Shown here: one piece after another, positions 1 to 31,194 of the stretch
Position numbering within the stretch: position 1 is the first letter of the stretch
How the letters are laid out: every line of letters begins with the position of its first letter
DNA from: Escherichia phage 503458
Sequence record: NC_049341.1
Length of the DNA: 31,194 bases
Direction: 5' to 3' (one strand)
The notes under the pieces: model-generated
The model's database searches: none
Seen by the model: only the letters and a program-made list of their open reading frames with translations
Told to the model about the DNA's origin: nothing
Program-made: the position numbers and the translations under genes

Positions 1-884
1 TAGCTGCTGCCACTTTGCCGCCGCTGCACGTCTTGCTGCCTGCTCGTTCTGATAAGTCTTGCGTAACACAAACACGTTGCCTTCCGCGCCTTCCATATAG
101 TCGCCTTCCCGGCTGCTGCTTTTCTCCTTTTTCGGTTTGCGGCGTTTCACGCTGACTTTTTTCTTTTTCCCGTAATTAAGATCAAGCCAGTAGGCGCGTA
201 CACCCGTATACGCCTCGCGGTCAGCAATGCGAAACTGATGGCGATCGCCGCTGCTGCGTGTGATGGCAAACGATGGCAATGGTTTTCCCTGTGCGTTCAC
301 GCCACCGCCTGGCATGATGAATAACAGATTACCGCTTTTTACCGTGGTGATTGCGCCCAGCATTTCCGCCATGCGCGTAAGGAAGGACATGTCGCTTTCT
401 TCGGTCTGGTCGGCGTGGTCGATTTCGATATCCATCAGCATTTCGCTGATTTGCGGTTTCAGGCCGTACCGGTGAGCGATAGCAGATACCACGCGCTCAA
501 CGGTCACATCATGCCAGGACACTTCACGTTTAACGTTAAATTCATCCCGAAAATCTGCGCTTCTGGCTGAAACAGTCAGCCTGTCCGGCGGACCTTCGTG
601 AGCGATTTCATCAACAATGTAAGTGCCTTTTTCTGTCAGCGGTTCTCCTTTCCAGCAATGAGAACGTCAGGCGCGCGCCCGTGGCGGTAGCTGCAACTGA
701 CCATCCGCATCATCCAGCGTGATGGTGAGCTGGTCCGCTTCAAATCCCCGGTTGTCGGTCAGTGACAGACTCATCAGCGCTCTGCCACGCCGGACAGCGT
801 TTTCCCCTCCGCGAGAATATCAAAATCCGGCATTTTCACGGGGTCTGTGCTCTGACTGAGCAATTGCATGGTGGTGTCGGTCAT
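1..884 (-). pseudogene. D: P2 gpD-like tail protein (late gene D); C-terminus runs off the left edge; N-terminal third broken by at least two single-base frameshifts (~645-700 and ~775)
   Basis: Reverse-strand translation of 1-640 gives one open frame (…EIAHEGPPDRLTVSARSADF…REAYTGVRAYW…AARRAAAAKWQQL) resembling P2 gpD from memory; N-terminal pieces (MTDTTMQLL…, MSLSLTDNRGFEADQL…) lie in other frames; RBS GGAGG upstream of ATG at 884. Confidence 0.65.
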
Positions 885-1999
885 CTTTCCTCCCTGTGCG
901 GCATGGTGCATGTGCGTGCGGAGGGGTTACTGCTTTTTGTTGTCGCCGTGGCGGGAGAACGGCGCAGGGGTGAGATTACGCGCGTGGTGGGTGATGATTG
1001 TTGCCGAATCATTTAACGGATACAGGGGCTGAAGCTATGAGTGAAACTCGTTTTCATGGTGCCCGTGTTACGGAAAGTACCGACCTGGTAACAGCGATTA
1101 ATGATGTTGATTCCAGTGTTATCGGTACGTGGCAACGGCGGATGATGCGGATGCGGAGCTGTTCCCGCTGAACAAGCCCACACTGCTGACCCGCGTCAAT
1201 GACGTGCTGGAAAATGCGGAACAACGGGGACGCTTTATCGTGCGCTTAAGGCCATCGCAGACAGGTGAGCACAAAGGTGATCGTCGTTCGCGTGGCTGAA
1301 CACAAAAAGAAGACGGAAAAACGCAGGATCAACTGGTTATCGGTGGTTCTGAATCTGACGGCAGCTATACGGGATGTATGCGCTGCTTGTTGCAGAGCAG
1401 GATGAAAGCATCGGATACCGTCCGCGTATTCTGGCCGCGCCGGAGCTGGATACGGAGGCGGTAACAAAATCCCTGTGCGTGATTGCGGGTAAACTGCGCG
1501 CGTTTGTGTATGCCTCATGTCACGGCTGTAACACGATGGCTGAGGCGATTACCTACCGCCAGAAATTCAACGAACGTGAGTGATGCTCTTATGGCCGGAC
1601 TTCATCGCCTACAACCCGAAAAGTGGCAAAAACGAAACGTTCCCCGCGCCTGCCTATGCGTGCGGCCTTCGTGCGTACATTGACCATGAGCAGGGCTGGC
1701 ACAAATCGCTGTCCAACGTTCCGGTTAAAAATGTGCTGGGGATGTCCAGGCATGTGTTCTGGTCGTTGCAGGCCGAAGACAGTGATGCCAACAGCCTCAA
1801 CAACAAAGAAATCACGACCATTATTCGTCGCAACGGGTTCCGCTTCTGGGGCAACCGCACACCGGAAACGAACGCCTACATCTTTGAGGTGTATACCGAA
1901 CCGCACAGGTGCTGGCTGATTCAATTGCGGAAGCGCAGTTTGAAACCATCGACAGTCCACTGACGCCTGCGAACGTGAAAGATGTTATCAGTGCCATCA

Positions 2000-3950
<1,951 letters not shown>

Positions 3951-4170
3951 CCATCAGGGCAAAACTGGATTCACTGGTTACTGCCGGGAAACTGATTGGG
4001 GCGTCGTGCTGGTATGACGTGGTGGATAACGGCACCACGAATTTACGTCAGGGGCGCGTGCGTATTCGCTACAAATATACGCCCGTTCCGCCACTGGAAG
4101 ACATGGAGCTTTACCAGTCGTTTACTGATGAATTCTTTGGTCCCGCATTTGCGGTGCTGGGAGGTGTCTG

Positions 4171-4683
4171 ATGGCTGTACCAAAACATCTTCGCTTTTTT
4201 ACGCTGTTTGTGGATGGTGAAAACGAAGTGGGTAAGGTGACGTCCGTCACTCTGCCTAAGCTGACGCGCAAAACCGACAGCTACCGGGGTGGTGGCATGA
4301 TGGGTGCGGTAAGTATTGATCTCGGTCTGGACGACTCCGCGCTTGATGCGAGCTTTGTCATGGGGGGCGCAGTTCGTGAGCTGTTCCTTAAGTATGGCGG
4401 CACGATTGACGGCACGCTGCTGCGTTTTGCGGGTGAATACTACACCGATGCAGAAAGCGACCTGTATGAAGTCGAAATGCGCGGACGTGTGACGGAAATT
4501 GATATGGGGGAAGCCAAACAGGGCGAAGCCACATCACACACTTACGCCATTAAAAACACCTACTACAAGCTGAGTGTTAACGATCGCCCGTTGTGGGAGA
4601 TTGACCTGCTGAACTTCATTTACCGGAAGGACGGCAAGGACATTGTGCCCGATCGCATCCGTTCCGCGCTTGGGCTTGGCTGA
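4171..4683 (+). CDS. FII: Tail tube protein FII
   Basis: 170-aa ORF directly after FI; P2 FII-like sequence; ATG overlaps FI stop. Confidence 0.85.
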   Translation: MAVPKHLRFFTLFVDGENEVGKVTSVTLPKLTRKTDSYRGGGMMGAVSIDLGLDDSALDASFVMGGAVRELFLKYGGTIDGTLLRFAGEYYTDAESDLYEVEMRGRVTEIDMGEAKQGEATSHTYAIKNTYYKLSVNDRPLWEIDLLNFIYRKDGKDIVPDRIRSALGLG

Positions 4684-4738
4684 TAAGTAATATGCTGGCG
4701 GCGCAGTGCGTCGCCTCTGACTGAAAAGGAGACAACAG

Positions 4739-5113
4739 ATGAAAGACATCGATACTGAAACCCGGAATAACACCGTGGCGGATAATGTGACGGCAGTTGA
4801 GGATATGGCTGTCGAACGTGGCGTAAAACTGACCCGACCAATTGAGCGTGGTGGCGAAAAAATCACGTATGTGGAGATCACCGGGGCTATTGAGCAGGCT
4901 GGATCCCTGCGTGGTCTGTCGCTGTCTGATGTGCTGAATCTGAAAGCGGATACCATGTTCACGCTGTTGCCTCGCGTGACCTCGCCACGACTGGATGAAG
5001 TGATGATTAAAAAAATGTCGTCACGCGATTTTATTCAGTTGTGCGCTGTGGCTGTAAATTTTATGAGCGAGCCAGACTCTGGCGCGAAGAGCGTGCAGGA
5101 GACGGCAGCGTAA
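4739..5113 (+). CDS. E: Tail assembly chaperone gpE (zero-frame product)
   Basis: 124-aa ORF between tube and tape-measure genes, the conserved position of gpE. Confidence 0.75.
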   Translation: MKDIDTETRNNTVADNVTAVEDMAVERGVKLTRPIERGGEKITYVEITGAIEQAGSLRGLSLSDVLNLKADTMFTLLPRVTSPRLDEVMIKKMSSRDFIQLCAVAVNFMSEPDSGAKSVQETAA

Positions 5114-5277
5114 TCACCCTGGTGTGCTTTGAGCACATCGAAGATCTGGTGGCGGATATTGCCGCCATTTTTAACTGGTCGCCCGCCGAAATCTTCATGA
5201 TGACGCCCGGCGAAGTGGTTAGCTGGCGTGAGCGGGCGGCACTTCGTAGCGGGAATGCAGACAATGAAGACTCTTGA
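4739..5277 (+). CDS. gpE+E' fusion predicted by -1 programmed frameshift near the A7 run at 5009-5015
   Basis: The -1 frame has a stop at 5008-5010 and is then open from 5011 to 5277, overlapping the 3' part of E and ending inside the T start; C-terminal …FNWSPAEIFMMTPGEVVSWRERAALRSG resembles E' regions from memory. Confidence 0.55.
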
Positions 5278-8071
5278 TATCCGGGTCGCTTTCAGCGCCG
5301 TTGACAGGCTGACCCGGCCTGCCGAAAACGCCCGCCGCCTGATGGGGCAGTTTGGTGACTCCATCCAGCGAACGCAGGGGGCGATCAAAAATCTCGAGCG
5401 TCAGGCGCGATCATTTGAGCGCGCCCGTGACGCTGTCAGTAAAGCGGATGCGGGCATCGTGAAAGCACGACGCCAGCTTAACGCCCTTAATCAGTTACAA
5501 CGCACGGGTACAGTGCTCAGCGAAAAACAACAAAAGCTGATGCAGCAGTTAAGCACCCGGCTTGAACGCCTGAATGAATCGCGCACACGGGAAATTCAGA
5601 AAATGCGGGAGCTTGGCGGAGAGCTGAAACGCCACGGCATTTCCCTGACAGGCAGCGATAACACCATCCAGCAGGCCATCAGACGCACCGAACAGTACAA
5701 CAACCAGCTTGAACGCGAACGGCAGGCGCTTGCGCGTGTAACACGGGCGCGTGAGCGGTATTCGCGCGCGCAGGAAACAGCGGGAAAACTGAAAACAGGT
5801 GGTGCGCTGGCAATTGGTGCGGCAGCGGCGGGCGGCTATGCTGCCGGGCGTTTTTTGCAGCCTGCGATCGGGTTCGGCAAAGAGATGTCCCGCGTTCAGG
5901 CACTGACGCGAATCGACCAGAACAGCCCGCAGTTTAAGGCGCTGCGTGAGCAGGCGTTAAAACTTGGCTCTGAAACGCAGTTCACCGCAGGCGATGCCGC
6001 CAGTGGACAGGCATTTCTTGCAATGGCTGGCTTTACACCACAGGCCATTCAGGCTGCGCTCCCTGGCGTACTGAGCATGGCAACGGCTGGCGGTATGGAC
6101 CTCGGTGAGACGGCGGATATTGGCTCAAATATTCTGACGCAGTTCGGTCTTTCTGCTGACCAGATGGACCGGGTCGGCGACACACTCACCGCAGCGTTTA
6201 CCCGTACCAACACTGACCTTCGCGCACTGGGTGAAACCATGAAATATGCAGGTCCGGTGGCGGGTAAGCTGGGAATATCGCTGGAGCAGGCCGCAGCGAT
6301 GGCGGGCGTGCTGGCGAATATGGGTATCAGGGGGAGTGATGCTGGTACGGCAATGCGTGCCAGCCTGGCTCGTCTGGCATCACCGCCAAAGGCGGCAGCA
6401 GAGGCGCTGAAAGAGCTTGGCGTGTCTGTCTCGGATGCCGGGGGCAAAATGCGCCCGATGGAGGATGTGCTGGCTGACCTTTATAAAGCTACCCGCAAAT
6501 ACGGGGAAGTTGACCGGGTATCGTTCTTTAAGGACATTGCCGGAGAAGAGGCTTTCACATCATTTATGGCCCTCGTTGATGCGGCAGGTGACGGCTCCTT
6601 ACCCAAACTGAGAAAAGAACTTGAAGGCGCGCGCGGTGAGGCTGAACGCACGGCAAAGGTTATGGCCAACAACCTTGACGGCGATCTGAAATCACTCAGC
6701 AGTGCATGGGAAGGGTTGCGCATCCGCATTGCAGATCTGATTGACGGTCCGCTGCGTTCTGTCACGCAGTGGCTCACGCGTGTGGTATCAAAGGTGACGG
6801 CGCTGGCGCAGGCCCATCCCGCACTGACGCGCCAGCTACTGATTGCAGGCGGTGCACTGCTGGCAATGACTGCAACGGTTGGCTCGTTGTCGCTGGCTAT
6901 TGGTGTGCTTGCTGGCCCGCTGGCAAAACTGCGTCTTGGTTTTTCCCTCCTGACCGGATCAATGAATGCTGTCAGGGGTCTGCCAGCACTATGGGGAATG
7001 GTGACGGGTTCCGTTTCTTTACTGGGAGGCGCTATCGGGGCGTTGTTCAGTCCGGTTGGTCTTATCGTGGCTGCGCTTGCCGGAGCTGCCGTTCTTATCT
7101 GGAAATACTGGGATCCCATCAGGGCATTTTTTGCCGGGGTGTTCAGCGGGATTATGGAAAGGCTGACCCCGTTGCGCGAAACCTTTGAACGGTTTGGTCC
7201 TGTTTTTGACGCAATCGGGAGTGGGATCAGCCAGGTGTTTAACTGGTTTAAATCGCTGCTGTCACCGATGGAGTCCAGCAAGGAAACTCTGGATAAATGT
7301 ACCAGTGCTGGCGAGATATTCGGTAACGTTCTTGGCGGTGCGTTACAACTTGTTCTGACACCTGCAAAAATGTTGCTGGATACGCTGGCGTGGATACTTG
7401 AAAAGCTTGGTGTGCTTCCGGATGAAGCGGAAAGGGCGCGCAAGAAAATCGAAGACGCACAGCGTGCGGCCATTCTTCAGGACAAGGTTGCCTTGCTTCA
7501 GGGGGACCTGGCGAAAATCAATCCGCCGAAGCCTGTGGAAAATGGCAATGGCACCGGAGGTGATAACCCCAAAGACAATAAACCGCTCACAGACAGCAAT
7601 ACCGGTACGCTGCGCAGACTCAGCAAAATTGCTGATAACACAGGTAAGCTGGTTGAGGAGACGAAAAAACGCATTGGCCCCGGCGATATTGTCTTTAAAA
7701 ACCTGCCCCGAGCACTTGCTGTTCGTGGGGAGTGGCAGGAGCGGAAGATTGCGCAGGTCAGTAAGCCTGCCCCCGCAATTAATATCACACCCGTGGTCCC
7801 GGCTCCGCTGCCTCCGGCGCTGGTCCCTGTTGTTGCGGCCAGCTCCCGCCCGGTGGCGGAGGCTATACGATCTCCAGTGGTATCAGTTCCTGTAACTTCC
7901 CGTAACCGGGAGCCTGTTGCCTCCGGATTTGGTGGTGAAATTCATGTTCATCTGCATAACGTTGTTACGCAGAATCCCCGCGAACTGGCGAAACTGGTCG
8001 GTGAAATGGTCAGGGCAGAAATGGAACGGCGCGCCCGTGCCGGGCGTGGCAGTTTTTACGATAAAGATTGA
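5255..8071 (+). CDS. T: Tail tape measure protein gpT (~940 aa); start could be 5228, 5255 or 5264
   Basis: Single 947-aa ORF; coiled-coil N-terminus, hydrophobic Gly/Ala-rich central region, position after E/E'. Confidence 0.9.
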   Translation: MQTMKTLDIRVAFSAVDRLTRPAENARRLMGQFGDSIQRTQGAIKNLERQARSFERARDAVSKADAGIVKARRQLNALNQLQRTGTVLSEKQQKLMQQLSTRLERLNESRTREIQKMRELGGELKRHGISLTGSDNTIQQAIRRTEQYNNQLERERQALARVTRARERYSRAQETAGKLKTGGALAIGAAAAGGYAAGRFLQPAIGFGKEMSRVQALTRIDQNSPQFKALREQALKLGSETQFTAGDAASGQAFLAMAGFTPQAIQAALPGVLSMATAGGMDLGETADIGSNILTQFGLSADQMDRVGDTLTAAFTRTNTDLRALGETMKYAGPVAGKLGISLEQAAAMAGVLANMGIRGSDAGTAMRASLARLASPPKAAAEALKELGVSVSDAGGKMRPMEDVLADLYKATRKYGEVDRVSFFKDIAGEEAFTSFMALVDAAGDGSLPKLRKELEGARGEAERTAKVMANNLDGDLKSLSSAWEGLRIRIADLIDGPLRSVTQWLTRVVSKVTALAQAHPALTRQLLIAGGALLAMTATVGSLSLAIGVLAGPLAKLRLGFSLLTGSMNAVRGLPALWGMVTGSVSLLGGAIGALFSPVGLIVAALAGAAVLIWKYWDPIRAFFAGVFSGIMERLTPLRETFERFGPVFDAIGSGISQVFNWFKSLLSPMESSKETLDKCTSAGEIFGNVLGGALQLVLTPAKMLLDTLAWILEKLGVLPDEAERARKKIEDAQRAAILQDKVALLQGDLAKINPPKPVENGNGTGGDNPKDNKPLTDSNTGTLRRLSKIADNTGKLVEETKKRIGPGDIVFKNLPRALAVRGEWQERKIAQVSKPAPAINITPVVPAPLPPALVPVVAASSRPVAEAIRSPVVSVPVTSRNREPVASGFGGEIHVHLHNVVTQNPRELAKLVGEMVRAEMERRARAGRGSFYDKD

Positions 8072-8077
8072 GGAGTC

Positions 8078-8572
8078 ATGGCCATGATGATGATCTACGG
8101 CATGTTTGTTTTTGAGCTGCGCACGCTGCCGCATCAGCAGTTACAGCAAAACAAAAGCTGGCGGCATGTGAAAAATGAACGCGTTAACCGTTCAGCAAGC
8201 TGGCAGTATATCGGTGCAGGTGATGATCGCATCGTTCTTTCTGGTGTGCTTTATCCTGAAATTACAGGTGGCGAAGTGTCGCTGTCGCTGCTGACCACGC
8301 AGGCGTATACAGGACGACCCTGGCCTTTGATTGATGGCGTCGGGCAGATTTACGGCATGTATGTCCTGACTGAAACGAATACGACCCGCTCCGAGTTTGA
8401 TCGCTACGGTAAGGCGAAAAAGATAGAATTTTCACTGACTCTTGAACGCTGTGATGAGGATTTGCGGGAGCGCCTGCAATCCTCATCGTTCAGTGATATG
8501 CTGTCCGGCTTCAAAGATAAGGTGACATCATCTCTTAACAGCGCGGCCAGTTCAGTTAAAGGGCTGTTCTGA
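8078..8572 (+). CDS. U: Tail protein gpU
   Basis: 164-aa ORF MAMMMIYGMFVFELRTLPHQQ…SWRH… resembling P2 gpU; RBS GAGGAG upstream. Confidence 0.85.
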   Translation: MAMMMIYGMFVFELRTLPHQQLQQNKSWRHVKNERVNRSASWQYIGAGDDRIVLSGVLYPEITGGEVSLSLLTTQAYTGRPWPLIDGVGQIYGMYVLTETNTTRSEFDRYGKAKKIEFSLTLERCDEDLRERLQSSSFSDMLSGFKDKVTSSLNSAASSVKGLF

Positions 8573-8581
8573 TTTAACACA

Positions 8582-8611
8582 AAAACCGCTAATGGTCAGA
8601 TTAGCGGTTTT
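8582..8611. terminator. Hairpin terminator between convergent U and invertase genes
   Basis: AAAACCGCTAAT-GGTCAG-ATTAGCGGTTTT perfect 12-bp stem followed by T-rich tract; overlaps the invertase stop codon. Confidence 0.6.
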
Positions 8612-9200
8612 CATTTTCCTGAGTCTGCCCGGTTGTTTCTTCAGTCTGTATATCGCCTACAGGGTGATAACGATAAATCGTCGATGTGCCAATGCCGTAA
8701 ATTATTGCCAGTTGTTTTCTGTCGTGCCCGTTTTTGATTAGCCTTGCTATTTGCTCATGCTGTTCTTTTGTCAGCTTCGGTCGACGTCCGCCTGTGCGCC
8801 CCCTTGCGCGCGCTGCCGCCAGCCCGGCCAGTGTACGTTCAACAATTAATTCACGTTCCATTTCAGCCAGGGCACCCATCACGTGGAAGAAAAAACGCCC
8901 CATTGGAGAAGATGTGTCTATGCTGTCGGTCAGACTGCGAAAATTAATCCCTAGCTCCCGTAGTTCCCCGACAAGAGAAATCAGATGTTTCATGCTTCGC
9001 CCGAGGCGATCCAGTTTCCAGACAACCAGCGTGTCACCTTTTTGAAGGCGCTTTAAAGCGCGTTTTAATCCCGGTCGGTCTGTCTTTGTCCCGCTTAATT
9101 TATCTTCAAATATTTGTTCACATCCTGCACAAACAAGAGCGTTTCGTTGCAGGTCTGTATTCTGGTCATTTGTTGATACCCTTACATAGCCAATCAGCAC
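8601..9200 (-). CDS. Serine DNA invertase, Gin/Cin/Pin/Hin family (probable GTG start at 9200; track ORF extends to 9218)
   Basis: (M)LIGYVRVSTNDQNTDLQRNAL…VVWKLDRLGRSMKHLISLVGELRE…C-terminal HTH; very similar to Mu Gin from memory; GGGAGA RBS before GTG. Confidence 0.9.
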   Translation of the reverse strand: MLIGYVRVSTNDQNTDLQRNALVCAGCEQIFEDKLSGTKTDRPGLKRALKRLQKGDTLVVWKLDRLGRSMKHLISLVGELRELGINFRSLTDSIDTSSPMGRFFFHVMGALAEMERELIVERTLAGLAAARARGRTGGRRPKLTKEQHEQIARLIKNGHDRKQLAIIYGIGTSTIYRYHPVGDIQTEETTGQTQENENR

Positions 9201-9254
9201 ACTGAATCTCCCGTCCAAAAGCGCAAATCATGCCATGCAGGCCAGAAACGGCCA

Positions 9255-9280
9255 TTATTTAAAACCTCGGTTTGCAGGAA
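9255..9280. other. gix-like crossover site 1 (left boundary of invertible segment)
   Basis: TTATTTAAAACC-TC-GGTTTGCAGGAA, 12-2-12 architecture resembling gix/hix/cix sites. Confidence 0.8.
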
Positions 9281-10177
9281 ACGGTAAACAGGGCCAGGAA
9301 CGCGGTGCAAAAGAATGGTGATACCTTGTCCGGTGGGCTTACTTTTGAAAACGACTCAATCCTTGCCTGGATTCGAAATACTGACTGGGCAAAGATTGGA
9401 TTTAAAAATGATGCCGACAGCGATACTGATTCATATATGTGGTTTGAAACAGGTGACAACGGCAATGAATATTTCAAATGGAGAAGTCGCCAGAGCACCA
9501 CAACAAAAGACCTGATGAATCTTAAATGGGATGCTCTGTATGTTCTTGTTAAAGCCCTTTTCAGCAGTGAAGTAAAAATATCTACAGTCAATGCACTGAG
9601 GATATTTAATTCATCTTTTGGGGCTATTTTTCGCCGTTCTGAAGAAAACCTGTATATCATTCCTACACGAGAAAATGAGGGTGAAAATGGAGATATTGGG
9701 CCATTAAGGCCATTCGGCATCAACTTAAGAACAGGAATTGTGTTTGTTGGTAATGGTGCCAGGATTGATGGCGGGCTGGCACTTGGCACGAATAACGCGT
9801 TGGGTGGGAACTCTATTGTTCTTGGTGATAACGACACCGGATTTAAACAAAATGGCGATGGTAATCTGGATGTTTATGCTAATAACGTCCATGTTATGCG
9901 CTTTGTTTCCGGAAGCATTCAAAGTAATAAGACTATAAATATTACGGGGCGTGTTAATCCCTCGGATTACGGTAACTTTGATTCCCGCTATGTGAGAGAT
10001 ATCAGACTTGGCACACGTGTTGTCCAGACCATGCAGAAAGGGGTGATGTATGAGAAAGTAGGGCACGTAATTACCAGGCTTGGTATTGTCGGTGAAGTCG
10101 ATGGTGATGACCCCGCAGTATTCAGGCCAATACAAAAATACATCAATGGCACATGGTATAACGTCGCACAGGTGTAA
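9269..10177 (+). CDS. Alternative tail-fibre C-terminal variable segment (Sv'-like), promoterless in this orientation
   Basis: Open frame starts at the gix core; inversion would fuse it in frame to the H constant region (…VIEYLG-LQETVNRARNAV…); C-terminus …INGTWYNVAQV parallels H C-terminus …INGTWYNAGSI. Confidence 0.75.
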   Translation, partial: GLQETVNRARNAVQKNGDTLSGGLTFENDSILAWIRNTDWAKIGFKNDADSDTDSYMWFETGDNGNEYFKWRSRQSTTTKDLMNLKWDALYVLVKALFSSEVKISTVNALRIFNSSFGAIFRRSEENLYIIPTRENEGENGDIGPLRPFGINLRTGIVFVGNGARIDGGLALGTNNALGGNSIVLGDNDTGFKQNGDGNLDVYANNVHVMRFVSGSIQSNKTINITGRVNPSDYGNFDSRYVRDIRLGTRVVQTMQKGVMYEKVGHVITRLGIVGEVDGDDPAVFRPIQKYINGTWYNVAQV

Positions 10178-10180
10178 TTT

Positions 10181-10708
10181 ATGCAGCATTTAAAAAATAT
10201 TACTGCGGGTAATCCAAAAACTGTTGCCCAATATCAACTGACAAAAAATTTTGATGTTATCTGGTTATATACAGAAGACGGTAAAAACTGGTATGAGGAA
10301 GTAAATAGCTTTCAGGAAGACACCATAAAGATTGTTTACGACGAAAATAATATTATTGTTGCCATAACCAAAGATGCCTCAACGCTTAATCCCGAAGGCT
10401 TTAGTGTCGTTGAGATTCCAGATATAACAGTCAATCGTCGTGCCGATGATTCAGGGAAGTGGATGTTTAAGGACGGAACTGTGGTTAAGCGGATTTATAC
10501 AGCAGACGAACAGCAACAACAGGCCGAATCACAAAAGGCCGCATTGCTTTCCGAAGCTGAATCAGTCATCCAGCCACTGGAACGCGCTGCCAGGCTGAAT
10601 ATGGCAACAGACGAGGAGCGCACACGACTGGAGTCATGGGAACGCTACAGTGTTCTGGTCAGCCGTGTGGATACGGCAAATCCTGAATGGCCACAAAAGC
10701 CTGAATAA
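10181..10708 (+). CDS. Tail fibre assembly chaperone (Tfa), alternative copy
   Basis: 175 aa, [14 protein letters not shown]… N-terminus and …[20 protein letters not shown]-terminus typical of Tfa proteins; paralogous to 10737-11270. Confidence 0.85.
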
Positions 10709-10713
10709 AAATT

Positions 10714-10733
10714 AAGGCCCGCTATCGGGCCTT
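10714..10733. terminator. Hairpin between the two convergent tfa genes
   Basis: AAGGCCCG-CTAT-CGGGCCTT. Confidence 0.5.
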
Positions 10734-10736
10734 GTC

Positions 10737-11270
10737 TCATTCAGGTTGTTCGGGAAACGTTACTGGCAGGCTGGAAGTGTCTGTAGATTCGACTTTCTGC
10801 GCAAAGAGTATCCACTCTGTTAATTTTTGTTTACTCTCGTCGGAAATGATGCCCAGCCGTAGCTGTGAGTCCCATAACTGGGTTTTATCCCTGACAAGTT
10901 GCAACAGGCTTTGCTTTTCATTCTCTGCCTGCTGCCTCTGCTCTTCCCCGGTATAAGTTCGCTTTATCACTACGCCATCTTTGAACATCCATTTACCCGA
11001 AATATCAGCCCGGCGATTTGCTGTAATATCAGGTAATTCAACGACGCTTGCGCCTTCCGGATTAATTGCTGAAACATCCTTTTCAATACAAATAATAACG
11101 CCGTTATGGTCATAGACCATTTTCAAAGTGTCTGGCTGGAAATTCTTTTGTTCCTCATACCAGTTTTTTCCATCATCTGAATAAAGCCATTTGATGTTAA
11201 ATTGCTTTGTTAGCTGGTATTGCTCTTTTGTTTTAGGGTTGCCAGTAGTAATGTTTTTTAAGTGCATCAT
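10737..11270 (-). CDS. Tail fibre assembly chaperone (Tfa/gpG-like), currently expressed copy
   Basis: 177 aa, MMHLKNITTGNPKT…; immediately downstream of H on the same strand. Confidence 0.85.
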   Translation of the reverse strand: MMHLKNITTGNPKTKEQYQLTKQFNIKWLYSDDGKNWYEEQKNFQPDTLKMVYDHNGVIICIEKDVSAINPEGASVVELPDITANRRADISGKWMFKDGVVIKRTYTGEEQRQQAENEKQSLLQLVRDKTQLWDSQLRLGIISDESKQKLTEWILFAQKVESTDTSSLPVTFPEQPE

Positions 11271-11272
11271 CG

Positions 11273-13258
11273 TTAAATACTCCCCGCGTTATACCACGTC
11301 CCATTAATGCAATACTGAATTGGCCTTGCCTGTGTTGTATCAATTAATTCATCACGGTTTCCGTTAACTGAACCCGTAACGACATAACCTGACCTGTCAG
11401 ACCAGCCGGGACCATTCCATGTCTGAACAGATGACAGACCGCCAAGGCGAATACCTGTAATAAACCTTGAGTTACATTCTGCCCGCGTATATGCACCAAC
11501 ATCTCCCGCTGAAGGTTTTCGTGTCGTGGTATAGAAATCTGACCAACCTAATTCAAACCCATAACCATCACGAGCCGACCTGTAGGAAATGCCACCATTT
11601 TTATAATTCACACGGAATTGTACGGCAGGACAGCTACCAGCATTTATATTAAAGTGAAGAATTAATGCAGATGCACCACCAATCAGGGCGTTATATGCAC
11701 CACTATCCCAATTCCATCCAACGGATGTATCACCATTAACAGTATTACCTGTTTGTCGGAGTGCAAATGCATTGACATTTTTGGCACTAATTGAAATATC
11801 GCTAGAACCATCAAAACCAACTCCAGCAATTTTTCGTGCTGTTTTCAGCTTTGTTGCAGTAGCGGCATTGCCGGACAGTTCCCCAGAAAGGCCACCGCTG
11901 AATGTTTGTCGATTGGTCCAGGTATTCGCTGTACTGAGTAACGGTATTTTCTCCCCGCTTGTGCCGAGTTCTCGTAAACCGAGGTATTCGATAACGGCAG
12001 TAACGGTCGCTTTAGCCAGAATATCCCGTCCGACTTTTGTCAGGGTTGCCAGGCTGGCAACATCATTCCCCGTAAAATACGGAAACCTGTCTGCCGCAGT
12101 AGCAAGCCCGGCCAGCGCCGTCAGGGTGGCATCTTTCGGTTGCTTACCCGCAAGCGCGTTAGTCATGGTGGTCGCAAAATTCGGGTCGTTTCCCAGCGCC
12201 GCCGCTAACTCGTTCAGCGTATTCAGTGCGTCAGGTGACGAATCTACAAGGGCGGCAATCGCAGCCATAACGAAAGCCGTGCTTGCGATTTGGGTATTAT
12301 TCGTTCCCTGTCGCGCAGTTGGCGTTGTTGGCGTTCCGGTCAGCGCAGGACTGTTTAAGGGCGCTTTCTTGTTCGTTTCATCCATTACCGCCTTAACCGC
12401 TTTTGATGTCGCGGCCAGTGTTTCAGACGTGCTGTTGGTGGCACTACTGAGCTGGACTATCCCTTTTTGTGCCGTCGTGGCGTCCTGAGCGGTATATTTT
12501 GCGTTAGCAAGGTCATACGCGGCCTTTACTGCTTTCGGCGTTGCAGCCTGCGTTTCAGACGTGCTGTTGGTGGCGCTACTGAGCTGGACAAGGCCTTTTC
12601 GCGTCGTGCTGGCATCCTGCGCAGTATATTTACCGTTAGCAAGATCATACGCGGCCTTTACTGCTTTCGGCGTTGCAGCCTGCGTTTCAGACACGCTGTT
12701 AGTGGCGCTACTGAGTTGAACAAAGCCTTTTGCGGTCAGCGAGGCGTCCGGGTGACGTCGTGACTGTTCATGCTCTTTCAGTTTGTCATCCACGTAATCC
12801 ACTGTGGCCATCACCATGGTGTTATCCACGGTAAGCGCCACGGTGGCAGTGCTGGATACGGTCAGAATGGTGCGAAATGTTTGTGCACGACCGGACCCTT
12901 CGGCAACGGCTGGCTTGTAACTTTCGGCAGTATTTCCCACCGCGATTAAATCGCCGTGCTCATCAAATACACCAATTTCCCGGATCCAGAATCCGCCCGT
13001 TTCAGGAGGAATAACCAGCTCCGCAATAATGCGGTTCTGATGTGTTGCGTCCAGGATGACGCGATTAACAGTATGTCGCCACACCTCATGCACCAGACGG
13101 GTCTGCTTACTGTCTGGTGTGGGCAACGTGCCGCCACCGTCGCCCACGGCCATATGAGTCAGGCGGACAGGCTTACCATCTGGCGCGGCTGCCTGAGCTA
13201 ATTTTTTTGCACCCGTATCGGTGATAACGGTTTTAAATTTTCGTGTTGTGGTACTCAT
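11273..13258 (-). CDS. H: Tail fibre protein gpH (661 aa); constant N-terminal part outside and variable C-terminal part inside the invertible segment
   Basis: Long ORF with conserved N-terminus, three tandem ~44-aa repeats (KGxVQLSSATNSxSETxAAT…KYTAQDA…) and gix site 2 within the coding sequence. Confidence 0.9.
   Translation of the reverse strand: MSTTTRKFKTVITDTGAKKLAQAAAPDGKPVRLTHMAVGDGGGTLPTPDSKQTRLVHEVWRHTVNRVILDATHQNRIIAELVIPPETGGFWIREIGVFDEHGDLIAVGNTAESYKPAVAEGSGRAQTFRTILTVSSTATVALTVDNTMVMATVDYVDDKLKEHEQSRRHPDASLTAKGFVQLSSATNSVSETQAATPKAVKAAYDLANGKYTAQDASTTRKGLVQLSSATNSTSETQAATPKAVKAAYDLANAKYTAQDATTAQKGIVQLSSATNSTSETLAATSKAVKAVMDETNKKAPLNSPALTGTPTTPTARQGTNNTQIASTAFVMAAIAALVDSSPDALNTLNELAAALGNDPNFATTMTNALAGKQPKDATLTALAGLATAADRFPYFTGNDVASLATLTKVGRDILAKATVTAVIEYLGLRELGTSGEKIPLLSTANTWTNRQTFSGGLSGELSGNAATATKLKTARKIAGVGFDGSSDISISAKNVNAFALRQTGNTVNGDTSVGWNWDSGAYNALIGGASALILHFNINAGSCPAVQFRVNYKNGGISYRSARDGYGFELGWSDFYTTTRKPSAGDVGAYTRAECNSRFITGIRLGGLSSVQTWNGPGWSDRSGYVVTGSVNGNRDELIDTTQARPIQYCINGTWYNAGSI
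11969..11994. other. gix-like crossover site 2 (inside H, inverted relative to site 1)
   Basis: TTCTCGTAAACC-GA-GGTATTCGATAA; core GA is the complement of site 1 core TC; encodes …IEYLGLRE… in H. Confidence 0.8.
12420..12775. repeat. Tandem 132-bp repeats (~2.7 copies) within H
   Basis: GTTTCAGAC… unit recurs at 12420, 12552 and 12684. Confidence 0.85.
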
Positions 13259-13260
13259 GC

Positions 13261-13791
13261 TTAATCGCCTGGATAAATGGTAATAACTTCACCGTCATAA
13301 GTTGCCGCCGCTGCGAAAATATCCCCCGGAATTTCCTGAATGATATTCAGCCCTGTCATGTGGCGGCTGACCGGGCGGGCATCGGCAATCAGCCGCTCCA
13401 TTTCCAGATACATTTCCTCCGTCACGCCACTGTCCAGCGTGCCCACTTCAACGGTAAATGTTCCCGGTTCTCCGCCGAACTCCCACCACTCAGACACACG
13501 AATGAGGTATCCCAGCGGCTCAATGGCCCGGCGCAGTGCGCTGATGGTTCCCTTGTGTCGGTGTATCAGCCATGCATCACGAATCGCCTGTCGTTTTGTC
13601 TCTTCCGGCCAGTTGCGATCCCAGCGGTCAACGGAAAATGCCCAGGCGAGATAAGGCAGCAGGTGCACCGGGCAGGTGTCCGGCGACCACAGCGTGTTGA
13701 GGTCTACCGGGATGTCTGTAATGCGCGTTCCGACAACTTCGGCACAACGCATGAAATTGCTGGCTGATGGTGGTAACAGTGAATTACTCAT
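13261..13791 (-). CDS. I: Baseplate protein gpI (probable start MSNSLLPP at 13791; track ORF extends to 13824)
   Basis: P2 gpI-like sequence; overlaps J stop. Confidence 0.8.
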   Translation of the reverse strand: MSNSLLPPSASNFMRCAEVVGTRITDIPVDLNTLWSPDTCPVHLLPYLAWAFSVDRWDRNWPEETKRQAIRDAWLIHRHKGTISALRRAIEPLGYLIRVSEWWEFGGEPGTFTVEVGTLDSGVTEEMYLEMERLIADARPVSRHMTGLNIIQEIPGDIFAAAATYDGEVITIYPGD

Positions 13792-14680
13792 TACGCCCAC
13801 CTTCGCTGATGGTGAATGACTCACAGCGCGCCGCCTGTATGTCGCTGATGGCCATATTCTGTGTGGGTTCGATTATCTCCACGCGTTGCACACCGTGCAC
13901 ATGCAGTGCGGCAGCAATGGCGGACAACGCCAAGTCCTGACCGATAAGCCCCTGTTCAGCCAGCCACTTCCTGAATGACGATTCCGCCGCGGCCAGAATA
14001 GGTTCGGATTCCGGACCGGGGTAAAAGTACAGTTTTGCATTCAGCCGCCATGTCACGATGCTGGCGCTCTGTACGGTCAGGCGGTCGGCCACCGGGCGGG
14101 TATCCTCTGCATTCAGAACGGCGCGAACGGTATTAAGCAACGCCTCCGTTGCCGTGCCGTCGCCTTCAGTGGACAGGATGGAAACCGTCACATTTGCCGG
14201 AGACGGACTGATGGCCCGCGCATCACGCACCAGACCGCTGGCGCTGCGGGCAAAATACTCGTATGCACCTGACGGGCCAGCAACACTCAGGCCGTCGTAC
14301 GCCCGCTGCGCCCGCAGTCTCAGCGAGGTGTCGCTCTCCATCACCGCGTCGGTGGTATCCGTTGCCGGAGTGATAACCAGGCGCTTTGTGTTCATATTGC
14401 CCGCGAGGTTGTCTAGGTTTGTCCCTGAACCGTGGCTTAACATGCAGGCGCGTGCGCCCTCGTTAACCCGCTGGCGTAACAGCATTTCACGAAACGACAT
14501 GGTTTGAGCGATAACGTTCAGGGGTTCTGATTCCAGCTCCAGCGCGGCGGAGACGGCTTCACGCTGTTCGGCAGGATAGGACGCAATCATCATGGCCTTT
14601 GTGTCAGCCAGAATTGCCTCAAAGTCAGGCTCCGCGATGATGGCGGGTTCCGGTAACTGTGAAAGGTCAACGGCGGGCAT
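13784..14680 (-). CDS. J: Baseplate assembly protein gpJ
   Basis: 298 aa, MPAVDLSQLPEP… resembles P2 gpJ along its length. Confidence 0.85.
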   Translation of the reverse strand: MPAVDLSQLPEPAIIAEPDFEAILADTKAMMIASYPAEQREAVSAALELESEPLNVIAQTMSFREMLLRQRVNEGARACMLSHGSGTNLDNLAGNMNTKRLVITPATDTTDAVMESDTSLRLRAQRAYDGLSVAGPSGAYEYFARSASGLVRDARAISPSPANVTVSILSTEGDGTATEALLNTVRAVLNAEDTRPVADRLTVQSASIVTWRLNAKLYFYPGPESEPILAAAESSFRKWLAEQGLIGQDLALSAIAAALHVHGVQRVEIIEPTQNMAISDIQAARCESFTISEGGRNE

Positions 14681-14683
14681 GAT

Positions 14684-15034
14684 TTACTCCCTCAGCGTGA
14701 TGGTTAATTCAACATTCTGCATGGTCTGCATGACAGTGCCCGACAGCGTCACCCCGGCGCGGCCTCCCGCTTTCCAGACAACGTCGATGGCGTCCAGGGC
14801 AATGCGGGGTTCCCATCGTGTCAGTGCAATCACGGCAGCACTCATGCATTGCAGACGCGTGGTGTTATTCATGGGTTCGTCAATCAAATCAGGCACAAGG
14901 CTGCCATATTCCCGTCGCATAACCCGGCTTGCCAGCGGGGTGGTCAGGATGTCCCTGACTGACTGTTTCAGGTGCTCCATATCGTTCAGGTTTCCCGTTC
15001 CGTCCGGGTTCATTCCTGTGTAGCGGGTTGTCAC
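14684..15034 (-). CDS. W: Baseplate protein gpW (gp25-like)
   Basis: 116 aa, P2 W-like (…VRDILTTPLASRVMRREYGS…). Confidence 0.85.
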   Translation of the reverse strand: MTTRYTGMNPDGTGNLNDMEHLKQSVRDILTTPLASRVMRREYGSLVPDLIDEPMNNTTRLQCMSAAVIALTRWEPRIALDAIDVVWKAGGRAGVTLSGTVMQTMQNVELTITLRE

Positions 15035-15612
15035 TGCGGGCCTCCTGTCGAATCGCTGCCACCTTTCACGCCACCGTGTTTATGCGTATGCACGGTAATG
15101 CCGTTTGAGGTGAAATTGCCGCCGCTGTGCGTGATATTGCCGCTCATCTTTCCCCCTTTTGTGACGTCAAGCGTCGCTGTTCTCAGAAGGTCTGTGCATT
15201 CCACGACAGGTGTGTCCAGTGTCACACTGACGGATGCCTGCAGGGTGGCCGTTTTCATGCCGCTGGCGCTCAGTGCGCCTGCGTCCGCGTCGTAGCGGAA
15301 CACCGCGCCATCCGGCGCGCTGACCACGATTTCTTTCAGGCTTTTGCCGGGTGCCGGAATGGCATCACTCCACAGACTGCCAATTATCATGGCGGTTTCC
15401 GGGTTGCCGCCAATGCAGGCAATTACCACCTGTTCGCCTGGTGATGGCGGCAGCCACACATTGAAGGCTCCCGCGCGCGTGGTGTTCCAGCGCAACCAGC
15501 CTGTTTCCAGTTCGCCGCTGCGAACGCGCACGCGCCAGGACTTCTCATCAACTTCAGAGATGATCCCGGTGCGGATGATATTGCTCAGCAGTCGCATGAG
15601 TTCTGCGCTCAC
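15031..15612 (-). CDS. V: Baseplate spike protein gpV
   Basis: 193 aa, OB-fold spike N-terminus and Gly-rich C-terminal tip (…HTHKHGGVKGG…). Confidence 0.8.
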   Translation of the reverse strand: MSAELMRLLSNIIRTGIISEVDEKSWRVRVRSGELETGWLRWNTTRAGAFNVWLPPSPGEQVVIACIGGNPETAMIIGSLWSDAIPAPGKSLKEIVVSAPDGAVFRYDADAGALSASGMKTATLQASVSVTLDTPVVECTDLLRTATLDVTKGGKMSGNITHSGGNFTSNGITVHTHKHGGVKGGSDSTGGPQ

Positions 15613-16253
15613 CGTACAGCCTCCGCAATCCGGCCCAGCACCGTGTTATAAATCAGGCGCTCATCTGCCTGGCTGATACCCAGCAGCTCACGTACCGGGT
15701 AATCGGTGAAAATGCCCGGCGCAACCTGATCGCGCTCACCGAACTGATGAACGCGTGCAATACGTGCGGCCACGCCGCTGTAACCCACCGTCACACCGGA
15801 AGCATCTGCACGGGCTTTCAGGTAGCGGGCGGTGCGCAGTTTTACGAACATGGGGACGCGCTTTGTGCTGTCCTGGTTGATGCGCCGGGTGCGTATTTCC
15901 AGAAAACGGTCGATGTCATCCCGGTAAAACGTGCGGATATTGTTTTTATCCTCATCCCACCCGGTAATGGTTCGCCCGTATTTCCCCGTGTCGTGATGCC
16001 AGTTTTTCAGCGTGCGTGCTTCGTTATTCCAGATAAAGCGAATGCGCTCCTGTATCCGGGTTACGCGGCGTCTGCGAGGTGTCCACGCGGTCCCGTCCGG
16101 CGCTTTCTGTGACCGGATACGTGCCTGCTGGGCGCGGCGTAAATCCTGTGCCAGCTTTCTGGCGATGTTATTGATGGCCTGCTGATTCAGGCCGTCGCGG
16201 ATGGCCTCAAAGGTTTCATCCACGCGGGTGAATGCCTTATCCATCGCTTTCAC
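15609..16253 (-). CDS. Tail completion / virion morphogenesis protein at the gpS position
   Basis: 214-aa ORF between R and V with overlapping start/stop; sequence itself not confidently matched. Confidence 0.55.
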   Translation of the reverse strand: MKAMDKAFTRVDETFEAIRDGLNQQAINNIARKLAQDLRRAQQARIRSQKAPDGTAWTPRRRRVTRIQERIRFIWNNEARTLKNWHHDTGKYGRTITGWDEDKNNIRTFYRDDIDRFLEIRTRRINQDSTKRVPMFVKLRTARYLKARADASGVTVGYSGVAARIARVHQFGERDQVAPGIFTDYPVRELLGISQADERLIYNTVLGRIAEAVR

Positions 16254-16704
16254 CCCACGTCACATCCTGGAATACATGCGACCAGTCGCCTTCGGAAGAG
16301 GGCAGGCGGGGTTTTGGCTCCGGCAGGTGTTCTGCCTGCGGCGCGCCCTGACTGCTGCGCGTGATGCGAACGCGTTCCCGCAGGGGGAGCGTAAACAGGA
16401 GATCGGCGCTGTCATCGTCATTGATAACGGCGGAGAATTTGATGTCCTGATTACGCTCCGGATTGAGCAACAACTGCGGCTGATTTTCGGATAACCACGC
16501 CAGTAGCGGCAGCGTGAGGTCGTCCAGCTCCCCGGTGTAATCCATGACAAACATCACCATCTGATAGCGGTAAACAAACGATGGGGTTTCTCCGGTCGTT
16601 TCAATGTTGCCGCTCTCCACGAAAATGGTGAATTTTTCCGGGTTGGCCTGACACCATCGGCATGAACGGGTCATGGCTTCACGCAGGGAATCAGTTTTCA
16701 GCAT
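16237..16704 (-). CDS. R: Tail completion protein gpR
   Basis: 155 aa, conserved position and size. Confidence 0.7.
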   Translation of the reverse strand: MLKTDSLREAMTRSCRWCQANPEKFTIFVESGNIETTGETPSFVYRYQMVMFVMDYTGELDDLTLPLLAWLSENQPQLLLNPERNQDIKFSAVINDDDSADLLFTLPLRERVRITRSSQGAPQAEHLPEPKPRLPSSEGDWSHVFQDVTWGESDG

Positions 16705-16981
16705 GGTTGTTATCCTCGTTGTTCAGTCGTTGCAGCCTGCGCTGTTCCAGTAATTCAATGGCCCGTTTATCCGCGTTACAGGTTTCCAGTGCATCCAGAA
16801 GGCGGTCGCCCCATATACCGAGATTTCCCCATGTGGGAGTATCAGGGAAGGGGGGAGGCGTTACCGGTATGGTCAGCGTCTGCGGTATAAGCCGGACTGA
16901 CGGCGCTGGCCGTGGCGCGTTCTGCGTGCCTGCGCAACCTGTCAGTAAAACGAGCGTCAGGCAAAGCGTGGGCGCATTCAT
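16691..16981 (-). CDS. Outer-membrane lipoprotein spanin (LysC/Rz1-like), overlapping lysB in another frame
   Basis: Signal peptide with lipobox LLTGC, Pro-rich mature part; overlapped-spanin architecture. Confidence 0.6.
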   Translation of the reverse strand: MNAPTLCLTLVLLTGCAGTQNAPRPAPSVRLIPQTLTIPVTPPPFPDTPTWGNLGIWGDRLLDALETCNADKRAIELLEQRRLQRLNNEDNNHAEN

Positions 16982-17249
16982 CTTTTGCAATATCGTTGCG
17001 TAGCTGTTCACGTCTGGCCTCTCCGTCCTGATTGCGTTGCTGATTTTCCGCGCGGAGCTGTGCCAGCACCTGCTGCATATCCTGTACCCCGGCGCTGATG
17101 ATATTCAGGGTGTCGACGGTACTTTTCAGGGTGCTGGCCTGCGCTTCGTTTCTGGCGTTCTCCCGGCCCAGTGACCACGACAGACGCATGGATGCTCCCC
17201 ATCCGGCAATCAGAAGGAAAGCGACGCCAAGCGTGGGCCAGAGCTTCAT
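16842..17249 (-). CDS. Inner-membrane spanin (LysB/Rz-like)
   Basis: N-terminal TM helix MKLWPTLGVAFLLIAGWG followed by coiled-coil; ATGA overlap with endolysin stop. Confidence 0.6.
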   Translation of the reverse strand: MKLWPTLGVAFLLIAGWGASMRLSWSLGRENARNEAQASTLKSTVDTLNIISAGVQDMQQVLAQLRAENQQRNQDGEARREQLRNDIAKDECAHALPDARFTDRLRRHAERATASAVSPAYTADADHTGNASPLP

Positions 17250-17638
17250 GCCGGATAGGCTCCGTGTGGTAACTGAAAATGCGGTCCGTCTTTCAGGGTC
17301 TTCCAGTCGCCGCCCCATTCCACCGGAATATTCAGTTCCCGGCTGGCCTGTCTGAATGCTGCTGCGATTTTTTCGTACAGCGGCCATTCCCATGACACCT
17401 GGCTGCCGATATAAGCCACAACATCCACGGCATGCCCCGTAAGGTGGCGGCTGTTCATGGTCTGGCTCTTACCCGTGGCCACCAGTTGCTTCTGGCGGTA
17501 ACGGCTGCGCAACCCTTCGGTGATACCAAAATCCACTTCCGAGATTTCCAGTGCCCGTCGGGTCACTTTCACCAGATCAGGATTTACGCCCTGCAAATTC
17601 TTTTCGCTCCGGCTGCTGAATTTAAATGTGTTGCTCAT
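17246..17638 (-). CDS. Endolysin, zinc peptidase type (M15-like L-Ala-D-Glu peptidase)
   Basis: 130 aa with SRHLTGHAVDV … DGPHFQL motifs typical of M15 endolysins; lysis-cassette position. Confidence 0.7.
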   Translation of the reverse strand: MSNTFKFSSRSEKNLQGVNPDLVKVTRRALEISEVDFGITEGLRSRYRQKQLVATGKSQTMNSRHLTGHAVDVVAYIGSQVSWEWPLYEKIAAAFRQASRELNIPVEWGGDWKTLKDGPHFQLPHGAYPA

Positions 17639-17973
17639 TCGTCCTTCTCCTTCACCCTGCGATTAAAGGCCGCAATAACCTTGTCGCGTGCTTTCTCTGC
17701 ACCCATAAAACCGATTGATGCGCCGATAAACGTCACGGCATCTTCAGGAAACCCGAAGAAGCGCAACGACCCGGCCACGGCCATGGCAAGAACGCCGCAC
17801 GCCAGCGATCCCGTTACGGTCTGAACCAGTGTTCGTCCGTCATAAAGACTCATCAGCGCGGAAATGCTGACCGCCGCGCCTACTGCATACACCGTTGGCA
17901 GGTGGTCAAAGAGCCACGCAATAACCTGCTCTGTGATCCCTGTTTGAATGGTGCTCACTGCTACTCCCCCCAC
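17635..17973 (-). CDS. Putative holin
   Basis: 112 aa, several hydrophobic segments, charged C-terminus, immediately upstream of endolysin. Confidence 0.6.
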   Translation of the reverse strand: MGGVAVSTIQTGITEQVIAWLFDHLPTVYAVGAAVSISALMSLYDGRTLVQTVTGSLACGVLAMAVAGSLRFFGFPEDAVTFIGASIGFMGAEKARDKVIAAFNRRVKEKDE

Positions 17974-18161
17974 AACTGAATCATTTCTCGTTTCTTCTTC
18001 TCCGGCTCCGGCATCTCAACTTCCTGCCCGGCGTCCAGAAATACCTGCTGACAGAGTCCGGGGTTGGCATCCAGCACCTTTTCGGTGACGCCCTGCGTCG
18101 TGCCGTAGTACCGGAAACAGAGCGAATCCACGGTGTCGCCTTCCAGTGCCTTCACTTTCAT
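17961..18161 (-). CDS. X: Tail protein gpX (LysM-like), 67 aa
   Basis: MKVKALEGDTVDSLCFRYYG… resembles P2 gpX; start overlaps L stop. Confidence 0.8.
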   Translation of the reverse strand: MKVKALEGDTVDSLCFRYYGTTQGVTEKVLDANPGLCQQVFLDAGQEVEMPEPEKKKREMIQLWGE

Positions 18162-18664
18162 CAGCACAACTCCGCAAAGATTCGCGGGCGGCACAGAATG
18201 TCAGAGATGGCCCAGCTCACATCACGCCACAAATCCGATGTCTGTATATCCAGAGCGTCCGCCCGGCGGTCGCCCTTGTCCGTTGTGTCTGCATCACGAT
18301 AACGCTCCAGAATCAGGGCGCGCGTGGCGGTATAAACAGCATTGCGCCAGTGCCAGAGATTGACGCTTTCTCCGTTAATTACGGGTGCCGGAACATCGGC
18401 CAGCGTCTGATGGCCAGCTGCCTGCTGTTCCTGCTGCCATGCTTCCAGCTCGCGGGTAACGTGTGCCACAGCCCCGGTGGCAGTATGCAGCAGGCGGGAG
18501 GTGGTCACACGGCCCGGCAGTCGTACCGCCAGACGCAGCTCGCGCAGCACAATATCCGGCCAGAATGCACCCGCTGAAATGCGGGTATCGCCATCATCGG
18601 TATCGGTGATGTCGTCCTCTGCGGGTCTGGGTTCAGTTCTGGCAACCATACTCATGGGGTTCAC
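18161..18664 (-). CDS. L: Head completion/stabilisation protein gpL
   Basis: 167 aa at conserved position between M and X. Confidence 0.7.
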   Translation of the reverse strand: MNPMSMVARTEPRPAEDDITDTDDGDTRISAGAFWPDIVLRELRLAVRLPGRVTTSRLLHTATGAVAHVTRELEAWQQEQQAAGHQTLADVPAPVINGESVNLWHWRNAVYTATRALILERYRDADTTDKGDRRADALDIQTSDLWRDVSWAISDILCRPRIFAELC

Positions 18665-18757
18665 TCCTGAAAAAAATCGGGCGGTGGGTGCACGGTGTAA
18701 ACGGTCACGGAGTCAAACCGGAACACTGCGCACGCCGCCCGCTGACGGGGTCAGTCG

Positions 18758-19558
18758 TTAACCGCGCTTCGCCTTCTGCGTCGCGGTGGTTTTTCGTGTT
18801 GCAGGCTTCCGCGTTGTCTTTTTACTTTTGCTGCTTTCGTCCTGCGCCTGCTGTGCGCTGGCGTCTTCTGGTTCGGCTGCGGAATCGGCTTTTTTCAGGG
18901 CGCGGGAAAGGGTTGCAATCTCGCGTTTCACACCTGCGTTCGGGTTCAGGTGCATCGCTTCGCGCAGCAGCTTCAGTGACAGGGCCATGTTGTCTGCATC
19001 GGTCAGACCACGACGGGCAAAGGCGCACGCCTTGCATAATTTGGCGCGTACTTCGTCCGGCATGTCCTGGTCGGTGACAATCTTCCGGAGGGTGTCCAGT
19101 GGTTCGATAAAGGCGGACAAATCTGCGTCGGCATCCGCTCCGGCCTGCGTCAGTACCGGGTTGCAGATTTCTTCGGTCAGTACCGTGGCAGCAGTACGGC
19201 CAAAGTTATCCGGCATGATGAGGTTGTGACAGACCACATACGCACCAATACGCAGCGCCAGCGGAAGATCGCCGCAGTCAATCGCCCACACCATCAGCGT
19301 GGCAATCACTTCATCCTGCTGCCCGCCGTCAGCCTCCAGCGTTCCCTCAATCCAGCCGGAAAAATCCGGCAACAACTCTTTTTTGATGGCGGCTTTCGCG
19401 CTTCTGGCCTGTACGCCCTTAAGCCGGGCCTGTGCCAGACGCAGACGATACAGCACCTCTTCATGCGCGGTACGCGCGGCGTGGTCCACGCCTTCATTCG
19501 CCCGGCCTGCGCGCTGTGCCATCACGTTCTGCCAGTGTTGCTGTGCAGGAGTAATCAT
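18758..19558 (-). CDS. M: Terminase small (endonuclease) subunit gpM
   Basis: 266 aa, …MPDEVRAKLCKA… and basic Lys/Thr-rich C-terminal tail, P2 M-like. Confidence 0.8.
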   Translation of the reverse strand: MITPAQQHWQNVMAQRAGRANEGVDHAARTAHEEVLYRLRLAQARLKGVQARSAKAAIKKELLPDFSGWIEGTLEADGGQQDEVIATLMVWAIDCGDLPLALRIGAYVVCHNLIMPDNFGRTAATVLTEEICNPVLTQAGADADADLSAFIEPLDTLRKIVTDQDMPDEVRAKLCKACAFARRGLTDADNMALSLKLLREAMHLNPNAGVKREIATLSRALKKADSAAEPEDASAQQAQDESSKSKKTTRKPATRKTTATQKAKRG

Positions 19559-19603
19559 TTTTTCTCTCCGTTACAGGCGGGCATGATGCCCGCCGTGAGT
19601 TGA

Positions 19604-20656
19604 TTAGCTGTCGGCGAACTTCAGGCCAGTGACCATCGCGCACTTGCCATAGTCTTCAACGACATAAGCGTCATTGATGGACTGGTAGGTGGCGATGCGG
19701 TTGTATTCCGGCTCGTCTTTCATCAGGCGACGCATTGAACCTTTCTGCCAGTAAATCGACAGGTTGTTGAACGAGGTGATCAGCATCGTTGCATCCGGGA
19801 AGAACGGCGCAAGGAACACGCCCAGCCCGCCAATGGTGCGCGATGACAGGATGAGCTGCCCGGCGAGTAATTCCGCATTGGGATTCTGGCCGCTGATGCT
19901 GTTCAGCACGGGCAGACGCAGCGAGTTAAACAGGTTGCGCCCCATAATCACCACGAGGTCGTCAGCTTCCTTGTGCCATTCATCCAGCAGGGATGAGCGC
20001 GCGTCCTGTACCAGTGCATCAGCATTCGCATACTTACCCGCGTGCGCCACGGTGTTGTCCATGTTACGGGAGGTCAGCGTCACGTCATTCATAACGCGCT
20101 CGCTGGCGTCGGTTCTGATGTGCTCCAGCCATCCCACGTTAACGTCCTGAAGCAGCTTGTTGGTGCTGAAGTTGGACTCATCCGCGTGAGACGTGCCGTT
20201 GAAACCGATCATGATGCGGTCAAGCGCCACCTGTCGGGCAATCTGTGCGCTGATGCGGGACTGAAAATCAGGGTGTGCCGCCCAGGCATCAAGCTGCGGA
20301 TATGAAATAAACGTGTCGTAGTTCACCTGTTCGCACTGGTATTTGCGGTTTTTCAGATCAACCACGTTATTCGGGTTACGGCGTTTTGTGCCGTCATAAC
20401 TGGTATTCGTGCGCGCAATCGGCCCGGTGGTATCCAGGAGGATTTTTTCACCTTTCTGGTCGGTCACGCCGATCACGTTAATTCTTTTTGTAAATTCGGT
20501 GCTTTCCTTTGAGGCGTTTTCAAAACGCTGCTGTACCGAGGGTTCCACGGTAAATCGCGATACCAGTGCGGAAATCGGGATATTGTTAAGCGACGCCTGC
20601 TGCGCCATATAGCAACCCAGCTTGTTGCGGGTAATATCTGACATCACCAGATTCAT
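19604..20656 (-). CDS. N: Major capsid protein gpN
   Basis: 350 aa, …FTVEPSVQQ…YDTFISYPQLDAW…LITSFNNLSIYWQ…YVVEDYG… resembles P2 gpN. Confidence 0.9.
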   Translation of the reverse strand: MNLVMSDITRNKLGCYMAQQASLNNIPISALVSRFTVEPSVQQRFENASKESTEFTKRINVIGVTDQKGEKILLDTTGPIARTNTSYDGTKRRNPNNVVDLKNRKYQCEQVNYDTFISYPQLDAWAAHPDFQSRISAQIARQVALDRIMIGFNGTSHADESNFSTNKLLQDVNVGWLEHIRTDASERVMNDVTLTSRNMDNTVAHAGKYANADALVQDARSSLLDEWHKEADDLVVIMGRNLFNSLRLPVLNSISGQNPNAELLAGQLILSSRTIGGLGVFLAPFFPDATMLITSFNNLSIYWQKGSMRRLMKDEPEYNRIATYQSINDAYVVEDYGKCAMVTGLKFADS

Positions 20657-20679
20657 AAAAAATTTGCTCCTTTGTCTTA

Positions 20680-21515
20680 TCAGAAGTCAGCCAGCTGGTC
20701 GGAGGCTGCGCCCGTTGCGGTGAACCGGTTCTGCGGATCGCCGTCCTGCGTGCGCAGTTTTTCCTTCAGTGCTGCCAGCTCTGTGGTCAGTGAAGTGATT
20801 TTCTGGCTGTCCTGCTGATGGCGGGTTTCCAGTGCATTAAAACGGTCGATAATGTCGGCCTGTGACGTTGCGACGCCTTCCACCGCTTCCTGAATGCGGG
20901 AGAAACTGGCGTCATCCGCTTTGCGGCCACGGCCAATAATCCCCATTACGCGGTTAAACCACTGGGTGCCTTCTTCCTGGCGTTGTTCTGCCATTTCGAT
21001 GATTTCAGACTCGATGGTTTCGGAGATAAGCGGTGCTTCACCCTGGACACCGTTGAACGTCATCACCGCCTGACGTTGCTGTGCCGTGAATTTCAGGCGC
21101 TCAGTGCCCAGGCTTGCCGGGGTGTCGGTCATCGCCAGCCCGACCAGATAGGCGCGCCCGTTAACGGAGAACTGCGGGTGCAGTTCGATACTGGAATAGA
21201 TTTTCTTGCCGTCCGCGACAAGCTGCTTCATGCGCTCGGTCGGTTCGATTTCTGCATACAGCGCAGTACGTCCGGCCAGCGGGCCTTCCGTAATATCTTC
21301 CGTACTCAGCGCGGTGACATCGCCCATTGCGGAAAATTCGCTTGACGGGCATGGCGAGAGATAGTGCTCAACGTTCACGCGGGCAGCGTAAACATCCGGG
21401 TTGAAGTTCTCGGGGCTTCACGCAGATGTACCGGACTGATTTCGCGGCCATCAACAGTTGATCCGGAGACAGCCACGCGAAACTTTTTGCGGGATGTCTT
21501 TTTTTCATTAGCCAT
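20680..21515 (-). pseudogene. O: Capsid scaffold protein gpO with one single-base frameshift near codon 45 (~21415)
   Basis: N-terminus MANEKKTSRKKFRVAVSGSTVDGREI… in one frame, remainder (…NVEHYLS…AYLVGLAMTDTPASLGTERL…) in another. Confidence 0.75.
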
Positions 21516-21669
21516 AGTTTTTGCCCCTCTGACTGGTTCTTCAGTCATGATGGCAAAGCGTAACAGGCTGATACAAAGGGCTTTTGTTGTAAGAAAACGG
21601 CCAGAACAGGGGGTTAAGGAGAACGGTTTCGCGCGCGGGTAATCTTCCTGTAATTACTCAGGGGGAGCA
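21516..21669. promoter_or_regulatory. Divergent late promoter region between O and P
   Basis: Only intergenic space between divergent capsid and terminase operons; no clean TGT-N12-ACA activator box found. Confidence 0.3.
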
Positions 21670-23417
21670 ATGATTCAGGACGCTTTTGTGCGCCAGCGTG
21701 CGCGGCAACTTTACTGGCAGGGTTATCCGCCCGCAGAAATATCACGTCTGATGGGAATAAACCCGAACACGATTTATGCGTGGAAAAAACGCGACCAGTG
21801 GGATGAAACGCACCCGTGCAGCGTGTCACGCAGTCCATTGATGCGCGCCTCATCCAGCTTACTGAAAAACAGAATAAAACAGGCGGTGACTTTAAGGAAA
21901 TAGACCTGCTGACCCGGCAGCTTAAAAAGCTGCATGATGGCCAGCCGGATGTGATGGCCGCAGGAAAGAAAGGCCGGGCGAAAAAACTCAAAAATCATTT
22001 CACGCCGGAACAGATTGCCGCACTGCGGGAAAAATCATCAGCAGGCTGGAGTGGCATCAGCGGGGCTGGTTTGACTCCCTGACCCTTTGCAGGGAAGCCG
22101 GGATACGTAACAGGATGATCCTGAAATCCCGACAGATTGGGGCGACCTGGTATTTTGCACAGGAAGCACTGCTGATGGCGCTGCGTGACGATGTGGCGCA
22201 ACCTTACCAGCGTAACCAGATTTTTTTGTCTGCGTCGCGTCGTCAGGCGTTCCAGTTTAAAAGCATTATTCAGAAGGCCGCGGCTGAAGTTGATGTGGAG
22301 CTGAAAGGGGGCGATAAAATCATCCTCTCCAACGGCGCAGAGCTGCATTTTCTCGGCACTTCTGCTGCGTCGGCACAGTCCTATACGGGCAATTTTTATT
22401 TTGATGAATTTTTCTGGGTCAGTCGCTTTGCTGAACTGCGCAAGGTGGCTGGCGCTATGGCAACCCTCAGCGGACTGCGGCGCACCTACTTCTCCACGCC
22501 ATCCACCGAAACGCACGAGGCATACGCCTACTGGAACGGCGACCGCTGGAACGAGAAAAAGGCCTCGCATAAACGCCAGCGTTTTTCTGTGGACTGGAAA
22601 ACGCTGCATAACGGGCTTATCTGCCCTGACCGGACGTGGCGGCAAATTGTCACGCTGGAAGATGTGGTTAATCACGGCTGGAAACACACCGATATCGACG
22701 AAATTCGTGATGAAAACACCGAAGACGAGTTCCTCAATCTCTATATGTGTGAGTTTGTCCGCGAAGGGGAATCGGCATTTAACCTGAATATCCTGATTGG
22801 CTGCGGCGTTGACGGATACGACGACTGGAAAGACTGGAAACCTTTTGCTCCCCGCCCGATGGGAATCGTCCGGTATGGATTGGGTATGACGCAAACGGCA
22901 GCAGTGGCAACGGCGACAGCGGCGCTGTGTCCGTGGTGGTTCCTCCGTCTGTTCTGGTGGCCGTTTTCGAACGGTGGAGACGCGACGCGTTCAGGGGCTG
23001 GAGTTTGAAGAACAGGCCAGAGTCATTGAAGAGTTCACGTGTCGCTACAACGTGGAACACATCGGCATTGATGTGACGGGCGGGAACGGGGAGGCTGTTT
23101 ATCAGATAGTGAAACGGTTTTTCCCTGCCGCTATTCCGTACACCTTCACGCTGTCATCAAAACGGTCGCTGGTACTGAAAATGCTGCAAATAATGCGTGC
23201 CGGGCGGTGGGAATACGATCGCGCCGAACGCGAGCTGGTCGCGGCCTTTAACGCCGTGCGTAAGGTGAAAACACCGGGCGGCTTTATCACTTACGAAACG
23301 GACCGTGCGAGGGGGATCAGCCACGGCGACCTTGCGTGGGCAACCATGCTTGCTGTCATTAACGAACCGATTGGCGGCGAAGGAGAAAACGAGCGTTTCA
23401 CGGTTATGGAGTTCTGA
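21670..23417 (+). pseudogene. P: Terminase large (ATPase) subunit gpP, split over at least four frames by single-base indels
   Basis: Successive ORFs 21670-21903, 21816-22082, 22115-23008, 22974-23417 read as one terminase-like protein when frames are joined. Confidence 0.75.
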
Positions 23418-24530
23418 TGAGCAGAAAAAATAAAAAATTGCGCATGAGTTCACGCATTGATCTCGCTGATGCGCTCAGGAAAGAATCGTCGCTCAGTGCA
23501 TTCACATTTGATGGTCCTTACCGCTGACCGGGCATGACCTGCTGGACAATATGTACTGTGCTGATAACGGTCGGTGGTATGAAACCCCGGTGGACTGGTA
23601 CGGTCTGGCAAGAGCTGCCCGGCAAACGTCCTGGCATCAGTCTGCGCTTTACTTTAAGCGCAATGTATTACTCGGTTGCTACATCCCGCACCGCTGCTTT
23701 CCCGGCAGGATTTCTCGGCGCTGGACTGGTTTGTGTTCGGTAACGCATTTCTTGAGCTTCGAAGCAATATGCTCGGCGAACCGCTTAAATTACGGCACGC
23801 CCTGGCGAAATACATGCGACGCGGAAGCGATCTTGAATCATGGTGGTATGTGCAGGATGGCAAGGACGCGTTTCAGTTTCGCCCTGGCAAAGTGTGTCAC
23901 CTGATGAATCCTGACATTAACCAGGAAATCTACGGCATGCCGGAATATCTCGGCGCATTACTCTCGGCCAGCCTGTCTCATTCGGCGGACATGTTCAGAA
24001 AACTGTATTACGACAACGGATCCCACGCCGGGTGCATCATCTACATGGTGCAGCGCAGGTAACCGCGAAAGCATGGACTCCCTGAAAGAAACGCTACAGG
24101 GTGCGCGTGGTGGTGGTGCGTTTAAAAACGTGCTCATTCATGCGCCCAACGGGGGCAAAGAGGGGGTGCAAATTTTGCCGTTCCAGCAGATCACCGCAAA
24201 GGATGAGTTCATGAATGTTAAGGCGGCATCCCGTGATGATGTGCTGGCTGCGCACCGCGTTCCGCGCAACTGATGGGGGCGATGCCGGGTGAAAAAAGTG
24301 CGTTTGGTGATGTGGAGAAGGCCGCGCGGGTTTACGCAATTAACGAGCTGATGCCCGTCATGGAGGCCATGAAGCACATCAATGACTGGCTTGGCGAAGA
24401 GGTGATCCGCTTTAACCCTTACGCACTGTTAGACATCCAGCCACATCCTGACGCGCTTCGCTTGTCTGCTGCTTCGCCGGGGCATAAAAAATTTATGCCC
24501 CGATCTCCAGCTCCTGTATCAGTCAGATAA
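23417..24530 (+). pseudogene. Q: Portal protein gpQ, fragmented by several frameshifts; 3' end uncertain
   Basis: ATGA overlap with P; fragments at 23417, 23551, 23676, 24073 and 24273 lie colinear in different frames. Confidence 0.65.
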
Positions 24531-24893
24531 TTTCACGACGCCTTCCAGTTTATCGCCACCATCGACGGTCAGACTCTTACGCAATCCACCGCGTTGACTG
24601 CATGTTCTCGCCGCCTCAGTGCGATTTTGACGGCCTTACCTTTCACCCCATAAATCAGAATCCTCACGTATTTTTCACGCTCAGCGTGAGAAATACGGCC
24701 ATTCTGTCGTGTCGCTGCGATCGTTAAGGAGCGCTATTTACCCCTGAAACGCGGGCTGTTCCCCGTCACCTGCGCGCAGAAAAACGCGTTTTTTTGTGCA
24801 CGCACGGATCCTTGACGGATCCAGCCGCCATGCGGGCCGGAAGTACAAAAAGTCGTTCAAAAAATTGTGCAAACTTGTGCACTATCGTGCAAA

Positions 24894-24917
24894 CAAAAAA
24901 GCGCCTTATCGGCGCTT
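24894..24917 (-). terminator. Possible rho-independent terminator for leftward transcription
   Basis: On the minus strand GCGCC-GATAA-GGCGC followed by TTTTTTGTTTG. Confidence 0.4.
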
Positions 24918-25213
24918 CAAAAGTATCAATTGTTGCTGTGTATTAATCGCCAACCACGAACATATGCTTCATAGGCATCTCTGTGCTTACAGTTCAGCCT
25001 GGCTAAACGGAATGTTAGCTAAAACTAAATCATTCTGAGCCATAGCGCGTCCTTCAAGCGCATCTTTTATGCCTAGCTCAAAAGCACAGGCAGCGCATTT
25101 GTGCCGACCTTCTTGTCCTTGATATTCAGGGAGAGACAGAATGTTGGGTTATAACGATGAGGGTTCTTGCAAATACCTGTTTTAGCCCGCACTTTATTTA
25201 CCTCATAGGAAAA

Positions 25214-25293
25214 ATATGCGTGCCTTTACAGAGGTGCGTGTAAGCAATAAATATACGACGCACATTTTGAACTACTTCGGAAGGCACGCATAT
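25214..25293. repeat. Perfect 13-bp inverted repeat (ATATGCGTGCCTT / AAGGCACGCATAT) separated by ~54 bp
   Basis: Direct reading of sequence; internal region also partly self-complementary. Confidence 0.7.
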
Positions 25294-25320
25294 CAGGTTA
25301 AGTGAGTCCGACCGAGTTTT

Positions 25321-25354
25321 ACGCCCCAATAGTTGCTGCTATTGGGGCGTTTTG
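25321..25354 (+). terminator. Rho-independent terminator (plus strand)
   Basis: ACGCCCCAATAG-TTGCTG-CTATTGGGGCGT 12-bp perfect stem followed by TTT. Confidence 0.55.
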
Positions 25355-25463
25355 CATGGACAATGCTGCGCAATTATCTTGTCGCTCACAATGCGAACGA
25401 TCTTACAAAAAGGCACATTACTGTCAAGTAATTGATCGTTTTAATCGATAGATAATAGACAAT

Positions 25464-25864
25464 CTATTTGTTTAACAGATCGATTATTGAAGTAAGTGTG
25501 CCAAATGGAATGATACTGTTTCTATAAACGTGAGCATTTTTCGCGCAGATGCTTTTACCAGGAAATAACGCCCGGATATTCCCAGCCATCTGGCTGGTTA
25601 TCTTAGCCACTGGTGCAGACTGTGCTTCAAACTTTTTTGAGCTGATTTGTGTCACAGGTAACATCTCATCATCAGCCATGCGGCCAGTCGGTAAGCCTCT
25701 GCCGGATTCATTTTCAGAAGTGCCAGCCCGGCCAGAAAAGCCACGCGTTGGCCGCTTTTGCGGGCTTCCGGTGTAAGGCTGTCCAGCCAGGCGCATGCTT
25801 CGCTTTCGTTCTTGACGGCCGCAGGCTTCAGATAGAAACTTATCCGCCTGGTTGGTGTCGTCAT
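25464..25864 (-). pseudogene. parR: ParR/StbB-like partition adaptor, one frameshift near 25655
   Basis: MTTPTRRISFYLKP…RVAFLAGLALL… then …NIRALFP… in a second frame, resembling plasmid R1 ParR from memory; AAGGAG RBS. Confidence 0.55.
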
Positions 25865-26815
25865 TGGTTTACTCCTTGTCCATTGCGTACAGCCCATTAA
25901 CCAGAGCAAACTGTGGCACCCCGTCCGCGATGAAAGTCGCATTAACTCCGCAGGCTTCGCGGATAGCGGGTGCCACAATCTCCGCCCCGCCACCGACAAC
26001 CATCACCCCCGTAACCCGAAAAACCCGCCAGCGCGCGGATCACGCGTTGTTTCAGTGTTTCTTCCTTTTCACGAATAACCGCCATCAGGCTGGCGTAATG
26101 CGCGTCATTGTGGATGTGCTGGCGCAGCCAGGCTTCATCATGGCGATGTTCGATAATGGTATTGGCGATGTGGTGACTGGTACGCATACCGTTAGTGGCC
26201 ATCACCGACAGTACTGCATCAGCCATCAGGGAAACGCCTACGTGTGGATCGCAAAACACCTGGCTGATACCTGCCAGTTGTCCCTGAACCTTTGCCACAT
26301 CCAGCGTGGTTCCACCTAAATCCACAATCAGCAGGGATTCAAACGGACTCATGTCAGCCAGTGCTTTAAAGCCAGCCGGAATGGATTCAGGCATAACCCG
26401 TACATTACGGATAGTGAATGCTTCGCCGTTCTGGTATTCCACGGGCGCATAACGTTTGCTTTTTTGCGGTTGATGTTGGCCATGTGGCTGTGTCGAAATA
26501 CTCGCTCAGTGGCAGGGTGACAACCACATCCACCTCCTGTGGCGTGATGCCTGATTTGACCAGCGCGTGATGAATGGCAATGACATTCACATCGCTGTAC
26601 TGGTATTGCGTGTCGGTCGTCTGGATAAAGCGATCGCTGACCGGATCAAAACCATAGCGCACGCCATCAAGCATGTAGTTCGCGGGCTGCGTGCCACCGA
26701 ACGGCGCAGACCATTCCGACTTGAAGCTGTTCGGGCTGATGGCGTTGCGGCGTTCGCCGTTCTCAGTCCATGCCAGCTTGATGTTGGTGGAGCCGTCGTC
26801 GATACAAATTTTCAT
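25865..26815 (-). pseudogene. parM: ParM/StbA-like actin-family partition ATPase, at least two frameshifts (~26440 and ~25990)
   Basis: N-terminus MKICIDDGSTNIKLAW…ISPNSFKSEW…YQYSDVNVIAIHHALVKSGI… closely parallels R1 ParM from memory; second fragment contains IVDLGGTTLDV phosphate-2 motif. Confidence 0.7.
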
Positions 26816-26845
26816 GTCGATTTTCCTTATGTTGATTAATTAACC

Positions 26846-26957
26846 GTTTACGGGATTCTGAAATCCCTCTTTTGCCTGTTTTGTGCGTGCTTCATATCGC
26901 GGCACGTTTTTTGCTCATTTACGGGATTTGTGAGTCCCGTTTCTGTCTGTTTTTTGT
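26846..26957. repeat. Two ~40-bp direct repeats, each containing a 6-bp-arm palindrome, upstream of parM (candidate parC-like centromere/operator)
   Basis: GTTTACGGGATTCTGAAATCCCTCTTTTGCCTGTTTTGTG and CATTTACGGGATTTGTGAGTCCCGTTTCTGTCTGTTTTTTG. Confidence 0.6.
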
Positions 26958-27093
26958 TTCCACTGGTCAGGCTACCCCGCAGCAGGTCTGCTTTGCGGTG
27001 GGCGCGTTCAGTGGTTTCACTGATTCTCTGTGCGTGCTCTGCGTCACGGATGGCGCGCAGCATGTCAGAAAGCACGGTAACGGGGGTTTTCAT
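26848..27093 (-). CDS. Small hypothetical ORF downstream of gpA; 3' half runs through the direct repeats, so true extent is doubtful
   Basis: 81-aa ORF in six-frame track. Confidence 0.3.
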   Translation of the reverse strand: MKTPVTVLSDMLRAIRDAEHAQRISETTERAHRKADLLRGSLTSGNKKQTETGLTNPVNEQKTCRDMKHAQNRQKRDFRIP

Positions 27094-27223
27094 GGTGTTC
27101 TGGTCTTGCTGAAGTGTGGATGCCAGGCGTGCGGCGGCTTCAGGGTCTGATGCCCCCAGCTGTTCCAGATAGCTGGCGACCGGGTTATGGCGGATCTCCG
27201 TGCTGCTTACGCCGTGATACGGC

Positions 27224-29547
27224 TCAGGCGTTGCCAGAGCTGCGTGATTCGGCTGTCCGGGCGGGTATCCGGTTTGCGTACAATTTCAAATCCCTGCGGT
27301 GCAATGATGCTGCCGTCAACGTACAGACTGCCGCCCGTAACAGGTGCTGCATCTGCTGTTCACCAATATGCAGGCCGAGAGATTCAGCAGACTCCCGCCA
27401 TTCTTTAGCGAGTAACTCGTGGTTATCAGGCAAAGGCTGTGGCTGTTTGCGGCTCTGTGTCCAGTTCTGCATTTCATCGCTGCTGTTTTTTGCCTGTTTG
27501 TCACGAAGCGAACGCATCAGCGCCCGGCGTTCGTGCCGTTTCAGTGAGCGCATCCATTCGTTCACGTCAACGCCGTCAGGAAGCTGCGGCCACGGTGCTG
27601 GCCGTTCTTCCGGCTGTTCTGTCCCGTTGTTGTCCGTTTCCTGTACACGGGGACAGTTATTGCCACGAGTCCAAGGGGCGGCAGGGCCGCCCTGAAGGTC
27701 AAAACCATTTTCGCGGGCGCTGTCTTCCGCTTCCGGTTTACGTCTTACCAGCTTCCAGTTATCCGGGTGCGTGCACACGCGGGAAGATTCCCCGATTTGT
27801 GGCGACCAGATCCCGTAAATCTGTACGCTTTGCTCGCCGTAATCGTTCAGCTCTTCTGCGAGGTCGTAGGCGGTGCGAATCAGGTAATCCTTGCGTGGAA
27901 CAAGTACGCCACCCTGTTTCTCAATGTAGGTGGCAAAACACCCGGCATCAGCGGCAGCGAGTACCGCATCCATTGCGTCATTTTCCAGACGTTGTGGACC
28001 TTCCGGGCTGCGGGCCATCTGACTGGCAAGGCGGCGGAGTTCACGCCATACCTGACGGGAGGGGATACCAAAGAACTGGAACTGGCGGACGCGGTGAAGG
28101 CGCGCCCAGCCGATGGCGCGTTCCACGCTCTCGGCCATTGATTTTCCGGTTTCGTGATCAACGCGTGGCTTGCCTGTTTTCGGGTCAATGCCATCCACGG
28201 CGCGGCTGTCCAGGTTCTTTCCGATGTAGGTGGCGCGTACCTTTCGAACCGTCGACGTACTCTGCCTTAAAGCGGAGTTATGTCATTGCCCAGCTCGTGG
28301 CGGTCTTCGCGAATGGCAATATCACGGGTGATGTCCACGATGCTGTCGATTTCTTCAGGATGTGCAAAGACCATCATGTGCCAGTGCACGGTGCCGTCAT
28401 GGTGTGGCTCCACCGTGCGGATGCCATACCAGCGCAGGCCGTCGCGGTTCAGTTTTTTGCGGACTAAAAAAAGTGTTAACCAGGTAATCGCTGGAATCGC
28501 GCATGGTGGTGCTGTTCCATTTGGGATTCGGATGACCGCTCTCCGTTGTTGCGTGATATTTTGACGGGCAGGTAACGGTCAGAAATACCGCTTTGTCGCC
28601 ACGGGCTTCGGCCAGAAGTTCCAGCCCCTTCATGGTGGCCATCATTTCTGCCTTACGGTGGACCGGGTTACTTACTCCCGCGTAATACACCGTCTCGAGA
28701 TCAATCGTGAACCCGTCTTCATTTTCCAGCATGAAACTTTTCAGGAAATCGCGTGTTTTCTCGCGCTGTGCGCGAAATTCACTTAATGCGTCCTGACTCA
28801 GATAGGGGGATGTTTTTCTGGAAACCAGACAGGCAGCGCGGAGTTGTTCCTCTCTCCATTCGCAACGTAAAAGCCACAATTTGCGTTTCCACCAGTCCGC
28901 ACAGGTCAGGCGGAGGATTGCACCCGGCAGCAGTTCCGTGTCCGGTTCGTTCTTCCGGTCTTTGTCTGTTGTCAGTGCGTCATAATGCGGCGGCACTGTC
29001 TGCAGATGTAACGCCATGCGGGCCAGCATCTGATACGCCTTCAGCGTTATATCCATGGTCAGCTCGCCGTCGATCGCGCCAAAGTCATCGCAGAGTTTTT
29101 CGAAGGTGCTGCTGAACATCGCCGTCATGACGGCCAGCGTCTGTATCTGGTGCTTGTTGAGCTGTGGCAGGTACAGCAAATCGTCCAGACGTTCACGTCC
29201 GGCAAGGGAGCGATAACCCGGAGTCAGCCAGCGACGGTCGGTGCGGGCCAGACGTTCGAATATTTTGCGCAGGGTTCCGCTCGCATAGCGTTCTGCCTGC
29301 TGGTTCTTTTTGCCTTTCTGGCGGTCAGATTCCTGTTTTTTGCGCAGGAAAGAGAGATGGCGGATAAGCGGATCACGCAGATAGGACGGCAGCAGACGCA
29401 GTGCGGCAATTGCTTCATCCACGCACCGCGTGCCTGCTTTCTGGCTTCTCTTGCCAGTGTGATGGCTTTGTCCTGTTTTTCCTGTGCGTCCAGGCTTTTA
29501 TTAATCAGATTGCCCAGCGGTGCGGCGGAGAACGCCGCATCAGCCAT
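27224..29547 (-). pseudogene. A: Rolling-circle replication initiator gpA (HUH endonuclease), split over at least four frames
   Basis: Fragments 29547-, 29422-28397, an HUH-containing piece (…HHDGTVHWHMMVF…) and 28198-27224 are colinear; tyrosine motif region (EYV…ATYIGK) is split by a frameshift. Confidence 0.7.
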
Positions 29548-29706
29548 TTCCTGGCGGCGCTCGTTCTCTGCCCGGTAGGCATCCAGCCAGGAAGAAAGAA
29601 GGGAGGGACGGACAGACTCCCCCGTCCCTCGCGACCGACTGCATGGCGTGGTTGTTGCCAGTCTCTGATGTACTCCGTTGCCACGCCGACTACTCCGCCT
29701 TGCCGC

Positions 29707-30050
29707 TCAGTGCATTGTGGCAGACGGTAGCCAGCCGCTGGATTGCATGGTGCTCTCTGTGCTGGCATAACGGTGTGTTATGCGAATGCTGTCAGCAATT
29801 ACATCAGCAATCAGAGATGAAGTTCGCTGGTAAATACCCAGTACGGAAGGCGTGCCGCTTTCGATGCGGGAAAGTGTGTAATCCTCCTGGCAGCTACCAA
29901 CCATGTAGCGCCCGTCAATAACAATCTGTCCGTCGGGAGCTGCTGTTCCGGCTGTGATTTCAGATACATTGCATAGCGGTCGAGAACGCGAATACCAAAA
30001 TCGCGCTCGGTTTTCAGCAGGTAATCAAAAAAGTTTTCGGCGAGAATCAT
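29707..30050 (-). CDS. Hypothetical early-region protein (~114 aa), apparent frameshift near 29905
   Basis: ORFs 29811-30050 and 29707-29904 are contiguous in adjacent frames; RBS AAGAGGA before ATG at 30050. Confidence 0.4.
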
Positions 30051-30191
30051 TGCGGCAATCCTCTTGTTGCAGATGTGCGAAGGCCTCCCGCCGCAAGGTG
30101 CAGGAAAGGCCCGGAACAGGAATTAACGGAGTTTGTTTTGCTGCCGGATGAGCTGCTGAAGCCCGACGTGGTTTCCGGCAGTAGGAGGTGC

Positions 30192-30437
30192 TCATGCTCT
30201 GATTTCCCTCAGTAGCTGGTTGAACATCTGGGTTAGTGGGTTGCTACACCCAAACGGCATCGGGTTTACCTGATAAGAAAAGCGACCGCCTGTTTTGCGT
30301 TCTTTTCTTATGACTGAACCGCTGCGCCAGAGACGGCGTAACTCCGCATTAATGGTTGTGGTTGGGGTAATCAGTGCTGCGGCGATTTCTCCACCACTAC
30401 AACCCGGATTGGCAGCGATGTAGTCCAGAATGGTCAT
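30192..30437 (-). CDS. Hypothetical small protein (81 aa), possible winged-helix DNA-binding protein
   Basis: ORF with ATGA-type overlap to the upstream ORF (translational coupling). Confidence 0.5.
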   Translation of the reverse strand: MTILDYIAANPGCSGGEIAAALITPTTTINAELRRLWRSGSVIRKERKTGGRFSYQVNPMPFGCSNPLTQMFNQLLREIRA

Positions 30438-30637
30438 CTGCGTGACTCCTGTACCTGTCTGATAAGATTCACCTGCACCACGTTGGTGGCGCAGAAGTAA
30501 GTGCCGTCAGTGAGATAGATGTGATGTGCATCCTTTTCTGAACGGTGTTTGTCGATTGTGGTAATCAGGCGTTCGTCAACTTCGTATTCACGTCCTCTGG
30601 AGGTGAAACGAACGACAGGAAAATGCTTAATTGCCAT
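30434..30637 (-). CDS. Hypothetical small protein (67 aa; start at ATG 30637 rather than track start 30688)
   Basis: AAGGAGG RBS 6 nt upstream of ATG at 30637. Confidence 0.5.
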   Translation of the reverse strand: MAIKHFPVVRFTSRGREYEVDERLITTIDKHRSEKDAHHIYLTDGTYFCATNVVQVNLIRQVQESRR

Positions 30638-30857
30638 TACGCCTCCTTGGCGTGTGCGAATACCTCCGCGAATGCGGATTGTTTTCACATTTTCTTATTT
30701 AACCTGGAGTCTTATTTGCGCGGTTATTCTTCAGTGAAAAAGCGTTCAATCTTTTTTTACAGAATTAATAATTCGCATAATCCCAATAGCGCAGGCCACC
30801 GAAATAAAACAAGCCATGAGATAAATATACTCATGCAATATTCCCAGTTTATATGGC

Positions 30858-31070
30858 TCAATATGGTCCCGTTTTCTGCGGCGCAGACGAGTACGGAAAG
30901 CTCGTCGAGCGCGTCCGGTCATCAACGTAAAAAGCCGTGTCGTACAGACTCTTGATGGCTCTGGTCAATGACTCTCGGGCTGCGCGTTCAGCATGAGCGC
31001 CTGATGCGTTTAAGCGAAAATGAAAGCGCTCAAGTGCTTTATTGACGAGAGTTTTATATTCTTTATCCAT
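30858..31070 (-). CDS. Hypothetical small early protein (70 aa)
   Basis: ORF in early-region orientation; function not recognised. Confidence 0.4.
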   Translation of the reverse strand: MDKEYKTLVNKALERFHFRLNASGAHAERAARESLTRAIKSLYDTAFYVDDRTRSTSFPYSSAPQKTGPY

Positions 31071-31081
31071 CGCAACGCCCT

Positions 31082-31194
31082 TTAATCTGCCTTCTGAATT
31101 TCAGCTTCTGAATCCATGCAGATAATTTCGAGGTAGGGTTTATCGCCATTAACCTGACGTGCTTTTTCAGCTTCGCTAATAATTTCGCATACGG
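31082..31194 (-). CDS. 3' end of a hypothetical ORF running off the right edge
   Basis: Open reverse frame ending …EIICMDSEAEIQKAD with stop at 31082-31084. Confidence 0.3.
   Translation of the reverse strand, partial: VCEIISEAEKARQVNGDKPYLEIICMDSEAEIQKAD

Follow-up and report, generated by a model that had tools for sequence, protein, structure and literature searches.

The tail fibre locus described here is very probably, as read from its sequence, a structurally complete host-range switch of the Gin/Mu G type, carried by a P88-like E. coli prophage (genus Xuanwuvirus, family Peduoviridae). The window, that is the whole stretch of about 31 kb that was analysed, had originally been predicted to hold a switch of the Mu G / P1 C type in a P2-like prophage. 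Every structural element of such a switch that was tested was found, and the assignment of the prophage held at the family level, with the genus now given as Xuanwuvirus.

Crossover sites and invertible segment

The whole 31-kb window was searched with a degenerate pattern for Din-family crossover sites, three mismatches at most being allowed. Only two matches were obtained (0.03 expected by chance), and none of 100 shuffled controls yielded two sites. The invertase-proximal, gix-type site lies at 9255-9280 on the plus strand, with its core TC at 9267-9268, and reads TTATTTAAAACC-TC-GGTTTGCAGGAA. The H-proximal site lies at 11969-11994 (plus-strand coordinates, core GA at 11981-11982), within the H reading frame, where it codes for ...IEYLGLRE..., and its minus-strand reading from 11994 to 11969 is TTATCGAATACC-TC-GGTTTACGAGAA. 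The two 26-bp sites are in inverted orientation, are built of imperfect 12-bp half-sites around the same central dinucleotide (TC/GA), and have 20 of 26 bases in common. The H-proximal site showed one mismatch to the Din-family pattern, and the invertase-proximal one showed three to Mu gix. A third gix-like site, which would be the sign of a shufflon as in EPEC or p15B, was not found in the window at three or fewer mismatches. The pair of inverted gix-like sites with TC/GA cores was therefore found just as the original prediction had placed it, and it is unique in the window.

The segment between the sites (9268-11981, core to core) is 2714 bp long and has a low G+C content of 43-45%, versus 55-59% in the flanks. 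It contains two opposed fibre 3' ends and, for each of them, a chaperone gene; the constant 5' part of the fibre gene and the promoter are located outside. In the present orientation the tail fibre gene H (11273-13258, minus strand) is complete, as had been predicted, and encodes 661 aa with Pfam Phage_tail_fib and three Phage_fiber_2 repeats; three 132-bp tandem repeats start at 12390, 12522 and 12654. The protein is composed of a constant part of 426 aa (11982-13258, minus strand) and a variable part, Sv (11273-11980, minus strand), which forms a Mu-S'-like tip of 235 aa. Over its last 165 aa it shares 88.5% identity with Mu S' of G(-). The currently expressed tail-fibre assembly chaperone, of the U' type, follows in the position of P2 gpG (10737-11270, minus strand; Pfam Caudo_TAP, 6.2e-34) and is 94.9% identical to Mu U'.

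On the plus strand, the silent alternative fibre 3' end, Sv' (9269-10177), has no start of its own and was recognized by Pfam Gp34_trimer and by its in-frame fusion to H. Its first 95 aa are those of Mu S 171-265 save two substitutions, and its tip has diverged. The silent U-type chaperone gene next to it (10181-10708, plus strand; Caudo_TAP, 2.6e-35) encodes a protein that shares 92% identity with Mu U. The two cassettes converge, and the 3' ends of the chaperone genes face a G+C-rich hairpin at 10714-10733, a candidate terminator with AATTTTTATT after the stem on the minus strand. Thus, the two fibre ends and two chaperones predicted within ~2.7 kb were present, but they are arranged tail-to-tail and not head-to-head as had been proposed. 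None of the five proteins of the locus received an equivalog-level name from NCBIfam.

The DNA invertase and its control region

As predicted, a gene for a Gin-type invertase (8601-9200, minus strand) was found just outside the invertible segment, 54 bp beyond the invertase-proximal site. Its most likely start is the GTG at 9200, giving a Din-family serine DNA invertase of 199 aa, and not the TTG at 9218 (205-aa ORF), because Mu gin and the public annotation start likewise. The protein matched Pfam Resolvase (PF00239, 3.7e-50) and HTH_7 (PF02796, 8.8e-13), as well as the PDB Gin entries 4m6f/3uj3 at an E value of 3e-99. It was found that 154 of 193 residues (~80%) are identical to Mu Gin, including 117 of the first 119. 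The protein has the N-terminal resolvase domain, the serine at about position 9-10 and the C-terminal HTH of small serine recombinases of the Din family. Ser9, the catalytic residue of Gin (PMC3575834), and the wild-type Met114 are both kept, the latter implying that the enzyme should be Fis-dependent.

The 5' 240 nt of the gene (8961-9200, minus strand) are the counterpart of the stretch of Mu gin with the Fis-dependent enhancer (sis), which Kahmann et al. in 1985 reportedly located within the 5' part of gin. Three of these 240 positions are changed relative to Mu gin, and together with the gix site the stretch shows ~98% DNA identity to Mu gixR and gin. This similarity points to a cis-acting, Fis-dependent enhancer in the same part of the present gene. 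As in Mu, the invertase promoter and the site at 9255-9280 probably overlap, with the inner half-site probably providing the -35 region. Since the inner half-sites of the two sites are not the same (TTCCTGCAAACC vs TTCTCGTAAACC), invertase expression, and hence the switching rate, could, with a low probability, depend on orientation. A hairpin with a 12-bp stem at 8582-8611, between the convergent gpU and invertase genes, is a candidate bidirectional terminator.

By homology to Gin, invertase dimers would bind both 26-bp sites, and the sites would synapse with the Fis-bound enhancer in the 5' part of the invertase gene. The enzyme would then cut both central 2-bp cores, rotate and religate them, flipping the 2714-bp segment.

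Flipped state and orientation in related genomes

When the segment was flipped in silico, the H constant part joined the silent segment in frame at 9269, in agreement with the original prediction. The resulting fibre of 728 aa consists of the 426-aa constant part and an alternative tip of 302 aa, followed by the U-like chaperone, compared with the present 661-aa fibre followed by the U'-like chaperone. A full-length fibre is accordingly read in frame in both orientations.

Among 5426 complete E. coli genomes, 375 contained the predicted flipped junction on the invertase side, with a best match of 99.8% over 800 nt, and 210 contained the present junction. The counts on the H side (flipped junction contiguous in 355 genomes, present one in 327) were not taken as a sign of flipping, because the flipped junction is also matched, at 97.5%, by classic P2-like prophages that have a fixed H and lack an invertase; the invertase-side test was used in their place. 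The prophage of E. coli M10 was colinear with the flipped model, two long pieces aligning at ~96% identity. It carries the sites TTATTTAAAACC-TC-GGTTTACGAGAA and TTCCTGTAAACC-GA-GGTATTCGATAA; relative to the window, the outer half-sites are unchanged and the inner half-sites are swapped exactly at the 2-bp core. Judging from these genome sequences, sibling prophages occur in both orientations, with the exchange exactly at the predicted core.

P88, a viable phage, has the segment in the flipped state relative to the window. Its fibre has been proven experimentally to set the host range, in a paper in which inversion and invertase go unmentioned (PMC5285337). For P2-like E. coli prophages, experimental proof of flipping was obtained earlier in EPEC by whole-genome sequencing and PCR (PMC4272514).

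The host prophage

The host element is a P88-like Xuanwuvirus of the Peduoviridae. P2-type structural genes (capsid N, gpU, gpI, gpJ, gpW, gpV, sheath, tube, gpD and ogr) were found, the evidence including the annotation of phage 520873, classified in Xuanwuvirus, and of the identical locus in strain 510016; Pfam Phage_P2_GpU and Tail_P2_I were detected. The gene order was not that of P2 (H-G, then FI-FII-E-T-U-D on the same strand), as the FI-U block lies on the strand opposite to H and D. The same is seen in P88 and in the UTI89 prophage, so that the strand-flipped block is a trait of the genus and leaves the family membership intact. Inversion of FI-U by the invertase at a secondary site was also considered, but it was rejected as unsupported speculation since the arrangement is typical of the genus; no inverted repeat was found at the ends of the block. 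The tail sheath gene is interrupted by IS100, which renders the prophage defective. The switch is thus currently unable to alter the host range of any infectious particle, and it is left without a phenotypic read-out.

Alternative explanations

It is also conceivable, with a clearly lower probability, that the architecture is intact but that the segment is locked in the S'-type state, the invertase being inactivated by R83L or unexpressed in a decaying prophage. Residue 83 is Leu in the window and Arg in Gin, P88, UTI89 and M10, and among the 5426 complete E. coli genomes the Leu83 allele was found only in the sibling strain 510016, which makes it private to this lineage. The IS100 insertion indicates that decay has already begun, and the three sibling assemblies (window, 510016 and 520873) share one orientation. 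Nevertheless, gamma-delta resolvase has Gln at position 83, so that the Arg is dispensable for fold and chemistry, and Ser9 and the remaining catalytic domain are unaltered. Arg84 of Hin, the equivalent of Gin Arg83, goes unmentioned in the paper on the Hin-enhancer interface. Din invertases (Gin, Cin, Pin and Hin) are interchangeable, each being able to complement the others in trans; with a second homologous place in the genome of strain 510016, another invertase could still flip the segment. The common orientation of the three siblings is weak evidence against flipping, because consensus assemblies show the majority state only. Four UTI89 assemblies with the Arg83 enzyme are likewise all in one orientation, implying that identical orientation in assemblies says little.

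It is improbable that orientation-dependent invertase expression has produced a biased or self-locking switch and that the invertase of this tail-less prophage mainly acts in trans on other Din-type segments. That there is no programmed switch at all, the arrangement reflecting chance juxtaposition or general homologous recombination at short inverted repeats beside an unrelated recombinase gene, is next to impossible: the repeats are indeed short and imperfect (33 nt at 76%) and tail-fibre genes are known mosaics, but this reading was refuted by the site search, in which the only two sites in 31 kb fitted the Din crossover consensus, and by the exchange in sibling genomes exactly at the 2-bp core of a site whose 26 bp are too few for RecA-dependent recombination, and it is further opposed by the 80% identity of the adjacent gene to Gin and the homology of the whole module to Mu G-gin.

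The points that count against a complete Gin-type switch are the private Leu83, the single orientation in three siblings, the likeness of the sites at only 20 of 26 bases, and IS100.

Meaning of the locus

A structurally complete Gin-type switch remains the preferred reading. The locus is an already known kind of system that is annotated in GenBank, and the mechanism of Din-type fibre switches has been textbook knowledge since the 1980s. The finding therefore contributes little past correct annotation. What public records show beside the invertase as a separate 'tail fiber protein' is no gene of its own but the promoterless alternative 3' end of H. The variation of orientation among near-identical prophages (375 vs 210 genomes) is relevant to host-range prediction for P88-like phages and to the comparison of assemblies.

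Comparison with known systems

The G/gin system of Mu, as well as those of D108 and SfMu, has the same topology: a constant fibre 5' part, gix, Sv-U, the convergent U'-Sv', gix, and an invertase gene pointing outward. Besides the ~98% identity of the gix site and gin 5' DNA, the chaperones are 92-95% and the S' tip 88% identical to those of Mu, and the reading frame of Mu S relative to the site is the same as that of H. In contrast, the constant part in the window is a P2-type H with a tail-collar N-terminus and three fibre repeats, where Mu has Sc. The segment is 2714 bp long versus ~3 kb in Mu, and the two sites differ from each other (20/26 common) whereas those of Mu are identical. The silent tip departs from Mu S after 95 aa, and the DNA-binding domain of the invertase is only ~50% identical to that of Gin and 6 aa longer.

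At the DNA level, Mu G, D108, P1 C and P7 C match parts of the segment with ~90% identity, and these matches cover 38-51% of the 4.8-kb query; for the C segments of P1 and P7, the identity was ~89-90% over 42-44% of the query. P88-like phages have the region 9251-11998 in common with the window as a cassette, and SfMu, too, carries parts of it at ~90% identity. The P1 C/cin, P7, e14 P/pin and EPEC E2348/69 P2-like prophage systems are likewise fibre switches with Din invertases. In EPEC and e14 the core of the sites is TT (AAACCTTGGTTT), unlike the TC of the window, and the enzyme is of the Pin type. The EPEC remnant at 2.98 Mb also differs from the window in that it retains the canonical P2 order: there the invertase gene precedes FI-FII-E-T-U-D on a single strand.

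The baseplate, the constant part of the fibre and tail proteins such as gpU and gpI have homologues in phage P2, which has neither an invertase nor an invertible segment, and the FI-U tail module of the window is inverted compared with the P2 order. Classic P2-like prophages carry a fixed H that resembles the flipped fusion of the window (97.5%). P88 and the other Xuanwuvirus prophages (UTI89, M10 and 520873) belong to the same genus, have the same gene order, and encode an invertase identical save one residue. Phage 520873 (NC_049344) is 99.65% identical to the window, and the annotation of its locus names DNA invertase, tail fiber and chaperone genes. The orientation in P88 and M10 is opposite to that of the window, and the window copy differs by having R83L and by IS100 in the sheath gene.

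Gene layout and crossover sites

The gene layout was obtained from an ORF map and a Pfam scan of the window. A tape-measure gene (5228-8071) and a P2 gpU homologue (8078-8572) on the plus strand are followed by a serine recombinase gene on the minus strand (8601-9200; Resolvase and HTH_7), which, as predicted, lies just outside the invertible segment, next to the site at 9255-9280. The two fibre 3' ends and two chaperone genes expected within this ~2.7-kb segment were found: a fibre-like ORF (9272-10177, plus strand; Gp34_trimer) with a silent Caudo_TAP chaperone gene (10181-10708, plus strand), and the end of the tail fibre gene H with an expressed Caudo_TAP chaperone gene (10737-11270, minus strand). 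H itself is complete on the minus strand (11273-13258, 661 aa), with a tail-collar N-terminus and three fibre repeats, and is flanked by a P2 gpI homologue (13261-13824, minus strand). The original prediction had placed the two cassettes head-to-head, which was wrong; they are convergent, both chaperone 3' ends pointing toward a G+C-rich hairpin between them (10714-10733). The fibre repeats are three tandem 132-bp (44-aa) units in the constant part of H (12390-12785; mutual identity 74-82%), corresponding to Pfam Phage_fiber_2 repeats. The G+C content is 43-45% in the invertible segment (9001-12000) versus 55-59% in the flanking phage genes, which fits a horizontally exchanged cassette.

A repeat finder paired 9248-9280 with 11969-12001 as the two arms of an inverted repeat. 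Read directly, the invertase-side 26-mer (9255-9280, plus strand) is TTATTTAAAACC-TC-GGTTTGCAGGAA, and the H-side 26-mer (11994-11969, minus strand) is TTATCGAATACC-TC-GGTTTACGAGAA; 20 of the 26 bases are alike, and the central TC is common to both. With up to 3 mismatches allowed, a degenerate Din-family crossover pattern matched only these two sites in the whole 31-kb window. Because 0.03 matches were expected by chance and not one of 100 shuffled sequences produced two, the paired inverted gix-like sites with TC/GA cores are real and beyond chance, confirming the earlier observation.

Invertase

The invertase most likely starts at the GTG at 9200, giving 199 aa, in line with Mu gin and the public annotation. 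The protein is identical to Gin at 154 of 193 residues. Only two changes fall within residues 1-119, Lys for Arg at 39 and Leu for Arg at 83. Ser9, which is catalytic in Gin (PMC3575834), is retained, and Met114 is wild-type. The invertase looks like a mosaic of a near-Gin catalytic domain and a DNA-binding domain that shares only about 50% identity with Gin. In the latter (8601-8840) the recognition helix is Hin-like (GIGxSTxYRY) and the C-terminus is 6 aa longer. Identity to Mu gixR and gin is about 98% in the DNA next to the site and in the 5' 240 nt of the gene, a stretch known in Mu gin to hold the Fis-dependent enhancer.

Codon 83 is CTA (8952-8954). Arg occupies this position in Mu Gin, P88, UTI89 and M10, and gamma-delta resolvase has Gln at the equivalent position. 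The invertase gene was found in 620 of 5426 complete E. coli genomes, and Leu83 only in the sibling strain 510016. The position equivalent to 83 goes unmentioned in a study of the Hin-enhancer interface.

Inversion in silico and between genomes

The segment 9268-11981 was inverted in silico, with cuts at the central dinucleotides (9267/9268 and 11981/11982). As had been proposed, this joined the constant part of H (426 aa, ...ATVTAVIEYL) in frame to the plus-strand segment, GLQETVNRARNAVQKNGDTLSGG..., and gave an open 728-aa fibre ending 3 nt ahead of the second chaperone gene. The reading frame across the core (L-G-L) is the same as in Mu S. The TTG 'start' at 9272 is an ORF-calling artefact, the segment being without a start of its own. 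In public records the silent fibre 3' end (9272-10177) is given arbitrary internal starts and listed as a gene in its own right, named 'tail fiber protein' or 'phage tail protein' (25633-26538 in L001 and 20806-21678 in L002, two compared records); such an entry is an artefact of annotating the silent cassette.

Flipping was judged by comparison between genomes. The H-side junction was uninformative; the fixed H of classic P2 prophages matches the flipped fusion. The invertase-side junction is specific, and the recombinant query comprised the invertase, outer half-site, core, inner half-site of the other site and then the variable fibre end (Sv). It was contiguous in 375 of the 5426 complete E. 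coli genomes (best, 99.8% over 800 nt), and the present junction occurred in 210. E. coli M10 was colinear with the flipped model. Its sites, TTATTTAAAACC-TC-GGTTTACGAGAA and TTCCTGTAAACC-GA-GGTATTCGATAA, have exchanged inner and unchanged outer half-sites, as would be predicted for crossover at the 2-bp core, and the exchange is confined to 10 bp around the core. Phage P88 is also in the flipped state. The window, 510016 and phage 520873 have the same orientation and four UTI89 assemblies (Arg83 enzyme) likewise share one, to be read bearing in mind that consensus assemblies give the majority state only. In the related prophage of E. coli FDAARGOS_1299 (L006, 6381-9003) the segment is rearranged, with the 5' part of Sv at both ends and an about 60-nt duplication and frameshift at the H junction, which suggests extra recombination inside the cassette.

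State of the prophage

Consistent with the predicted P2-like prophage, gpU and gpI homologues are present and the window is 99.65% identical to Escherichia phage 520873 (NC_049344; Peduoviridae, Xuanwuvirus), a predicted prophage from an Indian stool isolate. Against E. coli 510016, where the prophage adjoins a tRNA-Leu gene, there were no mismatches; 103 bases are deleted from the window in 66 gaps, all at 656-2219 and 21413-30916, outside the 8601-13258 locus. These gaps, probably errors of long-read assembly, break up ORFs such as those of the sheath N-terminus, istB and the replication genes. The integrated prophage also contains a partition gene and a plasmid segregation gene of the ParM type (about 25583-26858; L002, 37084-38359).

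The tail sheath gene carries an IS100 insertion (2000-3950; terminal inverted repeats 2000-2027 and 3923-3950; istB/istA ORFs 2183-3864), and therefore the prophage is defective, with no contractile tail as it stands. Switching would be without consequence for infection unless this defect were repaired or complemented. Compared with the P2 gene order, the tail module FI-FII-E-T-U (about 1027-8572) is inverted, H, D and ogr being on the other strand. This is a trait of the genus and no local rearrangement, because P88, a viable phage, and the prophage of UTI89 have the same order (H, segment, invertase, inverted U-T-E-FII-FI, D). The ends of the FI-U block showed no inverted repeat.

Comparison with known switches

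Two P2-like prophages of EPEC E2348/69, one of them a head-less remnant, flip in clonal cultures, as found by whole-genome sequencing and PCR (PMC4272514); their sites are of the Pin type with a TT core, whereas the core here is TC. The P88 fibre was shown to set host range (PMC5285337), and tail-fibre inversions have been catalogued systematically (PMC9881135). The stretch 9251-11998, exactly the segment, is a cassette common to P88-like phages, and a near-identical deposited sequence carries the relevant product names (99.65% over the window, 100% over 8500-13300). Parts of the segment are about 90% DNA-identical to Mu, D108, SfMu, P1 and P7, where they are annotated as G or C segment. Mu U' and the expressed chaperone share 94.9% identity, and over its final 165 aa the expressed fibre has 88.5% identity with Mu S'. 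For the silent chaperone, identity to Mu U is 92%; the silent fibre end matches Mu S 171-265 in all but two residues and diverges beyond them (51% overall), so its receptor is not deducible from Mu G(+). The original interpretation as a switch of the Mu G/P1 C type is supported; the locus belongs to this long-known class.

Follow-up and report, generated by a model that had tools for sequence, protein, structure and literature searches.

The interval between the portal gene and the partition locus of this prophage raises the question of what it carries. A first-pass annotation, made from the sequence alone, had described it as about 0.9 kb of structured non-coding DNA. The window, meaning the whole stretch of DNA that was analysed, is 31,194 nucleotides from Escherichia phage 503458 (NC_049341.1) and, by sequence comparison, is a copy of Escherichia phage 520873 (Xuanwuvirus), a P2-like prophage. 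A comparison with phage 520873 across 12.87 kb shows 84 one-base deletions in the window, alongside 2 insertions and 2 substitutions. In the region of interest the identity is 98.4% and the differences are deletions in every case. The reading frames of the window are all broken because of these one-base deletions and insertions, which appear to be sequencing errors. If the frameshifts were genuine, this would be a decaying prophage in which the cargo gene, the portal gene, ParM and other genes are pseudogenes. The deletions do stand in the window sequence, and the tail region carries an inserted IS21 element. However, the 84 deletions, against 2 substitutions, occur across all genes with enrichment in short homopolymers, a spectrum that points to long-read consensus error rather than decay, and a decaying prophage is very unlikely. 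The left of the window, at one stage read as integrase and replicase, contains IS21 and tail genes.

Both stops that had been used to delimit the interval, at 24530 and 25464, are artefacts of these frameshifts. The portal (gpQ-like) gene has its true 3' end at 24273–24451 (plus strand), the end of the 520873 portal CDS (position 6053 in the intact copy L001) mapping to 24451 of the window, where the frame instead continues to 24530. The 3' part of the ParR-like gene (Plasmid_stab_B) lies at 25555–25796 (minus strand), with its stop at ~25555 in intact copies rather than at 25464. The true limits are therefore ~24451 and ~25555. Between them the interval probably consists of two adjacent units, a P2-like cos packaging site and a self-contained cargo cassette on the minus strand with a structured leader. 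The earlier picture of a region rich in signals was correct in that real signals are abundant; it does not hold as to the region being non-coding, as a conserved 89-aa gene (PHROG 3941, E=6e-49) lies inside. Comparison establishes the homology, the gene and the purifying selection on it, the conservation of its promoter and terminator, and the covariation of the leader helices. The region as such is ordinary; the small gene family and the leader are uncharacterised, and the functions suggested for them below are proposals.

The cos block (24745–24891) is the sole non-coding DNA common to divergent P2-like lineages. It is conserved in four of these lineages, is shared with Novemvirus phiT5282H, L010 and L205, and was found in 1141 of 5426 E. 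coli genomes. A cos site had been expected in the region, and the block lies between the portal stop at 24451 and the cargo. The cos sites of P2, 186 and P4 are described as having 19-nt 5' cohesive ends in a 55-bp core (Ziermann and Calendar 1990, as given in PMC5694545 and PMC9122126). The putative homologue of the P2 cohesive end (24753–24770, minus strand) reads GGTGACGGGG(G)AACAGCCC, with one G absent in the window, and is flanked by the palindromes CTGCGCGCAG (24770–24779) and AAAAACGCGTTTTTTT (24780–24795). It agrees with P2 GGCGAGGCGGGGAAAGCAC at 13 of 19 positions, a match that by itself is not significant, and has the same orientation to the portal gene. BLAST and fuzzy searches of the window for a direct match to P2 cos gave nothing significant, and the alignment to P2 that had been put forward as a check was reached only via an intermediate, prophage L205. 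L205 can be aligned locally to the P2 cos junction over 55 nt with a score of 18, where the best shuffle scores 15 (0 of 200 shuffles reach the score). The alignment includes the homologous 19-mer of L205, which agrees with P2 at 15 of 19 positions. An alternative register, pairing P2 CCGTCAGCGCGCAG with CCGTCACCTGCGCGCAG of the window (24763–24779), was given up for the 55-nt L205 alignment. The ends of the P88_4B11 record map elsewhere, at ~24848, and that record has no terminal repeat.

Two further elements of the block had been noticed from the letters alone and are present. The GGATCC-TTGAC-GGATCC palindrome is at 24807–24823; L010 retains it, and phiT5282H and L205 retain it in part. The clustered TGTGCA motifs start at 24795 (24795–24800), 24866 and 24876, so that 3 of the 15 copies in the whole window (~29 expected) are within 87 bp. 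With CGTGCA at 24886, the last two of these form three phased (T/C)GTGCA repeats (24866–24891, plus strand) with 9–10 bp spacing. No other part of the block is as strongly conserved. The repeats can be likened to the phased TGCA repeats of P2 and may be terminase-recognition repeats. Terminase would presumably recognise the palindromes, the GGATCC element and the phased GTGCA repeats on the portal-distal side of the cohesive end. As in P2, the site is just past the end of the portal gene and has a G-rich 19-mer (here the putative cohesive end) of equal orientation, GC-rich flanks, an adjoining TGCA..AAAAC element and phased TGCA repeats ~100 bp off (on the right side in P2). It differs from P2 cos in being too diverged for a direct match, in its distance from the portal stop (~300 bp against 168 bp in P2) and in having extra palindromes and the GGATCC element; its ends are predicted from sequence. 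A probable position is thus given to the cos of P88-like prophages, which are very common, occurring in about one fifth of complete E. coli genomes.

Conservation breaks off abruptly at ~24891, beyond which each phage has a different cargo, and the exact cargo-exchange boundary of the hotspot is defined at this position. The gpA-gpQ interval is a published hotspot, where a quarter of P2-like phages also have a partition system (PMC9122126), and the old/tin locus, next to cos, is the known anti-phage hotspot of these phages (Rousset et al. 2022, PMC9122126; NAR 2026, PMC13586616). The cassette occupies this cos-adjacent variable hotspot. It is in the same slot between replication gene A and portal gene Q, a ParM/ParR partition module is present in the window as it is in about a quarter of P2-like phages, and cargo turns over among close relatives, the slot being differently filled in P88, P88_4B11, phiT5282H, L010 and L205. 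The cargo of the window differs from that of the hotspot as described in being a single 89-aa protein without a match to any PADLOC defence model. No conserved gene partner was found downstream of the cargo gene. Because the hotspot is known to be rich in anti-phage systems, the cassette offers a well-defined and inexpensive object for functional tests.

The cassette (~24896–25490, minus strand) is made up of GATC palindromes, a promoter, a ~200-nt leader, the 89-aa gene and a terminator. The gene (24926–25192, minus strand) has a GTG start and a GAGG RBS. It is broken in the window by one-base deletions after 24985, 24994 and 25139, and the interval had accordingly been thought to have no convincing ORF. 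In three independent intact copies (L001, L003 and L004) the ORF, with its RBS, is open and identical. An 18-codon ORF and a GTG-start ORF, put forward earlier as possible small peptides, are fragments of this gene. The match to the PHROG 3941 profile is full length (residues 4–89 against 1–86 of 86, E=6.3e-49), and 172 cluster representatives are found at E<1e-3, with C8, H12, R30, G41, Q65, R70 and G81 invariant. The conserved residues fall into C-x3-H ... RHKC-x2-C and an SQAGxVRH motif, and the protein is probably zinc-binding. Purifying selection is seen between L011 and L012 (dN/dS = 0.055). Two types of the cassette, A and B, are found in E. coli and have 57% amino-acid identity with synonymous sites saturated.

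The AlphaFold model of the protein has a pLDDT of 90. Searches of Pfam, NCBIfam, PADLOC, PDB and BFVD gave no match, therefore any function given to the protein is a guess. An RMF/CrpP-like protein was considered and set aside, there being no Pfam, PDB-profile or fold support for it and RMF appearing only at E=2.9 in BFVD. The N-terminal half alone of the family is found fused to NOV_C (PD-T4-1/PDC-S36-like) and to HNH nucleases, and also in WYL proteins, and one homologue is located upstream of a BstA_C protein. The protein may be a nucleic-acid-binding module in the sphere of phage defence or counter-defence. For PHROG 3941, the present analysis adds the leader RNA, the probable Zn ligands and the fusions of the N-terminal half with NOV_C, HNH and WYL proteins. 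What emerges is a small Cys/His family that is widely distributed and uncharacterised; its closest members have a covarying 5' leader that is absent from Rfam. An assembly ridden with indels can make a real gene pass for a structured non-coding region, and this gene has also been overlooked by NCBI's pipeline in many intact genomes.

Predicted signals for transcription of the gene are located on both sides of it. A near-consensus minus-strand promoter had been recognised from the sequence and is present as TTGACA, 16 nt and TAAGAT at 25427–25400, matching the σ70 consensus at 10 of 12 positions. Both cassette types, A and B, and other genera keep the hexamers, while the spacer varies. The candidate minus-strand terminator is likewise called by a terminator scan at 24918–24898, 8 nt past the stop codon. 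It is conserved, and its 8-bp stem, in which 5 pairs are G-C, is followed by the tail TTTTGTTTG. Other phages have a different terminator at that spot, which assigns this one to the cassette. Upstream of the promoter are AT-rich nested palindromes with GATC/ATCGAT sites (25430–25489), nearly identical in types A and B, which may be an operator. AT-rich iterated or palindromic DNA beside parM-parR, with a promoter inside, is also a feature of the parC of R1-type ParMRC systems. The palindromes of the window differ from parC in being downstream of parR and in travelling with the cargo cassette rather than with parMR. They are absent after the same parR in P88 and P88_4B11, and their interpretation as the par centromere was rejected.

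Between the promoter and the gene, the cargo mRNA is predicted to have a structured 5' leader (25193–25394, minus strand) in which helices P1, P2 and P3 are followed by a GUAAAG motif and the RBS. P1 (~25354–25394) is the 5'-terminal part. P2 (25321–25350) is a GC-rich helix of 11–12 bp with a 6-nt loop. P3 (25214–25293) is formed by a perfect 13-bp inverted repeat that had been reported before and was found again with arms at 25214–25226 and 25281–25293; its 3' arm overlaps the GUAAAG motif. The covariance model matches 25169–25410 on the minus strand with 151.8 bits, and folding of the leader gives an MFE of -77.1 kcal/mol (z = -3.81). The genes of the two E. coli cassette types and their orthologues in Gilliamella, Providencia, Proteus and Pantoea are preceded by a leader of this architecture. 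The first-pass annotation had named lack of transcription together with lack of conservation of the hairpins in related prophages as grounds for giving up its reading; the hairpins are kept there and beyond.

The structural alignment covers about six independent lineages. In the alignment made by the covariance model 82.2% of cells are paired, against 65.7% in shuffles (0 of 500), although the percentage is inflated because the alignment was fitted by hand and then refitted by the model built from it. The covariation score is 0.458, compared with 0.204 in shuffles and 0.07–0.16 in slid registers. Pairs changed on both sides number 21 of 37 overall, including 8 of 11 in P2 and 8 of 13 in P3. 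Across genera, 90% of the cells of P2 are paired, and its stem is identical in E. coli types A and B despite the saturated synonymous sites of the gene. Related loci were searched for with a 6-sequence alignment as query. A pattern scan of metagenomes gave 65 matches, 2 of which are true leaders by the covariance model. These two independent leaders have the gene directly downstream and contain a U-A to C-G compensatory change in P2. A search for the leader near distant family members found none, and most members at that distance are without it. A conserved, covarying leader fixed upstream of orthologues has the characteristics of a structured cis-regulatory leader RNA, for which regulation of the gene is predicted.

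Inverted repeats of this kind could also be double-stranded DNA operators, such as sites for autorepression by the Zn protein, rather than RNA helices. The conservation of both P2 arms at 100% between types with saturated synonymous sites would fit such sites, as would the likeness of arm sequences across genera (pattern GCCC.RATA) and the GATC-containing palindromes around the promoter. The loop in Gilliamella L063 is the reverse complement of that in L060, as expected of a symmetric DNA site. Against this, the sequences of P2 and P3 change completely between genera with pairing kept, through the changes on both sides counted above. There are also ~30 G-U cells each in P1 and P3, which are meaningless for duplex DNA, and the P3 arms are 34–55 nt apart with variable loops, P3 overlapping the RBS region. 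DNA operators are therefore an improbable explanation of the helices, and the RNA leader is the preferred one.

The strand on which the helices act can be judged from G-U pairs. Overall, the sense strand has a modest preference (82.2% paired against 78.0% antisense), while P2 taken by itself pairs a little better on the antisense strand (93.0% against 89.8%). P2 is the hairpin that had been called a strong plus-strand terminator, and a hairpin followed by TTTT is indeed present on that strand at 25321–25350; it is best read as a helix of the minus-strand leader. In E. coli it might in addition, or instead, be a plus-strand intrinsic terminator, stopping antisense or late read-through from portal and cos before it reaches the cassette promoter, parMR and the replication genes. 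The 11–12 bp GC-rich stem, 6-nt loop and TTTT tail are suited to this, types A and B share the same stem and tail despite diverged flanks, the L049 variant keeps the pairing on the plus strand only, as G-U, and P2 has the antisense pairing just noted. However, a purine-rich GGGAA(A) flank is kept on the sense strand in every genus, and the T-run, as its complement, may be a by-product. A usable tail is missing in other genera, a consensus scan did not call the hairpin, and other terminator-like palindromes are already present upstream, inside cos. A terminator function for P2 is unlikely, though it is the least unlikely of the alternatives to its role in the leader.

The proposal that the region instead makes a small plus-strand RNA ending at the 25321–25354 terminator, or small peptides, is the most improbable of the readings considered. 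The hairpin followed by TTTTG, with its tail retained in both E. coli cassette types, is compatible with such an RNA; a plus-strand ORF of 28/29 codons with an AGGA RBS is located just upstream, and weak sub-threshold Rfam matches to ctRNA and sar terminator stems occur here. No plus-strand promoter was found, however, and the plus-strand ORF is not kept in type B, which has a 27-nt deletion and an unrelated peptide. In Gilliamella, Providencia, Proteus and Pantoea no T-run accompanies the equivalent helix on the opposite strand, the minus strand is favoured by the G-U pairs in P1 and P3, and the supposed peptides are the pieces of the 89-aa gene described above. Thus, when a plus-strand intrinsic terminator was looked for at 25321–25354, neither a T-run in another genus nor a plus promoter or conserved ORF was found. 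A search against the 4227 Rfam families, which had been suggested as a check, gave no match at the gathering threshold in the window, and at E up to 10 the intact L001 and Gilliamella L063 had chance-level matches only. The hairpins are best read as leader helices. A type I toxin-antitoxin or small-peptide locus was rejected on the same lack of conservation of the plus-strand ORF in type B, and on the minus-strand short ORFs being frameshift fragments.

If the hairpins are leader helices, the σ70 promoter with its upstream GATC palindromes would produce an mRNA with a ~200-nt leader, the 89-aa gene and the intrinsic terminator, and the leader would control expression of the gene after transcription start. 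A likely route would be alternative pairing, in which formation of a hairpin that sequesters the Shine-Dalgarno sequence is opposed by the P3 3' arm (GUAAAGCC...), while the 5'-terminal P1 hairpin may stabilise the mRNA. The MFE folds for type B and for Providencia, Proteus and Pantoea contain hairpins sequestering the Shine-Dalgarno; in type A, to which the window belongs, no clear one was found. The leader resembles those of riboswitch expression platforms, RNA thermometers and ribosomal-protein leaders in being a long 5' UTR with covarying helices, and in that the anti-Shine-Dalgarno hairpin overlaps the 3' arm of the long-range helix in several lineages. It differs from them in having no Rfam match and a narrow range, mobile elements of Enterobacterales and Orbales.

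Leader and zinc-binding protein together might form a new self-regulating hotspot module, a suggestion made tentatively and with considerable doubt. Either the protein would bind to its leader RNA or to the GATC palindromes, or an infection-related signal would be sensed by the leader. In that event the gene would be a minimal system of defence or counter-defence, or else the sensor and regulator for variable effectors (the BstA_C-like protein, a 95-aa partner, the fused NOV_C or HNH nucleases).

Between the true portal stop and the cos block, a candidate minus-strand ORF of 42 aa (~24519–24667) is open in 8 variants. It was rejected as a gene, its substitutions being not codon-like and there being no family match. 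Directly after the portal stop is the invariant hairpin GGGGCATAAAAAATTTATGCCCC (24478–24503), which is identical in 8 Xuanwuvirus variants. It has no T-run, and its self-complementarity was also picked up by the inverted-repeat search. This candidate is in the same place as the tQ terminator in the annotation of P2.

Across the full 1.2 kb around the region between the portal gene and the partition locus, the window is 98.4% identical to phage 520873, a P88/P2-like phage (Xuanwuvirus, Peduoviridae). Aligned base by base, all 19 of the differences in this 1.2 kb are bases deleted from the window, with no substitutions, and at the same positions two more intact E. coli copies agree with phage 520873 against the window. 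The 12.87 kb overlap of the two phages (18410–31194) contains 84 one-base deletions, 2 insertions and 2 mismatches, with more than half of the deletions in runs of at least two identical bases. Such a pattern is that expected of an unpolished long-read consensus rather than of gene decay. Frames are broken throughout, the portal, ParM, ParR, replication and other genes being split into short ORFs, and ORF-based readings of this window are unreliable. The borders in the first-pass annotation are artefacts of these frame-breaking deletions: the portal gene truly ends at ~24451, not 24530, and the ParR-like gene (Pfam Plasmid_stab_B, E=1e-23) at ~25555, not 25464. The observation itself is real; the region was misread owing to sequence errors.

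The region had been thought to hold no convincing ORF. In the intact copies it holds an 89-aa CDS on the minus strand (24926–25192), annotated in phage 520873, with a GTG start and a GAGG ribosome-binding site (RBS) 8 nt upstream. This CDS is intact and identical in phage 520873 and in the E. coli copies L003 and L004; in the window it is broken by deletions after 24985, 24994 and 25139. The 18-codon ORF (MAQNDLVLANIPFSQ...) and the GTG-start ORF (MRAKTGICKNPHRYNPT...), proposed as small peptides, are both fragments of the 89-aa protein. The protein matches PHROG 3941 (function unknown) over its full length (E=6e-49), and no match was found in Pfam, NCBIfam, PADLOC or PDB sequences. Among 1.84 billion representatives searched, 172 relatives score E<1e-3; most of these are stand-alone proteins of 81–95 aa spread over many phyla. 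Residues C8, H12, R30, G41, Q65, R70 and G81 are invariant in the family, and H31, C33 and C36 are nearly so. A zinc site is likely because of the resulting C-x3-H ... RHKC-x2-C pattern, which is accompanied by a SQAGxVRH(K/R) motif.

The gene is the cargo of a cassette at ~24896–25490 (-). The window has type A of this cassette; in type B (L011 and L012) the protein is 57% identical and has an ATG start. Synonymous sites are saturated between the two types and dN/dS is 0.055 between two type B copies, which argues that this is a protein-coding gene under purifying selection. The 89-aa/92-aa gene, though open and conserved, is left unannotated by the NCBI pipeline (PGAP) in many intact genomes, L003, L004, L011 and L012 among them. 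Downstream of the cargo gene, type B carries another one, at 3263–3550 (-) of L011/L012, encoding 95 aa (PHROG 33929, function unknown) with its own RBS. A frame of 42–45 codons at 24519–24667 (-) of the window, ending in ...VVKLSD, is open in 8/8 Xuanwuvirus variants compared; it has no family match and its substitutions in these 8 variants are without codon periodicity.

The minus-strand promoter (TTGACA-16-TAAGAT, 25427–25400), the perfect 13-bp inverted repeat (arms 25214–25226 and 25281–25293), the GC-rich hairpin at 25321–25350 followed by TTTT, and the minus-strand terminator (24918–24898) were all present as described. From comparison between genera, the hairpins are read as parts of a conserved 5' leader RNA (25193–25394, -) upstream of the gene for the small, probably zinc-binding protein. 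Upstream of the gene, types A and B are ~74% identical, with uneven conservation. Nearly identical are AT-rich GATC/ATCGAT palindromes (25430–25489), both promoter hexamers, the 25321–25350 stem and the RBS, while the promoter spacer, the 13-bp inverted repeat and what remains of the leader have diverged. The hairpin is always accompanied by the AT-rich palindromes and vice versa (35 of 38 viral contigs). These palindromes were considered as a par centromere, which was rejected because they are absent after the same parR in P88 and P88_4B11.

The closest orthologues (53–60% identity), in Gilliamella, Providencia, Proteus and Pantoea, share this upstream plan. A GATC closely precedes the -35 hexamer, and the -10 hexamer is followed first by a hairpin at the 5' terminus (P1) and then, 41–52 nt after the hexamer, by one whose base is GC-rich (helix P2); next come a long-range helix (P3), with a 3' arm overlapping an invariant GUAAAG, and the RBS. 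The helix sequences vary by genus. In E. coli the helix P2 arms are CGCCCCAATAG/CTATTGGGGCG, and P3 of type A is the 13–14 bp repeat. Gilliamella has AGCCCGATA/TATCGGGCT for helix P2 and GGGCTTTATT/AGTAAAGCCC for P3, and Providencia has ACCCCT/AGGGGT and GGTTTTACATG/TGTGTAAAGCC, respectively; helix P2 of Pantoea is GCCCCA/TGGGGC. In one Gilliamella locus (L060) the 6-nt loop of helix P2 reads cgccaa; another (L063) has the exact reverse complement, ttggcg, between the same arms, and the whole hairpin seems to have been flipped. A GATC lies 8–9 nt upstream of the -35 hexamer, or overlaps it, in 13/13 leaders compared (window 25385–25440 and equivalents in L011, L012, L053, L060–L065 and L069), and in most of them another GATC immediately follows the -10 hexamer.

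Covariation was assessed in two alignments, both fitted to the structure and covering only about six independent lineages. In the hand-built structural alignment, 83.5% of cells are paired (shuffled 68.5%, 0/500 reaching the observed value; slid registers 38–46%), the covariation score is 0.418 (shuffled 0.190, 0/500; slid 0.07–0.15) and 18 pairs have changed on both sides (shuffled 14.4, 25/500; slid 4–11). In the model-made alignment of 17 sequences the values are 82.2% paired (shuffled 65.7%, 0/500; slid 36–48%) and a score of 0.458 (shuffled 0.204, 0/500; slid 0.07–0.16), with both-side changes at 8/11 pairs of helix P2 and 8/13 of P3. A covariance model built from the hand-built alignment matches the window copy at 25169–25410 (-) with 151.8 bits, and found no leader near ~70 distant family members. 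A metagenome DNA-pattern scan, which left helix P2 and the P3 5' arm unconstrained, gave 65 matches. The model accepted two of these; both have the gene directly downstream and, relative to Proteus, a compensatory U-A to C-G change in helix P2. For the type A leader the predicted folding energy is -77.1 kcal/mol (z=-3.8), and a search of Rfam for the leader gave no match.

The promoter, leader, gene and terminator are all on the minus strand and conserved as a unit, with covarying helices, and transcription is predicted. Counting of G-U pairs favours the sense strand for P1 (77% vs 67% antisense) and P3 (80.5% vs 75.6%), and the antisense strand for helix P2 (93.0% vs 89.8% sense). The helix P2 hairpin had been described as a strong plus-strand terminator (25321–25354). 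The hairpin and TTTT are there; their terminator role is probably incidental, because every genus conserves a purine-rich flank (GGGAA/CAAAA) on the sense strand, and the plus-strand T-run of E. coli is its complement. Less probably, the hairpin acts in E. coli as a secondary insulator. In the minus-strand leader, with a predicted transcription start near 25393, the 5'-terminal P1 would protect the mRNA, and helices P2 and P3 would form a regulatory fold. A hairpin pairs with the Shine-Dalgarno sequence in the minimum free energy folds of type B (ACCUCA/UGAGGU), Providencia (CCUGU/ACAGG), Proteus (CCCUG/CAGGG) and Pantoea (GCACCUU/AAGGUGC). Its 5' arm abuts or overlaps the P3 3' arm (GUAAAGCCC, then UG). 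This suggests a switch in which Shine-Dalgarno sequestration would alternate with P3; in type A no clear hairpin of this kind was found. Transcription may be under a further level of control, either Dam-/SeqA-sensitive or via an operator, as suggested by the conserved GATC sites around the promoter and by the palindromes upstream of it.

Direct comparison of the window with the cos site of phage P2 gave nothing significant. The block 24745–24891 is the only non-coding DNA common to four P2-like lineages with unalignable flanks: Xuanwuvirus, Novemvirus phiT5282H, L010 and the prophage L205. It contains the GGATCC-TTGAC-GGATCC element (24807–24823) and the TGTGCA cluster noted previously, with copies at 24795, 24866 and 24876 and CGTGCA at 24886. 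Three TGTGCA in 87 bp are a real cluster, since the window as a whole has fewer copies of this hexamer than expected (15 against ~29). Conservation within the block is highest in two parts, GGGCTGTTCCCCCGTCACCTGCGCGC and AATTGTGCAAAyTTGTGCACTATCGTGCA. In the direction of the portal gene, GGGCTGTTCCCCCGTCACCTGCGCGC contains GGTGACGGGGGAACAGCCC, which matches the phage P2 cohesive end GGCGAGGCGGGGAAAGCAC at 13/19 positions. The homologous 19-mer of L205, GGTGACGGGGGGAAAGCCC, matches at 15/19 and lies inside a 55-nt local alignment to the phage P2 cos junction in the same orientation (score 18, against 15 for the best of 200 shuffles), which also pairs TGCATTAAAAC of phage P2 with the element TTTTTGTGCA (24790–24800). 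Phage P2 has phased TGCA repeats ~100 bp right of cos, like the GTGCA repeats of this block. By transitive homology via L205, it is concluded that 24753–24770 is the probable homologue of the phage P2 cohesive end, with the exact nick sites predicted. On this assignment the palindromes, GGATCC element and GTGCA repeats would be parts of the packaging signal. The P88_4B11 sequence-record ends, which are not necessarily physical ends, fall at ~24848.

P2-like phages have a cos-adjacent hotspot in the slot between replication gene A and portal gene Q (PMC9122126; PMC13586616), and about a quarter of the elements in this hotspot also carry a partition system (PMC9122126). The window's slot is likewise between replication gene A, with parM and parR, and portal gene Q. 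Of 5426 complete E. coli genomes, 1106–1141 have the left part of the interval (to ~24891) and only 166–173 the right part, which holds this cassette. Beyond the same ~24891 boundary, P88, P88_4B11, phiT5282H, L010 and L205 each have a different cargo, beginning with its own terminator. Some relatives have a second slot, with extra genes between the portal stop and cos, such as a 174-aa PHROG 5091 protein (L003 2315–2839, -) and an Ogr/Delta-like zinc-finger protein (L011 2693–2950, +). Among 1254 places, the sole plasmid-borne cos-proximal copy is in the 129-kb E. coli plasmid NZ_CP183151.1 (10858–11247). It could represent a P88-like element maintained in plasmid form, and the parMR genes would be consistent with this. 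This locus type, a cos site with a hotspot cargo cassette, is already known; what is new is the 5' leader, without an Rfam entry, and the uncharacterised family of genes for small, probably zinc-binding proteins.

The N-terminal Cys/His half of this protein family's domain is also found fused to NOV_C/DUF3883 nucleases (like PADLOC PDC-S36 and PD-T4-1), to HNH_2 nucleases and to one WYL protein (fusion proteins P0048, P0050, P0062, P0065, P0072 and P0019). Such fusions suggest that defence nucleases reuse this half as a module for sensing or binding. One homologue (52% identity) is directly upstream of a gene for a BstA_C-domain protein, and others have toxin-antitoxin or methylase genes as neighbours. 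The fusions and neighbours point to mobile-element conflict systems, as a putative function only.

Elsewhere in the window, an IS21-family element (2183–3864, -) adjoins the prophage tail-tube gene and consists of an IstA-like rve transposase (2842–3864, -) and an IstB ATPase (2183–2845, -). A serine DNA invertase (Resolvase and HTH_7; 8601–9218, -) is reported as placed between oppositely oriented tail-fibre and tail-fibre-assembly genes (9272–10708, +; 10737–13258, -), and 8601–13258 as a whole resembles a Gin/Cin-type invertible host-range segment.

Follow-up and report, generated by a model that had tools for sequence, protein, structure and literature searches.

A ParM/ParR partition gene pair is part of the fixed backbone of P88-like P2-type phages and may act on transient circular phage DNA

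The genome of Escherichia phage 503458 (NC_049341.1; its whole sequence of 31,194 nucleotides is referred to as the window in the following) carries a parM-parR gene pair that belongs to the fixed backbone of the P88-like (Xuanwuvirus) lineage and is not accessory cargo. We regard it as reasonably probable that this gene pair, together with the sites in front of it, constitutes a working type II ParMRC system that acts on the transient circular phage DNA of an integrating P2-like lineage, whereby the prophage would not be maintained as a plasmid. The parMR genes as such are already annotated in RefSeq relatives, and there is nothing new in the window itself.

The parM gene (25869..26815, minus strand) starts with the ATG at 26815-26813 and encodes, if intact, an actin-like partition ATPase of 319 aa with the N-terminus MKICIDDGSTNIKL. 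Family membership was tested with Pfam PF06406 and PF21523 at their curated thresholds, which yielded 1.7e-81 and 272 bits (cut-off 24.6) for the StbA_N domain and 1.1e-68 and 231 bits (cut-off 27.4) for the ParM C-terminal domain. A structure-sequence search matched the R1 ParM structures (PDB 1MWK and others, 4A62 being among the matches) over the full length, i.e. residues 2-315, with E=2.3e-92 and an identity of about 50% to R1 ParM. In the alignment to 1MWK all four nucleotide-binding and catalytic motifs are kept as identical or conservatively changed residues. These are the phosphate-1 motif DDGSTNIK (within IDDGSTNIK), the catalytic Glu in MPESIPAG, the phosphate-2 motif DLGGTT and the adenosine motif GGGAE, and all four are unchanged across five phages. 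The dN/dS of parM amounts to 0.02-0.11, which means purifying selection. With NCBIfam, ParM gave matches below threshold only and ParR gave none.

The parM stop codon is followed after 4 bp by the start of parR (25555..25864, minus strand), which encodes a StbB/ParR-family adaptor that is predicted to bind a centromere and has 103 aa if intact. ParR matches Pfam PF10784 (Plasmid_stab_B) with 1.3e-23 and 83 bits (cut-off 25) as well as PHROG 2515, annotated as “partition protein.” The N-terminal segment RRISFYLKP and the C-terminal NI..FP are invariant among 18 homologues, the linker between the N-terminal segment and the tail is fast-evolving and hypervariable, and the parR alleles are mosaic. 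The N-terminal domain shows a dN/dS of about 0-0.05, and for the tail dN is 0 while dS is high. Furthermore, the tail motif (K/R)xN...LFP (here KN...LFP) is shared with the ParR of an IncL/M plasmid and with four distant phage ParRs. A tblastn search of PLSDB with ParR found no plasmid matches except for P88-like inserts, and a PDB sequence search with ParR found no match even at E<=1. The AlphaFold2 model of the ParR monomer, built from an alignment of 18 sequences, has a low mean pLDDT of 54.7 and contains helices at 20-61 and 86-100 as well as a disordered N-terminus; at this poor quality, the monomer model leaves a ribbon-helix-helix fold of ParR unconfirmed. A disordered N-terminus in a monomer model is what is expected for a strand that is formed only in the dimer. 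Overall, the profile and sequence matches place ParM and ParR in their families far beyond chance. Thus, the suggestion of the first-pass annotation that the window encodes a ParM/ParR-type pair is confirmed, since the profile search with the intact translations hit partition families for both ParM and its ParR partner, and the pair can be assigned to the R1 type II family.

Both genes are frameshifted as sequenced, as had been noted before. In the window, 13 bases are missing from parM in four events at about 26009 (2 bases), 26443 (1), 26486 (2), and 26489 (8), and parR shows two single-base losses at about 25559 and 25678, so that there are six deletion events altogether. The base missing at about 25559 destroys the TAA stop codon of parR and leads to an artefactual ORF extension to 25464; the latter position had been taken as the lower bound of the pair and has to be corrected to 25555, where parR ends. 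In relatives, parM and parR are intact with 319 aa and 103 aa, respectively. A comparison of the whole window with NC_049344.1 revealed 2 mismatches, 102 missing bases, and 6 extra bases, and the comparison with the chromosomal sister prophage of E. coli 510016 yielded 0 mismatches and 85 gap positions over 25.9 kb. The missing bases are concentrated at window positions 657-2222 and 21414-30919, and the terminase, portal, and gpA genes are broken in the way that parM and parR are. Since there is not a single substitution against 85 gap positions, since the losses are clustered, and since essential genes are equally broken, the frameshifts are, judged from these alignments, sequencing or assembly errors and not decay. 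One could also think of decaying pseudogenes, in which case the frameshifts would be real and the module would be a dead remnant in this prophage copy. The six frame-breaking deletions in the window as given would fit with this, as would the IS100 element inside the tail sheath gene, due to which the prophage copy is defective anyway. However, besides the gap pattern and the clustering in two blocks that hit essential genes alike, a sister record published in the same study is frameshifted at other places, and in the E. coli genomes sampled, the homologous matches have exactly the 1108 bp of the query. Thus, we give hardly any credence to a decayed module.

The gene pair is placed between gpA on the minus strand and the portal gene Q (23417..24451) on the plus strand, which agrees with the position between gpA and cos, i.e. 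the P2 old/tin interval, that had been proposed from the sequence. This gpA-cos/Q interval is the old/tin hotspot of anti-phage systems in P2 (Rousset et al., 2022, PMC9122126). The idea that parMR is itself accessory cargo of the hotspot is not supported, since the pair is present in all of the 12 phage records (9 distinct phages) with a P88-type gpA and since ParM relatives with 54-63% identity occur in P2-like prophages of Plesiomonas, Hafnia, Serratia, and Enterobacter, all of which have the identical gene order gpA-parM-parR-cargo-portal. What varies among the P2-like prophages surveyed is the cargo downstream of parR. In the window, this position is taken by a gene for an 89-aa protein (24926..25192, minus strand; PHROG 3941, unknown function), which is swapped for unrelated genes in P88, 569R5, Chuche, and Shae_phiSM, whereas HicAB or a KAP NTPase is encoded there in the Serratia and Enterobacter relatives. 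Between the window and P88, DNA similarity extends no further than the stop codon of parR. Within the gpA-cos interval, it is thus the segment downstream of parR that is truly variable, and for annotation it follows that the gpA-Q “hotspot” of P88-like phages begins only past parR.

With regard to more distant ParMs, those with up to 52% identity that were looked up occur in plasmid or ICE contexts, and the closest plasmid ParM in PLSDB shows 53% identity. Among the phage records, ParM was found only in the P88-type records and in D6. A neighbour-joining tree of 36 ParMs contains two phage-context groups, one with P88, Hafnia, and Plesiomonas and one with Serratia and Enterobacter; their ParMs may go back to one acquisition or to separate ones. 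The intermediate relatives were found by protein search and contig look-ups. A scan of genome contigs with ParM delivered just 3 near-identical loci and no intermediate relatives.

Two candidate parC/operator sites were identified upstream of parM. The proximal one, ACGGGATTnnnnAATCCC (26850..26869), is located in the gpA-parM spacer; in the intact reference, its GGG precedes the parM ATG by 52 bp. The distal one, ACGGGAyTnnnnAgTCCCGT (26921..26940), is located within the last codons of gpA. The two sites are spaced by 73 bp in the intact reference and by 71 bp in the window, where 2 bases are missing. The site pattern occurs twice in the whole window compared to 0.13 occurrences expected by chance, and the sites are kept in P88, 569R5, Chuche, and Shae_phiSM. 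Pairs of GGG-N10-CCC sites (16-20 bp each) are found at -125/-52 from the parM ATG in the P88-type phages, at -128/-55 in Hafnia, and at -131/-59 in Plesiomonas; their spacing of 73, 73, and 72 bp is thus kept while the intervening sequence is unrelated. From this pattern, the pair presents itself as a candidate centromere. It might also be that the two sites serve as an autoregulatory operator only and are too few for filament capture; the parC of R1 consists of ten iterons. Transcription terminators were considered as another explanation for the palindromes and rejected: there is no T tract on the parM-sense strand, a T-rich tail on the opposite strand is not conserved in Hafnia or Plesiomonas, and the Plesiomonas sites form a 3-bp stem at most. 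Since these terminator features are missing or unconserved, a protein-binding role of the palindromes fits better.

The gpA gene (26892..29684, minus strand) codes for a P2-type rolling-circle replication endonuclease of 940 aa when intact, and several frameshifts disrupt it in the window. In the sister prophage the gene is annotated, and its equivalent in relatives matches Pfam Phage_GPA. From the end of gpA it is 76 bp to parM on the same strand. A scan of this interval found neither a terminator-like site on the parM strand nor a sigma-70-like promoter, a simple consensus scan between the two candidate sites found no consensus promoter, and Rfam at its gathering threshold gave nothing across the whole window. 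As the scans were simple consensus searches, a weak or regulated promoter may lie between the candidate sites. Because parM comes so shortly after gpA in the same orientation and the gap shows no evident promoter or terminator, parMR is probably co-transcribed with gpA and made together with the replication proteins.

By homology to R1, the GGG-N10-CCC pair directly in front of parM would be occupied by ParR dimers, whose conserved C-terminal tail would capture ATP-ParM filaments at their growing ends, and DNA circles carrying parC would be pushed apart by the filaments. We infer that ParR binds the site pair and that parMR acts on transient extrachromosomal circles replicated by gpA, either between infection and integration or following excision. 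The copies of the phage circle might thereby be spread to both daughter cells and/or be positioned for replication, and ParMRC would not keep the prophage as a plasmid. In the literature searched, there was no experiment on the P88-like parMR module, and the paper describing P88 does not mention partition. It speaks against this role that partition is not obviously needed by a lytic or lysogenising phage and that most P2-like phages have no ParMRC. Going one step further, Xuanwuvirus and its Hafnia, Plesiomonas, Serratia, and Enterobacter relatives might have an obligatory, actively partitioned extrachromosomal phase, served by a ParMRC that is wired to the gpA cluster and uses a minimal two-site centromere, which we put forward as a tentative idea only. 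If it were true, such phages would stand halfway between integrative prophages and phage-plasmids, with, for instance, a carrier state that is inherited ahead of integration or following excision, and among natural type II centromeres the two-site parC would be the smallest.

The obvious alternative, which had also been suggested for the window, is a true phage-plasmid, meaning that P88-like phages persist for many generations as low-copy circles by means of ParMRC, with integration as an alternative state. The idea of an episomal state is not new for P88, which was scored as a putative phage-plasmid by Pfeifer et al. (2021, PMC7969092), who suggested both episomal and integrative states and noted integration. 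A complete ParMRC under strong purifying selection is indeed what a low-copy plasmid needs. Conversely, the genomic state of the locus does not support stable plasmid maintenance. Among 5426 complete E. coli genomes searched, about 24% carry the locus, including O157:H7, O121, and ETEC H10407 strains, whereby it occupies 1442 chromosomal places versus 2 plasmid places. Full-length parM and the upstream sites are present in 1279 of the 1304 locus-bearing E. coli genomes, and the identity is at least 95% in all but 9 of 1305 records. An intact attP junction of the pdxB-type integrase was found in none of 442 genomes, the integrase adjoins yecA in the sister prophage, and the P88-like lineage retains the integrase, Cox, and repressor genes. 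The rolling-circle gpA is the only replication gene in the annotations, and no plasmid-type copy-control module was noticed there. Three of the seven “plasmid” matches in PLSDB were inspected. One is a circular record of 34,461 bp in which a P88-like genome is complete and its int is connected to the ogr end, another one is a linear prophage fragment riddled with IS1, and the last one is a prophage with chromosomal genes on its flanks; three of the remaining records range from 439 kb to 1.4 Mb. The lone circular record favors a phage-plasmid and counts against a purely transient circle insofar as an episomal state would account for it just as well as excised phage DNA, but it could be excised or induced phage DNA that was assembled separately. 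Overall, comparing attachment sites with circular topology points to the integrated state, and long-term persistence of P88-like phages as plasmids appears quite improbable to us.

It might also be that the module has a lytic role similar to that of AlpAC, in which ParR-anchored filaments place or spread the replicating circles, e.g. off the nucleoid or to sites of packaging, and boost replication or packaging without any function at cell division. P2-type phages package monomeric circles, so that circle separation could matter here, and parMR is positioned directly behind gpA in the same orientation, uninterrupted by a terminator-like site, which would be in line with such a function. In the CGP3 prophage, AlpC and its adaptor AlpA are induced early, bind circular phage DNA, and are needed for its efficient replication (Donovan et al., 2015, PMC4446434). 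However, the phage ParM is close to the segregation motor of R1 and not to AlpC, and most P2-like phages replicate well without ParM, so that we consider a purely lytic role unlikely, if less so than a phage-plasmid. A far more doubtful proposal is that parMR is hotspot cargo with a conflict function, which would interfere with plasmids or other phages, e.g. by partition incompatibility or with ParR as a decoy or repressor. It can refer to the documented anti-phage character of the gpA-Q interval, to the occurrence of StbA and Plasmid_stab_B in at least 489 locus-table entries (Rousset et al., 2022, PMC9122126), and to the allelic mosaicism of parR with its hypervariable linker. Yet parMR is fixed and not variable across the lineage, PADLOC gave no match for ParM, ParR, or the 89-aa cargo protein, and defence-like genes such as HicAB and the KAP NTPase, which are variable, only adjoin parMR downstream of parR. 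In addition, cross-reaction with a plasmid parC is unlikely because this type of ParR has no counterpart on real plasmids in PLSDB.

Being carried by about a quarter of the complete genomes, the P88-like ParMRC is one of the most widespread partition systems in E. coli, yet it is located in the chromosome, where partition is not needed. The timing of its expression and the cargo that is moved would tell whether P2-like phages have a hidden plasmid-like stage, which, if true, would bear on prophage stability, on the efficiency of lysogenisation, and on how phages, ICEs, and plasmids are linked in evolution. For annotation, it follows that a ParM/ParR pair alone does not mark a phage-plasmid.

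Among the known systems, the phage module resembles R1 ParMRC (StbA/StbB/parC) in the order of cis sites, parM, and parR, in a ParM that aligns over the full length with all nucleotide-binding motifs, and in a ParR that likewise belongs to PF10784. The C-terminal tail of R1 ParR binds ParM, and the phage ParR has a conserved C-terminal tail that, by its sequence, appears to be of this kind. Unlike R1, the phage module sits on an integrating P2-like phage and not on a plasmid, its ParM is only about 50% identical, its ParR is without detectable tblastn similarity to plasmid ParRs, it has two candidate sites 72-73 bp apart in place of the ten iterons, and it lacks an evident promoter of its own. 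The SrpMRC system of the SXT/R391 ICEs is also of the ParMRC type and strictly conserved in a normally integrated element with rolling-circle replication; its expression is confined to the time before excision and coincides with that of the functions for excision and replication, and only the excised form is stabilised by it (Carraro et al., 2015, PMC4489591). It differs in that SrpM and SrpR are distant from R1 ParM and ParR, with no recognisable domain in SrpR, whereas the phage proteins are clear members of the R1 family, and in that its function has been demonstrated in an ICE whereas the phage module is known by sequence.

A prophage counterpart is AlpAC/alpS of CGP3 from Corynebacterium glutamicum, where the genes for an actin-like protein that forms filaments and for an adaptor that binds DNA are likewise part of an integrated prophage, whereby the adaptor binds to upstream sites and the genes act on the excised circular phage DNA (PMC4446434). 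However, AlpC is a divergent actin-like protein and not an R1-family ParM, the host is Gram-positive and the phage of a different type, and what has been shown for AlpAC is a role in efficient replication and not in inheritance. The phage-plasmids P1/P7/D6, N15, and SSU5 share with the P88-like phages the presence of plasmid partition genes in a phage genome, and the StbA-type ParM of D6 is 47.8% identical to the P88-like ParM. In contrast to these phage-plasmids, which have dedicated plasmid replicons and for which chromosomal integration is not the normal prophage state, the P88-like prophages were in the integrated state in practically all complete genomes examined. Finally, old/tin of P2 and the other gpA-Q cargo occupy the same gpA-cos/portal interval (PMC9122126). 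Whereas old/tin and its replacements are variable, defence-related, and different between close relatives, parMR is invariant in the lineage, matches no defence family, and lies on the gpA side of the variable segment.

Six-frame ORFs and the raw sequence of the window showed that the minus strand carries two interrupted reading frames: a parM frame starting with MKICIDDGSTNIKL at window 26815 and a parR frame starting with MTTPTRRISFYL at window 25864. By mapping from intact relatives, in which the genes comprise 960 bp (319 aa) and 312 bp (103 aa), respectively, parM was placed at window 25869-26815 and parR at window 25555-25864. The first-pass annotation had set the lower bound of the locus at 25464, which is the end of an artefactual parR extension (110-aa ORF) created by the loss of one base from the final parR sense codon. 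Compared to the sister record NC_049344.1 (Escherichia phage 520873), 18 bases are absent from the 1.85-kb region and there is no substitution. The whole window aligned to 35823..4534 of this record (reverse strand) with 2 mismatches, 102 missing, and 6 extra bases, whereby the missing bases are grouped at window 657-2222 and 21414-30919. Relative to near-identical prophages, the deletions amount to 66 events and 102 bases, mostly single C or G and otherwise 2-14 bases, and no deletion event was found at window 2222-21414. Alignment to the chromosomal prophage of E. coli 510016 yielded no mismatch and 85 gap positions over 25.9 kb. The frames of the terminase, portal, and gpA genes are disrupted likewise, and further genes in the deletion blocks are frameshifted. 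Since true decay would also leave substitutions, the consensus is of low quality, and by these alignments the parM and parR frameshifts are sequence artefacts. Thus, the reported frameshifts are present in the sequence as given, but the substitution-free alignment, the clustered gaps, and the intact relatives speak against real decay. The two deletion blocks have the look of a locally poor consensus from a long-read assembly.

The assignment of the two genes as a ParM/ParR pair was borne out. Both ParM domains in Pfam were matched by ParM (1.7e-81 and 1.1e-68), the solved R1 ParM matched the window-type ParM over residues 2-315 (E=2.3e-92), and the motifs DDGSTNIK, MPESIPAG, DLGGTT, and GGGAE are retained. 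ParR matched Pfam PF10784 (Plasmid_stab_B) with 83 bits at a cut-off of 25. PHROGs names both products partition protein, and in RefSeq relatives the genes are already annotated as ParM and partition protein. A PDB sequence search with ParR gave no match, and an AlphaFold2 model of the ParR monomer (pLDDT 54.7) was too poor for use. An alignment of 18 ParR homologues displayed an invariant N-terminal RRISFYLKP, a hypervariable linker, and an invariant C-terminal NI..FP. In a ribbon-helix-helix protein, the RRISFYLKP segment would be the strand expected to read DNA. The tail motif (K/R)xN...LFP is also C-terminal in the ParR of an IncL/M plasmid and in four distant phage-relative ParRs. In R1 ParR the C-terminus is the ParM-binding part, and the conserved tail fits a putative ParM-binding C-terminus of this kind; the ParM-ParR peptide complex 4A62 is among the PDB structure matches of ParM.

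The locus lies in the gpA-Q interval, which is the old/tin hotspot of P2 (Rousset et al., 2022, PMC9122126). The interval had been recognized correctly, but the description of parMR as variable cargo does not hold. A megablast search with window 25300-27150 yielded 12 phage records with near-identical DNA, each from a P88-like member of the Peduoviridae (genus Xuanwuvirus); 1372 E. coli records were matched as well. All 12 phage records with a P88-type gpA (at least 92% nucleotide identity; nine distinct phages) carry parMR, and no other phage of the collection has a window-type ParM except the phage-plasmid D6 (47.8% identity). ParM homologues with 54-63% identity from Plesiomonas, Hafnia, Serratia, and Enterobacter are all located in P2-like prophages (4/4), with the same order of gpA, parM, parR, variable genes (HicAB, KAP NTPase, and others), portal, and terminase. 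Three homologues with at most 52% identity adjoin Rep3/ParA or Tra genes, i.e., plasmid or ICE contexts. Among true plasmids in PLSDB, the closest ParM has 53% identity, and the phage-type ParR had no match on plasmids beyond inserted P88-like prophages. A neighbour-joining ParM tree contained two phage-context groups and does not settle between a single and separate acquisitions. Among P88-like phages, mutual DNA similarity ends at the parR stop codon and the genes from there to cos and portal vary phage by phage; therefore, the hotspot proper starts after parR. The suggested survey of P2-like prophages thus indicates a lineage-wide module, with variability only downstream of parR. In the locus table of Rousset et al. 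(2022, PMC9122126), StbA plus Plasmid_stab_B occurs at least 489 times, uncommented in the text. A 226-kb contig from a Gram-positive assembly labelled Vagococcus sp. WN89Y also encodes a ParM 98% identical to that of the E. coli phages, likely through enterobacterial contamination.

The dN/dS of parM is 0.02-0.11 (five phages) and that of the parR N-terminal domain about 0-0.05; the linker of parR is fast-evolving, and the tail shows dN = 0 at high dS. parM together with its upstream region is present in 1304 of 5426 complete E. coli genomes and full-length in 1279 of these, and identity falls below 95% in only 9 of 1305 matching E. coli records. In 29 of 30 sampled matches nearly the whole 1108-bp query was covered, with an annotated ParM beside the replication endonuclease. 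From this constraint and full-length retention it follows that the module is under maintaining selection. parR (window 25555-25864) is mosaic: the first 18 and last ~8 codons are kept in all alleles, and the middle is exchanged between allele groups with only 55% identity, next to a parM at least 98% identical. In one phage group megablast similarity stops within parR.

A 20-bp palindrome (ACGGGAyTnnnnAATCCCGT) was identified twice upstream of parM, as a proximal candidate site at window 26850-26869 in the 76-bp gpA-parM spacer and a distal one at window 26921-26940 within the final gpA codons. The window contains no other match of the pattern (0.13 matches expected by chance), and both sites are kept in P88, 569R5, Chuche, and Shae_phiSM. 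Relative to the parM ATG, GGG-N10-CCC pairs are located at -125/-52 in the P88 type, -128/-55 in Hafnia, and -131/-59 in Plesiomonas, which corresponds to a spacing of 73, 73, and 72 bp (about seven helical turns). The intervening sequence differs among these prophages, as does even the gene upstream. This conserved position across lineages argues for a pair of putative protein-binding sites, as parC and/or operator. R1 parC consists of ten iterons, so the candidate parC described here, with two sites only, would be far smaller. The Serratia/Enterobacter group is without this pair and carries a single long inverted repeat at the equivalent place (in Serratia GAAATAGAAAAAT ... ATTTTTCTATTTC, ~30 bp apart), which suggests that ParRs of one family are combined with a differently built centromere or operator.

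gpA and parM are co-oriented and 76 bp apart, with parM downstream, and consensus scans found neither a sigma-70-like promoter upstream of parM nor a terminator-like site on the parM strand of the gpA-parM interval. Hence, parMR is probably the tail of the gpA-containing operon. The P2 early operon is silenced by the immunity repressor in lysogens, which would make sense here because ParMRC activity at a parC within the chromosome would bring no benefit or do harm. gpA-replicated circular phage DNA after infection or excision would be the kind of substrate for a partition system. A cargo gene of unknown function 3' of parR (window 24926-25450 region; 89 aa, PHROG 3941) comes with a strong promoter-like site of its own (TTGACA-16-TAAGAT, ~25400-25427, minus strand). 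A facing plus-strand site (TTTACA-17-TAAAAT, ~25225-25253) leads, at 25321-25350, into a terminator with a perfect hairpin, an arrangement that could yield a short antisense RNA; Rfam gave no match there.

The partition genes had been taken to suggest phage-plasmid-like maintenance, and P88 is listed among putative phage-plasmids (Pfeifer et al., 2021, PMC7969092). In the 5426 complete E. coli genomes, however, the parM locus occupies 1442 chromosomal versus 2 plasmid places, and an attP junction derived from a circular relative was intact in none of 442 genomes with the integrase type of that relative, every match being interrupted at one point beside pdxB. The sister prophage is integrated beside yecA and has its own integrase. 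The window covers only 35823..4534 of NC_049344.1, without the integrase/repressor/cox end and the ogr/late-control end, so that attL and attR were not examinable in it. PLSDB contained seven matches. Plasmid pZ1323PEC0009-2 (NZ_CP148288.1, circular, 34,461 bp) corresponds to the entire genome of a P88-like phage, in which int abuts the ogr/methylase end and forms an intact attP; it is the only record found with the phage as a separate circle, and it could equally be excised phage DNA. A second record is a linear prophage fragment riddled with IS1, and the Salmonella IncHI2 record NZ_CP110658.1 holds a sopE-carrying P88-like prophage with parMR. The latter prophage is flanked by the chromosomal housekeeping genes pheA, tyrA, rplS, and ffh, with IS26 close by, which reflects either a chromosomal segment captured through IS26 or a misassembly. 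Three of the four remaining records measure 439 kb to 1.4 Mb. Taken together, chromosomal predominance, attP junctions, and PLSDB records mean that a stable plasmid state is not the norm, and a true dual phage-plasmid lifestyle is considered improbable. The initial reading as accessory cargo or phage-plasmid has partial support only. An IS100 (IS21-family istA/istB; ORFs 2183-2845 and 2842-3864, minus strand) sits in the tail sheath gene at window ~2000-3950, annotated in NC_049344.1 at 31966-33746, so this prophage copy is defective for virion production regardless of parMR.

We slightly favour a functional ParMRC that serves a normally integrating P2-like phage during a transient extrachromosomal phase, in which it would act on circular phage DNA. 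A role in lytic replication like that of AlpAC is possible at a clearly lower probability. A function in conflict or defence appears very unlikely, and real pseudogenes are the most doubtful reading, given gaps without accompanying substitutions and intact relatives. The presence of ParMRC as such is already known and ordinary for the P88-like family; modestly interesting, and testable, is why an integrating phage lineage retains a partition machine with a two-site candidate centromere. The literature searched contained no experimental study of the P88-like module. Its closest functional precedents are SrpMRC of the SXT/R391 ICEs, which is conserved, expressed solely alongside the excision functions, and stabilises the circular form after excision (PMC4489591), and AlpAC of prophage CGP3, an early product that binds the circular phage DNA and is required for it to replicate efficiently (PMC4446434).

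Follow-up and report, generated by a model that had tools for sequence, protein, structure and literature searches.

Small early genes upstream of the replication gene of a P88-like Escherichia coli prophage, read from a probably error-rich contig end

The 31,194-nt sequence of Escherichia phage 503458 (NC_049341.1), the whole of which was analysed and is called the window here, ends in a run of small open reading frames (ORFs) upstream of a gpA-type replication gene. A sequence-only reading had described these as uncharacterised, with a hydrophobic peptide and a hairpin among them, which raises the question of whether the locus holds new early genes or familiar ones in an unfamiliar state. 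Our answer, to which we give a probability of roughly 0.85, is that these ORFs belong to the middle part of an early lytic operon, that of a P88-like (Xuanwuvirus, Peduoviridae) E. coli prophage, read from an error-rich contig end. The odd features of the early block come mostly from small deletions near that contig end, and not from new biology.

Alignment of the window with the prophage of E. coli 510016 showed no mismatches, no insertions and 66 deletion events, which together remove 103 bases; 55 of the 66 events are single-base. They are confined to about 3 kb of one contig end (18 events in positions 1–3000) and 10 kb of the other (48 events in positions 21001–31194), with none in the central 18 kb, and eight fall within 29400–31194. 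Judged from this alignment, deletions alone, clustered at the ends, are what low-coverage consensus error would leave behind, and not what mutation would. Because both ends carry frameshifting deletions, ORF-level oddities near the ends of the contig are not to be taken as biology.

After correction, the order on the minus strand is the 92-aa gene (partial), the DUF4754 gene (80 aa), a 37-aa membrane protein gene, a 67-aa all-beta protein gene, an 81-aa winged-helix protein gene, a 141-nt scar, a 121-aa gene and then the 940-aa replication endonuclease gene from its GTG at 29684 (Table 1). The proposed run of small same-strand genes upstream of gpA is therefore present as six conserved minus-strand genes, and its placement in a P2-family early region was also right, as the block lies between cox and an A-type replication gene. 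Two of the suspected ATGA overlaps are real, at 30831–30834 (DUF4754/37-aa) and 30434–30437 (stop of the 67-aa gene and ATG of the 81-aa gene). The statement that none of the ORFs was recognisable reflects a reading made without search tools, since the corrected proteins match DUF4754, HTH_24/MarR_2 and PHROGs 3800, 2549, 3459 and 3237. The gene set is a known one, with an annotation for every gene both in RefSeq and in phage P88. Gene order and annotations agree with E. coli 510016, strain H3, phage 520873 and phage P88; synteny is kept in 58 IMG/VR loci, and also in E. albertii and Salmonella. With a DNA identity of at least 80%, 1366 of 5426 complete E. coli genomes have a match to the block. 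For every gene of the block, pN/pS was 0.16–0.34 in frame vs about 1 or more off frame, and by this measure the comparison shows purifying selection on all six small proteins.

Table 1. Features of the corrected early block, in positions of the window.
Feature	Position	Strand	Remarks
92-aa early protein gene, last 37 codons	31082–31194	minus	PHROG 3800; gene runs past window end
DUF4754 gene, 80 aa when intact	30831–31070	minus	PF15946
37-aa single-pass membrane protein gene	30724–30834	minus	MSIFISWLVLIISVACAIGIMRIINSVKKIERFFTEE in intact relatives
Cargo slot 1, empty here; 86-nt spacer	30638–30723	minus	hairpin and ribosome-binding site of 67-aa gene
67-aa protein gene, intact	30434–30637	minus	PHROG 3459
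81-aa stand-alone winged-helix protein gene, intact	30192–30437	minus	PGAP label 'MarR family'
Cargo slot 2, empty here; 141-nt deletion scar	30051–30191	minus	
121-aa protein gene	29690–30050	minus	PHROG 3237; probable divergent P2 Orf83/DUF5405 type
Inverted repeat (hairpin of the sequence-only reading)	29603–29630	minus	codons about 19–27 of replication gene
Replication endonuclease gene, 940 aa when intact	26892–29684	minus	P2 gpA homologue

The gene that enters the window at its end stops at a TAA at 31082–31084. Its 92-aa product is identical to WP_001366180 of E. coli 510016 and H3 and matched PHROG 3800 at 7e-54, with a pN/pS of 0.24 in frame vs about 1.1–1.4 off frame. We had considered the 92-aa and 67-aa proteins as paralogues, an idea that was dropped when BLASTP gave no alignment between them. 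The adjacent ORF, taken previously to encode 70 aa (30858–31070), is the 80-aa DUF4754 gene broken by three single-base deletions (at about 30918, 30870 and 30845), and just the first 51 residues stay in frame. The corrected protein scored 178.4 bits against PF15946 (E 3e-53, profile positions 1–80 of 80, gathering score 27 bits), and the pN/pS of the gene is 0.27.

The 67-aa and 81-aa ORFs are both intact, as had been claimed. The 67-aa protein is predicted from its model to be an all-beta small barrel, and structure comparison gave no functional match for this fold. The 81-aa protein (pN/pS of its gene 0.16) scored 22.4 bits against HTH_24, just above the cutoff of 21.9, and 23.8 bits against MarR_2, under the cutoff of 27. 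It also matched PHROG 1687 ('MarR family') at 1e-29, over positions 69–149 of the 162-position profile, while one profile, PHROG 19053, spans the 81-aa and 67-aa proteins together. A full MarR regulator was rejected as a description, because the protein has just the winged-helix part of a type that is about 140–160 aa long with flanking dimerisation helices. On these profile matches, 'stand-alone winged-helix protein' is the most fitting description.

The supposed 114-aa ORF is a broken form of the 121-aa gene, which the loss of 1 bp at 29934 and of 4 bp at 29744 splits in the window into ORFs of 79 aa and 65 aa. The 121-aa protein reached 18.5 bits (E 0.0028) against Pfam DUF5405 (PF17399), for which the cutoff is 21.6 bits. 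Among 1.84 billion representatives, a profile of the family found three intermediates, P0098 (2e-13), P0099 (2e-9) and P0108 (5e-4), which score 29.0, 21.6 and 37.7 bits, respectively, on DUF5405 against the same cutoff. With hhalign, the widened 121-aa profile aligned to residues 4–90 of P2 Orf83, a full-length match (E 1.9e-4, probability 47%). These profile links point to the 121-aa protein being a remote, divergent relative of P2 Orf83 (DUF5405). An AlphaFold2 model of it was unusable (pLDDT 53). The gene stops 5 nt short of the replication gene start on the same strand, and in other loci an alternative 129-aa allele occupies the same position upstream of the replication gene.

The replication gene itself carries nine deletion events in the window. 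One of these, a 1-bp deletion at 29628, masks the true start codon, a GTG at 29682–29684, and the start had accordingly been placed at 29547. Conservation at the protein level covers the 46 residues at the N-terminus, the other clade starting with ATG, and the first 100 codons have a pN/pS of 0.28. It is the misplaced gpA start that makes the hairpin at 29603–29630 appear intergenic; it does not lie between the small genes and gpA, but inside the replication coding sequence.

What had been read as a 26-codon hydrophobic ORF marks a conserved small membrane gene. Its peptide sequence as first read is that of a frameshifted 37-aa gene: a 4-bp deletion at 30807 causes the frame to be lost after residue 10, with residues 11–25 out of frame. 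The ORF is also one base off, its true position being 30757–30834 and not 30756–30833. The surrounding gap is AT-rich as described (GC 0.39 for the 220 bp of 30638–30857 vs 0.53 window-wide). The gene is present in 58 of 58 IMG/VR loci, full length in 55 of them, and intact in all 12 Xuanwuvirus phage records; the small peptide is thus strongly conserved, and homology to P2 proteins with a known function does not extend to every ORF of the cluster, so that the outcome named beforehand as refuting the sequence-only reading was not obtained. It is annotated as 'membrane protein' in P88 and as WP_000021660 in strain H3. Its pN/pS was 0.30–0.32 in frame vs about 1 off frame. In locus L065 the 37-aa protein retains 81% identity vs 45% for the neighboring DUF4754 protein. 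Hydropathy over a 19-residue window peaks at 2.7 for residues 3–21, followed by a tail with K28, K29 and R32. At the equivalent position in Salmonella there is a transmembrane (TM) analogue.

Leaving the 4-bp deletion aside, an extra A in the A-run at 30746–30760, which is shared with 510016, would give a 30-aa allele ending in SVKKD; such +A alleles were seen in 510016, the window, L013, L014 and L037. The gene carries an in-phase A_AAA_AAG, a dnaX-type −1 slippery site, and a −1 slip there would yield exactly the 30-aa product of the +A alleles. From this motif, the 37-aa protein may be produced in two forms by −1 slippage. In its predicted topology the protein spans the inner membrane, the N-terminus outside and the charged tail cytoplasmic, and it would modulate a host membrane function in lytic growth. 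More conserved than its DUF4754 neighbor, it may be a phage early effector that targets the inner membrane of the host, where it might affect exclusion, division or some other membrane process. The conserved peptide is a modest lead.

Two positions in the block are empty here and hold cargo elsewhere. Other P88-like loci carry 0.4–1.1 kb of extra genes in slot 1, where the hairpin of the window (30654–30688) has a fold z of −2.75, with 1 of 200 shuffles as stable, and shows one compensatory change in locus L041 (CCGC/GCGG to CTGC/GCAG). In slot 2 the scar begins with 27 nt, followed by the 13 last codons and stop of a lost 'derepression protein' gene (30123–30164, GLQQLIRQQNKLR), and ends with a nearly invariant 72-nt leader (30051–30122) holding a hairpin at 30082–30112 whose stability was no greater than that of shuffles. 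The retained 3′ end, of the P88 gp14 type, is in a frame other than that of the proposed 56-codon ORF (30025–30195); the scar's two remaining frames are represented by this ORF and by a PGAP 'ash family' remnant. Flanked as they are by almost invariant non-coding anchors such as the 72-nt leader, the slots could be accessory-gene exchange points in P88-like phages. The joint picture of a 37-aa early effector made in two forms, with the slots as exchange points, is an unlikely one that we put forward only tentatively.

Four rival explanations were weighed. The deletions might be genuine, the window then being a decaying, non-functional prophage with its early and replication genes as pseudogenes. 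The 510016 prophage, which the window matches end to end, is already defective through an IS100 inside its tail sheath gene, and several assemblies share the +A allele of the 37-aa gene. Decay of this kind is nevertheless very unlikely to have produced 66 deletions, most of them single-base, with zero substitutions or insertions over 31 kb and the central 18 kb spared, and similarly split genes occur in phage 520873, a sister record that likewise comes from India. As for the 56-codon ORF, it is open as stated, in all nine 'empty-slot' sequences compared, and its ATG overlaps the winged-helix stop in an ATGA, as would be expected if it were a genuine small gene whose translation is coupled to that of the winged-helix gene. 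It spans the scar, however, and shows no coding constraint, with all six substitutions among the nine sequences being nonsynonymous. It consists of the 3′ end of the lost derepression-protein gene and the non-coding leader read in the wrong frame, extends 26 nt into the 121-aa gene, has no family match in Pfam, PHROG or NCBIfam and is absent as such from phages with cargo in slot 2; that it is a gene is hardly credible.

The hairpin at 29603–29630 might likewise be a terminator or attenuator parting the small genes from the replication gene, as it has a terminator-like pattern of 10 pairs followed by CCTTCTTTCT, and a different palindrome, CGGGGATCCCCG, occupies this position in the other P88-like clade. 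Such a role is highly improbable for an element located 54–81 nt into an ORF whose N-terminus is conserved at the protein level. The base missing at 29628, a G, falls in the hairpin arm, and the perfect stem exists solely due to this 1-bp deletion. The fold is no better than shuffled (z = −0.9 with the missing G and −1.0 without; −2.2 and −0.6 for the clade B versions), and the tail, CCUUCUUUCU, is C/T-mixed with no U run. The small hydrophobic ORF in its AT-rich gap, finally, invites comparison with type I toxins under antisense RNA control. Toxins such as Hok, Ldr and Fst are small, with an N-terminal TM helix and a charged tail, and the 37-aa protein is alike in having fewer than 40 residues, a single TM helix at the N-terminus and a short charged tail at the C-terminus. 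There is also a terminator-like hairpin on the opposite strand (30665–30678), and the spacer downstream of the gene is the structured slot 1 region. Yet we consider a toxin very unlikely, as the overlap of the ATG with the DUF4754 stop in all 58 loci implies that the gene is read within the operon rather than from a promoter of its own. Around it, neither strand showed a promoter-like site, Rfam gave no match to an sRNA or toxin-leader family even with E up to 1, no toxin family matched in Pfam, NCBIfam or PADLOC, and the opposite-strand hairpin would stop a transcript short of the peptide gene. Unlike the type I toxins, then, the 37-aa gene is predicted to be translationally coupled inside an operon, with no promoter, antisense RNA or leader family of its own found and with no sequence match to any toxin family.

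We return to the reading of the region as part of an early lytic operon. In P2, the early genes of the Pe operon are transcribed together from the early promoter once the phage infects or is induced, and they are not expressed in the lysogen. By analogy, the genes of the block would be co-transcribed from an early promoter upon induction or infection and silent in the lysogen, and the overlapping ATGA pairs would be translationally coupled. The winged-helix protein would bind DNA, and the Orf83-like 121-aa protein would cooperate with the replication protein, its invariable downstream neighbor. A promoter scan found no sigma-70-type promoter inside the block, the Pe region itself falling outside the window. 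An Rfam scan of 28800–31194 at E up to 1 returned just two chance-level matches to eukaryotic or viral families; PDB sequence searches with four of the proteins gave nothing meaningful, and NCBIfam and PADLOC made no family or defence-system assignment for the block proteins. Functional work on these early genes (including DUF4754, DUF5405 and DUF4761, and P88/Xuanwuvirus) was not found in the literature searched. The results leave current views unchanged; for the annotation of P88-like prophages they supply corrected gene models, a link between the 121-aa protein and Orf83, and a map of both cargo slots.

The closest known system is P88 (Xuanwuvirus P88, NC_026014), where gp05–gp09, gp15 and gp16 are the same genes in the same order as in the window. 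The same block is found in phage 520873, Citrobacter phage phiSM and many E. coli prophages, and the order shared by P88-like phages and the window ends with the 940-aa replication endonuclease, then ParM and a partition protein. Protein identity between the block and P88-like phages is 67–100%. Between its winged-helix and 121-aa genes, where the window has the 141-nt scar, P88 carries about 2 kb of cargo, which codes for an SPFH lipoprotein and for Ead/Ea22-like, membrane and derepression proteins; the window differs further in the frameshifting deletions of its copy.

Comparison with P2 reveals a more distant resemblance. P2 is without the DUF4754, 37-aa membrane, 67-aa and winged-helix proteins, and BLASTP of the six small proteins at E up to 10 detected no homologue of P2 B, Orf78, Orf80, Orf81 or Orf82. 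The sole match below E 0.5, between the 121-aa protein and Orf81 (E 0.004, 46 residues), is weak and overlaps the region assigned to DUF5405. In a tblastn search of 50,697 phage records, the 37-, 67- and 121-aa proteins were found only in Xuanwuvirus. By these searches, the small proteins other than the 121-aa protein have no detectable P2 homologues and are confined to P88-like phages (Xuanwuvirus). The suggestion of genes of the P2 B/orf80–83 type consequently holds for the 121-aa gene alone, as a probable distant Orf83/DUF5405 relative. Shared with the P2 early operon (cox, orf78, B, orf80, orf81, orf82, orf83, A) is the arrangement of small same-strand genes between cox and the replication endonuclease. 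The replication protein is homologous to P2 A (30% identity, 3e-90), with 940 aa here vs 761 aa in P2. In both, a gene that is orf83 in P2 and probably of the Orf83/DUF5405 type here lies directly upstream of A; P2 orf83 overlaps the A start, and the product of its probable relative in the window has an extra N-terminal helical extension of about 40 aa.

The feature under study (29548-31194) is a gene block already known and annotated in a named phage genus; deletions in the window, or a deletion scar, account for the curiosities picked out by the sequence-only reading. Megablast of 29400-31194 matched 1366 of 5426 complete E. coli genomes as well as P88-like phages (genus Xuanwuvirus, Peduoviridae), the top matches being Escherichia phage 520873 and the chromosome of E. 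coli 510016 (99.2% identity, with the 0.8% difference consisting of gaps alone). Base by base comparison with the 510016 prophage over all 31,194 bases of the window gave no mismatches and no extra bases, and 103 bases were missing in 66 deletion events, 55 of them of a single base. Eighteen events fell in 1-3000 and 48 in 21001-31194, with none in the central 18 kb (3001-21000). The 510016 version, reading frames intact, was also found in independent relatives (E. coli strain H3, Escherichia phage P88 and 58 IMG/VR contigs). A truly decayed prophage copy, in which the deletions are real, is the minor rival here; the deletion-only pattern at both contig ends looks like low-coverage consensus error rather than mutational decay. 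Other ORF-level findings near the window ends are likely to be distorted in a similar manner.

Once corrected for the deletions, the gene map is as tabulated, with all genes in the feature on the minus strand. For each listed gene pN/pS was 0.16-0.34 in the annotated frame and about 1 or more in the other two, which shows purifying selection on every gene of the block. An ORF previously sized at 70 aa is a real gene, although its true product is the 80-aa DUF4754 protein; a gene also lies where 114 aa had been proposed, and this encodes 121 aa and appears in the window as ORFs of 79 aa and 65 aa.

Features of the block and its surroundings, corrected for the deletions in the window
Feature	Coordinates	Strand	Remarks
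92-aa protein, last 37 codons	31082-31194	-	PHROG 3800
DUF4754 protein, 80 aa	30831-31070	-	DUF4754, 3e-53; three 1-bp deletions in window
37-aa membrane protein	30724-30834	-	ATG overlaps DUF4754 stop
GTA AAA AAG run	30746-30760	-	within 37-aa gene
Spacer, 86 nt (slot 1)	30638-30723	-	empty cargo slot
67-aa protein	30434-30637	-	intact; PHROG 3459
81-aa winged-helix protein	30192-30437	-	intact; ATGA overlap; HTH_24 barely over cutoff, MarR_2 under cutoff; PHROG 1687
Non-coding scar, 141 nt (slot 2)	30051-30191	-	empty cargo slot
Leader, 72 nt, non-coding	30051-30122	-	
Leader hairpin	30082-30112		
121-aa protein	29690-30050	-	1-bp and 4-bp deletions in window; PHROG 3237; remotely linked to P2 Orf83/DUF5405
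Replication endonuclease, 940 aa	29684 down to 26892	-	GTG start
Inverted repeat	29603-29630	-	codons about 19-27 of replication gene
ParM and ParR-like genes	about 25555-26815	-	
IS100 site	about 2100-3900		by correspondence with locus L006 28518-30319

Where a 26-codon hydrophobic peptide had been proposed there is a conserved gene of different sequence and length, annotated as 'membrane protein' in P88 and as WP_000021660 in E. coli. Its product in intact relatives is MSIFISWLVLIISVACAIGIMRIINSVKKIERFFTEE; in the window CTGA is missing at 30807, which breaks the frame, so that residues 11-25 of the proposed peptide (FRWPALLGLCELLIL) are out of frame. Lack of conservation of the peptide was part of what would have refuted the earlier proposal, and this refutation fails: the gene was intact in 12 of 12 Xuanwuvirus phage records and present in 58 of 58 IMG/VR loci, where it overlapped the DUF4754 stop every time. 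Variable codon positions were third (18), first (12) and second (8), with a pN/pS of 0.32. In one locus the protein was 81% identical where DUF4754 was only 45%, and at this same position a relative from Salmonella encodes a 50-aa TM protein whose core is similar. The hydropathy profile points to a single TM helix (residues about 3-21), with a tail rich in Lys/Arg behind it. As neither a promoter-like site nor an Rfam family match was found around the gene, and no toxin-family match for its product, this is an operon gene and not a free-standing toxin locus.

The window and 510016 carry one additional A in the GTA AAA AAG run, giving a 30-aa ...SVKKD allele that was also seen in three IMG/VR loci (L013, L014, L037). 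The gene contains an in-phase A_AAA_AAG motif, whose first A varies among variants, and a -1 slip there would end the protein after ...SVKKD, yielding the 30-aa product of the one-A-longer allele. That slippage could produce two isoforms is speculative.

The gpA start had been placed at a Met (MADAAF...) with a hairpin lying between it and the cluster. The actual start is GTG 29684, missed because of a 1-bp deletion at 29628; the 46 residues ahead of that Met are conserved as protein, and the second clade of P88-like phages (clade B) starts the gene with ATG (MTAEYIRDWQQPRHAVGREG...). The hairpin therefore falls within the replication gene. Its perfect stem is partly an artefact, because the missing G sits in the left arm, and its fold energy is ordinary for G+C-rich sequence (z = -0.9 with the G, -1.0 without). 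At the same position clade B has a palindrome of different sequence with an invariant core, CGGGGATCCCCG (L017, L022, L029, L030), also of unexceptional folding energy.

Directly after the replication gene, as in P88, lie ParM and ParR-like partition genes; in the window both carry frameshifts. For a chromosome-integrating P2-family phage, a segregation pair of the actin type is unusual. Separately, IS100 (IS21 family, istA/istB) splits the tail sheath gene of the 510016 prophage; the window matches this IS100-bearing sequence end to end, and the prophage is therefore defective for tail assembly.

The 141 nt between the winged-helix and 121-aa genes are a deletion scar. At this position (slot 2) P88 and most relatives carry 0.9-2 kb of cargo, encoding an Ead/Ea22-like protein, a 67-aa membrane protein, an SPFH/Band_7 lipoprotein (2.5e-30), an HTH protein and a 76-aa Derepression-family protein (PF25738, 1.2e-7). 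The window retains the last 13 codons of the derepression gene, GLQQLIRQQNKLR and a stop (P88 counterpart ...LQQLIQQQNKLH and a stop), and the 72-nt leader after them. A possible 56-codon ORF noted here is no gene, being the derepression-gene end and leader read off frame, and six of six substitutions among nine sequences were nonsynonymous. The PGAP label 'ash family, partial' is the third frame of the scar, again no gene. In cargo-bearing loci that frame is a 205-aa ORF with a Pfam Phage_ASH match; it covers the entire 76-aa derepression gene, which shares its strand but not its frame (L017 4656-5276, L022 5167-5784 and others); it is likely that just one of the two is real.

The P88-like early operon holds two cargo slots, both empty here (compared loci: L017, L020-L025, L030, L038, L056, L057, L061, L068). 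Slot 1 carries 105-138-aa proteins in other loci, with no Pfam match above cutoff among four scanned. Across P88-like phages (the window, L004 5432-5504 and about 50 IMG/VR loci) the leader before the 121-aa gene is nearly invariant while its surroundings vary: the upstream cargo differs, and the downstream gene is represented by 67%-identical alleles or a 129-aa alternative. In the few places where the leader does change, its hairpin stays paired. It has no U run or Rfam match, and may serve as a regulatory RNA structure or as an anchor for recombination.

Being too short for a canonical MarR, the 81-aa protein is a stand-alone winged helix. The 67-aa structure model is confidently all-beta (pLDDT 85), resembling CheW/SH3-like and FlbD-like small barrels generically only. 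A single profile, PHROG 19053, covers both proteins, and this, together with the ATGA overlap of their genes, suggests that they work together. One database protein (P0004) has the N-terminus of the 37-aa protein fused to the 121-aa protein; it points to a prophage with the 67-aa and winged-helix genes deleted, so that prophage carriage, at least, would not require the pair.

By tblastn the 37-, 67- and 121-aa proteins were confined to Xuanwuvirus records. Among 185,579 species representatives, the DUF4754-marked block occurred in just 3 (E. albertii, Salmonella enterica and a 'Vagococcus' contig of enterobacterial appearance). Roughly one in four complete E. coli genomes carries it.

The gene set, its order and overlaps, per-gene selection and the two variable slots are direct observations; no publications on the functions of these proteins were found. 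In P2, the early operon Pe is repressed by C. By analogy, the block would be transcribed as a single early message upon induction or infection, with the ATGA pairs translationally coupled. The winged-helix protein is a predicted DNA binder, the Orf83-like 121-aa protein may aid or regulate the replication protein always next downstream, and the 37-aa protein would sit in the inner membrane, changing a host membrane function in lytic growth.

No resemblance to P2 B or Orf78-82 was found in the remaining small proteins. Four results tie the 121-aa protein remotely to P2 Orf83/DUF5405. Scored directly against Pfam DUF5405 it gave 18.5 bits, below the cutoff of 21.6. When 1.84 billion representatives were searched exhaustively with a profile, just 29 relatives emerged, three of which (P0098, P0099, P0108) reached the DUF5405 cutoff, and the widened profile aligned to the whole of P2 Orf83 (E 1.9e-4). 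The 129-aa protein that replaces the 121-aa one in some loci had no Pfam match and looks by eye like relatives of the P0098/P0099 type. The structure model of the 121-aa protein was unusable (pLDDT 53), but its order of secondary-structure elements (two helices, four strands, two helices) fits an Orf83 core extended at the N-terminus. In P2, orf83 lies directly before A, just as the 121-aa gene lies before the replication gene here.
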